From the NCBI GenBank assembly GCA_025059235.1, contig JANXCV010000003.1, positions 43,392 to 107,391 of the forward strand: a stretch of 64,000 nt of DNA, written 5' to 3'. Position 1 is the first letter of the stretch. Every line of letters begins with the position of its first letter. The notes beneath the pieces were generated by a model, which did not search any database, was not told the origin of the DNA, and worked only from the letters and a program-made list of their open reading frames with translations. Of this stretch, positions 1 to 64,000 are shown piece after piece. Origin of the DNA: Candidatus Calescibacterium sp. (GTDB lineage Bacteria; DRYD01). The position numbers and the translations under genes were made by a program.

Positions 1-312
1 CAATGTGAATCTGTATAGAAGTGAATGGTACCAAGCTGAAACTAGGAATAGGGATAGTATCAAAAAAAATGGATTATTTATGATGCTAACTACTATAACA
101 TCTCTTATATTATTGCTTAATAATTCGATTGATTGATCAAGCCAATGATCCTTTTTGGGTAATGCGAAATTTTTGTTTATTTCTTCTGGATTTCCCTGTG
201 AAGATACTTTATCAGTTTGGTTTTCAATTAAATTTTTTGTTCCACAATATGGACAAGCCGTCGTATTTTGTGGAAGTACGTTTTGACATTTAGAACACCT
301 AAAAATATCCAT
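1..312 (-). CDS. Zinc-ribbon membrane protein, runs off the window edge (partial)
   Basis: Not in the ORF track. Manual translation from ATG at 312 gives MDIFRCSKCQNVLPQNTTACPYCGTK (CxxC-x10-CxxC), later a hydrophobic stretch (FFLILSLFLVSAW). Frame stays open to position 1. Confidence 0.75.
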   Translation of the reverse strand, partial: MDIFRCSKCQNVLPQNTTACPYCGTKNLIENQTDKVSSQGNPEEINKNFALPKKDHWLDQSIELLSNNIRDVIVVSIINNPFFLILSLFLVSAWYHSLLYRFTL

Positions 313-352
313 CCGTAATATATAGGATTTTAATTTTTAGATATGATTCCTT

Positions 353-1336
353 TTACTGAATATTTTCTAGATATTTTTTTAGAGCTTCGACATTGTATTT
401 CCTAATTTTGAAGGAATTTACTTTCAGGTATAATGGTAGATTTTCACTTGAAAAAATATGGCTTCTTATTAAGGAATTTTTATCGAATGATAAATGTGAT
501 AGAAGTTTTTTTATCCTAGAGTTATTGATTAATTCTGGGTTTTGGGTAACTTCTCTTATTATTCGCACGGTAACTAGGTATTTTGTAAATAGGTTATATC
601 TAAACTTTTCAAAATTTTCTGCTAGGAATTCTATTTCCTTTTTGTTAATATAAGCGTATAGTATGTCTACTAAGATTTTTCTTATTTTCATAGACCTTAT
701 TTTCTTCTTAAAATTGCTCAGTATTTCGATTATTTTAACTATGTTTTCTAGAGTCAAGTTTGCTATGTACGGTGGATAACGTAGATTTTCTAGAAACCTG
801 AAATAACTTTCAGATATTGTTTCACATTTTTCTAGTTCTGTTAGTATACTCCTCGATATTATGTTAACGCTTTCAGAAGATATAGAGTTTGGGTTTAGGT
901 TAGAAAACATATACCTTAAAAAAGTAATTCTGTCAACTTCTTCCATTTTGTTTAGTATTTTGTTTATAATTGAGTTAGTATAAATTTTGTTTTTAATTAA
1001 CTTTATTGTTTTTATTGTCAGTATTATTGTTTTATAATATTCCAAAGAACTTGGTACGATAAAATCTATTAATTTTTCTAGAATCTTTAGAAAGTACTTA
1101 TATATGTACATTGTTTTTTCCGAAAATTCGGTGGTTTCTGATATAAGGTTTAATATATCAATTACTATTGGGTAATTTTGACTATTTATTTTTTCCTTTA
1201 TTTTATAGAGAAGTAGGGACTTGGTTTCGATATTTCCAAAAGTGGATATTTGTAAGAAAAGTTCTTTCTCTTTTAATACATCTATATCTTTTATACTGAT
1301 TTCGTATAGTAGTTGTAGACTACTCATTTTGATCAT
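353..1336 (-). CDS. Hypothetical alpha-helical protein
   Basis: 327-aa ORF, Ile/Leu/Lys-rich, no recognised motif. GGGAGG spacing favours the ATG at 1327 as the start. Confidence 0.65.
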   Translation of the reverse strand: MIKMSSLQLLYEISIKDIDVLKEKELFLQISTFGNIETKSLLLYKIKEKINSQNYPIVIDILNLISETTEFSEKTMYIYKYFLKILEKLIDFIVPSSLEYYKTIILTIKTIKLIKNKIYTNSIINKILNKMEEVDRITFLRYMFSNLNPNSISSESVNIISRSILTELEKCETISESYFRFLENLRYPPYIANLTLENIVKIIEILSNFKKKIRSMKIRKILVDILYAYINKKEIEFLAENFEKFRYNLFTKYLVTVRIIREVTQNPELINNSRIKKLLSHLSFDKNSLIRSHIFSSENLPLYLKVNSFKIRKYNVEALKKYLENIQ

Positions 1337-1512
1337 CCTCCCATAAAGAAGATACTAGTTTATGAAATCCTGATTTTTCATGATTATATGTAAATTTTTC
1401 GTAAAATCAAACCGAAAATTTTTTCATAGTTTTTATTGGAAAGGATAATTTATTCCTTTTTAGAATTTTATAAACAAAATTACAAACAAAACTTTTGATA
1501 TATAAGTAAGGC

Positions 1513-3000
1513 ATGACGATAGTACTTTTAGGATTGTACTTATTGTTTATAGCAATATTATTCTTCGTTCCTCATAGGCTTGTAAGGGGTACAAGTATTT
1601 TAGCAGGTTCTGTTATTGGTGTTTTCTCTTCATATCTCTTCTTTTCTTTCCTATCCTATGGAAATAACTCAATTTTCTCAATAGATCTGGGTATGAATTA
1701 TGTTTTTAGAATTGACAATTTCAATGCATCACTTATTTTATTGAATGGACTGATATCTTTCTCTGTTCCCCTGGCAACTCATATAAAAGAAAGAGAGAGA
1801 GATTTTTATATATTGATGTTTACTGTTTTATTGGGTACTGCTGGTTTGTTTTTGACTCAAAATATAATCCTGTTCGTTTTGTTTTATGAATTGGCTAGCG
1901 TGCCCATGTATTTTCTAATAGCTAGGTGGGGTAGTTGGGGTGTTACTCCATTCAGGAGAGTATCTCCTGATTTTGCAGCCTGGAAACTATTTTTGTATCT
2001 CCAAGTTGGTGGAGCTCTGGTCATGCTGGGCTTCTTTATTCTCCACTCGCTCGTCTTTGGATATGATATATTTACCGGTTGGAATTTTCAGGATTATGAA
2101 AAGATAGTCTCTAAAGGACAAGTTCTGATAGAGGAAGAATGGGTAGCAGTCTTGATATTCTTTTTATTCTTCATTGCTTTTGGTATAGAGGCAGCCTTAG
2201 TGCCTTTTCACACTTGGTTACCCGATGGTCACTCTGCAGCTCCTTCTTCTATAAGCATGATCCTTGCAGGAGTACTGTTAAAAATGGGTACCTACGGAAT
2301 ACTTAGAGTTCCAATAGTATTTTTCCCCGAGGTAGCAGAAAAATATGGCATAGTCTTAATAGTTTTCGGTGTGTTAAACTTGGTGTACGGTGCTATAAAT
2401 GCTTTTAGACAGATAGATATAAAATACTTAATAGCGTATTCGAGTATAAGTCATATGGGAGCTATATTTATTGGTTTGGGAGCCAATAATGATCTAGGAA
2501 TTGCTGCTGCTGTTTTTCAGATGGTTTCTCACGGATTGATATCAGCTTTACTATTCTCAATAGCTGGCTCACTACAGTACAGAACAAATACCAGACTTAT
2601 AGATAATTATGGTGGATTGTTGCGAATAATTCCGTTTATTGGTACTATGCTGGTTTTCGCTGGTATGGCTAATTTGGGGCTACCTGGTTTAAGCGGCTTT
2701 GTAGCAGAGCTGCTTTCTTTGAGTGCTCTTATTAAAAAATTGACCGGATATACGGGAGTGATTCTAGTAATTATATCTCTAATTGGGGTGTTTATAACTG
2801 CTGTGTATGTCCTAAATCTTATCGATAAAACTTTATACCGAAAGGTAAATCCCATTTATTCGAATATTGATGATGCTCATTGGGACGAAAAACTACATAT
2901 GTTAGTTTTGTCTGCTTTTATCCTTATCTTGGGTATATTCCCGTTTGTTATAACCGATATCTCTAATCTATCTGAGATAAGAAAAATTTTGGGGATGTGA
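1513..3000 (+). CDS. nuoM: NADH-quinone oxidoreductase subunit M (antiporter-like)
   Basis: Polytopic membrane protein with FYELASVPMYFLI, PFHTWLPDGHSAAP, LAGVLLKMGTYG, IAYSSISHMG and LGLPGLSGFVAE motifs. Confidence 0.92.
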   Translation: MTIVLLGLYLLFIAILFFVPHRLVRGTSILAGSVIGVFSSYLFFSFLSYGNNSIFSIDLGMNYVFRIDNFNASLILLNGLISFSVPLATHIKERERDFYILMFTVLLGTAGLFLTQNIILFVLFYELASVPMYFLIARWGSWGVTPFRRVSPDFAAWKLFLYLQVGGALVMLGFFILHSLVFGYDIFTGWNFQDYEKIVSKGQVLIEEEWVAVLIFFLFFIAFGIEAALVPFHTWLPDGHSAAPSSISMILAGVLLKMGTYGILRVPIVFFPEVAEKYGIVLIVFGVLNLVYGAINAFRQIDIKYLIAYSSISHMGAIFIGLGANNDLGIAAAVFQMVSHGLISALLFSIAGSLQYRTNTRLIDNYGGLLRIIPFIGTMLVFAGMANLGLPGLSGFVAELLSLSALIKKLTGYTGVILVIISLIGVFITAVYVLNLIDKTLYRKVNPIYSNIDDAHWDEKLHMLVLSAFILILGIFPFVITDISNLSEIRKILGM

Positions 3001-3003
3001 AAA

Positions 3004-4491
3004 TTGATGGAATGGATAGCTAAACTAATACCGGAATTATGGTTATCTATAAATATACTCTTTTTCCTGGGTTTTTTGGGGATATGCAAATCTCGAGATG
3101 ATTTTTTATCTTTATATAATCTATTTATTTTCTCATGTATGGTTTTGGTAGGTACTGTTTTTTATCAACTTTTTCTCCTGGATGGTAGTAATTTAAGCCT
3201 GTATATAAACGATATGTTTATCTACTCGAACGGTTTCTTTGAATTAATCTCGAAGTTGTTTATATCAATCGTTTCTATTTTTATAGCCATAATGTTTGGT
3301 GTTTATTTTAGGGGTGGAGATGAAAGGTTCAGTCACTTGTATTTTAGACCAGATATATTGCCACTATTTTTAATTGTTATCCTAGGTTCGTTTGCTATGG
3401 TATCTTCGAACGATTTCCTTACTTTTCTGATAGGGTTTGAATTGGTTGCAGTTCCTTCTTACTTTATGATAGCAATGGATAACAAGAATAAACAGGCTCT
3501 TGAGGGAAGTATAAAGTATTTTCTTATTGGTTCCCTTTCAACTATTAGCTTGATAATTTCTATTCTTATTTTTTATCTGTACAGTGGATCTCTTGTTTTT
3601 AGTGCTAATCTGAGTTTGCTAGGTTTGAACCTTTGGGGTGTAAAAGCAGCTTTCATATTCTTATTAGTTGGTTTTCTTATAAAATTAGCTGCCTTTCCTT
3701 TTTCTTTTTGGATCCAAGATGCCTACTATGCAAGTAGATCACCATACTTATTGGTTATATCTACTCTACCTAAATTATCTGTTTTGATAATCTTTTTGAA
3801 AATATTGTCACATATTCATGATAATTATATTCTTGAGGTGTTAGGTGTATTTTCTATAGTTTCGATGATTGTAGGGACTTTTTGGGCTTTGACCAGTACT
3901 AATCTCAAAAAAATACTCGCTTTCTCTACGATTGCTAACGTAGGATATATACTCATACCTTTTTATAGTTGGGGTTCGAGTATGGCTTTTAATTCCCAAG
4001 CTATTGCTATCAATTACTTTTATATTTTACAGTATGTTTTGTCTACGATATTGTTCATCTCTGTTATAATCTACCTGGAGGAGAAATATGATAGTTCTGA
4101 TTTGGAAGTTTTGACGGGTGCGTTAAATAATAGTCCGGTATTGGTATGGTTTCTGGTTGTTTCGTTAGTTTCCCTGGCTGGACTTCCTCCTACTGCCGGT
4201 TTTGTAGCTAAATTCCTTCTTTTTGCCTACTCCTATCCTTCTGCTCCAATACTTGTATGGACAGGTATTATCACTAGTTTGATCTCCCTGTATTTCTACT
4301 ATAGAATAGCTCAATATTTATATGTCAAAGGCAATAGTTCTAAGAAAACGAAAATAGAACTTGGTTTCTTACAGACCTTTTCTAATTCTTTGCTATCTGT
4401 TATAATAATTCTGATAGGATTTCTCCCCTGGTTTGTGATAAACATTATTTACTTTGTTTCGTTTAGCTTATTTGATAATTTAGGCTTTTAG
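3004..4491 (+). CDS. nuoN: NADH-quinone oxidoreductase subunit N
   Basis: EGSIKYFLIGS, KLAAFPFSFW, LAFSTIANVGY and SLAGLPPTAGFVAKF motifs; follows nuoM. Confidence 0.92.
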   Translation: MMEWIAKLIPELWLSINILFFLGFLGICKSRDDFLSLYNLFIFSCMVLVGTVFYQLFLLDGSNLSLYINDMFIYSNGFFELISKLFISIVSIFIAIMFGVYFRGGDERFSHLYFRPDILPLFLIVILGSFAMVSSNDFLTFLIGFELVAVPSYFMIAMDNKNKQALEGSIKYFLIGSLSTISLIISILIFYLYSGSLVFSANLSLLGLNLWGVKAAFIFLLVGFLIKLAAFPFSFWIQDAYYASRSPYLLVISTLPKLSVLIIFLKILSHIHDNYILEVLGVFSIVSMIVGTFWALTSTNLKKILAFSTIANVGYILIPFYSWGSSMAFNSQAIAINYFYILQYVLSTILFISVIIYLEEKYDSSDLEVLTGALNNSPVLVWFLVVSLVSLAGLPPTAGFVAKFLLFAYSYPSAPILVWTGIITSLISLYFYYRIAQYLYVKGNSSKKTKIELGFLQTFSNSLLSVIIILIGFLPWFVINIIYFVSFSLFDNLGF

Positions 4492-4493
4492 TT

Positions 4494-5459
4494 ATGAGGG
4501 GACTACTTTACTTTCTGGGATTTTTCTCTTTACTTTCTGTAGTTTTAGGTCATGGACATAAATTAACTGAAAAGATTTATTTAGAGCTATCGAGGGGAAA
4601 CGTTTATCAAGCAGAGAGATTGGTGTATGAGGTTCTGGATGAGGATCCCCACAATATAGATGCTCTCTTTGCCAAATCAATTCTTATCGTAAAATATGCA
4701 GAAAGTTCAACTGACTCAAAATTAAAAAATCAAAGATATTCTAAAGCTATGGAAATATTAGATTTTCTGAACAAGAAACTTAATGGTTTTTACTATTATC
4801 ATTTTATAAGAGCTAAAGTTCTTGAAAACCTCGGAGCTGTTCAAGAGGCTATAAAAGAATATGACAATAGCATATTTCATAATCCCAGATTTATTGACTC
4901 TTATATTTCTAAGTCTTGGCTTTTTTGGAAGATGGGAAATATTTACGAAAGTTATAAAGTACTATGGCCAATAAAAGATAAATATAGAGCAAAAGTGCTA
5001 ATAGGATGGTATAAATATCAAGAATCCGACTATTCCGAAGCAATGAAAAACTTTAATGAAATTATAGCTAACCCCATTCAGTTCAAATCGATAAAGGAAA
5101 ATAGAGAAGTGCTCAATCAGTTATATTTTCAGATAATGTGGGTAAATTATAGAGCTAACCGTAACGATCTATACTGGATAAAACAAAATCTAAAATATAA
5201 CACAAATAATTATTACTATGTTGTATCGTCTGTGATATATGATCTGGTTGTCAAAAGAGACGATGAATTAGCGGTTAAACAGTGTTTATACAACATTTCT
5301 CTATATCCTGACAAACCATATCTTTTTTTCATTATGTATAACATACTGAAGAAGCACGATAGACAAGGTAGTAAGAATTATTTAATGTTCCTGAGGAAAG
5401 CAGTCGAACTAGATATTTATAATCTTGATTTTAGGAGAGTTCTAGATAAAGAAGCATGA
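4494..5459 (+). CDS. Exported TPR-repeat protein
   Basis: N-terminal signal-like segment; TPR-like helices (EDPHNIDALFAKS, EAIKEYDNSIFHNP). Confidence 0.7.
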   Translation: MRGLLYFLGFFSLLSVVLGHGHKLTEKIYLELSRGNVYQAERLVYEVLDEDPHNIDALFAKSILIVKYAESSTDSKLKNQRYSKAMEILDFLNKKLNGFYYYHFIRAKVLENLGAVQEAIKEYDNSIFHNPRFIDSYISKSWLFWKMGNIYESYKVLWPIKDKYRAKVLIGWYKYQESDYSEAMKNFNEIIANPIQFKSIKENREVLNQLYFQIMWVNYRANRNDLYWIKQNLKYNTNNYYYVVSSVIYDLVVKRDDELAVKQCLYNISLYPDKPYLFFIMYNILKKHDRQGSKNYLMFLRKAVELDIYNLDFRRVLDKEA

Positions 5460-6424
5460 ATGAAATTATAAATGAATATGTTAGGGTAATAGTAATATTT
5501 TTTAGGGAGACAAATCCTTGGGTAATTGGCCCTATAGTTTTTATCTTCGGTGCAATCTTTGGAAGCTTTATTAATGTGTTGATTTATAGGCTACCTTTGG
5601 AAATGGATATCGTGTTCAAACCTAGCTTTTGCCCAAAGTGTAAGAAGAATATAAGATGGTATCATAATATACCCATTTTTAGTTATTTGTTTTTAGGTGG
5701 AAAATGTGCTTACTGTAAAGAAAGGATAGATATCAGTTACTTTGTTATAGAAATACTGACCGCTTTATGTTTTTTACTCTTCTATGTTTTGTATGGTATA
5801 ACCTGGGATTTTCTAGTACTTTGCATTTTCTTCGTTTTATCACTGCCGGTTTTGATTATTGATTTTAAGTACCATATAATTCCTGACGAGCTTTCTATAG
5901 GGGGATTTATTATAGGGTTATTTTTAGGATTGATTCACACTTTTATTGGGTTTGATAATAATGTTAATATAACGGTTAGTATTCTTGATAGTATTTTAGG
6001 TGTTTTGGTGGGGGTATTAATTTTTGGTGGTATATACTTTTTTTCGTTTTGGATATTTAAGAAGGAGGGTATGGGACTTGGGGATGTAAAATTTTCTGCT
6101 ACCATAGGGGCTTTTCTAGGTTCAGCTCCATCACTCGTAGCCTTCCTACTGTCCTTTATCTATGGTTCACTATTCGGAATAATTCTAATGATATATAAAA
6201 GAATAAAAAATACTAAAAAGATAAAGCTGTTGTCATATTTCAAAGATTTTAATGTTTCCAGCGATTACTTAACTTCTATAGTTAGAGTATACACATATCA
6301 TACTGAGCTTGATCAACTGAAAAGTAGTTACATTGCTTTTGGTCCATACATGGTTTTGGCTGCTTGGACTTCTATATTCATATCTCATCAAATAACTGAT
6401 ATATTCCTGGGTGAAATCATATGA
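5456..6424 (+). CDS. pilD: Type IV prepilin peptidase / N-methyltransferase (A24)
   Basis: GSFINVLIYRLP, CPKC...CAYC zinc site, IDFKYHIIPD, GMGLGDVK and AFGPY motifs. Confidence 0.93.
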   Translation: MNEIINEYVRVIVIFFRETNPWVIGPIVFIFGAIFGSFINVLIYRLPLEMDIVFKPSFCPKCKKNIRWYHNIPIFSYLFLGGKCAYCKERIDISYFVIEILTALCFLLFYVLYGITWDFLVLCIFFVLSLPVLIIDFKYHIIPDELSIGGFIIGLFLGLIHTFIGFDNNVNITVSILDSILGVLVGVLIFGGIYFFSFWIFKKEGMGLGDVKFSATIGAFLGSAPSLVAFLLSFIYGSLFGIILMIYKRIKNTKKIKLLSYFKDFNVSSDYLTSIVRVYTYHTELDQLKSSYIAFGPYMVLAAWTSIFISHQITDIFLGEII

Positions 6425-7233
6425 GGTTATCTGTTTTACAGTTTAATCCTATTCACAAAAATGTTCAAGAAAATTATAAAGTTATAGAGAAATACCTAAA
6501 AAGCGAGAATAATTCTATAGTTGTTTTACCTGAGTTATGTACAACAGGATATTTATTTGAAAGTAAGGATGAGTTGTATAATTTGGCCGAAGAAATTCCT
6601 GGAGGTAAGTTTTGTGAATTACTTTGTAACATAGCAAGGGATAATAATTTGATTATTGTTGCTGGATTAGCCGAAAGAGAAAAAAATAAGTTGTTTAATT
6701 CTGCAGTTATTATCTCACCAGATGGTTATATCGGAAAATACAGGAAAATCAATCTTTTCTATAAAGAGAAGTTGATTTTTGAGAGAGGAGAAGAGTTACA
6801 TGTTTTTAGGGTTAATTTTTGTGGTAGGAATATACAAATAGGAGTAATGATTTGTTTTGATTGGTTTTTCCCAGAAATAGCGAGAAGGTTGAAGATTATG
6901 GGTGCTTCTATTATTGCTCACCCTTCTAATTTGGTCTTACCATACTGTCCTAAAGCTATGCCTATAAGAGCACTAGAAAATAAACTATACACTATTACAG
7001 CTAATAGAATTGGTACTGAAAAATCTGAAAATGAAATTTTGAAGTTCATTGGGCAATCTGTTATATGTTCTCCAAAAGCAGAGTATCTTTTGAAATTATC
7101 TGAAGATGATTGTGGGATATTTACCGTTCAAATCGATCCTGAAATTGAAGAAAAGGTTACTAATCTGAATTATCTTTCAGAAGATCTCAGAGAATTATAT
7201 AAAAGACTACCTGCTAATTTTCTTGATTTCTGA
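6421..7233 (+). CDS. Carbon-nitrogen hydrolase (nitrilase superfamily)
   Basis: Catalytic triad motifs VLPEL, YRKINL and ICFDWFFPE. Confidence 0.9.
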   Translation: MRLSVLQFNPIHKNVQENYKVIEKYLKSENNSIVVLPELCTTGYLFESKDELYNLAEEIPGGKFCELLCNIARDNNLIIVAGLAEREKNKLFNSAVIISPDGYIGKYRKINLFYKEKLIFERGEELHVFRVNFCGRNIQIGVMICFDWFFPEIARRLKIMGASIIAHPSNLVLPYCPKAMPIRALENKLYTITANRIGTEKSENEILKFIGQSVICSPKAEYLLKLSEDDCGIFTVQIDPEIEEKVTNLNYLSEDLRELYKRLPANFLDF

Positions 7234-8314
7234 GAATAAGTAGTATTAAAAAGAAGCTCAACGTTGATAGTATAAACCCGTTAATGAATAACCAGATATA
7301 TCCTTTTTCAATCATTACTGACGATAACAAAGCTCCCGATAGATTTGAAAAAGAGAACGTCGATGATACTAATGTTATTGATGTTATTTTTTCGTTATTA
7401 TTCTTAGACAAATATTCTATATTTCCTAGGTATAGAGCTGTAAATGATAGTCCAAGTATAAGCTGTAATAATGCTAAAATCCAAAAATTTTTAAACATAG
7501 GGAAAAAGAGGAAATAAATGGCTGAGAGAATATATCCTGTAGATATCAGAAGCATTAGACTTCTATTTTTTTTGTCAACGAACATATATATTATCGGGTT
7601 AGATATTGTTTGGGCAATTATGTTGATGGCATGAAGGATTCCTATAATGTGAATATTGTAGTTGTAGTAGCTAAGGAGTATATAAGAGAAGTATAACCAT
7701 ATTCCTGCTGCTCCTGTGTGCCTCAAGAATAAAGCTAGATATATGAACCAATTTTTTTTGAGTATTTCCAAGGAATTGAGCTTTTTTTCTTCTTCATATC
7801 CTTGCTCTTTACTAAATATAGGATATACAAAGCTGAATATTAGTGAAATTAGAAAAAGAAAAGAAATGATAAATATCATTGTTTTATAGTTTCCTATCAT
7901 GCCTCCTAGCAGGTAACCTATTATGAAACCTAGTGATGATATACCTATGGTTATTCCTTTATTTTGTGATCTAGACATATTGATTCCTACAAATGAGGAG
8001 CCAAGATAACCGATCATAAATACTATAAAGCTAAGCAAAATATAGCTTTTTACAGATGTAAGTAAAATTAGAAGTATAATGTTTAGGAGGATTATTATTT
8101 GGGTTATTGAGTTTTTATTTTTTGATTTTTCTATGAAGTTTGATAGGGAGAAACCTGATATAACCGATCCAAGTGAAAAAAGAGAACCTATTATTCCTAT
8201 TGATTTTTCAGGTAAGTTATATTCTTGAATAATCAGGGGCAAAAACAAATATAAGGTAGAAAAGAAAGAAAAATAGTTCATTATATTGAAACCAAGGATA
8301 ATATCCTTCAGCAA
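7214..8314 (-). CDS. MFS transporter
   Basis: About 12 hydrophobic segments in two halves; 366 aa. Confidence 0.8.
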   Translation of the reverse strand: MLKDIILGFNIMNYFSFFSTLYLFLPLIIQEYNLPEKSIGIIGSLFSLGSVISGFSLSNFIEKSKNKNSITQIIILLNIILLILLTSVKSYILLSFIVFMIGYLGSSFVGINMSRSQNKGITIGISSLGFIIGYLLGGMIGNYKTMIFIISFLFLISLIFSFVYPIFSKEQGYEEEKKLNSLEILKKNWFIYLALFLRHTGAAGIWLYFSYILLSYYNYNIHIIGILHAINIIAQTISNPIIYMFVDKKNRSLMLLISTGYILSAIYFLFFPMFKNFWILALLQLILGLSFTALYLGNIEYLSKNNNEKITSITLVSSTFSFSNLSGALLSSVMIEKGYIWLFINGFILSTLSFFLILLILRNQEN

Positions 8315-8339
8315 GTTTTTGAGTACTTTCCCCGATTTT

Positions 8340-9476
8340 TTAAACAGTTGCTGCTATTCTGACCGGCATTAATAGATACAGAAAATCGTCTGTTTCAGGG
8401 AAGGTTACTTTCATAGGACTACTGTCATCTATGAAGCTTATTTGTATTTCTTGTTCTGATATGTTAGTTAGCATGGTTTCTATGAATTTACCGTTGAAAT
8501 GAATGATTAGATCTTTACCGGTTTTTTTCTTTAAGGGAATTTCTTCTTTAGCTTTACCTAATTCGCTTTCTATTGATTTTACTATCATCTTATTTTTGGT
8601 AATTTCAAATATTACTATTCCACTTAGTTCTTTACTTTTACTAAGAACAAGAATTCTTTTTATTGCGTCTAGTAGTACTTTTCTTGATAGGAGTATATCT
8701 ATTTCGAAATTTGTTGGTATTACTTCTTTATACTCTGGGAAGTTACCATCGATGAGTTTAGATGAGACTTTTACCTGACCGAAATCAGTTTGGCTTTTGA
8801 AACAGGCTATTTTAGGATTTTCAGGATTGTCTAATAGGATTTCTATTAGCCCTTTGATATTTTTTTGTATAGTCTTTAGACTTTTTACGGGGAGGATCAA
8901 TTTTGATTCGTTATTCGATGGTTGGTTGATTTTTCTCAATGCTAGTTGACTACCATCTGTAGCTACTAATTTCATATCTTTTTTGGTTATTTCAAATAGT
9001 ACGCCTGCAAAGATGGGATTACTTTCATCTGGATAGCTGGATGAGTATATTACACTATCTATTGCTTCATCTAAAGTTTCTGAATCTATTTCCATGATCT
9101 TTTGTAATTTTGTGGATGATAGTGTCAATTCGGGATATTCGGATATGTCTATGGTCGCTAGTTCTGCTGAAAAACCTAGGGAATTTATGGTCAGGCGACT
9201 ATCTTTCAGCTGGAAAGATAACTCAGGGTAGTCTATTTTTGAGATCAATTGTTGAAGAGGTTTTAAAGGTACTACTGTTTCTCCTTCCTGGAATACTTCA
9301 CAATCTATCGAACATATATATTCGCTTTCTAGATCTGTTGTTGAAATTATGACTTTTGAACTTTGAGCTTCAATCTTTATTCCTTCTAGTGCAAGTAAGG
9401 GACTTTTCCGGGGTACTATGATATTTGCCATATCTAAGGCTTTTTCCAGATTATCTGTTTTTACTGTGAAATTCAT
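8340..9476 (-). CDS. dnaN: DNA polymerase III beta clamp
   Basis: STTDLE, LVATDGSQLA, SKLIDGNFPEY and C-terminal YLLMPVR motifs; AGGAGG RBS. Confidence 0.95.
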   Translation of the reverse strand: MNFTVKTDNLEKALDMANIIVPRKSPLLALEGIKIEAQSSKVIISTTDLESEYICSIDCEVFQEGETVVPLKPLQQLISKIDYPELSFQLKDSRLTINSLGFSAELATIDISEYPELTLSSTKLQKIMEIDSETLDEAIDSVIYSSSYPDESNPIFAGVLFEITKKDMKLVATDGSQLALRKINQPSNNESKLILPVKSLKTIQKNIKGLIEILLDNPENPKIACFKSQTDFGQVKVSSKLIDGNFPEYKEVIPTNFEIDILLSRKVLLDAIKRILVLSKSKELSGIVIFEITKNKMIVKSIESELGKAKEEIPLKKKTGKDLIIHFNGKFIETMLTNISEQEIQISFIDDSSPMKVTFPETDDFLYLLMPVRIAATV

Positions 9477-9556
9477 AAGTAAATTATCCTCCTTCTGGTT
9501 TGATTTGATCTGAACATAATATCAATTCTATAGTTTTAATCCTTATCCTCGGTATG

Positions 9557-10228
9557 TTATGGATTAAGATTGATAATGTTTATTAGGTAAACAATAAGTG
9601 GATTGTTGACTTTTGCGTTTCTATCTTTGATATATCTAGAAAATTCTCTACCATATTGATCAGATGTATAAGTATAGAAACTTATCGATAAATTTTGAAA
9701 GATGATTTGATCGTATCTTCTTTGTCTGTTTATAGGTGTAGTCTGTATTTTTATGAGATTAGTAGCATTATTTTCGAAGTTATACAGGTATGTGGTTGTT
9801 ACATTATTTGTTGATCTCAAGACGCAAAAATCTTCTATTTTCCAGAAAACATTATCTGGCAAGTAAGCGAAGTTAATGGTGTTTGTTTTATCGAAATATA
9901 TAACCACTTTGCGGTAATTTTTTTTATTAATTTTTTCTTGTCTATAATATAGCTCTACTAATGTTTTTGTTGACGAACCTTGTACGCTGTATATCTGTAA
10001 GACATTTGAATCTAATATTCGTAGATTCAGTATCCCTTTATCATATAGTATTCTTTCAATTTTGATTGCTGTTTGTTTAATTTTTATGTCTGCTTCTTGT
10101 ACGTATCCTACTTTTTTGTTGTACTTAGATAGAACTAGAAGAGTTTGAATGATTATTGTTAAGAGTAGTGAGATAATTCCGATGCTGACTGTTAATTCTA
10201 TAAGTGTTAGGGCTTTTTGTTTTTTCAT
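9557..10228 (-). CDS. Prepilin-type (class III signal peptide) minor pilin / pseudopilin
   Basis: MKKQKA|LTLIELTVSIGIISLLL: basic leader, Glu at +5, hydrophobic helix. Confidence 0.8.
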   Translation of the reverse strand: MKKQKALTLIELTVSIGIISLLLTIIIQTLLVLSKYNKKVGYVQEADIKIKQTAIKIERILYDKGILNLRILDSNVLQIYSVQGSSTKTLVELYYRQEKINKKNYRKVVIYFDKTNTINFAYLPDNVFWKIEDFCVLRSTNNVTTTYLYNFENNATNLIKIQTTPINRQRRYDQIIFQNLSISFYTYTSDQYGREFSRYIKDRNAKVNNPLIVYLINIINLNP

Positions 10229-10233
10229 ACTGT

Positions 10234-10569
10234 CTATTTCATTGCTATTGCTTCTATTTCTGCTTTTGCTCCTTTGGGTAGGGCTTTGACGATTATTGTG
10301 GTTCTGGTGGGTTTATTTTCACCAAAAAATTTTGAAAATTCTTCATTTATTTTTGGGAAGCTATCTTCATCTGTCAAAAATATAGTTGTTTTCACTACAT
10401 CTTCCTTGGAGAATCCTGCTGCATTTAGTATTTTTTCTAGATTATCTAGAGCTTTTTTGAACTGCTCTAGTGGGTCATCACTAACCAACTGGTTATTTTC
10501 ATCTATCCCTAATTGACCAGAAACGAAGAGTATGTTACCTTTCAGTATGTATGGGCTATACGGTAGCAT
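10234..10569 (-). CDS. ridA: RidA/YjgF family imine deaminase
   Basis: PYS, LFVSGQLG, VVKTTIFL, PTRT and LPKGAKAEIEAIA motifs. Confidence 0.9.
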   Translation of the reverse strand: MLPYSPYILKGNILFVSGQLGIDENNQLVSDDPLEQFKKALDNLEKILNAAGFSKEDVVKTTIFLTDEDSFPKINEEFSKFFGENKPTRTTIIVKALPKGAKAEIEAIAMK

Positions 10570-10640
10570 TTTCTTGTAACCTCCCTAATATATACTTCAC
10601 ATACTGTCTGTTTTTTACCCTTCGGAAAGCAATAAAAAAA

Positions 10641-10659
10641 TGTTAAAATATTGTAAAAA
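10641..10659 (+). promoter_or_regulatory. Tandem TGT(T/A)AAAA boxes with 11-bp spacing (OmpR/PhoB-family-like site)
   Basis: TGTTAAAA at 10641 and TGTAAAAA at 10652, about 100 bp upstream of the 10742 ATG. Confidence 0.4.
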
Positions 10660-10741
10660 TATCTCGAAAAAAGTTTAATTTACATAACTGAAGGGATATT
10701 AATAGTAATAAAAAAGAAATATCTTGAAGGAGGGGGTATAA

Positions 10742-12877
10742 ATGATGATTATTGGTTCTAGTAGTTGGTCCAATTTTGGGTTAGGTATATCGATAGCAGG
10801 CGATGTAACTCAACAGGATATAAAACAGGTAGAGGAAGCTATAAAGCGAGATAAACCCTTAGAAGACCTTGGATTTGATACAAACTTTCGTATAGAACAA
10901 ACTCCCAGAGACATGTCTAATATTTTTTCGAAAACACTTTCCAAATTTGATATGGGTATTTCACAATTAACCAACCAGATATCATCTTTGAAAAGAAAGC
11001 TTGCTAGCTTAATGAGGAGAAAATTTAAACCTTGGAGTTTGATAAGAGAAATAAAGAGAAAAATCAAAGAATATACTAAGGGGTTAAAGAATCTAAAGAA
11101 ACTGAGATCAAAATATCTGAATACTAAATCTAAAACACAAGGTGTAATCAACAAAAATATAGGTCATTTTACTGGTTCTATGGAAGCTAGGGATGCTTTA
11201 TATAACAGAGGAGCGAAACTACTTTCCAAGTTTCCGCAACTGCAAGGAGACTTTAGATTTCTATTAACTCGGTTCAACATATCCGTTCCTCCTGAAATGG
11301 TCAACCAAAATCCCTTTATAAATTTAGGTGCTTTCAGTATGATAGGGGGTATGTTGGGAGCTTCAGCTCTTGGAGTGCTTAGTCATGCACAACTTGGTTT
11401 TATTATGCAAGTACACGATGTTAATCAGCTAGTTAGTATGCTGAACTTATGTATATCAACACATCAAAATCTTATGAATAATCTAACAATTCTTAACAAA
11501 GCTGAAGCTTTTGAGAGTCAGAAAATCATGAAGCTACAGATGGATATGTTAAGATTCACCCAAGCCCAATCTTTTGCAAAAATGAGAAAAGTTTTCTTCA
11601 AAGGTAAAGAAATGATGTTCAAAGGATTCAGCAAGATACTAGATAAAGTGAGTAAAGTGGTTAATAAAATGGCTGTAGCTTTAGAGAAGGCTGCAGCTGG
11701 ATTGGAAGCAGCTGCAAATGCGGCACAGTCTATCCCACTTGTTGGACCTGCAATAGCTGCTGCTCTTAGAGCTGCTGCTAAAGCTCTAAGAAAGATCGCC
11801 AATATGCTCAAAAAAGCTTCCAAAGTTCTCCAGCAAAAGGCAAAACTCATGCAAAACAAAGCTAACCATATGTCAAAAATGCAAAAACTAATGAATAAAA
11901 GAATCAATTTTCTACAAAAGCTTAAAAACAAAACATCCCAGATGTTGGAACAAACAAGGAATAATCTTCTACAAATAAGAGAAAGAAAAAAGCTCGTAAT
12001 TAATAACTTGAAGTTGAATCAAATGCTAATGAATATGATAATTATGCGTTTAAGGATGTTGGGAGAAAATCCGATGTTACCTAATTTAGGATTTCCTAAC
12101 TTTCCAAATCAGGGATTACCATTGTTGCCTCTAGGTGTCCCGAGAGTTGATATGCCAGGATTAGGTATAATGCGTCCAGGTTTACCTATTGGTATGGGTT
12201 TGCCCAGTAGTATAGGTTTACCAGTAGTTACTCCACCTATGAATTTACCTGGCACGATGATAAATCTTGGAAGTGGGATGTTCTTGGGTGGAATTATGTT
12301 AAGCTTGGTCAATCCTATGATTGGAATTCCATTAATGATGACGGGATTGACTTCAATCATGGCCGGTAGTACGTTAGGTATGCAGAGAGGTTTAATGGGT
12401 ATTAACCCATCTGTATTGGGTCAAGGATTGGGACCTCTTGCAGGATCAGTAAGTGGTATATTCAGACCTACTAATGTCAAGCAACAAGCCGAGCAACTTT
12501 TAACACAATTAGCACAAAATATTCTTAATAACCGAAATAACCCACAAGTACATATGTATAGACAAATGTTGAAGCATATATACATACAAGTAGCTCAGAG
12601 AATTGATTTGTCTCCTCAAGTGAAGCAACTCGTTTCTCAAGCAGTTGGTGAAAATCTTTCTCACATCTCACCCTCTACTGTTGGGATGATCACTGGAGCT
12701 AGTATGGGATTAATGATGGGTATGTTTATGGGGGGACCATTAGGAGCTATTGCTGGACTTGCAGCAGGTACTATCGTAGGGGGGATAACTGGAACTATTC
12801 TAGGAACTATGAATAGATTTATTGCCAGTGCTCAATTAAACTACCTAGGTGGAATCATGTTAAATGCTACATTCTAA
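10742..12877 (+). CDS. Uncharacterised basic coiled-coil protein with hydrophobic hairpin and glycine zippers (translocator/pore-former-like)
   Basis: Strong RBS (GGAGGGGG). Long helices flank AAQSIPLVGPAIAAA; Pro/Gly/Met-rich linker; C-terminal GxxxG zipper (GGPLGAIAGLAAGTIVGGITG). No Sec signal. The CDS is secure; the function is inferred. Confidence 0.6.
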   Translation: MMIIGSSSWSNFGLGISIAGDVTQQDIKQVEEAIKRDKPLEDLGFDTNFRIEQTPRDMSNIFSKTLSKFDMGISQLTNQISSLKRKLASLMRRKFKPWSLIREIKRKIKEYTKGLKNLKKLRSKYLNTKSKTQGVINKNIGHFTGSMEARDALYNRGAKLLSKFPQLQGDFRFLLTRFNISVPPEMVNQNPFINLGAFSMIGGMLGASALGVLSHAQLGFIMQVHDVNQLVSMLNLCISTHQNLMNNLTILNKAEAFESQKIMKLQMDMLRFTQAQSFAKMRKVFFKGKEMMFKGFSKILDKVSKVVNKMAVALEKAAAGLEAAANAAQSIPLVGPAIAAALRAAAKALRKIANMLKKASKVLQQKAKLMQNKANHMSKMQKLMNKRINFLQKLKNKTSQMLEQTRNNLLQIRERKKLVINNLKLNQMLMNMIIMRLRMLGENPMLPNLGFPNFPNQGLPLLPLGVPRVDMPGLGIMRPGLPIGMGLPSSIGLPVVTPPMNLPGTMINLGSGMFLGGIMLSLVNPMIGIPLMMTGLTSIMAGSTLGMQRGLMGINPSVLGQGLGPLAGSVSGIFRPTNVKQQAEQLLTQLAQNILNNRNNPQVHMYRQMLKHIYIQVAQRIDLSPQVKQLVSQAVGENLSHISPSTVGMITGASMGLMMGMFMGGPLGAIAGLAAGTIVGGITGTILGTMNRFIASAQLNYLGGIMLNATF

Positions 12878-12880
12878 ATT

Positions 12881-13480
12881 ATGGAAAACATAGAGAAAGA
12901 AATAGAAAAGATAAACGAGACAATTCTCAAAGGAGTTGAAAACAAAGACTTACTAGTATTAAGAAAAGGTATTACTGAACTAAAAAATATCTTGAAGATA
13001 ATTTATGATGATATAAACGAATGGAAAGAGAATATCGACTCTAGTGAAGAGGTACCTATTATCTTTGAAATCATTCCAAACCTGCAAAAGGTGAATGATA
13101 TTCTACAAGATCTCCTAGCATATCTAGAAAAGGAAAAATTAGATGAAAAAGACCTTGAAGAGATAAGACAACTAGAAAATGAAACCGAACAGATAATAGA
13201 GATAATTGAAACCCTCACTGAATTGCCTGAAGAAGATGAAGATGAAACTGAAATCGATTTAGAAGAAGAAATAGAAAAAATTATGCAAGAAGATGAAGAA
13301 ATAGAGGAAGAATTTGATGAAGATCTAGATGACACCGGCAATCAATACATAAATTCAATCCTAGAAACCATAAAGGTTGCTATAGATAACCAAGATCACG
13401 AAAAAATAGAGGATGAAATTCAAAAACTGATGAATTATATTTCGTCTGATATTGATGATAAAAATCATGAAGAAAAATGA
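12881..13480 (+). CDS. Highly acidic helical protein
   Basis: Starts 3 nt after the previous stop; roughly one third Asp/Glu. Confidence 0.7.
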   Translation: MENIEKEIEKINETILKGVENKDLLVLRKGITELKNILKIIYDDINEWKENIDSSEEVPIIFEIIPNLQKVNDILQDLLAYLEKEKLDEKDLEEIRQLENETEQIIEIIETLTELPEEDEDETEIDLEEEIEKIMQEDEEIEEEFDEDLDDTGNQYINSILETIKVAIDNQDHEKIEDEIQKLMNYISSDIDDKNHEEK

Positions 13481-14057
13481 GAAAATACTAATTATTTTCT
13501 CTCATCCAAGAAAAAATAGTTTTAATTCCTTTATTCTGAGCAGAATACTTCATGTTCTTCAAGAGTATAATCTGGATTTTGTGATCAGAGATTTATATGA
13601 GATAGGTTTTGATCCCGTGTTAAAGTTTGAGGAAAATTTGCATGATATCATGATCGAGCAGAATTATATTCGAGACAGTAACTTATTGATTTTTATATAT
13701 CCTGTTTGGTGGGGTTCTATGCCTGCTATTCTAAAAGGATATATCGATAGAGTTCTTTCTTACGGTTTTGCATATACTGTAGATGGTGAAGGTAACTCTA
13801 TTCCTCTATTAAGTGGCAAAAAATCTATCATAGTTTCTACCCTGGGTGGTGAAGAAAAAACATACAAAGATCATTCACTAGAAGAAGCTATAAAGAAAAT
13901 AAACAAACATATAATCTTTGAATTCTGTGGAATAGAATTAATAGAGCAATTTTTTATCTATGGTGTCAAGGAAAATAACAGAAAGGAGTTAGAAGAAAAA
14001 GTAGAAAAACTTGAGCAAAAAATTAGGGAAATAATATATGCATTGTATTCTCATTGA
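13452..14057 (+). CDS. Flavodoxin-like NAD(P)H:quinone oxidoreductase (KefF/MdaB family)
   Basis: SHPRKNSFN, RDLY and YPVWWGSMPAILKGYIDRV motifs. Likely start is ATG at 13467. Confidence 0.9.
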   Translation: MMIKIMKKNEKILIIFSHPRKNSFNSFILSRILHVLQEYNLDFVIRDLYEIGFDPVLKFEENLHDIMIEQNYIRDSNLLIFIYPVWWGSMPAILKGYIDRVLSYGFAYTVDGEGNSIPLLSGKKSIIVSTLGGEEKTYKDHSLEEAIKKINKHIIFEFCGIELIEQFFIYGVKENNRKELEEKVEKLEQKIREIIYALYSH

Positions 14058-14437
14058 TCTGAAAAGGTATTTGTATTATTATTAAAATAGCTCACTTTGA
14101 TGTTTTGATAGGATTGTTTCAGTATTTTATATGGATCGTACTGACTGAGATGATTGGTTATATTTACTGGATGAACTTGTATGGATGGAATATTTGTTGG
14201 ATTTATTACTTTTAAAGGATTATAAAAATTTGGGGTAACTTGTATACTTACTGGTGATATTGTTACTGGGCGTATTGATACACCCTGTATAGACGTTGTT
14301 GATACGGATACAGGGGATATACTTTTTGATCCTATCGAGACTGGAGCTATACTTACAGATGGTACTGTTACACTTGAGTACGAAATAGATAAAATAACTA
14401 TTACGAATGTTATTATTATTGTTATCTTTCTTATCAT
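14051..14437 (-). CDS. Small exported protein with (V/S/T)-S-I-x-(P/G/S) pentapeptide repeats
   Basis: AGGAGG RBS, signal peptide, then VSIAP VSIGS KSISP VSVST TSIQG VSIRP VTISP VSIQV. Confidence 0.7.
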   Translation of the reverse strand: MIRKITIIITFVIVILSISYSSVTVPSVSIAPVSIGSKSISPVSVSTTSIQGVSIRPVTISPVSIQVTPNFYNPLKVINPTNIPSIQVHPVNITNHLSQYDPYKILKQSYQNIKVSYFNNNTNTFSDQ

Positions 14438-14537
14438 TTTTCATTCCTCCTTTTTATTATTTACTGCAGATATAATCAAAAGGTTTTGGGATTATGATGA
14501 TTATTGTAAAAAAAATGTAAAATATGATTTTCTAGAG

Positions 14538-15254
14538 TTATGATTTATGCTTTATTGTTTTTAGGTGATATAGGGTTATTCCGAGTGCTACTGAAGTGTT
14601 CAAACTTTCTACGTTTTTTATGGGTATACGTATATTATGGCAGATTTGTTTGATTTTATCATCTATTCCTCTCTCTCCTCCTAATATTAGCAGTATCTTG
14701 TCATTGATTTTTGTTATTTCTGATAGTTCTATTTTGCCTTTAGAGTCTAGGCAGAGGGGATAATAATCTTTTTGTTTCAATTCTTGTATTGTTTTTAGGG
14801 CATTGTTTGTTCTGGTAATCAATACTTTTGCGTTTCTACTTGTATGTATAACTGTATCATTTACTGGGCAGCTATCTTTTGAGGTTATTATTATTCCTTT
14901 TATGTCAAAAGCACTAGCTGTTCTTACTATAGCTCCCAAATTTCTTGGATCTTTTACTTTATAAGCCAATAGGATTATGTTTAGATCACTCTTATTTTTT
15001 TCTATATCTTCTATATCTGAGTATCTAAAATCTGATATTTGTAGAGCTATGTGTATATTTTTATTTTTTTCGGTTTTTACTAGTTTTGATATGTTAGTTA
15101 CTACGATGGGTATATTTTTTTGTTTGGCCAATTTTATTATGTTTCTGAGCTGGGAAAAATTTTGAGCTTCCTTGCTTATATAAAGTTTAACACTACGCTG
15201 AGATTCGGAAGAAAGAAGAAATTCTTCGATCAGTTTTTTAGAGTACAGTAGAAT
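14538..15254 (-). CDS. rlmB: TrmH/SpoU family RNA methyltransferase (RlmB-like)
   Basis: DPRNLGAIVRTA, ILGGERG and ESLNTSVA motifs. Frame is open 41 codons upstream of the track start (15131), back to ATT at 15254, and encodes an RlmB-like N-domain. Confidence 0.8.
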   Translation of the reverse strand: MLLYSKKLIEEFLLSSESQRSVKLYISKEAQNFSQLRNIIKLAKQKNIPIVVTNISKLVKTEKNKNIHIALQISDFRYSDIEDIEKNKSDLNIILLAYKVKDPRNLGAIVRTASAFDIKGIIITSKDSCPVNDTVIHTSRNAKVLITRTNNALKTIQELKQKDYYPLCLDSKGKIELSEITKINDKILLILGGERGIDDKIKQICHNIRIPIKNVESLNTSVALGITLYHLKTIKHKS

Positions 15255-17138
15255 TTACGTTGCCTCCATTTTTTGAAGCTTTTCTTTTATTTTTTCTAGA
15301 GATTTTTTTAATTCGCTTATTCTGTTTTCATATTCTTCTTCTGTAATTTCTCCTATACTTTTTAGGAATTTCAATTCATTTATTTTTTTGAGTATATTTT
15401 CTTTTTCTTCTTGTAGTTTTTTTATATCTTCTGGTGTAATTTGTTTTTTTATTTCTATGGTTATTTCTTCGGTTTGTATTTGTTGAGAGAGAACCTTTTC
15501 GCTGAGAGGTTCTTCTTGTAGTTTTTTCTCTATTTTTTTCTCTATCTTTGAAAGTAGGTGTTCTATGTTGATTTGTTTTTCTGTTTCTGTCAATTCAATT
15601 TTTTTAGTTTGTATTGATTCAGTTTTTTGAACGTTTGATATTTCCTTTTGTGTGAGATTTGGTATGCTTATTTTTTCGGGTAATTCTAGCTTTTTGGGTG
15701 ATATATTTTCTTCCTTAGGGATTTGAATTTTATGCGAAGGGATTTCTTTTGGTTTTTGAGATTCTTTATTTTCTTCTGTTTTTTCTGGTTTTGTTTGTTT
15801 TATAGGGGATAATTTTGTAGGAGTTTCGGCTTCTTTTTCAGCTTCCTCTAAGAATTTCAGGAAAATAGATGTATCATATTTTATTTCTTTCGCTTCAGTT
15901 TTTACTTCTTCCAAAATCCTTTGGTTTATTATGTTTTCATCTATATTTTGTGTTTTTATATTGATTTTCTTTTGGGTGGTATCTTCAATAGTTGTTTGAT
16001 ATTCTGAGGTTTTTTGTTCTGGAATTTTTTCTTCTATGGTTTTCTGGATTTTATCCTCTGAAACTTTTTGATTTATTATATTTTCTCTTTCTAATTCTAG
16101 GATTTTTTGTTCGATATTTTCGTAAATTTTTGTTTCTTTTACTTTTTGTTTTTGTTGTGCTGCTTGCCATCTAATTGTTTCGGCTTTGAAGTTGGAATAA
16201 GAATAGAAGAACATATCCAGTGGTAATTTCATCTGTTTTAAATAAAGGGTTATTATATCTTCATAGTTAGGGAATATAATTACCCAGTGTATATAACCTA
16301 GGTTATCGATTTGGCTAGTCAAAAAGTTAAGGAACTTGTTTCCGTACTTGTCTAGTATTAGTACTTCTGGATATGATTTATGTTTTAGTATAAAGTAGAG
16401 TGGATTAAAGTTTACTATTGTATAATCTTCTATTTTGTGATCTGTTTTTATTATGTATTTTGTGCCTGTTTTGCTTATGAAATAAATTCCTTTTTTTTCT
16501 TGTTCTTGTAGTATAAAGGCACAATCTCCTTCGTTGTTAATGAAGAAATCTAGTATTTCCACGTTTTCAATCGAAAAAGATAATTCTTCTACGTAATTTA
16601 TTAGATTTATTTTTTGTATTGACATTTTCTGGGGATCTGCAACTAATATGTAATTTGCTAAGGGGGATAGTTTAAAAATAAACAAGTCTTCTTGTTTGTC
16701 TACCTTTTTGGTTAGAATTATTTCTTCTCTTTTTGTGCTTATATTCAGGACACCTAATTCTTGTATAATTATCCCTTTCTTTGTTAACTTACTAAATATT
16801 GATTTATCTTGAGTTATTCTTGTAAAGAAAATTTTGTTTTCTTTAGGTAATAGAGAAAAATCTTGTATTTTTCCTCCTTCCTTGAAGTATTGATTGAGTG
16901 TTTTTGTTTCTATGTTGTCTTTTTCTGAAAAATAGAGAATTTTGAGTTCGTTATTTTGAAGTACTAGTAGTTCTGCTTTATCAGAAAGAGATATTACCTT
17001 TGTGTCTATTCCCGTTATTTCTACTTCTGTGATAAAAGTCCTTTCTCTATACAAATAGAATTTATTGTTGTAAAATAGACCGAAATACTTCAGGTTAGGT
17101 GATGATAAGGATGTTAATCCATGCGAGGATATATACAT
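15255..17138 (-). CDS. Hypothetical protein: beta-rich N-terminus, charged linker, C-terminal SHOCT-like motif
   Basis: The track start (17336) overlaps the divergent response regulator, so ATG at 17138 is more plausible. The C-terminus reads LKFLKSIGEITEEEYENRISEL. Confidence 0.65.
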   Translation of the reverse strand: MYISSHGLTSLSSPNLKYFGLFYNNKFYLYRERTFITEVEITGIDTKVISLSDKAELLVLQNNELKILYFSEKDNIETKTLNQYFKEGGKIQDFSLLPKENKIFFTRITQDKSIFSKLTKKGIIIQELGVLNISTKREEIILTKKVDKQEDLFIFKLSPLANYILVADPQKMSIQKINLINYVEELSFSIENVEILDFFINNEGDCAFILQEQEKKGIYFISKTGTKYIIKTDHKIEDYTIVNFNPLYFILKHKSYPEVLILDKYGNKFLNFLTSQIDNLGYIHWVIIFPNYEDIITLYLKQMKLPLDMFFYSYSNFKAETIRWQAAQQKQKVKETKIYENIEQKILELERENIINQKVSEDKIQKTIEEKIPEQKTSEYQTTIEDTTQKKINIKTQNIDENIINQRILEEVKTEAKEIKYDTSIFLKFLEEAEKEAETPTKLSPIKQTKPEKTEENKESQKPKEIPSHKIQIPKEENISPKKLELPEKISIPNLTQKEISNVQKTESIQTKKIELTETEKQINIEHLLSKIEKKIEKKLQEEPLSEKVLSQQIQTEEITIEIKKQITPEDIKKLQEEKENILKKINELKFLKSIGEITEEEYENRISELKKSLEKIKEKLQKMEAT

Positions 17139-17265
17139 CTCTACTATATTATTTTTATGGAGATCTAGATTTTTTCCTCTTAATCTCAAAACTGGAAAGA
17201 AGAAGGACAAAAATCTTGTAGAATATCTATTAATGTAGATAGTTCTTTTTAGGGGGGTTGATAAG

Positions 17266-17661
17266 ATGGAAAAAGTAGGGAAGAAAATCCTAATAATAGA
17301 TGATGAGGAGAATATAGTTGACTTATTATCGAACATTTTAGCTCACTCGGGTTTTGTTACAATTGGAGCATTTAATGGAGAAAGTGGGCTTGAAAAGGCA
17401 AAAAAAGAAAAACCACACATAATAATACTCGACATCATGATGCCTGGTATGGATGGTTTTGAAGTCTTAAAGAAACTAAAAGAAGATAGTGAAACGGCTG
17501 AAATACCTGTTATAATGTTAACTGCAAAGACAGAGGATTCAGCAATCATCGAAAGCTGGCGCAAAGGAGCAGAATTCTACATACCAAAACCCTTTGAAAT
17601 AGAAGAATTACTACATGTGATAAACCTTATTCTTAAATCCAAATATGCAGAGACTAGCTGA
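17266..17661 (+). CDS. Single-domain response regulator (receiver only)
   Basis: LIIDDE, ILDIMMPGMDG, MLTAK and YIPKPF motifs. Confidence 0.93.
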   Translation: MEKVGKKILIIDDEENIVDLLSNILAHSGFVTIGAFNGESGLEKAKKEKPHIIILDIMMPGMDGFEVLKKLKEDSETAEIPVIMLTAKTEDSAIIESWRKGAEFYIPKPFEIEELLHVINLILKSKYAETS

Positions 17662-17683
17662 ATCTCAAGAGGAGAGGATAAAT

Positions 17684-20323
17684 ATGTTTAGAATAGTTCT
17701 CATAAGTGCTATACTATTAATATCATTTGTACTTTCCAAGGAAATTTCACAACAAAGAAAATTAACACAAGAAATCTCTCAATCAAGAATAAGTAAAGAA
17801 ATTCTCGAAAAATCTACTAAAAATGAAGGAATTTTTAATGTTTATAAATACAAGAATACCTATTATCTTGAAATACCCATAGAAAAGTTTGATAAGGAGT
17901 ATTTCGTATCATTGCAAGTTTCCAAAGGTGTATCCATATATCCATTCTTAGGGGGGCTGACTTTGCCTCCGTTTGAAAGAGAGTACACAGAATGTGTATA
18001 CTTCTCCTCCAGAGAAATAAAACAGAAACAAAATATAAAGGAAGGAGAACAAATTAGCGTTGGTTTTTTTGTAAAAAACCTAAGGTACTTACCTTCTTTA
18101 GATAATGCTTCACAAAAGCTAAGAGAGAAATCATTCTCTGATAACTTGATACTAAAGATCCAAGGAACATATATCAACAATAAGGTCTACATCGATTTGA
18201 ATTCATTTGTTTCTGATCTGAAACTCTTCTTTCTTACTCCTACTTATTCAAAATTCTATCCCGAAAAAATTACCTATAACGAACTGGAAGATGTAAAAAC
18301 TTACCAAAAGAATATGATACTCTATATCTCTTATCTGATTTCATTTAGTAGTTATTACAATTACTTAAATCTGATGCACAACAATCAATTTATTGTTGCA
18401 TTGAATATTTTCGAATACAAGAACGATAATTATATACCAAGGGAAGCTGATGAAAGAGTTGGATATTTTATCACCAGCTACGCTGATGTTGCTTCAACAG
18501 AAGGAAAAGATGGTTATAGAACATTGAAAAAATACATATATCGATGGGATCTACAAAAAAGAGATAAGCTTATAATCTGGATCGAGAATACCTGGCCCGA
18601 AGAATATAGAGATACAGTAAAAGAGGCAATATTGGAATGGAATAAAGCTTTCAATAGGATTGGTTATAATGATCCGATTGAGGTGAGGGTGCAACCTGAC
18701 GACGCCGACTGGGAACCAGAAGACATAAGGTATCCAACTGTTAGATACCAGGATTCTAATGTGAATGTCTTTGCTATAGGTCCTTCGATAGCCTTACCTA
18801 CCACCGGTGAGATAGTAGATGCAGATATCGTTTTTTATGCTCCTATGCTAAGAATCATAAAATCTAGGTTTGACTATCAATATGATGTAGTAATACCTAC
18901 TGCCATAAAATATCAGATTAACCCGCTATATAGATTTTGTTACCAGTTAAACGTTAACAAAGATAATTTGAATCTTTCAGAAGTGTACAGACAATTTTTG
19001 TACAGTTTGGATAATGATTTTCCACATGATAGGGTTTGCACTTATGCTATGGAGAAGATGGAGCACGCTGTTCTCGGAGCTCTATCGATTATGCTATCTG
19101 ATCCCAAATACTACGAAATAAACAAGGAAAAATTTGCAAGAGACTATATAAAAGACATAGTGATCCATGAAATGGGACATATACTTGGTTTAAGACATAA
19201 CTTTAAGGCTTCTTCTTTTATATCAATAGAACAACTGCAAGACGAAGATTATACATCTAAACACGGTATATGTCACTCCTGTATGGATTACATACCTGTA
19301 AATATTCACTATAAGAACGGAAAACCGTATTTTACAAAGGACATATTTATGACTACAATAGGCCAATATGATTATTTGGCTATAGAGTATGGATATACCA
19401 AAGACGATAAATCATTGAAGCAAATCGCCTCAAAGTGTTCGATCTATTACGGAACCGATGAGGATATCTTCGCTATGGATCCAAATATAAGAAGATTTGA
19501 TCTATCCTCTGAAGGATACTTATGGTATAACAACCTGGCTAATGTATACAAGTATATCATACAGAATGCTCCTTATAAACTTTCAAAAGCTGGAAATAAT
19601 CCTAAACTGGTGTATTGGTCCACCAGTCGTGCATTAAATGCCTATATAGAATCTAAGTTGGAAAATCTAGCTTACTACCTCGGAGGTAAGCATATAGCAA
19701 GAGCTTTCTTCGGAGATACCGATAAACCATTAGTAAAAAACATAGACTCAAAATTCAGAGAATATGTCTCAAGCATAATTATAAATGATTTACTAAGTCA
19801 TAAACCAATTGTAGATAAGGATTCCTTGCATAATTCCATAATTTTTGGATCTTATAAGTGGGGAAATACTGGAACTTACACCAAGACCCTTTTGGATACA
19901 GCTTACTATTATGAAAGAATCTATAGAATTCTGGGAATGTTGGTACTAATAACTCCTTTGGCAACCAAATATGAATATTACTTTGATGAAGATATTGTAA
20001 GAAAAAATCTAAGAAAACTGTATTTTTCCATGTTTGGGGATATAAAGTTTAACCAAAATATAAGTCAGATAAGGCAACAAACGATAGAAGATTTTATAAT
20101 GATCTTAGTATATATTAAAGGTGCTAGTAAACTAAACAGGGATTCCGATATATGGGCTCTAAACCTTTTATATTTGCCTGGAGTTAGAAATGAAGCCTAC
20201 GATATACTGGAAAAAATAGAACAAAAGTTGGAGAGTATAAAAAATAGTCCATTATCCACTAAAGAAAACAAGATCTTTGCTAAAAGAATGCTTGATTTCA
20301 TTGATTTCTACCAAGAAGATTAG
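17684..20323 (+). CDS. Exported zinc metalloprotease (DUF5117/DUF5118/EcxA-like metzincin)
   Basis: HEMGHILGLRHNFKAS, SCMDY Met-turn, PREADERVGYF and WNKAF motifs. A signal peptide starts at ATG 17684 after an AGGAGAGG RBS. Confidence 0.88.
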   Translation: MFRIVLISAILLISFVLSKEISQQRKLTQEISQSRISKEILEKSTKNEGIFNVYKYKNTYYLEIPIEKFDKEYFVSLQVSKGVSIYPFLGGLTLPPFEREYTECVYFSSREIKQKQNIKEGEQISVGFFVKNLRYLPSLDNASQKLREKSFSDNLILKIQGTYINNKVYIDLNSFVSDLKLFFLTPTYSKFYPEKITYNELEDVKTYQKNMILYISYLISFSSYYNYLNLMHNNQFIVALNIFEYKNDNYIPREADERVGYFITSYADVASTEGKDGYRTLKKYIYRWDLQKRDKLIIWIENTWPEEYRDTVKEAILEWNKAFNRIGYNDPIEVRVQPDDADWEPEDIRYPTVRYQDSNVNVFAIGPSIALPTTGEIVDADIVFYAPMLRIIKSRFDYQYDVVIPTAIKYQINPLYRFCYQLNVNKDNLNLSEVYRQFLYSLDNDFPHDRVCTYAMEKMEHAVLGALSIMLSDPKYYEINKEKFARDYIKDIVIHEMGHILGLRHNFKASSFISIEQLQDEDYTSKHGICHSCMDYIPVNIHYKNGKPYFTKDIFMTTIGQYDYLAIEYGYTKDDKSLKQIASKCSIYYGTDEDIFAMDPNIRRFDLSSEGYLWYNNLANVYKYIIQNAPYKLSKAGNNPKLVYWSTSRALNAYIESKLENLAYYLGGKHIARAFFGDTDKPLVKNIDSKFREYVSSIIINDLLSHKPIVDKDSLHNSIIFGSYKWGNTGTYTKTLLDTAYYYERIYRILGMLVLITPLATKYEYYFDEDIVRKNLRKLYFSMFGDIKFNQNISQIRQQTIEDFIMILVYIKGASKLNRDSDIWALNLLYLPGVRNEAYDILEKIEQKLESIKNSPLSTKENKIFAKRMLDFIDFYQED

Positions 20324-20338
20324 AAGGGAGGATATCTT

Positions 20339-21871
20339 ATGGCAGAGATAAGGATAGATGAGCTTTCAGAGGTTATAAAGAAGCAGATAGAATCTTTTCA
20401 GGGATTGACTGTTGAACAACAGGACATAGGTACAGTACTTCAGGTCGGAGACAATGTAGTTTTAGCTTATGGGCTTAGAGGAGTTAAATATGGAGAGATA
20501 ATAGATTTTGGAAACGATAGGTATGGTCTAGCTTTTGACCTTCAAGAGGAAAGCGTAGGTATACTCCTTTTAGGTAACTACAGTGACATATATGAAGGAG
20601 ATATAGTAAAGAAAACCAATAGGGTTCTGGAAATACCGGTAGGAGAGTCATTGATAGGTAGAGTAGTTAATCCATTATCCTTACCTCTCGATGGCAAGGG
20701 AGAAATAATACCTTCTGGTTATAGACCATTAGAAGCTCTTGCCCCAGGAGTGGTCGATAGAAAACCAGTTGAAGAACCCTTATATACAGGAATAAAAGCA
20801 ATTGACATGTTAATACCTATTGGTAAGGGACAGAGAGAATTAATAATTGGTGATAGACAAACAGGTAAATCATCAATACTTATCGACACGATAATAAATC
20901 AAAAAGGTAGAGATGTAATTTGTATTTATGTTTCTATTGGTCAGAAGGCTTCTTATGTGTCCTCGGTTATTCAGACATTGGAAAAGTATGGTGCTATGGA
21001 TTATACTATAGTTGTCTCGACTGTTTCCACTGATGTTCCTTCTCTTCTCTATTTGGCTCCCTATGCTGGTTGTGCTATGGGAGAATACTTTATGTATAAG
21101 GGTAAGCATGTATTGGTTGTATACGATGATTTGACGAAACATGCTCATGCTTATAGAGAGATATCATTGCTTTTAAGGAGGCCACCTGGAAGGGAGGCAT
21201 ATCCTGGAGACGTCTTTTACTTGCATTCAAGGTTGCTAGAAAGAGCGGCTAAGTTGAACGATAGTTTAGGAGGAGGAAGTCTTACAGCTCTACCAGTAAT
21301 AGAAACCCAGCTTGGTGACGTGTCTGCTTATATTCCAACAAACGTGATATCGATTACCGACGGACAGATTTATCTTGATAGTAATTTATTCAACAAGGGA
21401 TTTCGACCAGCAATCGATGTAGGTTTATCTGTTTCAAGGGTTGGTGGTGCAGCTCAAACAAAAGCCACCAAACAAGTAGCAGCACAGTTAAAACTGGATC
21501 TGGCAATGTTTAGAGAACTAGAATCATTCACAAAATTTGCTTCTGAACTTGATGAAGCTACAAGAAAACAAATAATAAGAGGACAGGTTCTTATGGAATT
21601 ATTGAAACAAGATCTACATCAGGTCATGCCTATAGAAGAACAAATATTGTCAATATTTGTTGGTACTAAAGGCTTTCTTGATGACATACCTCTTGAAAAA
21701 ATAAGAGATTTTGAAGCTAAATGGTTAGAGTACTGCAGGGCAAACAAAAAGCATATAATACAGGAAATTCAACAGAAGCAAAAGCTTTCAGAGGAGAGTA
21801 TAAAGGAACTTGAGGAAAGTGCAGCAAAATTCAAACAAAACTACCTTATAGAACAAAAAATTAGACAATGA
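20339..21871 (+). CDS. atpA: F1F0 ATP synthase alpha subunit
   Basis: [39 protein letters not shown] and SVSRVGG motifs. Confidence 0.98.
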
Positions 21872-23058
21872 TCAGGGGATCAAGGCTGGCATTCCTCTTC
21901 TTAATTACAATTCTATCCATTACATCTGCCGGTAAATTATACAAAATCCCAAGTATAGATGATATAGAAGCATATTATTTAAATAACCATGCCGATTCAA
22001 ATTGTTTAATAGTTTGTTCTATCCATGGTAATGAACCAGTCGGTTATCAGCTTATGAATAAACTTTTGTTTTATCACACTGGTAATTATTTTCCTCAAGA
22101 TTTTAATTACTGTATAGTTCTACAACCAAGTAGGTATAGAATATTGAACAATAGGAGAAATAATTTTGAAGGATTAGATCCTAACAGAACTTTTATAAAT
22201 TTGTTCTCAAATAGTTCTTTTTTCATAGTTTCAGTTATCAAGAAGTATAAACCTATATTTATTATCGATATTCATCAAGCAAGAAGGGAAAATGTAGATT
22301 TTATGTATGGTTTTGGAAACTACTGTAAAATAATAAACAATCTTTACAAAGTCGATGAACTTTATGGTTTATCCAGGACTAGTATATATAACTCCACTTT
22401 TTACTCTTTGAAGAAGTTACAGGAAGATTTGGAGATAGGTAGTTTGCAAGTTTTTAAGTCTAACGGCATAAGGGTTTCTAGGTATGTTCCATTAGGTAAA
22501 GAGGAACCTTATTACGCAGTTTCTGTCTTAAGAAATTTTGGAGCTTCGTTAGGTATTTTCTCGGTATTGTTTGAGCTTCCTTATAGTGAAAACAACATTC
22601 ATACTTTGGAAAAAGTTCTAAAGAACTATTTAGAATGGCTATCTAAAAATAAACAGAAGTTAGCAGAATATAATTATTCTGCTAAAAAATTGGAAAAAGA
22701 ATACTTTTTATCCAGAATATATATAATTCCTTTACATTATGAAGGAGTAGATAAGCTGCTTAAATTTCTTGACGTTTTCGATATTAATTACTATCTATCT
22801 ACTGAAATCCAAGCAAAAGCTTGGGGATTTGATATAACTACCATAAATCTTAAAGATAAGGACGAATTCAAGAATTTTATTTATTTAGATATAGGTGTAA
22901 AACCTAAAAAGTACGATATTCAAGCAAGATTTTATATTGTGGAAGCTAATACTTTGAGTAGCTTCATTTTAAATCCAATCTATGGTGAAAGTATATGGAA
23001 TTTTGCCGTATTTCAATATAGTAAGAATTACCTGCCGGTATATATAAAGTATGAATGA
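21868..23058 (+). CDS. Exported M14-like zinc carboxypeptidase/deacylase
   Basis: IHGNE, DPNR, DIH and LFE motifs; N-terminal signal peptide. Confidence 0.75.
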
Positions 23059-23215
23059 TAACATTAGATATAGGGTAAGCTGTTTGAGGAATGAAATCAA
23101 AATCAGCCCTATAGAGCACATTTCATTAGGTATTAGGAATTTCTATAGATTAGTTTATTACGGATTAAGGGTTTTGGTTAAGTTATTTTGGTTAAGGTTA
23201 AAGGGGATGTTATAG
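23051..23215 (+). CDS. Small 54-aa protein (not in track)
   Basis: ATG overlaps the upstream stop (ATGAATGA). Translation: [54 protein letters not shown]. Confidence 0.55.
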   Translation: MNDNIRYRVSCLRNEIKISPIEHISLGIRNFYRLVYYGLRVLVKLFWLRLKGML

Positions 23216-23237
23216 TCCGCCTGGCCTTAGGGGCGGA
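23216..23237 (+). promoter_or_regulatory. GC-rich stem-loop upstream of the GH57 gene
   Basis: TCCGCC...GGCGGA inverted repeat in an AT-rich context; no U-tract. Confidence 0.45.
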
Positions 23238-23270
23238 ATACAAATACATGGCTATAAAGGAGAGAGAGTT

Positions 23271-24920
23271 ATGCGAAATATCGATAAAAAAGGGATAATC
23301 TTATTTGTATTACATTCACATCTACCCTTGCTATATTATCCTGAGTACCGTGAGTCTCTGGAAGAAAGATGGTTATACGAAGCTGTAAGAGAATCATATA
23401 TTCCTCTACTTTTAGTCTTTGAAGAAATATATACAAAATATCGATATGTTGGGATAACTATTTCTTTTTCTGGTTCTCTTCTAACCATGCTAACCAATGA
23501 CTTTTTTAAAGAAAGAATTCATAGACATTTGAAAAAAACTGTTGAATTGGGAGAAAAGGAAATACAGAGAACTAAAAATACTTTGTTCTATAAGAATGCA
23601 GAATTTCTGTATAATAGGTTCTCTACCATTCTAAAAAAATTTGAAGATTTGAACGGAGATATTTTAAAAGCATACAGGGATTTAGCACAAAAAGGAGCAA
23701 TACAAATAATAACGAGTAATCTTACACACTGTATATCTCCGTTTTATTTCGTGGACCAAGCAAGTTTAAAATTATTGGAAGTTCAATTTTATAAGGCAGT
23801 AAGTAATTTTGTAGATTATTTTGGTTTTCAACCCGAAGGTATTTGGCTGCCTGAATGTGCATACCTACCTCAACTTGACAAGATACTGAAAAAATACAAT
23901 ATAAAGTATACTTTCCTGGAAGGTCATGGGATAATATTTAGTAGAGATGTCTGTAAATATGGAACATTTATGCCATACATTACAAGAGATGGTTTGATAG
24001 TATTTGGTAGAGATTTTGAATCATCCAAACAGGTATGGTCTGCTAAGGAAGGTTATCCCGGAGATTTCTGGTATAGAGAGTTCTACAAAGATATCGGATA
24101 TGATTTAGACTATGAATACATCAAAGAATATATCCATGAAAGTGGTGTAAGGGTTGATACAGGTTATAAATATTATAGAATAACCGGAGTGGATGTACCA
24201 CTTTCTTCGAAGGAAATATATGATCCTGATTTTGCTATGAAAAAATCCTTTGAACACGCGGCTAATTTTATATTCAACAGGGAAAGGCAATCAGAATATT
24301 GGCATGATAACCTAAAGACTGGATTACCGCTCAGTATAGTAGCGATGTATGATACTGAGCTTTTTGGACATTGGTGGTTCGAAGGCCCAACATTTCTAAA
24401 GAATATCTTGCAACTACTACAAGAAGAGCCGAGATACCTTGTTGGTGTTCTAACCGTCTCAGATTACTTAAAAATATTGGAAAACAATAACTTTAAGTTT
24501 GAGGTAATAGAGCCTAATAGTAGCACTTGGGGGTGGAAAGGATACTTCGAATATTGGCTAAACGGCTCCGTAGACTATATGTATAGACACATACACGTAA
24601 ATACAAGATCATTTTTTGATATGATCTATAGAAAGAGAGAGCAAATAGAGAATAATGAGAAGTATAGAAATATAGTTGAAATAGGTATAACTGAACTTTT
24701 GCAAGCTCAGTGTAGTGATTGGCCATTCATAGTCTTTACAGGGCAAGTCTCTCAATACGGACATACGAGATTTAAAGAGCATATACTAAACATTATGAAA
24801 ATAAATAGAGCTCTGGCAAACGATCAAGAAATCAATATTCAAGAAATCAAAAAAAGTTACGATATATCTAAAATGTACAAAATAGAATATAGCAAACTTG
24901 CAAATATAATATATGAATAG
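23271..24920 (+). CDS. GH57 1,4-alpha-glucan branching enzyme (DUF1957)
   Basis: LHSHLP, ESYIPL, GIWLPECAY, YDTELFGHWWFEGP and QCSDWPF motifs. Confidence 0.93.
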   Translation: MRNIDKKGIILFVLHSHLPLLYYPEYRESLEERWLYEAVRESYIPLLLVFEEIYTKYRYVGITISFSGSLLTMLTNDFFKERIHRHLKKTVELGEKEIQRTKNTLFYKNAEFLYNRFSTILKKFEDLNGDILKAYRDLAQKGAIQIITSNLTHCISPFYFVDQASLKLLEVQFYKAVSNFVDYFGFQPEGIWLPECAYLPQLDKILKKYNIKYTFLEGHGIIFSRDVCKYGTFMPYITRDGLIVFGRDFESSKQVWSAKEGYPGDFWYREFYKDIGYDLDYEYIKEYIHESGVRVDTGYKYYRITGVDVPLSSKEIYDPDFAMKKSFEHAANFIFNRERQSEYWHDNLKTGLPLSIVAMYDTELFGHWWFEGPTFLKNILQLLQEEPRYLVGVLTVSDYLKILENNNFKFEVIEPNSSTWGWKGYFEYWLNGSVDYMYRHIHVNTRSFFDMIYRKREQIENNEKYRNIVEIGITELLQAQCSDWPFIVFTGQVSQYGHTRFKEHILNIMKINRALANDQEINIQEIKKSYDISKMYKIEYSKLANIIYE

Positions 24921-26067
24921 AGATAAGATCGAAAATATTGTTAATTCGATTATTTTTACCATTGAGAAATTTTTACTATTTAGCCCAAGAACTGATAAGT
25001 TTGTTGAAGTATACCTCAATTTTCTGTTTTATCTAATAAGAAGGTATAGGTTATTTACCAAGATGGATATTTATCTGAACTTTATTATGCAGACAAATAG
25101 GTATAGTAAAAATCAAGTAAAGAGACTTATAAGATGGATCTTAAATATGGTTATTCCAGACATTGACGATGATTACTACAGATCTCGAATCTACTACTGT
25201 ATAGCTAAATCTTTTTTGAGTCTTAAACAGTATAATAAAGCTCAAAATTTTGCCATAAAAGCAATGAAATATTTTCAGAATGTTTTTGAATCAAACAATT
25301 TCATACATTTACTATATTATTTCGAGTTGAGTTTATTGATAGCAAAACTAGCCTTTTATCGAAGAAAATATATTTTAGCCTATAATTTCATCCAATATCT
25401 ATTAGGAAAGATCGCAGATACAAAAACCGAATTCCTCCTTGAAAGAAATATGATTTATCTTTTCTTAGAATCTTCTCTCTGGTTAATTTTATCTCACATC
25501 TATGTCAATAAGGATAAGTGGGATTATAAAAGCATAAAAGAAGTTATAGATCACTTCACCGAAATGGTATCAACATACAGAAATTATATAGACATAACTA
25601 AAATAAAAGAAAGTGTATCTTCTATACTGCTTAAAAATATAAAGAGGTTAATTAATAAAAATCAACCTAAAGTTAGCAGGAGAAGAAAAAAAGACTATAA
25701 TCTTTTAATTTCAATAGTATCTGAATTATACTCACGGATGGATAATATACCCAATACAGGCAAACTATTGCTATCTCTTTATAGAGATTATGTGATTAAA
25801 TATATGTGTTTATATCCTGACAATTACAAGGCTGCAAGCAGATTGATTATGAGATCAATATACTTAAACCATTACTATATCAATTCTTATAATCTGTTTG
25901 CTCTATCTAAATTTCTCCTTTTTAAGATTATGAATATTCAAAAGATATATACCGACTTAGGAGAATACATGAGTAAGGTTGATATTCAAGAATATATTCT
26001 CAGTAGTGATGAACTATCGGAGGAAGTAAAAAAGGATATAGCCAATACAAAAATTGTGCATATATGA
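24913..26067 (+). CDS. Hypothetical helical-repeat (TPR-like) protein
   Basis: Translationally coupled 384-aa ORF with a TPR-like segment (YYCIAKSFLSLKQYNKAQNFAIKA). Confidence 0.6.
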   Translation: MNRDKIENIVNSIIFTIEKFLLFSPRTDKFVEVYLNFLFYLIRRYRLFTKMDIYLNFIMQTNRYSKNQVKRLIRWILNMVIPDIDDDYYRSRIYYCIAKSFLSLKQYNKAQNFAIKAMKYFQNVFESNNFIHLLYYFELSLLIAKLAFYRRKYILAYNFIQYLLGKIADTKTEFLLERNMIYLFLESSLWLILSHIYVNKDKWDYKSIKEVIDHFTEMVSTYRNYIDITKIKESVSSILLKNIKRLINKNQPKVSRRRKKDYNLLISIVSELYSRMDNIPNTGKLLLSLYRDYVIKYMCLYPDNYKAASRLIMRSIYLNHYYINSYNLFALSKFLLFKIMNIQKIYTDLGEYMSKVDIQEYILSSDELSEEVKKDIANTKIVHI

Positions 26068-26894
26068 GATTATTTCCATTTGTTAGAAGGTATACCTCTA
26101 TTGATCAATCAAAGTATCTTATAGTCTCTATCCCTTACGAAGGTTATGTTAACACGAGAATAGGTTCGTTTTATGCACCAAAGTTTATAAGAGAATACTC
26201 CGAGTGTATTGAATCATATAGCAATTATTTCAATAAATCGCTCGAAGATATAACCTATTTCGATTTAGGTAGCATAGTGGTTAATTTATATTACGATAAT
26301 GACAATACGATATTGGAGATATACAAGTCTATAAGGAATATTGTGATGAACAAGGATAAGAGGTATATCTTCATTGGTGGTGATCATAGTATTACGATAC
26401 CTTGTTTTTGGGCTATAAAGAGTGTATACAAAGAAGTCATATATATTCATTTGGATGCTCATGCAGATTGTCACAACATATACCATAATCAAAAATATTC
26501 TCATGCGAGTGTTTTGAGAAGGATTTCAGAAGAAAGTCTAAGTATTTCGATAGGAGTAAGAACACTAGATGAATCTGAGAGAGGCTATTTTTTCTCCAAC
26601 GTTATTAACATAGATCTGAATAATATAGATTCTCTTAAGGATTATGTTAGAGGGTATATTTACTTATCTGTGGATGTTGATTTTTTTGATCCTTCATTGT
26701 CTCCTGCTGTTTCGAATCCTATTTCTGATGGTGCAAGATTCGAGCATTATTTAAAAATACTAGAAATACTATCTTCCGAGAAGGTAGTAGGATTTGATGT
26801 GGTTGAGGTCAACCCCCTCATAGATTTCCCATCTTATAAGACCTGTATATTGGCTTCTGAATTGATAAAGGAATTCATCCTTTCTTGTAAATGA
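26064..26894 (+). CDS. speB: Agmatinase (ureohydrolase family)
   Basis: GGDHS, DAHAD, SVDVDFFDP and DVVEVNP motifs. Confidence 0.85.
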   Translation: MRLFPFVRRYTSIDQSKYLIVSIPYEGYVNTRIGSFYAPKFIREYSECIESYSNYFNKSLEDITYFDLGSIVVNLYYDNDNTILEIYKSIRNIVMNKDKRYIFIGGDHSITIPCFWAIKSVYKEVIYIHLDAHADCHNIYHNQKYSHASVLRRISEESLSISIGVRTLDESERGYFFSNVINIDLNNIDSLKDYVRGYIYLSVDVDFFDPSLSPAVSNPISDGARFEHYLKILEILSSEKVVGFDVVEVNPLIDFPSYKTCILASELIKEFILSCK

Positions 26895-29212
26895 GGGACG
26901 AATTAATCGAGAAAAAGATAGAGGTACTTGAAAAAAATCTCCTATACAAAAAAGACCCCCATATGTTACTCGAGTTATCCTTACTCTACGATAGAGCCCA
27001 AAGATTTGTAGATGCTTACAAAAAGTTTGAAGAATTAACCCAAAATCATAAAAACTTCCTAAAAGGACTACTTTTTAAAATAATATTTCTATGCAAATGG
27101 GGAAGAAAAGATAATTTTTTTGAATTAGTAGAGAAATACTTTTTTATAAAGTTCTTTGAGGAAGTTCCTACACCTTACGTTCCTACTTTTGAAGATATAA
27201 GAAAGTATTCATATATCATAAACGATCTTTTGAGTAATATTGATGAATATTTAAAGTTGAATTTAAATTCTCTCTTAGATTTACTGATAAAAGCTTTTGC
27301 TCTGTTTTTATTGAAAAGTGAAGAATTCGAAAAAATATTCCAATATCTATTTAAAAATTTTGGAGATAATTTTAAAGTTCAATACTTATACTCACTGATG
27401 AAAATAGACTGTCAGGATTATACTGAAGCAATAATTAGTTTAAAGAAAATAATCGATTATAACCCTATGTTTGATGATGCTTATTTACTTTTAGGGTATG
27501 TATACTTAAAGCAGAACATTTTCAATCAGGCACTGGTATATTTAAAAAAAGCGACCGAGTTAAACAATAAGAGGGCAACCCCAAGTATTCTCCTTGCTAA
27601 ATATTTAATCATGATTGGGAAATATGATGATGCAATTGAGGTACTGCATAATAAAGCTCAGATGATAGAGCCTAATAATCCTCTTGTTTACTACTACTTG
27701 GCTCAATCATATAAGGGTAAAAATGAATACGAAAAAGCCCTTAGACTATACGAAAGCTTAAAAATGTACAACTATTTTTTTCCTGAAATAAAGAAAGAAA
27801 TGGCTGATATATATATGCTGCTTGGGGAATATAAACAAACTCTTAAGATACTGTACGAACTTAAGGAAGAGTCTATTCTATTTGATGAAGAGGTTTATGA
27901 AAAGTTGATTATAGTAAATGAGAGGCTAGGAAATCTCGAGCAAGCTTTTTTGTTGGTTAAAGAGGCTCTATCCTACGAAGAAAAAATTAATTTTTATCTT
28001 ATCGGTGCAAAGATTGCCTTCAGGAAAGGCGAATTTGATCAAGCTTATAAATGGTTCAAAAGGGTTTTAGAATATGATCCCAGAGATTTTGAAACTCTGT
28101 ATTCACTTGGTATAATAGAGTTAAGCAAAATGAAATTTGGAATTTCTGAAAAGTATTTTCAGGATGCTGTAAATGTTAATCCGACCAAGAACGAAGCAAA
28201 ATATTTTTTGGCTTTGACCTATGCTTTTCAGGACAAGATAGATAAAGCTATAGAAATCCTGATTAAAGTGAAAGAAAATATAAAGGATCCCCTTAAATCT
28301 AAAATAGTTTCTTTTAATATAGCGTCTGCCTACTCCTTTCTTGGAGATGTAAAAAAAACAGAAGAATTTCTATATGAAGCCATTCAGGATTTTACTAAAT
28401 ATTTCAAACAAATTTCTGAACAAGATATTTTATTTTATACAACCCTATTGTTTCAGACTAGGGTTGTTTATGAAGCTTCTAGGAGTAATAAAGAATTGGA
28501 AGAATCTCAATCACAACTACTCCAAGCAATGCTCGATGCTATACAAGCCAAAGACAACTATACAAAAGATCATACTCAAAGAGTAACGATCATAGCCGTA
28601 GAAATTGCAAAAGCTATGGGACTAGAAGAAGAAATACTACAAACTCTTCTAGTAGGTACTTTAGTTCATGACATAGGAAAGATTGGAATACCGGATAATG
28701 TTCTTAATAAACCCGGTAGGCTGACTGACGAAGAATTTCAAATAATGAAACAACATACTATTATCGGTTATGAAATAATAAAGAAGATGAAATTTCCTAA
28801 GATCAAAGTTATCACTTCGAATGAAAGGTTTGATAATATTGGTACTGTATCAGATTGTGTAAGGTATCATCATGAGAAGTGGGATGGAACAGGTTATCCC
28901 GACGGATTAAAAGGAGAAAAGATCCCTCTACTAGCTAGGATAATAGCTGTAGCTGATGTTTTCGATGCTCTGATGAGTGAAAGACAATACAAAAAAGCTA
29001 TTCCTGCTTTCAAAAGTATTGAAATTATTGATCAATCCAAGGGAACGCATTTTGACCCCATGATAGTGGACTATTTCATGAAGATAGTCGACGATATTGT
29101 CATCGTTTTATACGCTGGAGGTAAAGGAACAAGAGAATATTACGATAAAAGTGTTGAAGAATTACTCAAAATGTCAAAGGAAGATATACTGGGAGATATA
29201 GGTAGATTCTGA
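26891..29212 (+). CDS. TPR-repeat HD-GYP phosphodiesterase
   Basis: Many TPRs, then KDNYTKDH, HDIGKIG, HHEKWDGTGYP and ARIIAVADVFDA motifs. Confidence 0.92.
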   Translation: MRDELIEKKIEVLEKNLLYKKDPHMLLELSLLYDRAQRFVDAYKKFEELTQNHKNFLKGLLFKIIFLCKWGRKDNFFELVEKYFFIKFFEEVPTPYVPTFEDIRKYSYIINDLLSNIDEYLKLNLNSLLDLLIKAFALFLLKSEEFEKIFQYLFKNFGDNFKVQYLYSLMKIDCQDYTEAIISLKKIIDYNPMFDDAYLLLGYVYLKQNIFNQALVYLKKATELNNKRATPSILLAKYLIMIGKYDDAIEVLHNKAQMIEPNNPLVYYYLAQSYKGKNEYEKALRLYESLKMYNYFFPEIKKEMADIYMLLGEYKQTLKILYELKEESILFDEEVYEKLIIVNERLGNLEQAFLLVKEALSYEEKINFYLIGAKIAFRKGEFDQAYKWFKRVLEYDPRDFETLYSLGIIELSKMKFGISEKYFQDAVNVNPTKNEAKYFLALTYAFQDKIDKAIEILIKVKENIKDPLKSKIVSFNIASAYSFLGDVKKTEEFLYEAIQDFTKYFKQISEQDILFYTTLLFQTRVVYEASRSNKELEESQSQLLQAMLDAIQAKDNYTKDHTQRVTIIAVEIAKAMGLEEEILQTLLVGTLVHDIGKIGIPDNVLNKPGRLTDEEFQIMKQHTIIGYEIIKKMKFPKIKVITSNERFDNIGTVSDCVRYHHEKWDGTGYPDGLKGEKIPLLARIIAVADVFDALMSERQYKKAIPAFKSIEIIDQSKGTHFDPMIVDYFMKIVDDIVIVLYAGGKGTREYYDKSVEELLKMSKEDILGDIGRF

Positions 29213-29214
29213 AA

Positions 29215-30066
29215 ATGAAAATTTTGGGATTTATACTATTTCTCATTATTACAATATTTTTTTTTAGTTCTTGTGGAGGTAATAAAAATTTTGTAACGAT
29301 TTTTAAAGTTGACAAGGATACAGGAATATTTATACCTATATCTTACATTTCGAAAGGTTATGAACAGGACTTATTATTGATTGTGAAAAGTCTTATGGAT
29401 GTCAATGCTCAGAAAATAGAAAAGACGGGAACCAAAATTGATATTTATCTCGATAGACTTCCTAACATAAGTTATCAGTATGATTCATATATATTGTACA
29501 CCTCGCTATTTTTATCCATTTTTAACTCTTTTCCCTTCCAGAAAGTGAATTTTTTTTACGATCAGAAACTGGTGATTTTAAAAGGGATTGAGTATTCCAT
29601 GAGTAGTTATGACTATTACAAGTATCCTATAAACGATATTTTTAATCTTGGGGATGTAAGAAAAGGGAAATACTTCATTTACGGATATTCGGGTAAAGAA
29701 TTCTTGGACCGTTTCGTTTTGATTTTACTACCATATAACTACGATATGGCTCTATATTTCAATAGTAGCATAAAGGAAATCAGTAAGAAGATAAATGCTA
29801 AAATTGAAACACTAGATAGAATAATAAGCAGAAAGCATAATATACACCTTGTAAAATATAACAAAAATCATTTTGTATTTAGAAGTTACGATTTGCTTAG
29901 ATTTTTTCTTTTATATTTTGATAGAAGTAAAATGTATTACTTATTTTATAATTCGGACATAGATTTTGTTGTTGTTCTTCAAAGATTTTTATGGTTTGAT
30001 CTGAGTATTAAGATAGTTAGACCCCGAAATTTATACTTGAATAAATATCCTCTCAACGAGAGATGA
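29215..30066 (+). CDS. Putative lipoprotein
   Basis: Signal peptide ending in FFSS|CGG, a lipobox-like site. Confidence 0.6.
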   Translation: MKILGFILFLIITIFFFSSCGGNKNFVTIFKVDKDTGIFIPISYISKGYEQDLLLIVKSLMDVNAQKIEKTGTKIDIYLDRLPNISYQYDSYILYTSLFLSIFNSFPFQKVNFFYDQKLVILKGIEYSMSSYDYYKYPINDIFNLGDVRKGKYFIYGYSGKEFLDRFVLILLPYNYDMALYFNSSIKEISKKINAKIETLDRIISRKHNIHLVKYNKNHFVFRSYDLLRFFLLYFDRSKMYYLFYNSDIDFVVVLQRFLWFDLSIKIVRPRNLYLNKYPLNER

Positions 30067-31274
30067 ATAATATGTACTTATTTATTTTTGTGTTGGGGTT
30101 CTTGATGAATATTATTTTTAGAAAATTTCAGTATTTTTCGATTTCTATTTATAATAGGAAAATTTACAGAGAGGACTATTATATAATTCCAACAGACAAT
30201 ATATTCTTTTTGTTTGCTTTTTTTCAGTATAACGATCCGCTGAGTATATTTATGTTATATTTGGGATTTGTTTCTAATCCATTACTCAGAAAATACTTAT
30301 TTGGTAACAGGCAAATTAGTGTTTTCAGAGTATTTTTTAATCCCCTAAGTTTTTTTATTCCTTTATTTATTCTATGTGTTATTCTTAAATTTACCGTTAG
30401 CAGTTATTATCAATTTCATTTTTATCTCATAGGATTTTTGTTCTACCTGATATCTAATAAGTTTCTTTCTCTTGTTTTGGTTAATATTTTTCAACCTGGA
30501 AGATATGTCAATATTATTAATGTTTTGAAAAATATTTTTAGATTAGGTTTTACCGAAGGTTTTTTATTTTCACAATTTATACTTAGTTACCTTACTTATA
30601 TATTTCTTTTGGAGTGGAAGTTGATAAATTTTGTTTTTCTCGTTATCATGCAAATAAGTTTTCTAAGATTATTATATTATGCAAATAATCTCCTGGATTC
30701 GTATCAAAATCTGATTGATACTCTTTTAAAATTACTCCAAGAATATGATATGGATACCTATAAACATTCTGAGAGGGTATCTTTTATATCTAGAATTATA
30801 GCTACTAAAATGGGATTGTCAAAAGAAGAAGTAGATTCTATATATACAGCGGCTAAATTACATGATATAGGTAAGATAGATACTCCTTCTTATATTATAA
30901 ACAAACCGGGAAAGTTAACTCAGACGGAATTTCAAATAATAATGTTGCATCCGATTGTAGCTGCTCAAATAGTAGAAAGTATCGTTTCTGAAGAGCAAAC
31001 AAAGTTTATAAAATATCATCATTTTTATCCCACAGTATTTAATAAACCTGTTACATATAGAGAAATTCCTTTGGGTGCCAGGATAATCATGACGGCTGAT
31101 ATATATGATGCTCTAAGAAGTAAAAGGAAATATAAACCCACTCTATCTCATAAAGAGGTAGTGAATGAAATTTTCAAGATGGTAGAAAAGGAATTGCTAG
31201 ATAGCGAAGTAGTCAATATTCTTCTTTCCTCAGTCCAAGAGTTTAATCAACTATACGAGGATAAGAATGATTAG
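30063..31274 (+). CDS. Membrane-bound HD-GYP-like protein
   Basis: N-terminal multi-TM region, then TYKHSERV, HDIGK, HH and ARIIMTADIYDA. The GYP motif is absent. Confidence 0.85.
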   Translation: MNNMYLFIFVLGFLMNIIFRKFQYFSISIYNRKIYREDYYIIPTDNIFFLFAFFQYNDPLSIFMLYLGFVSNPLLRKYLFGNRQISVFRVFFNPLSFFIPLFILCVILKFTVSSYYQFHFYLIGFLFYLISNKFLSLVLVNIFQPGRYVNIINVLKNIFRLGFTEGFLFSQFILSYLTYIFLLEWKLINFVFLVIMQISFLRLLYYANNLLDSYQNLIDTLLKLLQEYDMDTYKHSERVSFISRIIATKMGLSKEEVDSIYTAAKLHDIGKIDTPSYIINKPGKLTQTEFQIIMLHPIVAAQIVESIVSEEQTKFIKYHHFYPTVFNKPVTYREIPLGARIIMTADIYDALRSKRKYKPTLSHKEVVNEIFKMVEKELLDSEVVNILLSSVQEFNQLYEDKND

Positions 31275-31291
31275 AAAAGTATAAATAAAAT

Positions 31292-32113
31292 ATGGAGCTA
31301 AATATAGTTAGTCCTTCAAAAGATTACTTACAAATAACACCCATTGATAGCGGAGTAGATTACATAAACAAATTATTCTATGTTATTGATTACAGGGAGA
31401 ATAAGCTAAAAGTGTTGGGGGGATACCCTAGTAATTCAGTGATTAATATCACAGGGGAAGCTGATACTGGAAAATCTCTATTATGTCAGCTTGCTACCGT
31501 AGCTAATTCTCCAAAGAAACTAAAAACTCTATATATATCAGTAGAAAATCCTTCTTCATATGTCTCTAATTCTCTTCGGAGATTAGCTCTCTTAAAAAAG
31601 ATAGACTATGAAAGAATTATTGAAAATGTAAAAATACTTGATCTATCTAATGAGTTTCGAATTTTAGATAATATAGAAAAATTTTTCAGAGATTTCTATA
31701 ATTTAGCCAAGGGTTTTAATATCTGTATTTTTGATTCTGTGACAGGGCTATATGAGAATAGAGAAGTTATGGCTAGGTATGTAGTAAGAAGAATATTTCA
31801 AATATCCAAGTCATTAAGGCTGACATGTTTCCTGGTTTCTCAGAAGAGAGAAGATAGTCCTTTTAGTACCCGGTCAGCTGGTGGACTAGCTATATCACAT
31901 ATAGCAGATTGTAACATAGTGCTATCTAAGATCATTGTTTCTTCGTTTACCGAAAAAAAAATTTATGGGGTTGAAGTTGGGGATATAGTTAGGATATTTA
32001 GGATAGATGGATGCAGACTTTGTGGACATAGCTCTAAAAATCACTTCTTCAAAATAAACGAGTATGGATATATAATATTCGAAAATCCTCAAAAAACTCG
32101 AAGTGAAGAATAG
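31292..32113 (+). CDS. KaiC-like / RAD55-family single-domain ATPase (thermophile type)
   Basis: GGYPSNSVINITGEADTGKS (Walker A), FDSVTGLYE, VSQKR, SHIAD and RIDGCRLCGH motifs. Confidence 0.85.
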   Translation: MELNIVSPSKDYLQITPIDSGVDYINKLFYVIDYRENKLKVLGGYPSNSVINITGEADTGKSLLCQLATVANSPKKLKTLYISVENPSSYVSNSLRRLALLKKIDYERIIENVKILDLSNEFRILDNIEKFFRDFYNLAKGFNICIFDSVTGLYENREVMARYVVRRIFQISKSLRLTCFLVSQKREDSPFSTRSAGGLAISHIADCNIVLSKIIVSSFTEKKIYGVEVGDIVRIFRIDGCRLCGHSSKNHFFKINEYGYIIFENPQKTRSEE

Positions 32114-33185
32114 TAAGATAATCACCTTTATAGTTTTTTTCTTGATATACGTTTTGTTACTTAAGAATTACTGGAATCTACTGTTAGCGACGCTAGTTTT
32201 TGCCTACTTTACCGAAGTTTTCCTCGATGTATTTATCTCACTAAAGGAAAAAATAGTAAAGAAAGTGGAGACGCAAATAGATGCTGAAAAATATAAAAAA
32301 TTTGAGTTCATTAAAATCTTTGTCTCGATATTTAGAAAGCTAAAGATAAATATTTTTTTCGTGTACTTATTCTATTTCGTTAGCTTTCTATCTTTTGTTT
32401 TGTTCATATTTATCCCTATTTTGGGACAAGTTGGAAATGTCGTAAAAGTTGGAATGGAAAGATTACCTTACATTTTGAATAACTTTAAGAGTATACTTGA
32501 GAATTTCCTAAAGAGTTATAACATTCATATAAGCATGGAAGATATTTTTTCAAATTTAGGTAATTTGATGAATGTTGTACTTAGTGCTCTAACTAAATTG
32601 ATAACCGCATTTATTTCAAGTTTAGGTGATTGGTTAGTATTGATCCTTCTACCTTTGCTCGGTTTGTATTTCATAGGAGCAAAAAGAGAATTCATTCAAT
32701 GGTTGGAAAATAACTTTCAGGAAAGTGTAGTATTTTTCTTTAAAAGATTTGATCACTATCAGAAACTTTATATTAAAGCGATTATAATCAATATTATTAG
32801 CATAGTTGTTTTATCAAGTTTAATTTTTAGTTTTTTGATCGGTTTAGATGGTATTTCTTACGGAATCATTTATGGTTTATTTTCTTTTATTCCTATAATC
32901 GGTCCAATTTTGGGTAGCTTACCCATTATTATCATTTCATTCAGTAAATCTTTGGTATTAGGTATAATTATGATAGTGGTAGTTTTTTTGATTCAGCAAT
33001 TATCTGATAATTTGATTATGCCAAAGACAGTTGAGAGATTTATGGTAGTTAATCCATTTCTTTCAATAATCTCTATATTAGGATTTTATACCATTTTCAA
33101 CTTTTGGTCTATTTTTATAGCTGTTCCGTTAACTCTTACTATTAGGGATCTGATTGAGAATCAGAAAGGAGGAGATAGAAATTGA
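32103..33185 (+). CDS. AI-2E family transporter
   Basis: Multi-TM; SFIPIIGP and QQLSDNLIMPK motifs. Confidence 0.85.
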   Translation: MKNSKIITFIVFFLIYVLLLKNYWNLLLATLVFAYFTEVFLDVFISLKEKIVKKVETQIDAEKYKKFEFIKIFVSIFRKLKINIFFVYLFYFVSFLSFVLFIFIPILGQVGNVVKVGMERLPYILNNFKSILENFLKSYNIHISMEDIFSNLGNLMNVVLSALTKLITAFISSLGDWLVLILLPLLGLYFIGAKREFIQWLENNFQESVVFFFKRFDHYQKLYIKAIIINIISIVVLSSLIFSFLIGLDGISYGIIYGLFSFIPIIGPILGSLPIIIISFSKSLVLGIIMIVVVFLIQQLSDNLIMPKTVERFMVVNPFLSIISILGFYTIFNFWSIFIAVPLTLTIRDLIENQKGGDRN

Positions 33186-34291
33186 TAGAGGAATTGATCT
33201 TTCATAGAAGGAACCTACATAGAATCCCTGAGCTGGGATTTCAGGAATATAAAACTCAGCAGTATATTATTGATAACATTAGTTCATTTGTGGATAGATA
33301 TCAAGTTATGGCCAAGACTGGTGTTGTTGGTTTTCTTAACAATGGAGCTAGAAAGACGATTATTATAAGGGCAGATATGGATGGACTACCAATTCAGGAG
33401 GATAATCAGGTAGAATATAGATCGATCCATGATGGCTTGATGCATGCTTGTGGACATGATTCTCATATGGCTATCCTTATTTCTCTTGTTAAATATTTTT
33501 ATCTTCATAGAGAAAATCTGAAAGTCAACTTAAAGTATATGTTTCAGCCTGCTGAAGAGGGTTTAGGAGGGGCAAAATTGATGATTGAAGAAGGAGTTCT
33601 CGAAAATGTTGATTTTGCTCTGGCAATTCATGTTTGGAATGAATTGGAATATGGCAAGATTGGAATTGGGAAGGGACCGGTAATGGCTTCAGCAGATTGG
33701 TTCGAAATCGAAATAATCGGAAAAGGTGCTCATGCAGCTACCCCAGATCTAGCAATAGACCCAATCCTTACTGCTTCTCTATTCATCAATCAAGTCTACA
33801 ATATTTTCCCAAGAATATTTAAAGAATACATACTTTCTTTTACATATATAGAAGCCGGTACTTCTACCAACATAATCCCTGAAAATTGTATCCTAAAAGG
33901 GACAGTGAGAAATTTCAACGAAGACACCAGGAAAAAAATAGCCATCTATTTAGAACAAAACCTAAAAGATATCTGTAGGTCAGTAGGTGCAAAATACGTC
34001 TTCAAATACGAATTTGGTTATCCTGTATTGGTAAACAATGAATGGTTATATAATATTGGTGTTGAGGTTGCTACAAAGTTAGTAGGTAGAGAGAATATAA
34101 CTGATTTCAGGTCTTATGGAGCGGAGGATATGGCTTTTGTGCTGCAGAAAGTACCAGGATTATATGTTGCTATTGGATCAGGAAAAGGTAACCCCCACCA
34201 TTCTCCAAAATTCGATATCAACGAACAGTCTATGCTTATTGGTTTTGAGTTCCTCAAGAACATGGTTCTTGAAATACAGGAAAGAATATAA
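33182..34291 (+). CDS. M20D amidohydrolase
   Basis: HRIPELGFQE, RADMDGLP, MHACGHD, FQPAEE and HHSPKFD motifs. Confidence 0.93.
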   Translation: MIEELIFHRRNLHRIPELGFQEYKTQQYIIDNISSFVDRYQVMAKTGVVGFLNNGARKTIIIRADMDGLPIQEDNQVEYRSIHDGLMHACGHDSHMAILISLVKYFYLHRENLKVNLKYMFQPAEEGLGGAKLMIEEGVLENVDFALAIHVWNELEYGKIGIGKGPVMASADWFEIEIIGKGAHAATPDLAIDPILTASLFINQVYNIFPRIFKEYILSFTYIEAGTSTNIIPENCILKGTVRNFNEDTRKKIAIYLEQNLKDICRSVGAKYVFKYEFGYPVLVNNEWLYNIGVEVATKLVGRENITDFRSYGAEDMAFVLQKVPGLYVAIGSGKGNPHHSPKFDINEQSMLIGFEFLKNMVLEIQERI

Positions 34292-36349
<2,058 letters not shown>

Positions 36350-36356
<7 letters not shown>

Positions 36357-38326
36357 AGTTCTCCCTCCTGATATAGTTCTAAATCTATTTCTTCTGTATA
36401 TGGATTACATTTTTTTATGGTTACTTTGATTTCTTGGTTTGTTTTCGTTTCTGAGTAATTTCCCTTCAACTTTCCTATGATATTGAACTCTGGTAGGTAT
36501 ACTTTAGCTCCGTTTTTATCTTTTTCTAGGATTATACCTTTTGTCCTTTCTTTATAGTTTGATAGGAATTTAAGAAGGAAGTATCTATTTCTTCTTGTTT
36601 GGAGGTATTGTGCTCTTTGGATATTGGATTCTATTTCTGGTAGCATTTTTAGAATGTCGTTTTCTGTTAATGTGGGGATTCCTGTTAGGAAGGATAGTAG
36701 TTGATATTGATTTAGAAGATCTATGAATCTTCTGATGGGAGAGGTTAGTGTGAGGTAGCATTTTAATCCTAATCCACTGTGTGGCTTGGGAATCGTTGAA
36801 AATTCAACTTTATGGATATACTTCAATTGATTTAGCATATCAACTATGTTATTGATCGGTATTATTTTTTGGGGATCTCTTTGTGTACGGTATAAAGCCG
36901 GTATATTGTTCTTCTCCATAAATTGGGCAGAATAATAATTTGTTAGTATCATTGCTTCAGATACAAAATCTCTTGCCTTAGTCATCTCTATCTTTTTTAT
37001 TTTGAGTTCGCCATTTATAACTCTGACGATTATTTCTGGTAAAAATATTATTAATGCTCCTCTCTGTAATCTGTAATTTTTGTGTTCTGACATAATTTTA
37101 TAAAGTGTATTCCAGAATTTTTCTCCTGATTCTATTTCTTTGTCTATTTCTGAATACGTGAACCTATTTTTTACTTTTATTAGGGATATTATTGGTTCGA
37201 AATTGATTATGCTTAGATCGTTAATGGAAATTTCGAATTTAAAGGTTAAGGTGTTTCTTAACTCACCTTTTTTTAGGCTAAATTTTTCTTCGGATAGTTC
37301 AGTTGGTAGCATTGGTATAACGTTGTCAGGTAAGTACAAAGTTTGCATTCTGCATAGGGCTTTTTCAAATAGATTACTTCCGGGCTTAATAAACAGAGAT
37401 ACGTTGGAAATGTGTACATAAAGGATTGTTTTTCTATCTTTTACTTCTACACTGATTGCGTCATCAAAATCTTTGGTCTCTTCGGAATCTATTGTAAAGG
37501 TGTTTAAGTGTGTTAGATCGACGGATTGTTCGAGATTTATCTCTTTTTTGAAGATTTCGGCTGACTCTTGAAGGTCTTTCTCGGTAAATTCTGGAAACTT
37601 TAACCTATAAAGTTCGTAGAAATAATCTGGATCAACAAAATTGTTTTTTACCAATAAATCGAAGATCTTCGGATGGTTATCTATTTTTTTGATCTTCAGC
37701 GTTTCTTCCACTAATTCATCTTTTTCACTAGAAACCACGTAGTTCTTCAATTTTTCTATCCATATTTTTTCTTGCTCTTCTATATCTTGAAGATTTATCA
37801 ATTTGGTAATTGTTTTAATGAGTTCCTGTTGATTTTTTATTTTTTCTTGTTCTTTTTGTATCTTTTCTTTTTCTTTTCTTTGCCTTTCTAGTATTTCATT
37901 GACTTCTTTCTCCGATAACTTTATTATCTTATCGTTGTTGATTATTTTGAAGAAATTATTGGTTTCTATTATTTTTCTATAGAATCCTGCTACTTCATCA
38001 TCTGTAGGTTTTCTACCGAGATATAGTTCGAGGACAAGTATTGTATCGTATTCTTTTTCTTCTAGGATATCCCACAATTCATGAAGATTAAATATTTGTT
38101 TGATTTGGTCGCGGAGTTTATTTTTTTCTACGAGATCTTGTATATCGGCCGACGATTTTTGGATACCTACGTGGATGATTTCATCCATGTCCAGTATTTC
38201 TTCTTTTCCTGTAGGTAGTATAACTATGAGTTTTTTTCCTTTTACTTGTTTTACAAAAGCACAAGTAGGTTTATCTTTGTAAATAGTTTCCACTATATAG
38301 CCTACTAGGTTATTTCTTGGAATCAT
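36350..38326 (-). CDS. RNB-domain exoribonuclease (RNase II family)
   Basis: TIDSEETKDFDDAIS, PHSGLG and TSPIRRFIDL motifs; C-terminal S1-like region. Confidence 0.92.
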
Positions 38327-38434
38327 GAGTCTATATTCCCTATTGTTTTGTTCTGTAATTGAATTGATATTTCCTTGAGTAAGTAGTATTTTTGCAAGGG
38401 TAAGGATTTGTTAGAATTGAAATAGATTAATGAA

Positions 38435-40633
38435 GTGAGAATTGTTATTTCTGAGGAATCCTCTTTTGAGAAGGTACGATATTCAATCAATAGTTTGAAT
38501 TTTGAGCTTAATTGTTTTTCTGTCGATGGTGAATTAAAGGACTTTTTCCCTTATCCTAAGATGAACCCTATACAATCTGTGTTTTATACGTACTACAACA
38601 AAGATTTCAGAAATGTTATAGTATCAACACCTACCTCTTCTGGTAAGTCAGGCATTATCTATCTTGCGGTTTACAAACATTTTGATAAATATTTTAAAGG
38701 TTTTATATATTCTTCTCCTACTAAAGCTTTGATAGAAGAGAAGTATAGGGAATTTAAGCTTTTTTATGGTCCTAGAAACCTAAGGGTTGACATAAAAACT
38801 GGAGACTATATATCGAAAAAAATAGATCCTTCTACGGATATAATATGTACTACGTATGACAGTTTGGTTATTGCTATGAGAAGTCAGAATGAGTGGGTAG
38901 ATAAGAGTTTCATAGTAATAGACGAAGTTCACACGTTAGTTTCTAGTATGGGTAAGTATTTGATAGAGATATTGGCTCTTGTAAAAAACTACCAGATTCC
39001 TTTGATTCTATTGTCTGGTACACTTCCTATATTAGAAGATCTGGAAAATTATCTGAATCCAGAATTGGTATTGATAAGTAAATACAGACCTGTAAAACTT
39101 AACACCTACTCATTATTTTTAAGTAAGGAATATCTTAAGGATTTTTATACTGATTTGGGCTTAAGTGTAAAGAAAATAAGTGAAAAATCGATTCTTTATG
39201 TCTTAGAAGCCTGTGTAAATAGAGCGAAGAGTGGGGAAAAAATAATAATATTCGTTTGGTCTAAAAGCCTGGGTTGGCAGTTTCTCAAATTTGCTTCTTT
39301 GTTGGGACTAAAAATAAAGAATGAAACTATCAATTTTGATTTGGAAAATTTACCAAAGCTTGACATAGGTATTGCTTTTCATAATGCTGATATTCCTTTT
39401 GATGAAAGACAAAAAATCGAGCAAGAGTTTAGAGATGATTCCTCAGATTTAAGAATACTGATTGCTACACAAACTTTGGCTATGGGGGTTAATCTCCCAG
39501 CAGATACTACTTTTATTAATATTAAAACTTACTATACTACTGAAGGTTGGAAAATTTTACCATCAGTTTTGGATATATTGCAGGAAGAGGGTAGAGTTGG
39601 TAGGTTTGGACTGAGGAAAGAAGGCCATAGTTTCAGAGTCTTCTGGAATCCTCCAAATACCATGAAAAAAAAATTATTGAACCTGGAAAATATGCTTAAG
39701 GACTATACAGAGTATTTTGAAGAATCAACATTCCATAACATTTTATCTATCCTAATCCTCTCATCTATAAATTTGTTCGGTGATGAAAGATTAGTTTTCA
39801 GTTCTATAATTAAAACCTATTTTGAGCAAGATGAACTAAAAAAGATAGTATCAACCTACATAGGATTATTGCAAGAATGGGGCTTTATCAATAATAATAA
39901 GTTAACAGTCAAATCTTTTATATCTATTCATACAAATATTCCTCCTCATTTTTTACAGGGATTTTTTGAGATGATGAAATTTATAAAGAAAATAGTTATA
40001 CATTATTTGGATTTCGCTTATCTTTTAGCGATCAGATGTCTACTTCATACAAAAAATTTTACTTCATACACTGATATGTACGAATTTTATGATTGGAAGG
40101 GGGTTATTCAGGAGAGTTTGAAAATAGGCAAAAAAAAATTGGAAGATATTCAAGAGCTTATAGAAATACTGATATCAGATTATCTGGGATTTTTTGTTCT
40201 CGATAAAAAGAAGTATATAGAAAGGTTATGGATAGGATGTTGGGAGTACCTATGTTGGTGTTCAGGTATAATTATGCAGAAATATCCTAAGCCTATAGGA
40301 GAGTATTCTACTATAAAGACGGATGTCAACCATTTAATATGGAGTTTATATCGTTGTTTACCAAAAAAAGATATTGAACCAGAATTAATAAAAAGATATG
40401 AACTGAGTCTGATATATGGAAGTAATCCTAACTACTCGATACTTGGAAAAATTAAGGACATTGGTCATAAGAGAATAGCAATTTTATCTCAAAAGCTTCA
40501 GGAAATAGGTATCGAATACCTGCACTGTGAAGAAGAGATTTTTCAATATGAAGAAGTATTGAGCAATGACAGAGATATAAAGAGTATTCTTGGTATTATA
40601 AAAAAGAATCTCTTGACGAGAAAGTTATTCTAG
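38435..40633 (+). CDS. Ski2/Hel308-like SF2 DExH helicase
   Basis: PTSSGKS, PTKAL, DEVH, LSGT, FHNA, TQTLAMGVNLPA and QEEGRVGR motifs; C-terminal HhH-like KDIG. Confidence 0.88.
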   Translation: MRIVISEESSFEKVRYSINSLNFELNCFSVDGELKDFFPYPKMNPIQSVFYTYYNKDFRNVIVSTPTSSGKSGIIYLAVYKHFDKYFKGFIYSSPTKALIEEKYREFKLFYGPRNLRVDIKTGDYISKKIDPSTDIICTTYDSLVIAMRSQNEWVDKSFIVIDEVHTLVSSMGKYLIEILALVKNYQIPLILLSGTLPILEDLENYLNPELVLISKYRPVKLNTYSLFLSKEYLKDFYTDLGLSVKKISEKSILYVLEACVNRAKSGEKIIIFVWSKSLGWQFLKFASLLGLKIKNETINFDLENLPKLDIGIAFHNADIPFDERQKIEQEFRDDSSDLRILIATQTLAMGVNLPADTTFINIKTYYTTEGWKILPSVLDILQEEGRVGRFGLRKEGHSFRVFWNPPNTMKKKLLNLENMLKDYTEYFEESTFHNILSILILSSINLFGDERLVFSSIIKTYFEQDELKKIVSTYIGLLQEWGFINNNKLTVKSFISIHTNIPPHFLQGFFEMMKFIKKIVIHYLDFAYLLAIRCLLHTKNFTSYTDMYEFYDWKGVIQESLKIGKKKLEDIQELIEILISDYLGFFVLDKKKYIERLWIGCWEYLCWCSGIIMQKYPKPIGEYSTIKTDVNHLIWSLYRCLPKKDIEPELIKRYELSLIYGSNPNYSILGKIKDIGHKRIAILSQKLQEIGIEYLHCEEEIFQYEEVLSNDRDIKSILGIIKKNLLTRKLF

Positions 40634-40701
40634 AGTTTTTTCTAATCTCTGAGGATTTTTTCATCGATTTTTATAAATATAAATTGGAGGTGATGATTTT
40701 C

Positions 40702-43700
40702 ATGTCTAGCAGAAAAGGGATTCTTCTTATTAGTACACTGTTCTTCGTAGTTGTATTAATAATGATGTCTATAGCTTTATTTGGTCTAACAAGAACGAAT
40801 TATCAAGTAAATAGGGAATACTTTGCTAATCAGAAATCGATTACCAATGCTGAGAATGCAATCCAGATAATGATGTTTCTAATCCAGCATAACCCAAATG
40901 CTTTTGAAATAAGGGATAATCAAGTCTGGTTTCCTCTTGATGATCAACATAACCTTTTGCCCCAAATAAGGAAGGTATTGACAGATCAAAACTTTATGAG
41001 AAATTTGCCATATTTTTACATTTTCGTTGATTTAAGCAATAATGAGATTATACAGCATAACTACATTACTAATCTTCCAAGAATATCTATAGATGAGCGT
41101 GCTGAAAAAAAAATGTATGCTGTAATTTTTGTTCCCAAGAATAAGGATATATCTGAAGAGGGAGTAGTTCTATTTTTTGGTAATCATCTTCATCCTGAGA
41201 ATATAACCCGTAAAGATAATGCTAATCTTGCTTTTTATAGAATAAATGGACGGGGAAATGTAACTTTTTACATAAGCAGTGTTCCAAATAATAATGCTTT
41301 CCCAGTGTACTCTTCTTTAAATAATGGAAATTCCGATGTAGAAATAAACAAAATATCTCCGCAGAGTAGTAGGCAAATAAAAAAGTATTATTTGTCTCTT
41401 TTCGTAACTAGTTATTCTCTGGTTCCAGGTACACTAAGATATAAAGTAAACTATATTGAACAGCATTTTTTGAGATCATCAATGATACAAGCTAATTTAC
41501 TAAATACTGGAACTACTAACATACGAGCAACGAAACTAAACATAATTTCAGATTACTTTGAATCAAACAAGTTTATCTCTAAAAAATATGAATACTTATC
41601 TTTAGAATCCACCAAGTTTAATTCTCCTACTTCTTCTACTATCAAGGGAAAGTTGATTTCTAAAGATACAAATAATGCTGGCTTAAACTTCCAAGGACAA
41701 GATTATAGTTTTGAACAAATACTATCTAGCCCAGATTTATACAATCAAGTAAAAAACACTATACAGGCTGATTTACAAACCACCCAGAATATTGGTGATA
41801 CTAAAAAACTACGAGATTTTATCGTAAATAAAATAAGACAACAATCATATGTTTCACTCCCCCCAGGATGGTATGTGTTTAAAGATGGAAATAAACTAGT
41901 ATATTTCCCTTCATATTATACATATGATCAGGTTAAAAATGATATTGGAAATGTAGAAACAAAAGCAGAAAGATTAAATGAATTAACCCCAAACGGACCA
42001 GTTATCATAGAAGATCGTCTTATGGATTCAAGTGGTGAAAATGTTGTTTTCGAAATAAAAGATTATAATTTAAAAATTTCTACAAATATTAAGGTTGATG
42101 GTAGTTTCATTCATATAACAAGTTTTGGTGATAGCTATTTTGGTAACAGGGATATAAGAATGGAATTAAACGGCACTACATTTTTTGCTGAGAATTCTGC
42201 GATAGTTGTAGATGGAATGATAAAGGGTGTAGGGAGTTTGGTTGCTACCGGTGATGGAAGTTTTTCAGGACATCGTGCTATGAACTACTATGATCTAAAT
42301 CTAAATTCTTACTGGTCTCCGTATAGTTCATCAGATCCAGCACACCCTGTTTACCGGGGGGATGTCATAGCAAGGTTTGATCAATTGAGAAGCCCAAATT
42401 CTAACGTAGCAATCATAGCCGATAATAATTTCATTGTTAACCCCCTTTCTAGTCAAGATAATATTGACTTTTTTGATAAACTAATTTTGTCAGAGTTGAT
42501 AAAATATGCTTCAGATCCCACTTACAATAATAGTGACAATAACTGGCGATTGGTTTACAATAATAGTGACAATAACTGGCGATTGGTTTACAATAATAGT
42601 GACAATAACTTGCTATTGGAAAGTGATCCGCGAGGTGGTAACTCTACTACTTTTAAACCTACTACTTTTTTCCAACTCATTTTAGATAATCCAGAAAATA
42701 TTGATCAGTTGTTTGTGCATGGAGGAAAGCTTAAGTCAAAGGATCCGGCGTTGAGTAATTATATTATTAAGATTAGTAGTTCTCAAAGTGGAAATCAAAG
42801 TCAAAGTTCAATGCTTGTAGATCCTCGTATCTTTAGTTCTAGTCCTCTGTATAGCAATAATAATCCCAATAATATTTTCGATAGAATAGTAAGTTACACT
42901 ACTAGTAGTGATCTTCTAATGAATAAATCAATTTCGATTAGTTCCAGTGGGATAAATATTTCTGATAATCCTAATAATACTACACGCATACCTACAGACA
43001 GACTTCCTTTTCTGAGTGCTCTCGGAAGTGAAACATATGATTTTTCCGGCGCAGAGTGTATATCATATTGGAACGATAATATTGCTTTTTTAATCGTGGG
43101 ATATGGAAGTTCTAGTTCCACAGCTGGACTACATGTATTTGTTTTTGAAAAACCAGCCAATCAGGGGTCGTGGATAAAAGTTTTTGACAGGAGAATTAAT
43201 GCAAACATAAGCCCTGACAATGTTAAAGGAGTATTTGATGATATCGATTCGATTGATTCGGATAATGATATAACACTGGAGAAGTTAGCTATTATTCTTG
43301 AAGCTGCTATGAAGAATGACGGAAACCTTCTAAATTGTTGGGAAGGAGTAGATAAGAGGAATGAAGGAAAAATTAGGGAAAGAGGAACTTCAATTATAGG
43401 GAATAGACTAAAGGGATTGTATAGTGATTATTATAAAATGTTAGCTGAGAATGGTCTAAGTTCCAGAGCTGGTAATTATAAGGAATTATTTAGCGAACAA
43501 AAAGTTAATGAAAATTATTTTCCTTTTCTAATGGTGAAAGGTGGTATTCAAGCTGGCGAAAAAGCAAGAGATCTTTTAGAAAGAAATAGGTTGAAAATTG
43601 ATCCAACTTCGGATTTGGTGGGGTTTTCAAATCTGGTAGTCAATAAATATGAATTTGCATCTTTATACCTTTCAAAACCATCAGATGTAAAGTTAGAGGG

Positions 43701-43935
43701 ATTAATATGGGTTGGTAAGAACTTTAAAGCTGTTACAGGTAGAAGGAATAATCTACTTTTGAAGGGAGCAATAATAGTTGGTAGAGATCAAGATGCTATG
43801 CTTGGTATAAAAGGTGTAAATAATACATCGTTTATTTTTGATACTGACATAATAGATATGTTAGAAAATGCAGCGGCTCCGTCAATAATGATACCTGTAT
43901 TTTACAAGCAATATGATAAAATATATACGCGATAA
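40702..43935 (+). CDS. Large PilX-like (type IV pilus / T2SS minor pilin N-terminus) surface protein
   Basis: MSSRKG|ILLISTLFFVVVLIMMSIALF...AENAI matches the PilX N-terminal pattern. GGAGGTG RBS precedes ATG 40702. Body is beta-rich and Asn/Ser-rich. Confidence 0.72.
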   Translation: MSSRKGILLISTLFFVVVLIMMSIALFGLTRTNYQVNREYFANQKSITNAENAIQIMMFLIQHNPNAFEIRDNQVWFPLDDQHNLLPQIRKVLTDQNFMRNLPYFYIFVDLSNNEIIQHNYITNLPRISIDERAEKKMYAVIFVPKNKDISEEGVVLFFGNHLHPENITRKDNANLAFYRINGRGNVTFYISSVPNNNAFPVYSSLNNGNSDVEINKISPQSSRQIKKYYLSLFVTSYSLVPGTLRYKVNYIEQHFLRSSMIQANLLNTGTTNIRATKLNIISDYFESNKFISKKYEYLSLESTKFNSPTSSTIKGKLISKDTNNAGLNFQGQDYSFEQILSSPDLYNQVKNTIQADLQTTQNIGDTKKLRDFIVNKIRQQSYVSLPPGWYVFKDGNKLVYFPSYYTYDQVKNDIGNVETKAERLNELTPNGPVIIEDRLMDSSGENVVFEIKDYNLKISTNIKVDGSFIHITSFGDSYFGNRDIRMELNGTTFFAENSAIVVDGMIKGVGSLVATGDGSFSGHRAMNYYDLNLNSYWSPYSSSDPAHPVYRGDVIARFDQLRSPNSNVAIIADNNFIVNPLSSQDNIDFFDKLILSELIKYASDPTYNNSDNNWRLVYNNSDNNWRLVYNNSDNNLLLESDPRGGNSTTFKPTTFFQLILDNPENIDQLFVHGGKLKSKDPALSNYIIKISSSQSGNQSQSSMLVDPRIFSSSPLYSNNNPNNIFDRIVSYTTSSDLLMNKSISISSSGINISDNPNNTTRIPTDRLPFLSALGSETYDFSGAECISYWNDNIAFLIVGYGSSSSTAGLHVFVFEKPANQGSWIKVFDRRINANISPDNVKGVFDDIDSIDSDNDITLEKLAIILEAAMKNDGNLLNCWEGVDKRNEGKIRERGTSIIGNRLKGLYSDYYKMLAENGLSSRAGNYKELFSEQKVNENYFPFLMVKGGIQAGEKARDLLERNRLKIDPTSDLVGFSNLVVNKYEFASLYLSKPSDVKLEGLIWVGKNFKAVTGRRNNLLLKGAIIVGRDQDAMLGIKGVNNTSFIFDTDIIDMLENAAAPSIMIPVFYKQYDKIYTR
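42522..42610 (+). repeat. Perfect 33-bp in-frame tandem repeat, about 2.7 copies
   Basis: Unit TTACAATAATAGTGACAATAACTGGCGATTGGT, encoding YNNSDNNWRLV. Confidence 0.95.
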
Positions 43936-43951
43936 CCGAGAGGATAAAAAA

Positions 43952-44857
43952 TTACGAAAAATATATTGTCTGAGATAGTGAAAAAGAAGAGATCTTAAAA
44001 TAGTTCTTGACTAGTTTTTCTATTATATATGAGGGTATACATCCTATGAGTTCGGTGTTGGCTAGCTTAAGTCTTTTTTCTCTGATTTTGTTAATAATTG
44101 TATTGTAAATTTTAATGAAATCTGTTTTGTGTGCTTTGAGGATGTTTGTAGAGAGTTGGACTATTTTTTTTGAGGGTAGGAAGAAGGCAAGAGCTTGAAC
44201 ATTTTTTATTCCTCCGCTACTCTCTCTGATTTCTTTTGCAATCATTTTAGTTTTAGTCAATATTTCTGCTATCTTATCTTCAGGGGTTTGAATGTTAAAA
44301 TTGAAGGCAATAAGTGGATATCTAACCCCTATGAAGGATACTCCCATTCGGGGATGAAAGATAGATTCTTCAAATATATCAGGTAAATACTCCTTATCTT
44401 CTAAGGAGAGAGTTTTTATGAATTCAAATCCTTTATTTCTAATTATTGATAGTGTTTTTGTTTGTGGTCTTTTTGAAGAAAGTGAATAGAGGTAGATTGG
44501 GATTTTAAAAGTCTTGAAAAATTCTTGTGCGAAATTTTCTGTCCACTCTATAAGTTTTCTGTAACTTACATTTTTTATTGGCACAAAGGGTATAACATCT
44601 AGTATTCCTGCTCTTGGGTGAACCCCATTGTGTACGTTGATATCCAGAATATCTATAACACTTTCTGTTATAACGAAAATACTTTCAAATACACTTTTTG
44701 GTTTACCTAATATTGTAAATACTGATCTGTTGTGATCGTAGTCATAGTGTATGTTTTTAACCTCCAAAGATGGTATTTTTCTTATTTTGCTTACTATTTT
44801 GTTAATTAGCTTTATGTTTCTTCCCTCTGAAAGATTTGGAACTGTTTGTATGATCAT
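43952..44857 (-). CDS. ftcD: Glutamate formiminotransferase
   Basis: VPNLSEGR, DYDHNRSVFT, HNGVHPRAGILDVIPFVP and ELIGCIP motifs. Confidence 0.9.
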   Translation of the reverse strand: MIIQTVPNLSEGRNIKLINKIVSKIRKIPSLEVKNIHYDYDHNRSVFTILGKPKSVFESIFVITESVIDILDINVHNGVHPRAGILDVIPFVPIKNVSYRKLIEWTENFAQEFFKTFKIPIYLYSLSSKRPQTKTLSIIRNKGFEFIKTLSLEDKEYLPDIFEESIFHPRMGVSFIGVRYPLIAFNFNIQTPEDKIAEILTKTKMIAKEIRESSGGIKNVQALAFFLPSKKIVQLSTNILKAHKTDFIKIYNTIINKIREKRLKLANTELIGCIPSYIIEKLVKNYFKISSFSLSQTIYFS

Positions 44858-44955
44858 ATTTATGAGATTTGTGGTTTAAGACAAAATTTCCTTTTTTTAT
44901 CTTGCTTAGAGGTTTTCGAAAATTTAGGTAGAAAAATAAATAAAAAGGGGGAATT

Positions 44956-46236
44956 ATGATAAGAGAGATTAGGTCTGTTGATTTATTTAGGCAAGCTCAG
45001 GATTGTTTAGTTGGTGGAGTTAACAGCCCTGTAAGAAGTTTCAGGAATGTTGGAATGGATCCCATATATTTCCATCGTTCAACTGGACCATGGATCATCT
45101 CTGTTGAAGGAAGGAAGTTTATAGACTATGTTTTGGCATGGGGAACATTTATACTAGGACACGGAGACGAAGATGTAAAAAAAGAAATAATAAATCAATT
45201 AGAACTCGGTATACATTTTGGATCTTGTCATGAGTTGGAAATAGAATTCGCTACGCTAATAAAAAAAGCATTTAAATGTATAGACAAGATAAGAGTTTCA
45301 AATAGTGGTACTGAGGCCGTAACGATTGCAATAAGACTTGCAAGGGGATTTACAAACAGAAAAAAGATACTGAAATTTGCTGGTAACTATCATGGACATG
45401 TTGATTATTTGCTTGTAAGGGCTGGTTCTGGACTTGCTACTCTGAATATACCATCAAGCAAGGGAATTCCTCAAGAGTTTGTAAACGAAACAATTGTAGT
45501 TGAATACAATGATGCTAGGGCTGTGGAAGAAGTATTTGAAAAGTATGGAACTCAGATAGCTGGAGTCATAGTAGAGCCTGTAGCAGGTAACATTGGAGTC
45601 ATACCTCCTCAGAATGGATTTCTTAGACTACTACGGGAAATAACAAGAACTTATGGATCAGTTTTAATATTTGATGAGGTTATTACGGGATTTAGATCTG
45701 AATTTGGAGGAATATCGAACTTATATGATCCGGATCTTGTTATTTTAGGTAAAATAGTTGGTGGGGGGCTTCCTATTGGAGTTATAGGTGGCAAAAAAGA
45801 GATAATGGATCTGTTAACCCCCGTCGGTGAAGTATATCACGCCGGTACCTTTAACGGAAATCTCCTTGTTTTAGCGGCAGGAGTAGCTACACTAAAAAAG
45901 CTTATGAAAATGGATTACAGATATCTAGAAGAACTGGGGCAAATATTTGAAGAGGGTATTGTAGCTATAAAAAATAGGTTTAATCAGCACAGGATAAAGC
46001 TCAATCGATATGGCCCAATGATATCAATTTTCTTTAATGATCAGGAAGTAGTTAATTCCAGAATCGCTTATGAGTCTGATAGAAGTTTATTTGCAAAAAT
46101 GTATAGGTTTCTGATAGAGAAAGGAATATATTTCCCTCCATCTCCTTTCGAAGCTATATTCATTTCCTTTGCTCATACTATAAATGAAATTAGTTATACG
46201 ATAGATAGGATAGAAGAATTTTTTGTAAAAATGTAG
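44956..46236 (+). CDS. hemL: Glutamate-1-semialdehyde 2,1-aminomutase
   Basis: GGVNSPVR, NSGTEA, YHGH, FDEVITGFR, GKIVGGGLP and PPSPFE motifs. Confidence 0.96.
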   Translation: MIREIRSVDLFRQAQDCLVGGVNSPVRSFRNVGMDPIYFHRSTGPWIISVEGRKFIDYVLAWGTFILGHGDEDVKKEIINQLELGIHFGSCHELEIEFATLIKKAFKCIDKIRVSNSGTEAVTIAIRLARGFTNRKKILKFAGNYHGHVDYLLVRAGSGLATLNIPSSKGIPQEFVNETIVVEYNDARAVEEVFEKYGTQIAGVIVEPVAGNIGVIPPQNGFLRLLREITRTYGSVLIFDEVITGFRSEFGGISNLYDPDLVILGKIVGGGLPIGVIGGKKEIMDLLTPVGEVYHAGTFNGNLLVLAAGVATLKKLMKMDYRYLEELGQIFEEGIVAIKNRFNQHRIKLNRYGPMISIFFNDQEVVNSRIAYESDRSLFAKMYRFLIEKGIYFPPSPFEAIFISFAHTINEISYTIDRIEEFFVKM

Positions 46237-46297
46237 GAATTTTGCTAGCCGTCTTTGAATTGATTCTTTAGGAGAAAAATTTTCTCTAGGAGAAAGA

Positions 46298-48796
46298 TTG
46301 ATGATGTTATCTGAAGATAGTATCCAGAATGTAATAACTAATCTTCTGTTAAGCAAAAATAAAGTAGATTTTTTGGAGAAAGTAAAAGATAAATTTACAG
46401 ATTCCGAAAAATATTTCGTTATATCTAAGCTAGCTGAAGTATATAACGATTACAAAAGTTTAACTGCTAATTCTGATGAGAGTAAAATAAACTTGTTGAT
46501 AGAAGGATTAGCTGAAGAAATAAAAAATAATCATAATCTACTACTTGATCTGCTGAAATCTACGGATGATACTCTTTTTGAGTTATCTGCTCAGAAAAAT
46601 GGTATAAAAAAAGAAATCTTGGATCTCCTATCTATTGAGGCTCAATCTACAGATTTTGCAATCAAAGTCGATAGTTTCCTTGATGATTATAAACTAGTTT
46701 TAAATGAATTGAGTCAGAAGAAATTCCTCGATGATGATGTATCTCCCAAGAGATTCGCTAAAATAAAGAGAATATATGAAAAGATTTTCTCTATGATTGA
46801 TGAAACAGTTAGAATTATTTTCTTTGAATCAAATGGATTAGGCTTGTATAACAAATATTCTTTGATCGATTCTATTATCGAGGAAATGAGAATACTAAGA
46901 GAACTGATATATAAAGTTATAGAGAAAGTTGAATTAATCACAACTATCACAGAAAAAGAGAAAGAACTTGAAGAAAAGTACGAAGAAAAAGAAACTTCCA
47001 AGATAGGTGAATTTAGTATACAACAAGAAATCCATCAAATACAAAATACTCTTGAGCAACAAAATGTAATTGTAAAAGAGCAAGATTTTTATCAACAAAA
47101 TATAAATCAAGAAGGGACTGTTCAGAGCGAGACTGTTCAACAGGATGTTCATAAGGAAGAAATAGTTGGATATGAAAGTGTTGAGCAGCAGACGGGGTTG
47201 GCTTTGGAAAAGGAGTTTGTCGATCAAGAAGCAATAGAAGGGTATAATATCGAGACTATCCAAGGAACCATTCAAAGTGAAACTGTTCAACAAGATGCTT
47301 ATCAAAATGAAATATATGAAACTATTGAACAGAAAAGAGAGATGGAACTAATTATAGAAGAGGGATTTACTAATCAGGAAACAATAGAGGAATATTCTGT
47401 TGAACAAAAAACTACGCAGAATATAGATTTTCAAACTGAAATAGTTCAAAAGGAATTTATTGATCATAATATTCAGAGAGAAACAGTTATTGAAGAAAGT
47501 AATACTGAACAGATTGTTATCAATCAAGAAATAGCAGAACACCAATTTAATCAAACAGATGCTTTTAAAGGAGAAATAATCCAGCAGGATTTTGCTATTA
47601 CAGATGATCAGCAAAAAATTATCGATCAACAAATTTTTTCAGAGAATTTACCAGAGGTTGCTAGTGTTTCAGAAGATATAGTACAACCGGTAGGCCAAGA
47701 ACAAAAGGGTATAAGTATCCTAGACATTAGTGATTTACTATCTGAGTTTGAAAAAGTAGAAATTGAACAGGATACTGATAATCTTGATTCTGAAGTTATC
47801 TTTGATACAGGAGAATTGAGAATAGAAAAAATAGAAATTCAGAATGTTTTTCTTGAATCTTTTGAACAAACTACTGATTCTGACACAAAAGTATTCAATG
47901 AGGTAATAGAAGAGGGACCTGATTTGAAGGAGACTTCAGAGTCACAGGAAAGTATAATTGGGTTTGAAGAGAATTTGATTCCTCAGGAATTTAATTCTAC
48001 TACTTTTGAGCAATCAGGAATATTGGTCCATGAGAAAGATATAGGAGATGTATTGGGGGAGTTGGAATTCGAACAGGAACAAACTCATTTTGAACAGGAA
48101 AAAGCTTATAATCAATACGAATATGAAGTGGAAAAAGTCTCTCAAGAAACTATCCTGAAAGATATAACTTCTTCTATTGAACTAGCTATACCGGATGATC
48201 AGCAATTAATTAAGGTTAGTCAAATAGATGAACTTGCTGCTATTTTAGAAGAACATCAAAAAGATATCCAAACAGCTCCTATTGATATAGATCTTGGAGA
48301 TATAGATCTTTCCAGTATAGATTTATCCGATATAGATTTGTCTGAGATAGATTTATCTGGTATAGATTTGTCAAATGTAGAACTGGATTTAAGTGGTTAT
48401 AGTGATGATTTAGCTGAAAAAGACGAAAAAACTAGCATAACATCAGATACTAGTGAATTAGAAAAACACACCATTAATTTTGTATACAATAAAGAATTAG
48501 ATGTAAAGATCCAAGAGGTTGAAAAAATTTTTGCAAATCAGGATATTCAAAAAATAATCTATTTAAAGAACAATGAATATTCTTATTATTCAAAGGACAA
48601 AACTGTTGATAACAATGAATTGGTTTTACTAAAAAATGTTGAGAATATATCTTTTAGTAACTTATATTTTGAGAGGGGTAAGAACTTTGGATTTTTGTTG
48701 AAAAGTAGTGGGGAAATGTTATTAATAATTTTTGGGGAGGGTGTTCAGGTTGGTCCTGTAAAACTAAAAATCAAAAACATAACCCTGGGGGGATAA
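46298..48796 (+). CDS. Large acidic, largely disordered protein with a possible C-terminal Roadblock-like domain
   Basis: Helical N-terminus, Glu/Gln-rich middle with an internal duplication, IDLS repeats, C-terminus LLIIFGEGVQVGPVKLKIK. Confidence 0.6.
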   Translation: MMMLSEDSIQNVITNLLLSKNKVDFLEKVKDKFTDSEKYFVISKLAEVYNDYKSLTANSDESKINLLIEGLAEEIKNNHNLLLDLLKSTDDTLFELSAQKNGIKKEILDLLSIEAQSTDFAIKVDSFLDDYKLVLNELSQKKFLDDDVSPKRFAKIKRIYEKIFSMIDETVRIIFFESNGLGLYNKYSLIDSIIEEMRILRELIYKVIEKVELITTITEKEKELEEKYEEKETSKIGEFSIQQEIHQIQNTLEQQNVIVKEQDFYQQNINQEGTVQSETVQQDVHKEEIVGYESVEQQTGLALEKEFVDQEAIEGYNIETIQGTIQSETVQQDAYQNEIYETIEQKREMELIIEEGFTNQETIEEYSVEQKTTQNIDFQTEIVQKEFIDHNIQRETVIEESNTEQIVINQEIAEHQFNQTDAFKGEIIQQDFAITDDQQKIIDQQIFSENLPEVASVSEDIVQPVGQEQKGISILDISDLLSEFEKVEIEQDTDNLDSEVIFDTGELRIEKIEIQNVFLESFEQTTDSDTKVFNEVIEEGPDLKETSESQESIIGFEENLIPQEFNSTTFEQSGILVHEKDIGDVLGELEFEQEQTHFEQEKAYNQYEYEVEKVSQETILKDITSSIELAIPDDQQLIKVSQIDELAAILEEHQKDIQTAPIDIDLGDIDLSSIDLSDIDLSEIDLSGIDLSNVELDLSGYSDDLAEKDEKTSITSDTSELEKHTINFVYNKELDVKIQEVEKIFANQDIQKIIYLKNNEYSYYSKDKTVDNNELVLLKNVENISFSNLYFERGKNFGFLLKSSGEMLLIIFGEGVQVGPVKLKIKNITLGG
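48281..48392 (+). repeat. Degenerate 15-bp repeat encoding IDLSx pentapeptides
   Basis: IDIDLGDIDLSSIDLSDIDLSEIDLSGIDLSNVELDLS; ATAGAT recurs every 15 bp. Confidence 0.85.
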
Positions 48797-48798
48797 AA

Positions 48799-49497
48799 AT
48801 GAATGAAAAAACCAAGAAAACTACTCCAGAGATAGTCAAAATACTCTGGTATAGACACAAAGTAGATAAATGGCCAATAAAGAAAATATCAGAAGTATAC
48901 AACATATCAAAAAGTACAATATACAGATGGTTCAAGAATATTAAAGATGAGAATATTAACGAGGATTATATAAGATTTGATATAGAGAAAATGGGATCTG
49001 ACTTCTTTCAAGATTATGTTTATTTTGGAGAGAATTTACTTCCTAGGGAGTATTTCAAGAGTAGTTTTGAGGTTGAACCTATATCTGATTTGACGAAAAC
49101 TAATGAATTACCCTCTGCATACGGTTTTAATTACGCTTTTGCTTTACCCTTGGATCCGTATAGAATTTTCATATATTGGGAAATAAGAGATCCAGATAGT
49201 GAGGATTCAGGAATTGTTATCAAAGTCTTTGATAATACTGATAACGATGTTTTACTTCACATGGTACTTAATTCAAAGTATCTTGTTAGTAATATGTACA
49301 TTCCTGTTGGTATTCCAGATAGGGTTTATTTTGCTGAGATTTATCGTCAGAAGGATAATGCTTTTTTAGTAAGAACTAACAGAGTGAGGACTCCCAGGAA
49401 TTCTCCAGCATCAATGGAAATAATGAATATGTATAACTGGTACAATATTGATCAAACGATGTTTAGTATATCTTCTTTTATTATTAATAAGTTGTAG
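48799..49497 (+). CDS. DUF4912 domain protein with N-terminal helix-turn-helix
   Basis: HTH (PIKKISEVYNISKSTIYRW), then LPSAYG...LDPYRIFIYWE...TNRVRTPR. Confidence 0.82.
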   Translation: MNEKTKKTTPEIVKILWYRHKVDKWPIKKISEVYNISKSTIYRWFKNIKDENINEDYIRFDIEKMGSDFFQDYVYFGENLLPREYFKSSFEVEPISDLTKTNELPSAYGFNYAFALPLDPYRIFIYWEIRDPDSEDSGIVIKVFDNTDNDVLLHMVLNSKYLVSNMYIPVGIPDRVYFAEIYRQKDNAFLVRTNRVRTPRNSPASMEIMNMYNWYNIDQTMFSISSFIINKL

Positions 49498-49511
49498 GTG
49501 GGGAATTATAT

Positions 49512-50333
49512 ATGAGATTTTTGATAGCTTTATTTATTTGGGTTTGTGCTTCTGAATATATACTCGCAAGTACTGCAAAAATTTTTATAAAGGGACTATA
49601 TAATCAAGCTGACAGATATCCAAATATAAGGGATATGGTGTTAGAGTACGAGTTTAGAGCTCAAGAAGGAAAGAATGTAAAAGCAGCTAAAGAAGAAGAT
49701 ATACCTTTAATAGGTCAGGGTAAAATATTTTACAAGGCTCCTTATTACATAAGGATAGAAACTGAATTTCTGTTTCACCCTTCTTTACAAGGGGAGAAAT
49801 TGATAACTATAAAAGATGGGAAGAATGTTGCCATTTTTAAAGAGGATTTTGTAAGACCTCTAAAAGTAGAGCCTGATCCCAGGTATCCTCTTCTTATAAA
49901 TTTCCCCTTTCTATATCTTCTGCGGTATGAGGAAATGGATAGGATTTTATATCCCGTTGTGGTGGCATATGAAGATATTGGTTCAGGTGAACTTAAGGGA
50001 AGAAGAGTCGCTGTTATTAGTGTAATTGATAAAACTAAAATGTATGAGAGATATAGAATTTACATGGATATCCAAAACTACTTTCCTGTAAGAGCTATTT
50101 TCTATCCTTTTGAGAAGGATAAAGAAGGGATAGAGGTCATATATAAGGGGTTTTCTTATGTGGCTGACGGTAGAATATGGGCAAAAAAGATACTCATATA
50201 TAAATTTAGCCAAAAATCTAAATACTTGGCATGGGTTATATATCTTAACAATATTTCAATTAATGTTGGTTTAATAGATGATCTTTTCCAGATAGGTTTG
50301 GAGGAAGCAAAAGTTTTACCGAATGCTAAGTGA
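49512..50333 (+). CDS. LolA-like periplasmic lipoprotein-sorting family protein
   Basis: Signal peptide; GKIFYKAPYYIRIE, DGK and C-terminal INVGLIDDLF patterns typical of the LolA fold. Confidence 0.7.
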   Translation: MRFLIALFIWVCASEYILASTAKIFIKGLYNQADRYPNIRDMVLEYEFRAQEGKNVKAAKEEDIPLIGQGKIFYKAPYYIRIETEFLFHPSLQGEKLITIKDGKNVAIFKEDFVRPLKVEPDPRYPLLINFPFLYLLRYEEMDRILYPVVVAYEDIGSGELKGRRVAVISVIDKTKMYERYRIYMDIQNYFPVRAIFYPFEKDKEGIEVIYKGFSYVADGRIWAKKILIYKFSQKSKYLAWVIYLNNISINVGLIDDLFQIGLEEAKVLPNAK

Positions 50334-50845
50334 TGGAAATACTCTGGGCCCCTTGGAGAGGTAAGTACATAAGAATGAGTTTAGCAAAACAGGAATGTAT
50401 ATTCTGTTACCACGATGGAAAAAAAATAATTGATATTAACCCCAGTATTAGTAACCTTATTCTTTACAAATCCAGTACATCATTTATAATAATGAATAAG
50501 TATCCTTACATCAATGGACACTTAATGGTGGTTCCATATAGACATACTAGTGATATACTGGTTTTGAATGAAGAAGAAAAACTGGATATATTTAGGATGA
50601 TTCAATTTTGTGTAAAGCTTTTGAAAGAGGTTTATAACCCTGTTGGTTTCAATGTAGGTATAAACATAGGTAAGGTTGCCGGTGCAGGTATCGATAATCA
50701 TATTCATTTTCATGTAGTACCTAGGTTTGAGGCAGATCACAATTTTATGTCAACTATATCTGATACTCGGGTGATAAATTTTTCTTTAGAGGAAACTTAC
50801 AGGGATCTGTATGAAAAAATAAGTAAGTTGGATTTGGAGCTATAA
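50330..50845 (+). CDS. HIT family hydrolase (Ap4A phosphorylase-like)
   Basis: LWAPWR, CIFC, NKYPYINGHLMVVP and HIHFHVVPR motifs. Confidence 0.93.
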   Translation: MMEILWAPWRGKYIRMSLAKQECIFCYHDGKKIIDINPSISNLILYKSSTSFIIMNKYPYINGHLMVVPYRHTSDILVLNEEEKLDIFRMIQFCVKLLKEVYNPVGFNVGINIGKVAGAGIDNHIHFHVVPRFEADHNFMSTISDTRVINFSLEETYRDLYEKISKLDLEL

Positions 50846-50876
50846 AACAAGAGAAAGAAGAAAGAAGGGAATAGGT

Positions 50877-52646
50877 ATGGGGTACGAAAATAGGATTTGG
50901 TGTGGAACTATAGGGGCAAAATATGTTAATCAGAAAGTTGAGCTTTTTGGATGGGTAAATAGAGTAAGAGACATGGGAGGAATACTATTTGTAGACCTAA
51001 GAGATAGAAGTGGTATAATTCAATTAGTTGTGGATCAGAAAAAAGTTTCTAACTTTGATGATTTAGCAGGTTTATCGAATGAGGATGTTATAAGAGTTGT
51101 TGGAGTTGTTAGACAAAGACCTAGGGATAAGATAAATACGAGACTACCTACTGGTGAGTATGAGGTTGATGTTGAAAGGATAGATATACTATCTAAGAGT
51201 GATCCCTTACCTTTTGCGATAAATGAAGAGGATTACAAAGAAATTTCTACCGATGAGTCGCTGAGGCTGAGGTATAGATTCCTTGACTTAAGGCGTCCCA
51301 GAATGTTTAGGAATCTGTATTTTAGACATAAGTTTATTAAGAAAATAAGGGATTTTCTGGATGAAAACGGTTTTATAGAAGTAGAGACGCCTATTCTGTC
51401 TAAGCCGACACCTGAGGGAGCAAGAGATTTCTTAGTTCCATCCAGATTACAGCCAGGTAAGTTTTATGCTCTTCCACAATCACCTCAACTATATAAACAG
51501 ATACTAATGGTTTCAGGAATAGATAGATATTTTCAGATAGCTAAATGTCTTAGAGATGAAGATTTAAGAGCTGATAGGCAACCAGAATTTACTCAATTAG
51601 ACCTGGAAATGTCATTCATAGATCAGGAAGATATATTCAATTTAATAGAAAATTTGCTAAAAGAAGTTTTGTTGTCGACCATGGGAATAGAATTACAAAC
51701 ACCATTCCCAAGAATTAGTTATAAAATCGCTATGGAAGAATACCTATCAGATAAACCTGACCTTAGATTTCCTTATCCAATCAAGAGATTTGATACACAA
51801 AAAGTTCCTATAAATAATGAAAATTTAAGAGGTGAGGTATACTACTTGTTCATACCTTTTATTCTGAATAGGAAAGAAATAGATAATTTGTATAACAAAG
51901 GGTATAAATTTTTATATTTAATCCGCGAAGGTGAAAACTATAAAGGTACGTTGCTGAAATATATCCAAGTTGAGAAAATGAACGAATTAGTAGAGAATAG
52001 GGAGGTTTATACTGTACTTTTAACTTTTGATCAACCTAGGGATAAGTTAGATGAGATAAAGCGTATTCTTATTGATAGAAAGGTTTTGCTTCCTGCGTGT
52101 AGTTTTTACTTTCTATGGGTCAAGGATTTTCCTTTGTTCAAATTAGAAGAGGACGGGAAAATTTCTTCGGAGCATCATCCTTTTACGAATGTTCACCCAG
52201 AGGATAAAGATTATCTTTATGAGTTGTATAATGAATTTCGCTTGTCGGTTAATTTTTCTGATATTGTGCCTAAATTGCTAAACATAAAGTCTTTGGCATA
52301 TGATCTAGTTTTAAACGGGGTTGAAGTAGGTAGTGGTAGTATAAGAATAACTGATCCTGAGTTACAGAAGATGATATTTCATATTATTGGTTTGACGGAT
52401 GAAGAGGCAAACTCAAAATTTGGTTTCCTATTAAATTCATTCAGGTATGGTGTCCCTCCTCACGGAGGTATAGCACTGGGATTAGATAGGATTATTTCTA
52501 TTTTACTAATGACAAATAGTATTAGAGATGTTATTGCTTTTCCGAAGACTCAAAGTGGAAGCTGTTTACTTACGAATTCTCCTTCCGAAGTAGATAGAAA
52601 TCAATTGTTGGAACTGGGAATAAATACAGTTCCGCTTGCTCAGTAG
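50877..52646 (+). CDS. aspS: Aspartate-tRNA ligase
   Basis: FVDLRD, PEGARDFLVP, LPQSPQLYKQ, RDEDLRADRQPEFTQLD, HHPFT and PPHGGIALGLDR motifs. Confidence 0.98.
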   Translation: MGYENRIWCGTIGAKYVNQKVELFGWVNRVRDMGGILFVDLRDRSGIIQLVVDQKKVSNFDDLAGLSNEDVIRVVGVVRQRPRDKINTRLPTGEYEVDVERIDILSKSDPLPFAINEEDYKEISTDESLRLRYRFLDLRRPRMFRNLYFRHKFIKKIRDFLDENGFIEVETPILSKPTPEGARDFLVPSRLQPGKFYALPQSPQLYKQILMVSGIDRYFQIAKCLRDEDLRADRQPEFTQLDLEMSFIDQEDIFNLIENLLKEVLLSTMGIELQTPFPRISYKIAMEEYLSDKPDLRFPYPIKRFDTQKVPINNENLRGEVYYLFIPFILNRKEIDNLYNKGYKFLYLIREGENYKGTLLKYIQVEKMNELVENREVYTVLLTFDQPRDKLDEIKRILIDRKVLLPACSFYFLWVKDFPLFKLEEDGKISSEHHPFTNVHPEDKDYLYELYNEFRLSVNFSDIVPKLLNIKSLAYDLVLNGVEVGSGSIRITDPELQKMIFHIIGLTDEEANSKFGFLLNSFRYGVPPHGGIALGLDRIISILLMTNSIRDVIAFPKTQSGSCLLTNSPSEVDRNQLLELGINTVPLAQ

Positions 52647-52685
52647 CGGTATATAAAAAACTGAGCAATAAGGAAGAGGGAAAAG

Positions 52686-53882
52686 ATGATAAAGTATTTA
52701 GAGTACAGAGTTGCACTTAATACCGACTTTATTAATAAAAACGAGCTATTAAGTATAATTTCAAAATTTGCCAATCCTGTTATCAATTCTATAAAGAATG
52801 ATATATATAGGCTCTTTTTTAATCAGCCGGAGGAAAAAAGATTTGTGTTTAACGAAAATTTTGAGATATTTGTAAAGGAAAAGGTATTGTGTATTCTCGA
52901 CTTTGAGAGAAGTAATTTTATAAAAATGGGTTTTGTGACTTACTCCGAAGGATATGAAAAGATAGTAGAAATGTTCAGAAAAGTAATAGAAAAATACCTA
53001 CAAACAAAGAATGTAAATTTTGAGGTCATAGAAGAAAAAGCTGACATAAGTTTATTTTCTCCGGTTGACAGATCAATCCTGACAAGTTACGATTTAGATA
53101 TTTTTGGTAATTTAACTAACTACAGATACAATATTCTCAAAAGTATAAGTAGTTTAGGGACAAAAATATACAAGAAAGATATATCTAAACTTATTAACAT
53201 TAACATTGATATAGGTACTGTTGAGGATCTTATAAGATTGGGATTCTTGCAAAGAGAATATGTGTTTATTTGTAAGGAAAATGGAAGACAGATAATACAA
53301 CTTTCTAATTTAGATATTTTAAGTACCAATCCCGATGCTGTAAAGTGCTTCTACTGTGGTAAAAGCCTAAGAGAAGAATCTATGGAAGAGATCATTTCTC
53401 TTTCTTCTATTTCTAATGAAGTAGTAAGGGATAATATGTGGGTTGTAGGAATGATATATAAAATCTTAACCGACAATGGAATAAATGAGATAAGTGTTGA
53501 TTCAGTTGAAATAGGAAAGGCAATAATTTCTCATCACCTATCTGAACCGGTTGTTGTTTTTGTACTAAAAGAAGATTTTAAAATACATAATGTATTCCTT
53601 CTTGATATATATCTTTATAACTACAAGACCAAGTATCTTATTATGGTAACATTATCTCCAAATGCTTCTATTATAAGAGACTATATTATTCAGAAGGGTA
53701 TAAAAGTAGTTTTGATTAATGGTTATGAAAGTATAAAAGATAATCTTCTGAATTCTTTAGAGGAGATATCGAGGATGTTTATCAAAGACAAGCTAGAGAA
53801 TTACAATAACTATTTTTCTTTTAGAATATCGGATTTGGTATCTACGGAATATCCTGTATTTCAAAAAGTAGAGGCTAATTAA
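52686..53882 (+). CDS. Hypothetical protein with central zinc-ribbon-like motif
   Basis: ICKENG...CFYCG motif; 398 aa. Confidence 0.65.
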   Translation: MIKYLEYRVALNTDFINKNELLSIISKFANPVINSIKNDIYRLFFNQPEEKRFVFNENFEIFVKEKVLCILDFERSNFIKMGFVTYSEGYEKIVEMFRKVIEKYLQTKNVNFEVIEEKADISLFSPVDRSILTSYDLDIFGNLTNYRYNILKSISSLGTKIYKKDISKLININIDIGTVEDLIRLGFLQREYVFICKENGRQIIQLSNLDILSTNPDAVKCFYCGKSLREESMEEIISLSSISNEVVRDNMWVVGMIYKILTDNGINEISVDSVEIGKAIISHHLSEPVVVFVLKEDFKIHNVFLLDIYLYNYKTKYLIMVTLSPNASIIRDYIIQKGIKVVLINGYESIKDNLLNSLEEISRMFIKDKLENYNNYFSFRISDLVSTEYPVFQKVEAN

Positions 53883-53886
53883 TAAA

Positions 53887-53916
53887 TGTTAAAACTATGT
53901 TAAAAAAATGTCAAAT
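53887..53916 (+). promoter_or_regulatory. Three TGT(T/C)AAA boxes with exact 11-bp period
   Basis: TGTTAAAA at 53887 and 53898, TGTCAAAT at 53909; upstream of the fliF-like gene. Confidence 0.55.
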
Positions 53917-53982
53917 TTTAGGGAAAAAGAGGATTTTAAGATAAAAATAATAAGAGGGAAATTTTGGTAGGGGGTTTAATTT

Positions 53983-55599
53983 ATGACGGTTAGACCTGGT
54001 GCCACAAGACCTACAAGACCTACGACTGCCACCAGGGTTGCACAACCATCTTCAGGACAATCCTTTACAAACGTCTTTGATACTATAAAGGGATTAGATA
54101 CAAAACAAAAGATAATAATCGTTATTGTGCTTGTTGTTATTATTGGTATAGGGCTTGGAATATTCTTCTATACCAAGAGTAATGAATATGTACCTTTAAT
54201 TCCGGGTGCGAAGTTGGATGCAAACCAGTTGTCCAAAGTTAAGCAGTACCTTGAGCAGAGAGGAATAAGGGAATATAGGATAGATGATGCAATAGGCCAG
54301 GTGTATATTCATCCAAGGTATCACAACACAGTCTATGTTGATGTAATATCCGAAGGTTTTGTTAAGCCTGATGTTAAACCCAAATTAGAAAGTATTCCTC
54401 CTGGAACCACGAAAGAAGCTTGGATGAGCTATCAAAAAAGTCTACTTGAATATGCAATATCGAATATGATAAAAAGGAACTATCAGGGGAAAGTAAATGA
54501 GGTTAACACGTTTATTACATATCCCGAAAATAATCCTTTTAGTACTGAACAGGAAGTAACGAAGGCTACGGTAAGTATAAACACTTTTGCTGGTCAATCT
54601 TTGACCAATGAAGAAGCTAAAGGTGTTATAAGTGCCGTTGCTGGTGCTGTAAGAGGACTTGAACCACAGAATATATCCCTTATAATAAATGGGAGAGTAG
54701 TTAGGCCATACGAGGAGGAACCTGCAGAAAGCGCCTTCCTAATAAAAACCAAAATAGAAGAACAATACGCAAACAAGGTAAGGAACGCATTGGATCAAAT
54801 TTTAGGACCCAATAATTATACTTTTACCATAGATGTTCAGTTAAGGTGGGATAAAGTTGAGAAGTATGCTGAAACATATGGGAACATGGCAGACCCTAAC
54901 TCCAAAATTATTTCCCGTCAGACAACTGAAAAGTCCAAACAGTATGAAGGCGGTGCAATTGATAAGAATAAAGAATCGGCTGAGGAAAGACAGAGACAGA
55001 CGATTGAAAATAGAAAGGTAGATATGGTTATAACCAAAATTCAACAGAATCCCGGAGAAAGTATAGAAAGAATATCTGTTGCTGTGAATGTCTCGAATGC
55101 AAGCTCGACTACTATTTCTCAAATACAAGCATATGTAAAAAATGCAGTTGGTCTTAGAGAAGAGAGAGGAGATTCAATTGTCGTAACTAATATTCCTCAT
55201 GCCTATATAGCAACTGCTGTAAGTAACAGTAATCCAACACCTATGGTTATACCAACTGCTCCAGTTAAACAAGACTTTCCAGTCGGATTAGTGGTGTTAT
55301 CTTTGACGGCTACTATTGGTGTAGCTGCAACAGCCATACTGATCATATTTATGCTTAAGCAAAACAAAGCTAACCACGAAAGAGTATCTATATCGTTTGA
55401 TTCTAACCCGACTAACTCAATATCTATGGATTCTACGAATGTAGTTGATTTAACAACGGATAAGATGGGTAATAAAACAGAGGTAAATAAAGAAAGCAGA
55501 GAGATGAAGACTATTGTTAGTGAGATAGAGAATTTAGCTAAGAGTAATCCAAATGAAGTGGCAAATCTACTCAAACAAACTTGGTTCAATGAAAAATAA
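53983..55599 (+). CDS. fliF: FliF-like MS-ring protein (YscJ/FliF family)
   Basis: N-terminal TM followed by YVPL; AGAVRGLEPQNISLI; IERISVAVNV; VKNAVGLREERGDSIVV; second TM; tail NPNEVANLLKQTW resembling the FliG-binding end. Confidence 0.85.
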   Translation: MTVRPGATRPTRPTTATRVAQPSSGQSFTNVFDTIKGLDTKQKIIIVIVLVVIIGIGLGIFFYTKSNEYVPLIPGAKLDANQLSKVKQYLEQRGIREYRIDDAIGQVYIHPRYHNTVYVDVISEGFVKPDVKPKLESIPPGTTKEAWMSYQKSLLEYAISNMIKRNYQGKVNEVNTFITYPENNPFSTEQEVTKATVSINTFAGQSLTNEEAKGVISAVAGAVRGLEPQNISLIINGRVVRPYEEEPAESAFLIKTKIEEQYANKVRNALDQILGPNNYTFTIDVQLRWDKVEKYAETYGNMADPNSKIISRQTTEKSKQYEGGAIDKNKESAEERQRQTIENRKVDMVITKIQQNPGESIERISVAVNVSNASSTTISQIQAYVKNAVGLREERGDSIVVTNIPHAYIATAVSNSNPTPMVIPTAPVKQDFPVGLVVLSLTATIGVAATAILIIFMLKQNKANHERVSISFDSNPTNSISMDSTNVVDLTTDKMGNKTEVNKESREMKTIVSEIENLAKSNPNEVANLLKQTWFNEK

Positions 55600-55606
55600 A
55601 TAGTTA

Positions 55607-57430
55607 TTAGTCGAACAGATTTTCTATGATTTTTTCTATCTTTTCTTTAAGTTGCTTAGAAAAGGTTTCGTTTTCAAGTATCAATATACATAACTTACCT
55701 GCATTTTCGGCAGACCAGTTGTCTCTGATATAGTGAATATAGGAAGCTAATATTTCTTCTTTTTTATCATCCCATTCGATAAATTCATTTTTAGCAATAT
55801 ATTCCTGAAAGAGGCTTTTTAGCTGTAAAATATTGAAGAATTTGATTATTTTGGTAAGATTTTCAAACATAGTATTGTTTATGAAAACTGAGATGAGATT
55901 TTTTATTGTTATATTTGCATTTGTTTCGTCAATTTCATGATATATTTTCACGATTTCAAAGACTTTTTCGGGTGAGTGTTGTAAGTATTTATTGTTAAAT
56001 ACGTATTTTTCAATTATTTCATAAAATTTTTCTTTATTCTGTTCAAATAGTTTTTTTAGAGCTTTTTTGATGGATTTTTTATCGTTACTTTGAGTGTCTG
56101 ATAGGAATTTTTCTATATTTTCTTCTATTTGATCAATGTTATTTTGATCTTTTTCTGCGGTTTTTTTGATGTTTTCTAGAATTTCTATTTGTATGATTTC
56201 TTCTATATTTTGTTGTATTTCCTCTAAGGTTTCATAGATGTAGCTTTCTTCACGATTTATATTTTTCTGGTTTTGTTGTTCTACATGTGATTCTTCTTTA
56301 TCTGTAACTTTGGTTTCTGTAGCTTTAACATTAATTTCTATATTTTTTGTTGTTTGGTAATCTTGAGATTGTTCAGTTATTGTTTTTTGTTGGTAGTTTT
56401 GTTGTGTTCTTGATAAGTTTATTTCTGCTATTGCATCTTCTAGAGACAAATACTCATTTTCTATATCTGATAGGTCGGTTCTTTCTTCTGAATCTATTAT
56501 TGAAATCGATTTTAAGTACCTTGTTATTATTGTCAAATATATACCTTGATATTTTTGTGATATTTCTTCTAGTATTTCATCTATGAGTTTTTTATCTCTG
56601 GTTAATATCGAATATATGACTTTGTCAAAAATATTTTTAAGGTCTAGATTTAGAGTAGCTAAGGTTGCCGTGTTATTTTCAAGAGAGTATAGGAAATGCT
56701 GGACGAATATGTGGAATATGCTTGATAAGTTTGAGCTTGAGAATAATAGATCGTTTATTCTATCATAAATTCTTTTATCTTTGTAATATCTACTAAAAAT
56801 AATACTCAAGAAATAGTAGTTTAGGTTCTGCTGAATGAGGTTTTGTAGTATTTCTTCTATCTTATATCCTGTTGTATATAAGAGGTTTAAATATATGAGT
56901 TTTTCAAGAGGTTCTGAAGTATTCAATTTTTCTAACAATATTTGGATTATTTTTTGTTTGTAATTTTGATTATTTTTGAGAAGTAGGACTACATTGAAGA
57001 AATCAAGTTGTTTTAATGAATACAGGATATTTTCTTCTATTCCTATGGTTTCTATGAATGATTTTATTATAAGATATCTTTTATTTGATTGTATCGAAGG
57101 GTTACCTAAGACGTTAGTTAATATCCATGTTTTGTATTCATCTTCTTTTTTTAGTTCTTTAATTTTTCTTGTTATTGTTAGTGTTTTTAGTTCATCTAGT
57201 TCTTCATTTAGGGTAATATTAACTAATTGGTTATAGGCCTCATTTTCATCTATTTTTGTTCCTATTAGGAAGCTGAGTGATTCAAGTCTGTACTTTAATT
57301 CTATTTCAGGATTGTTAAAGATATTTGTGAATATTTGGATTGCTTTATCTTTATCTTCTGGAGTATCTGAATAGAATAATATTTTTGCTTTTGCTATTTC
57401 TAATTTAGGGTTAAAATTTTTGTCTGTCAT
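55607..57430 (-). CDS. Hypothetical helical-repeat protein
   Basis: ORF of about 607 aa. ATG at 57430 overlaps the pheS stop (ATGA). Confidence 0.65.
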   Translation of the reverse strand: MTDKNFNPKLEIAKAKILFYSDTPEDKDKAIQIFTNIFNNPEIELKYRLESLSFLIGTKIDENEAYNQLVNITLNEELDELKTLTITRKIKELKKEDEYKTWILTNVLGNPSIQSNKRYLIIKSFIETIGIEENILYSLKQLDFFNVVLLLKNNQNYKQKIIQILLEKLNTSEPLEKLIYLNLLYTTGYKIEEILQNLIQQNLNYYFLSIIFSRYYKDKRIYDRINDLLFSSSNLSSIFHIFVQHFLYSLENNTATLATLNLDLKNIFDKVIYSILTRDKKLIDEILEEISQKYQGIYLTIITRYLKSISIIDSEERTDLSDIENEYLSLEDAIAEINLSRTQQNYQQKTITEQSQDYQTTKNIEINVKATETKVTDKEESHVEQQNQKNINREESYIYETLEEIQQNIEEIIQIEILENIKKTAEKDQNNIDQIEENIEKFLSDTQSNDKKSIKKALKKLFEQNKEKFYEIIEKYVFNNKYLQHSPEKVFEIVKIYHEIDETNANITIKNLISVFINNTMFENLTKIIKFFNILQLKSLFQEYIAKNEFIEWDDKKEEILASYIHYIRDNWSAENAGKLCILILENETFSKQLKEKIEKIIENLFD

Positions 57431-58512
57431 ACTTCCCCCCATAGTTTGTTGAATTCTATGTAATTTTGGTAAAACATTCTTATATCAGGGATTTGGTATT
57501 TTAGCATAGCGATTCTTTCTATCCCCATTCCAAAAGCGAATCCGCTGAATTGGTCTGGGTCAATTCCTACGTTTTTCAATACTATTGGATTTATCATGCC
57601 ACACCCAAGTATTTCTATCCAACCGCTACCTTTGCATATTTTACAGTTTTCGTTTTTTTGAGAGCAATAAAAGCAGCTTATAGACATTTCTGCACTAGGT
57701 TCTGTGAAGGGGAAATAACTGGGAACAAAATTAACCTTTATATCTTCTCCAAAATACTTGTTTACAAAGATATATAAGGTCTTTATGAGATCTATAAAAG
57801 TTACTTGTTTATCTATGCAGAATCCTTCTAATTGGTGAAATTGAAAGGAGTGGGTTGCATCCATATTGTCTCTTCTGTAACATTTACCGATTGATATTGC
57901 TTTAATTGGGGGAGGTTTTTGTTTCATTATCCTTATTTGCATATTAGATGTATGAGTTCTTAGGATACCTCCATTGAAGTAGAAGGTATCCCACATATCT
58001 CTTGCTGGATGATCTTTAGGAATGTTTAAAGCTTCAAAGTTGTGATACTCATCTTCTATTTCTATTCCATCAAATATTTCGAACCCCAATTCTGCAAAGA
58101 CACTCATTAGATCTTGCTGGACTATTGTTAAGATATGGAATCGCCCTGCATTATCTGGAGAAAAATTGATTGAAAGATCAACATTACAACTGTATTTTAG
58201 TTCCCTTTCTTTTTTTTCAACTGTTTGTGTGATTTCTTTTATTTCTTTTTCAATATTTTGTTTGAGTATGTTTATTTCTGTTCCTAGTTGTTTTCTGACT
58301 TGTGGATCTAGTTTTGGTAGTTCATTTAGTAGTTTGGATATAATTCCTTTCTTTGATAGAAATTCTAATTTTACTAGTTCGAGTTTTTTCTTTATTTGTA
58401 TTATTTTTTCTTTGAGTTCTTGATTATTTTCTTTTAGTAACTCTACTTCTTTTTTAATTTCTGTGATAAGGTTTTTATATTTGTCCAGTATTTCTTGATC
58501 TATTGCTTTCAT
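57427..58512 (-). CDS. pheS: Phenylalanine-tRNA ligase alpha subunit
   Basis: NFEALNIPKDHPARDMWDTF, LRTHTS, FHQLEG, YFPFTEPS and GFAFGMGIER motifs. Confidence 0.98.
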   Translation of the reverse strand: MKAIDQEILDKYKNLITEIKKEVELLKENNQELKEKIIQIKKKLELVKLEFLSKKGIISKLLNELPKLDPQVRKQLGTEINILKQNIEKEIKEITQTVEKKERELKYSCNVDLSINFSPDNAGRFHILTIVQQDLMSVFAELGFEIFDGIEIEDEYHNFEALNIPKDHPARDMWDTFYFNGGILRTHTSNMQIRIMKQKPPPIKAISIGKCYRRDNMDATHSFQFHQLEGFCIDKQVTFIDLIKTLYIFVNKYFGEDIKVNFVPSYFPFTEPSAEMSISCFYCSQKNENCKICKGSGWIEILGCGMINPIVLKNVGIDPDQFSGFAFGMGIERIAMLKYQIPDIRMFYQNYIEFNKLWGEV

Positions 58513-58527
58513 GCTTTTAAGTATTTT

Positions 58528-59598
58528 CTATTTGAATTCCACTATTTCCTGCTTAAGTGGTCCGATTTCTTCTATGGATAATCTTACTCTGGACGATGAT
58601 ATGTTTTGGTTATACTGTATATCGTATTTGGGGAAGTATATGAAACCACTGATTGTTCCTCCTGGTGGTACCGCAGTATCCAATGAAGCATCGTACTTTA
58701 TAGCCTTGTATCTTCTTCCATTATCTGCTAGTAAGTATACCTTATATGAAAATGGAGACAGTGCCAGAGGTTGATTATAAGCGTTAAAAACTGTTACTTC
58801 AAATATATGAAAGTCGGTTATATTTGTTGAAGAAATCAGATTTCTGTAGTAATTTTCTAGGTAATTTTTGTCATATATTGCTTCTTTGTAGGCGTGTAGT
58901 ATTGTTCTTGCTGCTGCTAACTTTTCGTTAAGATATATCACTTGGATAAACGAGTCTGGAACGTTTGTATTTATTTGAGGTCCTTTTATGTTTTGGTAAG
59001 TATTCCATAAGTTTCCAAGCAGATTAAATAAGTAAAAGGTAGAAGCTGCCGAAGCTACATTTGAGATATCAGAAATTTCAGAAAGCAGCCTGTAATTTTC
59101 ATACTGGCTATATAGCATAAATAGCTGTGCAGGATCTATGACTACTCTTGTCGGTCTATTTGAGTTGGGACCGAATTTTATAATTCTTGTATTTTCCGAA
59201 AGAACTTTCGTATAATACTTTAACCCATCGTTGATTTTATCGTATGGTAGATTGATTGTTGAGGGCTCTGGTTGGGATTGAGAATTGACCACTATTTCAG
59301 TTATATTAGGGGTAAAGACAGAATATAGAGTATCTCCGGGAGTTATTTGACCTTCAACTACTGATAGTAAGACATTTTTATTTTCGTCTATTTGTTCAAT
59401 TTTCACTCTTGCTACTTTTTGGTTTGATCTATATACATCCAGTATATCTCCCTTTTTTAATTGGACGTATACTTTTCCATAGAAATAATTATCTACTTGC
59501 TTGTAAACTACCCCCACTAAGTTGTACTCTTGACTTAGGGATGAGGAGATTATGATTATCAGGGTAAAGATAAGCGTTATGAGAAGAGATTTGAGCAT
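58528..59598 (-). CDS. Exported hypothetical protein
   Basis: Signal peptide; N-terminal beta-barrel-like region; C-terminal Ig-like region (FEVTVFN...VPPGGTISGFIYF). Confidence 0.65.
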   Translation of the reverse strand: MLKSLLITLIFTLIIIISSSLSQEYNLVGVVYKQVDNYFYGKVYVQLKKGDILDVYRSNQKVARVKIEQIDENKNVLLSVVEGQITPGDTLYSVFTPNITEIVVNSQSQPEPSTINLPYDKINDGLKYYTKVLSENTRIIKFGPNSNRPTRVVIDPAQLFMLYSQYENYRLLSEISDISNVASAASTFYLFNLLGNLWNTYQNIKGPQINTNVPDSFIQVIYLNEKLAAARTILHAYKEAIYDKNYLENYYRNLISSTNITDFHIFEVTVFNAYNQPLALSPFSYKVYLLADNGRRYKAIKYDASLDTAVPPGGTISGFIYFPKYDIQYNQNISSSRVRLSIEEIGPLKQEIVEFK

Positions 59599-59825
59599 AA
59601 TTTCTACCCCCTTCCTTAGGTATCAATCAATTTTTAACAAGAATTTTTAAATAAAAGTTAAGAAATATTAAAAAAAAGTTAAAAAACGATCTGATGCGTT
59701 GTTTTATCGGTATTGTCATTCTCAGAAAAATTGATATTTTAATTGACAGAAATCAATAGAAACGATGTTATTTTTTTTAGCTTTTTTAGAGAGGAAAAAA
59801 GGAGATATTGTAAAATAGGTCTATT

Positions 59826-59899
59826 TAGAGGGTAAAAAGTGGAGTAAATTTAGGAAGAAACAAAGGAAAAGTCCTAAATCCTCCACGTTTTACCCTCTA
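59826..59899 (+). promoter_or_regulatory. Long 5'-UTR stem-loop of the porin gene
   Basis: Arm TAGAGGGTAAAAAGTGGAGTAAATTTAGGA (59826-59855) pairs with TCCTAAATCCTCCACGTTTTACCCTCTA (59872-59899). A TAAAAT -10-like hexamer lies at 59811. Confidence 0.8.
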
Positions 59900-59927
59900 G
59901 AAAAAACAAACAAAAGGAGGTAAAACT

Positions 59928-62519
59928 ATGTGGAGGATAGTGTTGTTAGCCGCACTGCTAACAATGCTGTCAGTGGGTGTATCTAAGGCAGCACCGTTTC
60001 CAGATGTGCCTGGAACCCACTGGGCCAGCTCAGCAGTACAACAACTAAAAGCAAAGGGTATCTTGGAAGGATACCCAGATGGACTCTATAGAGGTAAGAG
60101 AGCCGCATCCAGGTACGAACTGGCAATGGTAGCCTCAAGAATAGTAGCAAAATTGGAACAAATGGAAGCATCGTTACCAGATTTCAACCAATTCGCAACA
60201 AAAGAAGAATTAGCAGCAGTAAAGAGAATGGTAGACCTTAACAGCCAAAAAATAGAAGAACTGGGAATAAGAGTAGACGCACTAGAAAAGAAAGTAGCCG
60301 AACTAGACAATAGATTAACAAAACTTGAAAGGATAACATTTACAGGTCATTATGAAGCAGTCTACGTAAATCAAGGCCTAGAAGCTGATCAAATAGGAAA
60401 TATCCAAACACAAAATGCTACATTCATTGGCCATCCAGGATTGAGTAAAATATTCTTCTTTGAGCCAACAATGGCATATACAACGGCAAAAGTTGGATGG
60501 AACTACCATGAAGTAAAACCATGGGATAACTACCTATGGAAAAAAGGATGGAACGCATTACCAATATCCACAACCGTGGGAATGAATGATGTAAGCTATC
60601 TCAATATTCACGGAAAAATAAGCAACAATTGGAAAATAAAGGCAGTAGTTAGCGGAGAAAATCTACTTGCTCAAAAAGGTGTTACAAACCCAACAGAATT
60701 GAACAAGATTCCTGGTAGTAATTTTTCATCTTTATATCATGCTGATGGTGAAGAAGGTAGCTGGATAAGACCATATACAAAAAAATCACACCTGAGATAT
60801 CATTCAATATTTACTGATTATAATGGCATTTATGTTATCAGAATAATACCAGAAAATGGTTTATATCTGGAAAGCCTGAGCTTACATAACGAAGATGGAA
60901 ATCTATCGTTCACACTAGGTGGGTTTAATCCTAAGTTAGTAGATGGCTCAGTATTTGCAGGACCAGAAGTTCCTTACCTCTGGCAAGGAGATAACTTCTT
61001 TGCAGTGGACGGATTCCATGTTCATCACAAACTATCCAACCCAATTTTTGGAGCAACCCTAGAATACGAAGTATACGGCGGAGCAACCTCCAAAATTGAT
61101 ACCATAGATGAAAGAAATGCGAATGGTTACATATACGGTATGACACAAAGGGTATTTGGAGTTACCGCAAAGTTTGGATTCCAAAAAGGACATTTCAGAT
61201 TAAGTTATAATGTAATAGAAGACTCACAAGAGGAATGGATAGATGTATTTTCTGTAGACGATGTATCCGGTATAACAGTTGCTCCATTTGGACTTTCTAC
61301 GCTTGGATGGGAATGGACTAATCAGGATGATCCAATATTAGAAGATCCAATGTTTGATGGAAAATATGGTGATGCAGGTGATCTCACAGTTATTGGACCT
61401 CAGTACCAATCAACAATAGGAGCAGATTTTAGATATAATATAAACGAAAGGTTCTCTTTCGAGGGCAGATTCGCTACAAGTAGATATCTACCCGTTAAAG
61501 AGTTAGGACTAGATACTAACGGTTCAATGTTTAGCGCAAAACTACACGGAACTTTCGGTAATGCAACTGAAGCTGAATTTGAAAAAGAAGGACTTAAACC
61601 CAGAAGCGGCCACTTCTGTGTAGAATATCTATCCGTAGACCCAGACTACTCACCGTTTATCGGCATACAAGGAAGGTACTTTGCTACACACAGCTCATTT
61701 AGTGGATTATATAGAGGAAACCTGTTTACCATTGGATACTATGATAACAGGTTCTGGGCTCAGTTACCATATCCAGTATACATGAGCATTTATGACTCAA
61801 ACCTCCTAACCTATACCGCACACAACGCTAAAATGTATCCTAACAACAGAGAAGGAATAAGAATTAATGTTCAATACAAATTCTCAGATGCCTTCCTAGG
61901 ATGGGCAAGATTTGAAAGCTTGGATCAAAAAGAAGCAGCACGAGATGTTGATGGATCCGGAGGATCAACCATCGGATGGGGATACTATGAACCTATATTC
62001 GGAACAACAACAAATGACCTAGGACTAGATAGAGACGATGTAGTAAAGAAGGGACAAATAAGAACGTTTAATGCAGGATTTAACTACAAATTCCAAGGAG
62101 GAAAATTTGACTTCACAGGACAATACTACAATACGGATGTAAAAAGAGACATACCAGCAAACGCAAACAATAGCTCAGATCATATTGATTACACAGTAAC
62201 ATCATTCGATGCAATGTTCAGATATATGTCTAGCGAAAAGTTAACATGGCATATAGCATATACCTCAGTCCAAAGTGATGGAAAGTATCTTGTAGCACAG
62301 AATGTAAACTCAGAAAATATGACATGGGAAGCTAATGCTTTAAGAATAGGAGTAGACTGGAAAGTAAACGAAGACGTTAATATGTTTGCAAACTACAGGT
62401 TCTTAAACTTCGACACAAAGACATATTCACAAAGTCAAGGATCACTTGTTATGGATAACGGAGATTGGAAAGGAACACAATTCTGGTTCGGTGCCAGAGT
62501 AAAATTCGGACAAAAGTAA
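59928..62519 (+). CDS. SLH-domain outer-membrane porin (OmpM-like)
   Basis: Signal peptide; SLH (FPDVPGTHWA...GILEGYPDG...SRYELA); coiled-coil stalk; amphipathic beta strands ending FWFGARVKF; AAGGAGGT RBS. Confidence 0.9.
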   Translation: MWRIVLLAALLTMLSVGVSKAAPFPDVPGTHWASSAVQQLKAKGILEGYPDGLYRGKRAASRYELAMVASRIVAKLEQMEASLPDFNQFATKEELAAVKRMVDLNSQKIEELGIRVDALEKKVAELDNRLTKLERITFTGHYEAVYVNQGLEADQIGNIQTQNATFIGHPGLSKIFFFEPTMAYTTAKVGWNYHEVKPWDNYLWKKGWNALPISTTVGMNDVSYLNIHGKISNNWKIKAVVSGENLLAQKGVTNPTELNKIPGSNFSSLYHADGEEGSWIRPYTKKSHLRYHSIFTDYNGIYVIRIIPENGLYLESLSLHNEDGNLSFTLGGFNPKLVDGSVFAGPEVPYLWQGDNFFAVDGFHVHHKLSNPIFGATLEYEVYGGATSKIDTIDERNANGYIYGMTQRVFGVTAKFGFQKGHFRLSYNVIEDSQEEWIDVFSVDDVSGITVAPFGLSTLGWEWTNQDDPILEDPMFDGKYGDAGDLTVIGPQYQSTIGADFRYNINERFSFEGRFATSRYLPVKELGLDTNGSMFSAKLHGTFGNATEAEFEKEGLKPRSGHFCVEYLSVDPDYSPFIGIQGRYFATHSSFSGLYRGNLFTIGYYDNRFWAQLPYPVYMSIYDSNLLTYTAHNAKMYPNNREGIRINVQYKFSDAFLGWARFESLDQKEAARDVDGSGGSTIGWGYYEPIFGTTTNDLGLDRDDVVKKGQIRTFNAGFNYKFQGGKFDFTGQYYNTDVKRDIPANANNSSDHIDYTVTSFDAMFRYMSSEKLTWHIAYTSVQSDGKYLVAQNVNSENMTWEANALRIGVDWKVNEDVNMFANYRFLNFDTKTYSQSQGSLVMDNGDWKGTQFWFGARVKFGQK

Positions 62520-62546
62520 GCAGCAAATAAAAGTAGCCATACGAAG

Positions 62547-62574
62547 AGGGAGGGTACACCTACCCTCCCTTTTT
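62547..62574 (+). terminator. Rho-independent terminator
   Basis: AGGGAGGGTA-CACC-TACCCTCCCT, a perfect 10-bp stem followed by a T tract. Confidence 0.92.
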
Positions 62575-62608
62575 ATTTTATATCACAACTTTTTATTTTA
62601 TATCACAA
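62569..62608 (+). repeat. Perfect 20-bp tandem duplication
   Basis: CTTTTTATTTTATATCACAA occurs twice in tandem. Confidence 0.9.
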
Positions 62609-63160
62609 AATGATTAATCGTAAATCATGACTCGAAATATGAATTGAAGCAAAAGAAAATACTTACATAAAATCATATATGATTTTTTCATTTTGTTCTT
62701 CTTGAGAAGGGAGTAACAATTAACTTCTTGGAAAGTATAGCAAAAACAGTGTTTAGATTTACCACTGAGCATAAATCTTTAAAGAAAAGGTAAAGTACCT
62801 AGCCATTGAGATTAGATATGGGGGTTTTAATATTTTTCATTAGAATACATGATACATGATGTATCAATAAGAACAATAATTAAAGGGAGTAGTATATTGC
62901 ATGCGACCCAAATCTGAAAGATGATTTTAATTACAAAATAACATCACTTGAGTGAAGATAAGAAAATATTAATAAGGAAATTAGAGCACTAAAGATAAAA
63001 GTGAACCGGAGAATCAATGAATACGTCCCATAAGCGATAGACTAAAATTCCTACAAAACTAGACAACAGAAGAATAGTTAAACTAATGTATAGAATCCCG
63101 TAAAGTTATTAAACTATCTGTTAATAACTCTGTTTTTACAGTAATTTAATAATATTGATT

Positions 63161-63970
63161 CTATTCGGTTTTTTCCTTTTCGATAATCTTATGAAGAACT
63201 ATATAATCCTCTATGGTGGTAATCTTAATATTTAGGGGGTTACCTTTAATGAAGCCAATTTTAAACATATAGAAATCTAGTAAAGAGATATCATCAGTGA
63301 ATTCCAAGTCTAAATTTTCCCTTCTCAGTTCTTCATGAGAATTGATAATAGCTTTTTTCTTAAATATTTGTGGCGTCTTTACAAGATATATTTTCTCTCT
63401 TGGTATATATGTAACTTTATTTTCGTAGTTTGCTGCTACTGAATCATTGGGAACTGAATATAATGTTAATCCGTCATAGTCTTCGATAGAATCTAATAGT
63501 ACTTTTACGTCATTATTTTTGATGTATGGTCTTGCAAGATCATGGATAATGATGTAATCAATATACTTGTCCTCGAGTATTTTTATACCATTAAATACAC
63601 TGTCTTGCCTTTTTGAACCACCTTCTACAAATTCTACATTTTTAAATCCGTATTCTTCCATTTTTTCTTCTATAATTTTTTTATGGTTTTCAAACGTTGA
63701 CGGATTTAAAACAAATACTACATTGCTTATTATATCCTTAAAGTTGCTAAAAATCTTCACAGAATATTCCCATACCATGTATTTATGGATTTTTAAGAAA
63801 ACCTTGTTAATTTTCATTTGTTCTTGAATTTGGGAATTTATATTTTTTATTATTTCTATTTCTGCTGACTTAATTTCTTTTTGTCTTGGCTCGTTTAAGA
63901 AGTTTATAATAGAATCTATGAATCTTTTTGATGTACCACCTGCTAACAACACCAAACCTATCATAGGCAT
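63161..63970 (-). CDS. ispD: 2-C-methyl-D-erythritol 4-phosphate cytidylyltransferase
   Basis: LAGGTSKRF, GGSKRQDSVFNG, IHDLARP, KTPQIF, TDD and NIKITT motifs. Confidence 0.9.
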   Translation of the reverse strand: MPMIGLVLLAGGTSKRFIDSIINFLNEPRQKEIKSAEIEIIKNINSQIQEQMKINKVFLKIHKYMVWEYSVKIFSNFKDIISNVVFVLNPSTFENHKKIIEEKMEEYGFKNVEFVEGGSKRQDSVFNGIKILEDKYIDYIIIHDLARPYIKNNDVKVLLDSIEDYDGLTLYSVPNDSVAANYENKVTYIPREKIYLVKTPQIFKKKAIINSHEELRRENLDLEFTDDISLLDFYMFKIGFIKGNPLNIKITTIEDYIVLHKIIEKEKTE

Positions 63971-64000
63971 TACCTCCAGTTGTAACTTGTACTTTATTAA

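What the first reader, a model, noticed from the sequence alone, without database searches (positions are those of the whole stretch)
10742..13480. Candidate undescribed membrane-attack module: basic translocator/pore-former-like protein plus an acidic partner
Seen: a 711-aa protein with no Sec signal and a Ser-rich N-terminus. Two helices of about 100 residues fold around a hydrophobic tip (AAQSIPLVGPAIAAA, near 11732). There are further hydrophobic Gly/Met-rich segments, a Pro-rich linker and a C-terminal glycine zipper. By my count only 7 acidic residues occur in the last ~390 aa, unlike the rest of this Glu-rich proteome. The next gene starts 3 nt later and is about one third Asp/Glu. Known: long coiled-coil hairpins with a hydrophobic tip characterise T3SS translocators (SctE/IpaB class), ClyA/XaxAB-type alpha pore-forming toxins and tape-measure proteins; such substrates are often encoded beside acidic chaperones. 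Inference: an exported membrane-inserting protein with a charge-complementary chaperone or immunity protein, outside any recognisable phage or secretion cluster.
Basis: partly seen in the sequence, partly recalled or inferred. Interest (0 to 1): 0.8.

Follow-up and report, generated by a model that had tools for sequence, protein, structure and literature searches.

The report
Basic coiled-coil hairpin protein with acidic partner
A hot-spring bacterium carries a conserved gene pair, a very basic protein built around a long helical hairpin with a greasy, invariant tip and a very acidic helper, that belongs to no described family and looks more like a built-in membrane-docking device than a toxin.

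Summary
Window 10742-12877 (+) encodes a 711-aa protein (pI 10.7). It has the highest Met fraction of 1162 crude ORFs. An AlphaFold2 model gives two ~100-residue helices (227-328, 335-439) around the tip AAQSIPLVGPAIAAA. Three bases later starts a 199-aa protein that is 34% Asp/Glu.

No Pfam, NCBIfam, PHROGs, PADLOC or PDB family claims either protein. Fold matches (ClyA-type toxins, chemoreceptor hairpins, ESCRT-III, SMC) stay in the range expected for any long helical bundle.

The pair is not an orphan. It occurs in 9 of 10 genomes of the bacterial family, with the acidic gene downstream in 8 of 8 assessable loci. A profile of distant relatives finds the hairpin core in 32 of 301 genomes of a second phylum, where an acidic helical gene lies next to the big gene in 19 of 32 loci, mostly just downstream, and a GNAT-like gene in 10 of 32. 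Those relatives mostly do not align to the Gly/Met hydrophobic segments. The tip and a C-terminal three-helix domain are the conserved parts.

The gene is chromosomal, mostly one copy per genome (two in several genomes of the second phylum) and absent from the phage and plasmid collections. I read it as an undescribed membrane- or protein-docking coiled-coil module controlled by its acidic partner (confidence 0.4). The exported pore-former reading is not excluded (0.2). The complex predictor was unavailable, so binding is untested.

The parts
10728..10733 (+). Shine-Dalgarno AGGAGG, 8 nt before the ATG of the 711-aa gene
   Evidence: read
10742..12877 (+). 711-aa basic, Met-rich, all-helical protein (hairpin-tip protein)
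   Evidence: ORF; composition; AF2 model; orthologs
10892..11173 (+). residues 51-144: first helical hairpin (helices 51-91 and 98-144). It aligns with four-helix bundles together with the base of the long hairpin.
   Evidence: pLDDT about 87-92; bundle matches spanning roughly 38-365
11420..12058 (+). residues 227-439: antiparallel hairpin of two ~100-residue helices. The second helix (351-441) carries net charge +20.
11687..11791 (+). residues 316-350: the hairpin tip, the most conserved element of the family. Signature: E/D, nine small or hydrophobic residues, IP(F/L)VG(P/A)A, then R/K.
   Evidence: invariant P332, G335 and A327 in 28 of 28 rows; identity 87% to close, 71% to G003 and 53% to distant relatives; tips listed
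12065..12241 (+). residues 442-500: Pro/Gly/Met-rich linker, disordered in the model and of variable length in relatives
   Evidence: pLDDT 35-38; alignment columns 515-760
12245..12397 (+). residues 502-552: two Gly/Met-rich hydrophobic helices. Poorly conserved; at least half aligned in only 5 of 18 distant relatives.
12470..12661 (+). residues 577-640: conserved three-helix C-terminal domain (IYxQ(I/V)AQRIDLSPxVxQLVSQAVGENL). It aligns with LYxQIAxEGVEI...AL(E/x)GS of the distant relatives.
   Evidence: pLDDT 87-93; identity 72% close, 61% G003; alignment
12671..12829 (+). residues 644-696: C-terminal Gly-zipper-like hydrophobic helices. Low model confidence and weakly conserved.
12881..13480 (+). 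199-aa acidic helical partner. Four helices (2-113), an acidic disordered stretch (114-150) and a helical hairpin (155-196).
   Evidence: second most acidic of 1162 ORFs
13452..14057 (+). flavodoxin-fold NAD(P)H oxidoreductase gene that overlaps the partner's 3' end. A possible third cistron, found in this position in 3 of 8 assessable family loci, so probably not part of the module.
   Evidence: Pfam Flavodoxin_2 at 3.5e-44; loci

Best explanation
This is a chromosomal, vertically inherited two-gene module of an undescribed family.

Gene 1 encodes a strongly basic, Met-rich, all-helical protein. It has a four-helix base from which a two-helix antiparallel coiled coil of about 100 residues per arm projects. 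The coiled coil is capped by a nearly invariant small-residue/hydrophobic turn (E/D-x9-IP(F/L)VG(P/A)A-x6-R/K). A disordered Pro/Gly/Met linker leads to a conserved three-helix C-terminal domain. In this lineage that domain is flanked by Gly/Met-rich hydrophobic helices.

Gene 2 encodes an acidic helical protein.

My reading is that the big protein is a docking device of the cell's own envelope. The hydrophobic cap and, here, the Gly/Met helices sit in or on the cytoplasmic membrane, or grip a membrane protein. The polybasic coiled coil lies against an anionic surface. The acidic partner binds and neutralises that coiled coil, and so controls when it is free. In the second phylum an adjacent GNAT-like acetyltransferase might act on its many lysines.

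Shown: the gene pair, its composition, the predicted fold, the conservation pattern, the distribution and the gene linkage.

Inferred: membrane or protein docking by the tip, binding of the two proteins, intracellular location, and any role of the GNAT.
For: 1. Predicted fold. The hairpin 227-328/335-439 has pLDDT above 85-90.

2. Conservation pattern. The tip is the most conserved element: 87% identity to close relatives, 71% to G003 and 53% to distant relatives, against 20-24% for the flanking helices in the distant ones. P332 and G335 are invariant in 28 of 28 rows. This fits a specific contact site better than a lipid-facing toxin segment. The hydrophobic Gly/Met segments are the least conserved parts (33-43%), and at least half of them aligns in only 5 of 18 and 2 of 18 distant rows.

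3. Charge. Net charge is positive in 28 of 28 family members, and the second helix carries +2 to +27.

4. Distribution.
- 9 of 10 genomes of the family including the window's own, i.e. 8 of 9 others.
- 6 of 7 genomes of the class around G149, and 5 of 5 of the high-quality ones.
- 32 of 301 genomes of that phylum, concentrated in 8 families.
- Only 29 representatives at E<=1e-3 among 1.84 billion proteins.

5. Not mobile. RidA-gene-partner synteny holds in genus g1. tblastn finds no match in 50,697 phage or 72,556 plasmid records. PHROGs and PADLOC give only sub-threshold coiled-coil noise.

6. Linkage of an acidic helical gene.
- 8 of 8 assessable loci in the family.
- 19 of 32 loci in the second phylum, of which 12 of 25 were not used to build the profile. 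It lies just downstream in most; in L100 it is upstream, and in L090 on the opposite strand.
- A GNAT-like gene lies beside the pair in 10 of 32 loci.
Against: - No experiment and no expression data exist; no RNA run holding this stretch was listed.
- Binding of the two proteins was not tested.
- The protein evolves much faster than a core machine: 39-66% identity against 80-89% for FlhA in the same genomes, and 29-52% for the partner. That pace is also typical of surface or exported proteins.
- The partner of this lineage and the partner family of the second phylum show no detectable homology (hhalign probability 0.95%). The 'conserved partner' is therefore positional and compositional only.
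- 13 of 32 loci in the second phylum have no such partner.
- Intracellular location is an inference from the absence of a visible signal peptide and from the positive charge.
Confidence: 0.4

Rival explanations
1. Exported membrane-inserting protein (alpha-pore-former or translocator-like) kept soluble by an acidic chaperone or immunity protein.
For: - No visible Sec signal, and a variable, polar N-terminus.
- Hydrophobic hairpin tip and Gly/Met-rich hydrophobic helices.
- The acidic gene starts 3 nt downstream.
- The pair evolves fast.
Against: - No Foldseek match reaches E<=0.001.
- No toxin, translocator or chaperone family appears in Pfam or NCBIfam.
- Distribution is core-genome-like and the gene is absent from phage and plasmid collections.
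- Most distant relatives do not align to the hydrophobic segments, and the most conserved part is the tip.
- No adjacent secretion or lysis genes.
Confidence: 0.2
2. Chemoreceptor-like cytoplasmic signalling or scaffold hairpin. The conserved tip binds a soluble partner such as a kinase or adaptor and forms arrays, with no direct insertion into lipid.
For: - Atlas structure rows for P0020 are 9 of 10 MCP clusters, 7 of them with TM by query 0.56-0.65.
- As in chemoreceptors, the tip is the most conserved part.
- Ser/Thr kinase genes lie near the gene in 2 loci of the second phylum.
Against: - No MCPsignal match at E<=1 for the window protein, or at E<=0.01 for 13 relatives.
- The tip is made of small and hydrophobic residues, unlike the chemoreceptor tip as I recall it.
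- The Gly/Met hydrophobic helices of this lineage and the polybasic surface suggest membrane contact.
Confidence: 0.15
3. Late substrate, with its export chaperone, of the filament-less flagellar-type type III export apparatus of this lineage.
For: - The genome has FlhA, FliP, FliF (inside this window), rod proteins and a FliK-type switch protein.
- No flagellin, FliS or FliD was found.
- Flagellin_N is over its cut-off in 0 of 11 genomes of the order, while FHIPEP is found in 11 of 11.
- In the second phylum FHIPEP was found in every family that holds the gene: f141 6/6, f282 2/2, f284 5/5, f287 1/1, f275 1/1, f288 3/3, f290 5/5, f291 16/16. Per-genome presence was not checked for all 32.
- The protein has no Sec signal, and a small acidic helical gene follows it, as with flagellar chaperones (recalled).
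Against: - The co-occurrence does not discriminate: FHIPEP is in 287 of 301 genomes of that phylum.
- G010 has FlhA but not this gene.
- The gene lies beside no flagellar gene in the loci examined.
- No axial-protein domains and no FliS, FliT or FlgN family match.
- The genome is 87.6% complete, so 'not found' is not 'absent'.
Confidence: 0.07
4. Domesticated phage tape-measure-like protein.
For: - Size, basic charge, helicity and Gly-zipper segments resemble tape-measure proteins (recalled).
- Atlas feature rows include viral clusters at scores of 0.76-0.86, below the 0.9 lead level.
Against: - PHROGs gives only sub-threshold hits; the best is 3.1e-05, to an 85-position family of unknown function over the Gly-zipper.
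- No tblastn match in the phage collection.
- No phage genes in the window.
- Conserved chromosomal synteny.
Confidence: 0.02

Closest known systems
ClyA-family alpha-pore-forming toxins (ClyA, Hbl/Nhe, MakA, AhlB/SmhB, XaxAB/YaxAB/PaxB, Cry6Aa)
   Same: Both have a helical bundle base with a long helical hairpin ending in a hydrophobic head, and no Sec signal. These toxins are among the best fold rows.
   Different: - No sequence family match.
- Here the hydrophobic cap is the most conserved element, not the least.
- Distribution is core-genome-like.
- The neighbour is an acidic helical protein, not a second toxin component.
Methyl-accepting chemotaxis protein signalling hairpin
   Same: Both have an antiparallel coiled-coil hairpin of about 100 residues per arm whose tip is the most conserved part.
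   Different: No MCPsignal match. The tip here is hydrophobic and made of small residues. There are no sensor, HAMP or transmembrane input domains. The charge is strongly basic.
ESCRT-III / PspA / Vipp1 membrane-remodelling proteins
   Different: The helices here are about twice as long. The acidic part is a separate gene. There is no PspA_IM30 or Snf7 match for this protein. The score lies within helical background.
Type III secretion translocators (SctE/IpaB class) with class II chaperones
   Same: Both combine a coiled-coil hairpin with hydrophobic segments, lack a Sec signal, and have a small acidic gene adjacent.
   Different: No family match. No injectisome genes are adjacent. Foldseek gives the partner model no significant match of any kind (best E 0.64).
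DivIVA-type membrane-binding coiled coils (recalled, not tested)
   Same: Both are coiled coils that expose hydrophobic and basic residues at a cap, for docking on the inner leaflet.
   Different: No sequence or fold test was run. DivIVA is a parallel dimer with crossed loops, not a single-chain hairpin.

Membership tests
T3SS translocator SctE/IpaB/YopB class | Sequence membership in a translocator family | tested here: not met
   Pfam and NCBIfam scans at E<=1 list no translocator family.
T3SS translocator SctE/IpaB/YopB class | Encoded with injectisome genes and a TPR class II chaperone | tested here: not met
   Window neighbours are housekeeping genes. The partner has no Pfam family, and its model has no Foldseek match at E<=0.001.
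T3SS translocator SctE/IpaB/YopB class | Export through a type III apparatus | not testable with these tools
   A flagellar-type export gate exists in the genome, but nothing links it to this gene.
ClyA-family alpha-pore-forming toxins | Sequence membership (HlyE, Bacillus_HBL and related families) | tested here: not met
   No such family at E<=1. The PDB sequence profile search finds only designed coiled coils.
ClyA-family alpha-pore-forming toxins | Shared fold: tail bundle plus head with a hydrophobic hairpin | tested here: inconclusive
ClyA-family alpha-pore-forming toxins | Pore formation in membranes | not testable with these tools
   Needs liposome or cell assays.
Phage tape-measure protein | Profile match and tail-gene context | tested here: not met
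   PHROGs gives no tail family. No tblastn match in the phage collection. No phage genes in the window.
Methyl-accepting chemotaxis protein | MCPsignal domain with its conserved tip | tested here: not met
   No PF00015 match. Only the shape is similar.
ESCRT-III / PspA | Snf7 or PspA_IM30 profile match, or a clear fold match | tested here: inconclusive
Flagellar late substrate plus export chaperone | Axial-protein terminal domains; a FliS, FliT or FlgN-type chaperone | tested here: not met
   No Flagellin_N, Flg_bb_rod or FliS matches on the two proteins.
The undescribed hairpin-tip family itself | Hairpin core with the E/D-x9-IPxVGxA-x6-R/K tip, RLxxLG at the end of the second helix, and the C-terminal LYxQIA-type domain | tested here: met
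   Alignment A1; phmmer E 1.8e-16 to 2.8e-04 for the distant members; profile A3 hits the window gene at 2.3e-47.

The most novel reading that the evidence does not exclude
The order to which this genome belongs keeps a flagellar-type export apparatus, rod and FliK-type switch. No flagellin, FliS or FliD was found (FliS and FliD were searched in the window's genome only). The 711-aa hairpin-tip protein and its acidic helical neighbour could be the missing late substrate and chaperone of that machine. That would make it a membrane-inserting cargo of a filament-less flagellum, an export system that arose independently of the injectisome.
Probability: 0.07. Interest if true: 0.85.

Novelty: new variant of a known kind. 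Interest (0 to 1): 0.45.

Why it matters
If the reading holds, this is a compact and recognisable new family: an invariant hydrophobic cap on a 100-residue basic hairpin, paired with an acidic controller. It is conserved in two distant bacterial phyla and has no annotation anywhere. It would add a new type to the small set of bacterial coiled-coil devices that dock on membranes, such as DivIVA, PspA/Vipp1 and chemoreceptor-like hairpins.

The charge-split two-gene design, and the GNAT gene beside it in one phylum, suggest a switch that can be tested directly.

If the rival holds instead, it would be a new alpha-pore-former or translocator class in deep-branching thermophiles.

Either way, the tip signature and the profiles built here make the family searchable.

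Tried and rejected

- Complex prediction of the pair: the queue was full. There is no result, so the interface is untested.

**Expression**
- The look-up of sequencing runs listed no RNA holder.

**Searches that found nothing useful**
- Partner homologs by word-indexed search: only the protein itself.
- Profile search with A1 in the 5.8-billion collection: only close relatives, all unnamed or 'hypothetical'.
- PDB sequence profile: only de novo coiled coils, plus Gp316/JADA at E 0.0024. I judge both compositional.
- Atlas: nothing at or above 0.9.
- Weak ZorA, LmuB, SMC and DUF745 hits: rejected as coiled-coil composition, all far below cut-offs.

**Candidate links tested and rejected**
- Type IV pilus link. 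Pilin-like or T2SSF genes lay near the gene in 5 of the first 12 loci by Pfam or by eye. A regex scan then found a prepilin-like ORF in only 4 of 32 loci. PilM is present in hit and non-hit families alike. Rejected as a consistent link.
- FlhA co-occurrence: not discriminating, at 287 of 301.
- The ~415-aa 'paralog'. BLASTP to the window protein gives only E 0.017, but profile A3 hits it at 1.2e-10 (G003) and 1.2e-14 (G008). I treat it as a possible distant paralog and did not analyse it further.
- Homology between the two partner families: none detected.

**Collection scans**
- The first metagenome scan failed for lack of conserved columns. The repeat with a smaller alignment gave only 2 loci.
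Full report
**Observation**

A canonical AGGAGG lies 8 nt before the first ATG.

The big protein has 32 Asp/Glu against 86 Lys/Arg (pI 10.7), and only 8 acidic residues in its last 390. The partner has 67 Asp/Glu in 199 residues (pI 4.05).

I compared both with 1162 crude ORFs of at least 120 aa from the same genome.
- The partner is the second most acidic.
- The big protein has the highest methionine fraction of all, 7.6% against a median of 1.8%.

So the contrast is real and extreme for this proteome.

**Structure**

An AlphaFold2 model was built on a 28-row family alignment (mean pLDDT 74.6, pTM 0.53).
- It gives a first hairpin (helices 51-91 and 98-144).
- It gives a second hairpin of two helices of about 100 residues (227-328 and 335-439), mostly above pLDDT 85-90.
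- A disordered Pro/Gly/Met linker follows (442-500).
- Then come two Gly/Met-rich hydrophobic helices (502-552, pLDDT about 55-75).
- A well-predicted three-helix domain follows (577-635).
- The protein ends in a low-confidence Gly-zipper.

The partner model (pLDDT 70.3) has four helices (2-113), an acidic disordered stretch (114-150) and a helical hairpin (155-196).

**Comparison with known families**

- Pfam and NCBIfam give nothing near a cut-off for either protein.
- PHROGs and PADLOC give only sub-threshold coiled-coil hits.
- A profile search of PDB sequences finds designed coiled coils.
- Foldseek against the PDB finds no match at E<=0.001. The best row is the ClyA-family toxin MakA at E 0.022, followed by vinculin, Rad50, HblL1, AhlB and chemoreceptors.
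- The tool itself warns that helical models reach such values without kinship.
- The partner model has no match at all (best E 0.64).

The fold is therefore a bundle with a long hairpin and a hydrophobic cap. It works like several known things and is a member of none that I could test.

**The family**

Close relatives are few. A full scan of 1.84 billion representatives gives 29 proteins at E<=1e-3.

The distant ones (E 1.8e-16 to 2.8e-04) align over residues of about 200-450. They share three features:
- the tip, (V/L)(E/D)AAAxAxxxIP(F/L/Y)VG(P/A)A(I/L)xAAL(R/K);
- an RLxxLG motif at the end of the second helix;
- a C-terminal LYxQIAxEGVEI...ALxGS motif, which aligns with the window protein's residues 577-640.

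Those with a name are 'hypothetical protein' of MAGs that the depositors label Armatimonadetes/Armatimonadota bacterium.

Record titles of two close relatives read 'MAG: bacterium' and 'Candidatus Calescibacterium sp.', and the taxonomy places that genus in Calescibacteriota.

**Distribution**

- The gene is found in 8 of 9 other genomes of the family. The miss, G007, is 90% complete in 250 contigs. It was not found in the one genome of the sister family, which is 73% complete.
- A profile of the distant group (A3) hit one of about 390 genomes sampled across other families of the domain.
- Around that genome it hit 6 of 7 genomes of its class, and 5 of 5 of the high-quality ones.
- It hit 32 of 301 genomes of its phylum, concentrated in eight families: f141 5/6, f282 2/2, f284 5/5, f287 1/1, f275 1/1, f288 2/3, f290 3/5, f291 13/16. 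The largest family gave 0 of 207.
- The denominators include eight or nine genomes flagged unpublished. None of them has the gene, and no positive claim rests on them.
- tblastn finds nothing in the phage or plasmid collections.

**The neighbours**

In the window's own family an acidic helical gene follows directly in 8 of 8 loci where the downstream DNA is present. In a ninth locus the contig ends inside the big gene.

I then examined 32 loci of the second phylum with profiles I built.
- An acidic helical protein of 210-315 aa, often with an N-terminal CxxC...CxxC zinc ribbon, lies next to the big gene in 19. Of these, 12 are among the 25 loci not used to build the profile. In most it lies just downstream; in L100 it is upstream, and in L090 on the opposite strand.
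- A GNAT-like gene lies beside the pair in 10 of 32. Two members reach Pfam Acetyltransf_1, at 3.1e-14 and 5.6e-04.
- The two partner families show no detectable homology (hhalign probability 0.95%). The link is therefore positional and compositional.

Several genomes of the second phylum hold two copies of the big gene.

**Secretion systems**

The window itself holds a prepilin peptidase (5456-6424), a pilin-like gene 0.5 kb upstream (9557-10228) and fliF (53983-55599).

The genome has FlhA, FliP, rod proteins and a FliK-type protein, scattered over several contigs. It also has an ORF next to flhA that begins like FlhB (my reading of its N-terminus only).

No flagellin, FliS or FliD was found. 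Across the order, FHIPEP is found in 11 of 11 genomes and Flagellin_N over its cut-off in 0 of 11. [quoted passage not shown]

This leaves open a type III apparatus without a known late cargo, but I found nothing that ties the gene pair to it.
- No flagellar gene lies beside the gene in any locus examined.
- In the second phylum FHIPEP is nearly universal (287 of 301). That it was found in every family holding the gene therefore says little.
- A link to type IV pili looked promising in the first 12 loci. It fell to 4 of 32 by a motif scan, and PilM does not separate families with and without the gene.

**Evolution**

Compared with the window's genome, FlhA is 80-89% identical within the family. 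The big protein is 39-66% identical and the partner 29-52%.

Within the big protein, conservation is uneven.
- The tip is 87% identical to close relatives, 71% to the most divergent family member (G003) and 53% to distant relatives.
- The C-terminal domain is 72%, 61% and 23%.
- The hydrophobic Gly/Met segments are only 33-43%, and most distant relatives hardly align to them.

All 28 aligned proteins are net positive, and the second helix carries +2 to +27.

**Interpretation**

Three features point to a specific contact site on a charged rod that is part of the cell's own equipment: a hydrophobic cap that is the best-conserved element, a polybasic rod, and a chromosomal gene kept through whole families in two phyla. 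They point away from a mobile toxin whose lipid-facing parts are free to vary.

The acidic neighbour, and in one phylum the acetyltransferase, fit a control of the basic surface. I put this at 0.4.

Three features keep the exported pore-former reading alive at about 0.2: the fast evolution, the ClyA-like outline and the tightly coupled acidic gene. Within that reading, a cargo of the filament-less flagellar apparatus has about 0.07.

A chemoreceptor-like cytoplasmic array is a third possibility (0.15). A tape-measure origin is unlikely (0.02).

What is shown:
- the genes;
- the composition;
- the predicted fold;
- the family;
- the linkage.

What is inferred:
- binding of the two proteins;
- location;
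- what the tip touches.

**What could not be done**

Noticed in passing
window 53983-55599 (fliF); G000:C22:369276-372518 (flhB-like ORF, flhA); G000:C24:167956-169554 (fliP confirmed; fliN, fliO and fliQ read by eye); G000:C11:252599-255252 (FliK-like, rod genes); G000:C22:58727-59929: The order keeps a scattered flagellar export and basal-body gene set with a FliK-type protein. No flagellin (0 of 11 genomes over the cut-off, against FHIPEP in 11 of 11), FliS or FliD was found; FliS and FliD were searched in the window's genome only, which is 87.6% complete. This may be a filament-less flagellar apparatus, as I recall for Buchnera.
   Followed up: partly
G000:C22:115474-116697 (L027); L012 2881-4134; L013 3043-4284; L054 11783-13024: A coiled-coil protein of about 415 aa with a similar polar N-terminus is hit by the distant-family profile at 1.2e-10 (G003) and 1.2e-14 (G008). 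In genus g1 loci (L012, L013, L014) it is followed by a DUF4126 membrane protein (Pfam-confirmed on L013). It may be a distant paralog of the 711-aa protein.
   Followed up: partly
window 14051-14437 (-); L003 414-782; L011 2212-2568; L054 16297-16728: A small protein with a signal-peptide-like start, made almost wholly of PVSIS / SPVYV-type short repeats. It is kept within a few kb of the gene pair in both genera of the family. No family match.
   Followed up: no
window 9557-10228 (-) and 5456-6424 (+): A pilin-like gene with the N-terminal methylation motif (Pfam 1.9e-05, over the cut-off) lies 0.5 kb upstream of the gene pair, and a prepilin peptidase lies 4.3 kb upstream. Pilin-like genes are scattered through this genome, for example next to the FliK and rod cluster on C11.
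   Followed up: partly
L076 12607-13416; L080 11604-12185; L081 10486-10989; L099 2360-3208; L101 13691-14551 and others: In the second phylum a GNAT-like gene accompanies the big gene and its acidic partner in 10 of 32 loci. It has no counterpart next to the window's pair.
   Followed up: partly
window 15255-17336 (-), 40684-43935 (+), 46298-48796 (+): Three large ORFs (693, 1083 and 832 aa) with no Pfam family at the thresholds used. The 693-aa one is Glu/Lys-rich with a SHOCT-like end (E 0.0014). The 832-aa one is among the most acidic proteins of the genome (D/E 0.22).
   Followed up: no
window 13452-14057 (+): A flavodoxin-fold NAD(P)H oxidoreductase gene overlaps the 3' end of the acidic gene. 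It holds the same position in 3 of 8 family loci. Its best NCBIfam rows include the KefF and KefG ancillary proteins, below their cut-offs.
   Followed up: no
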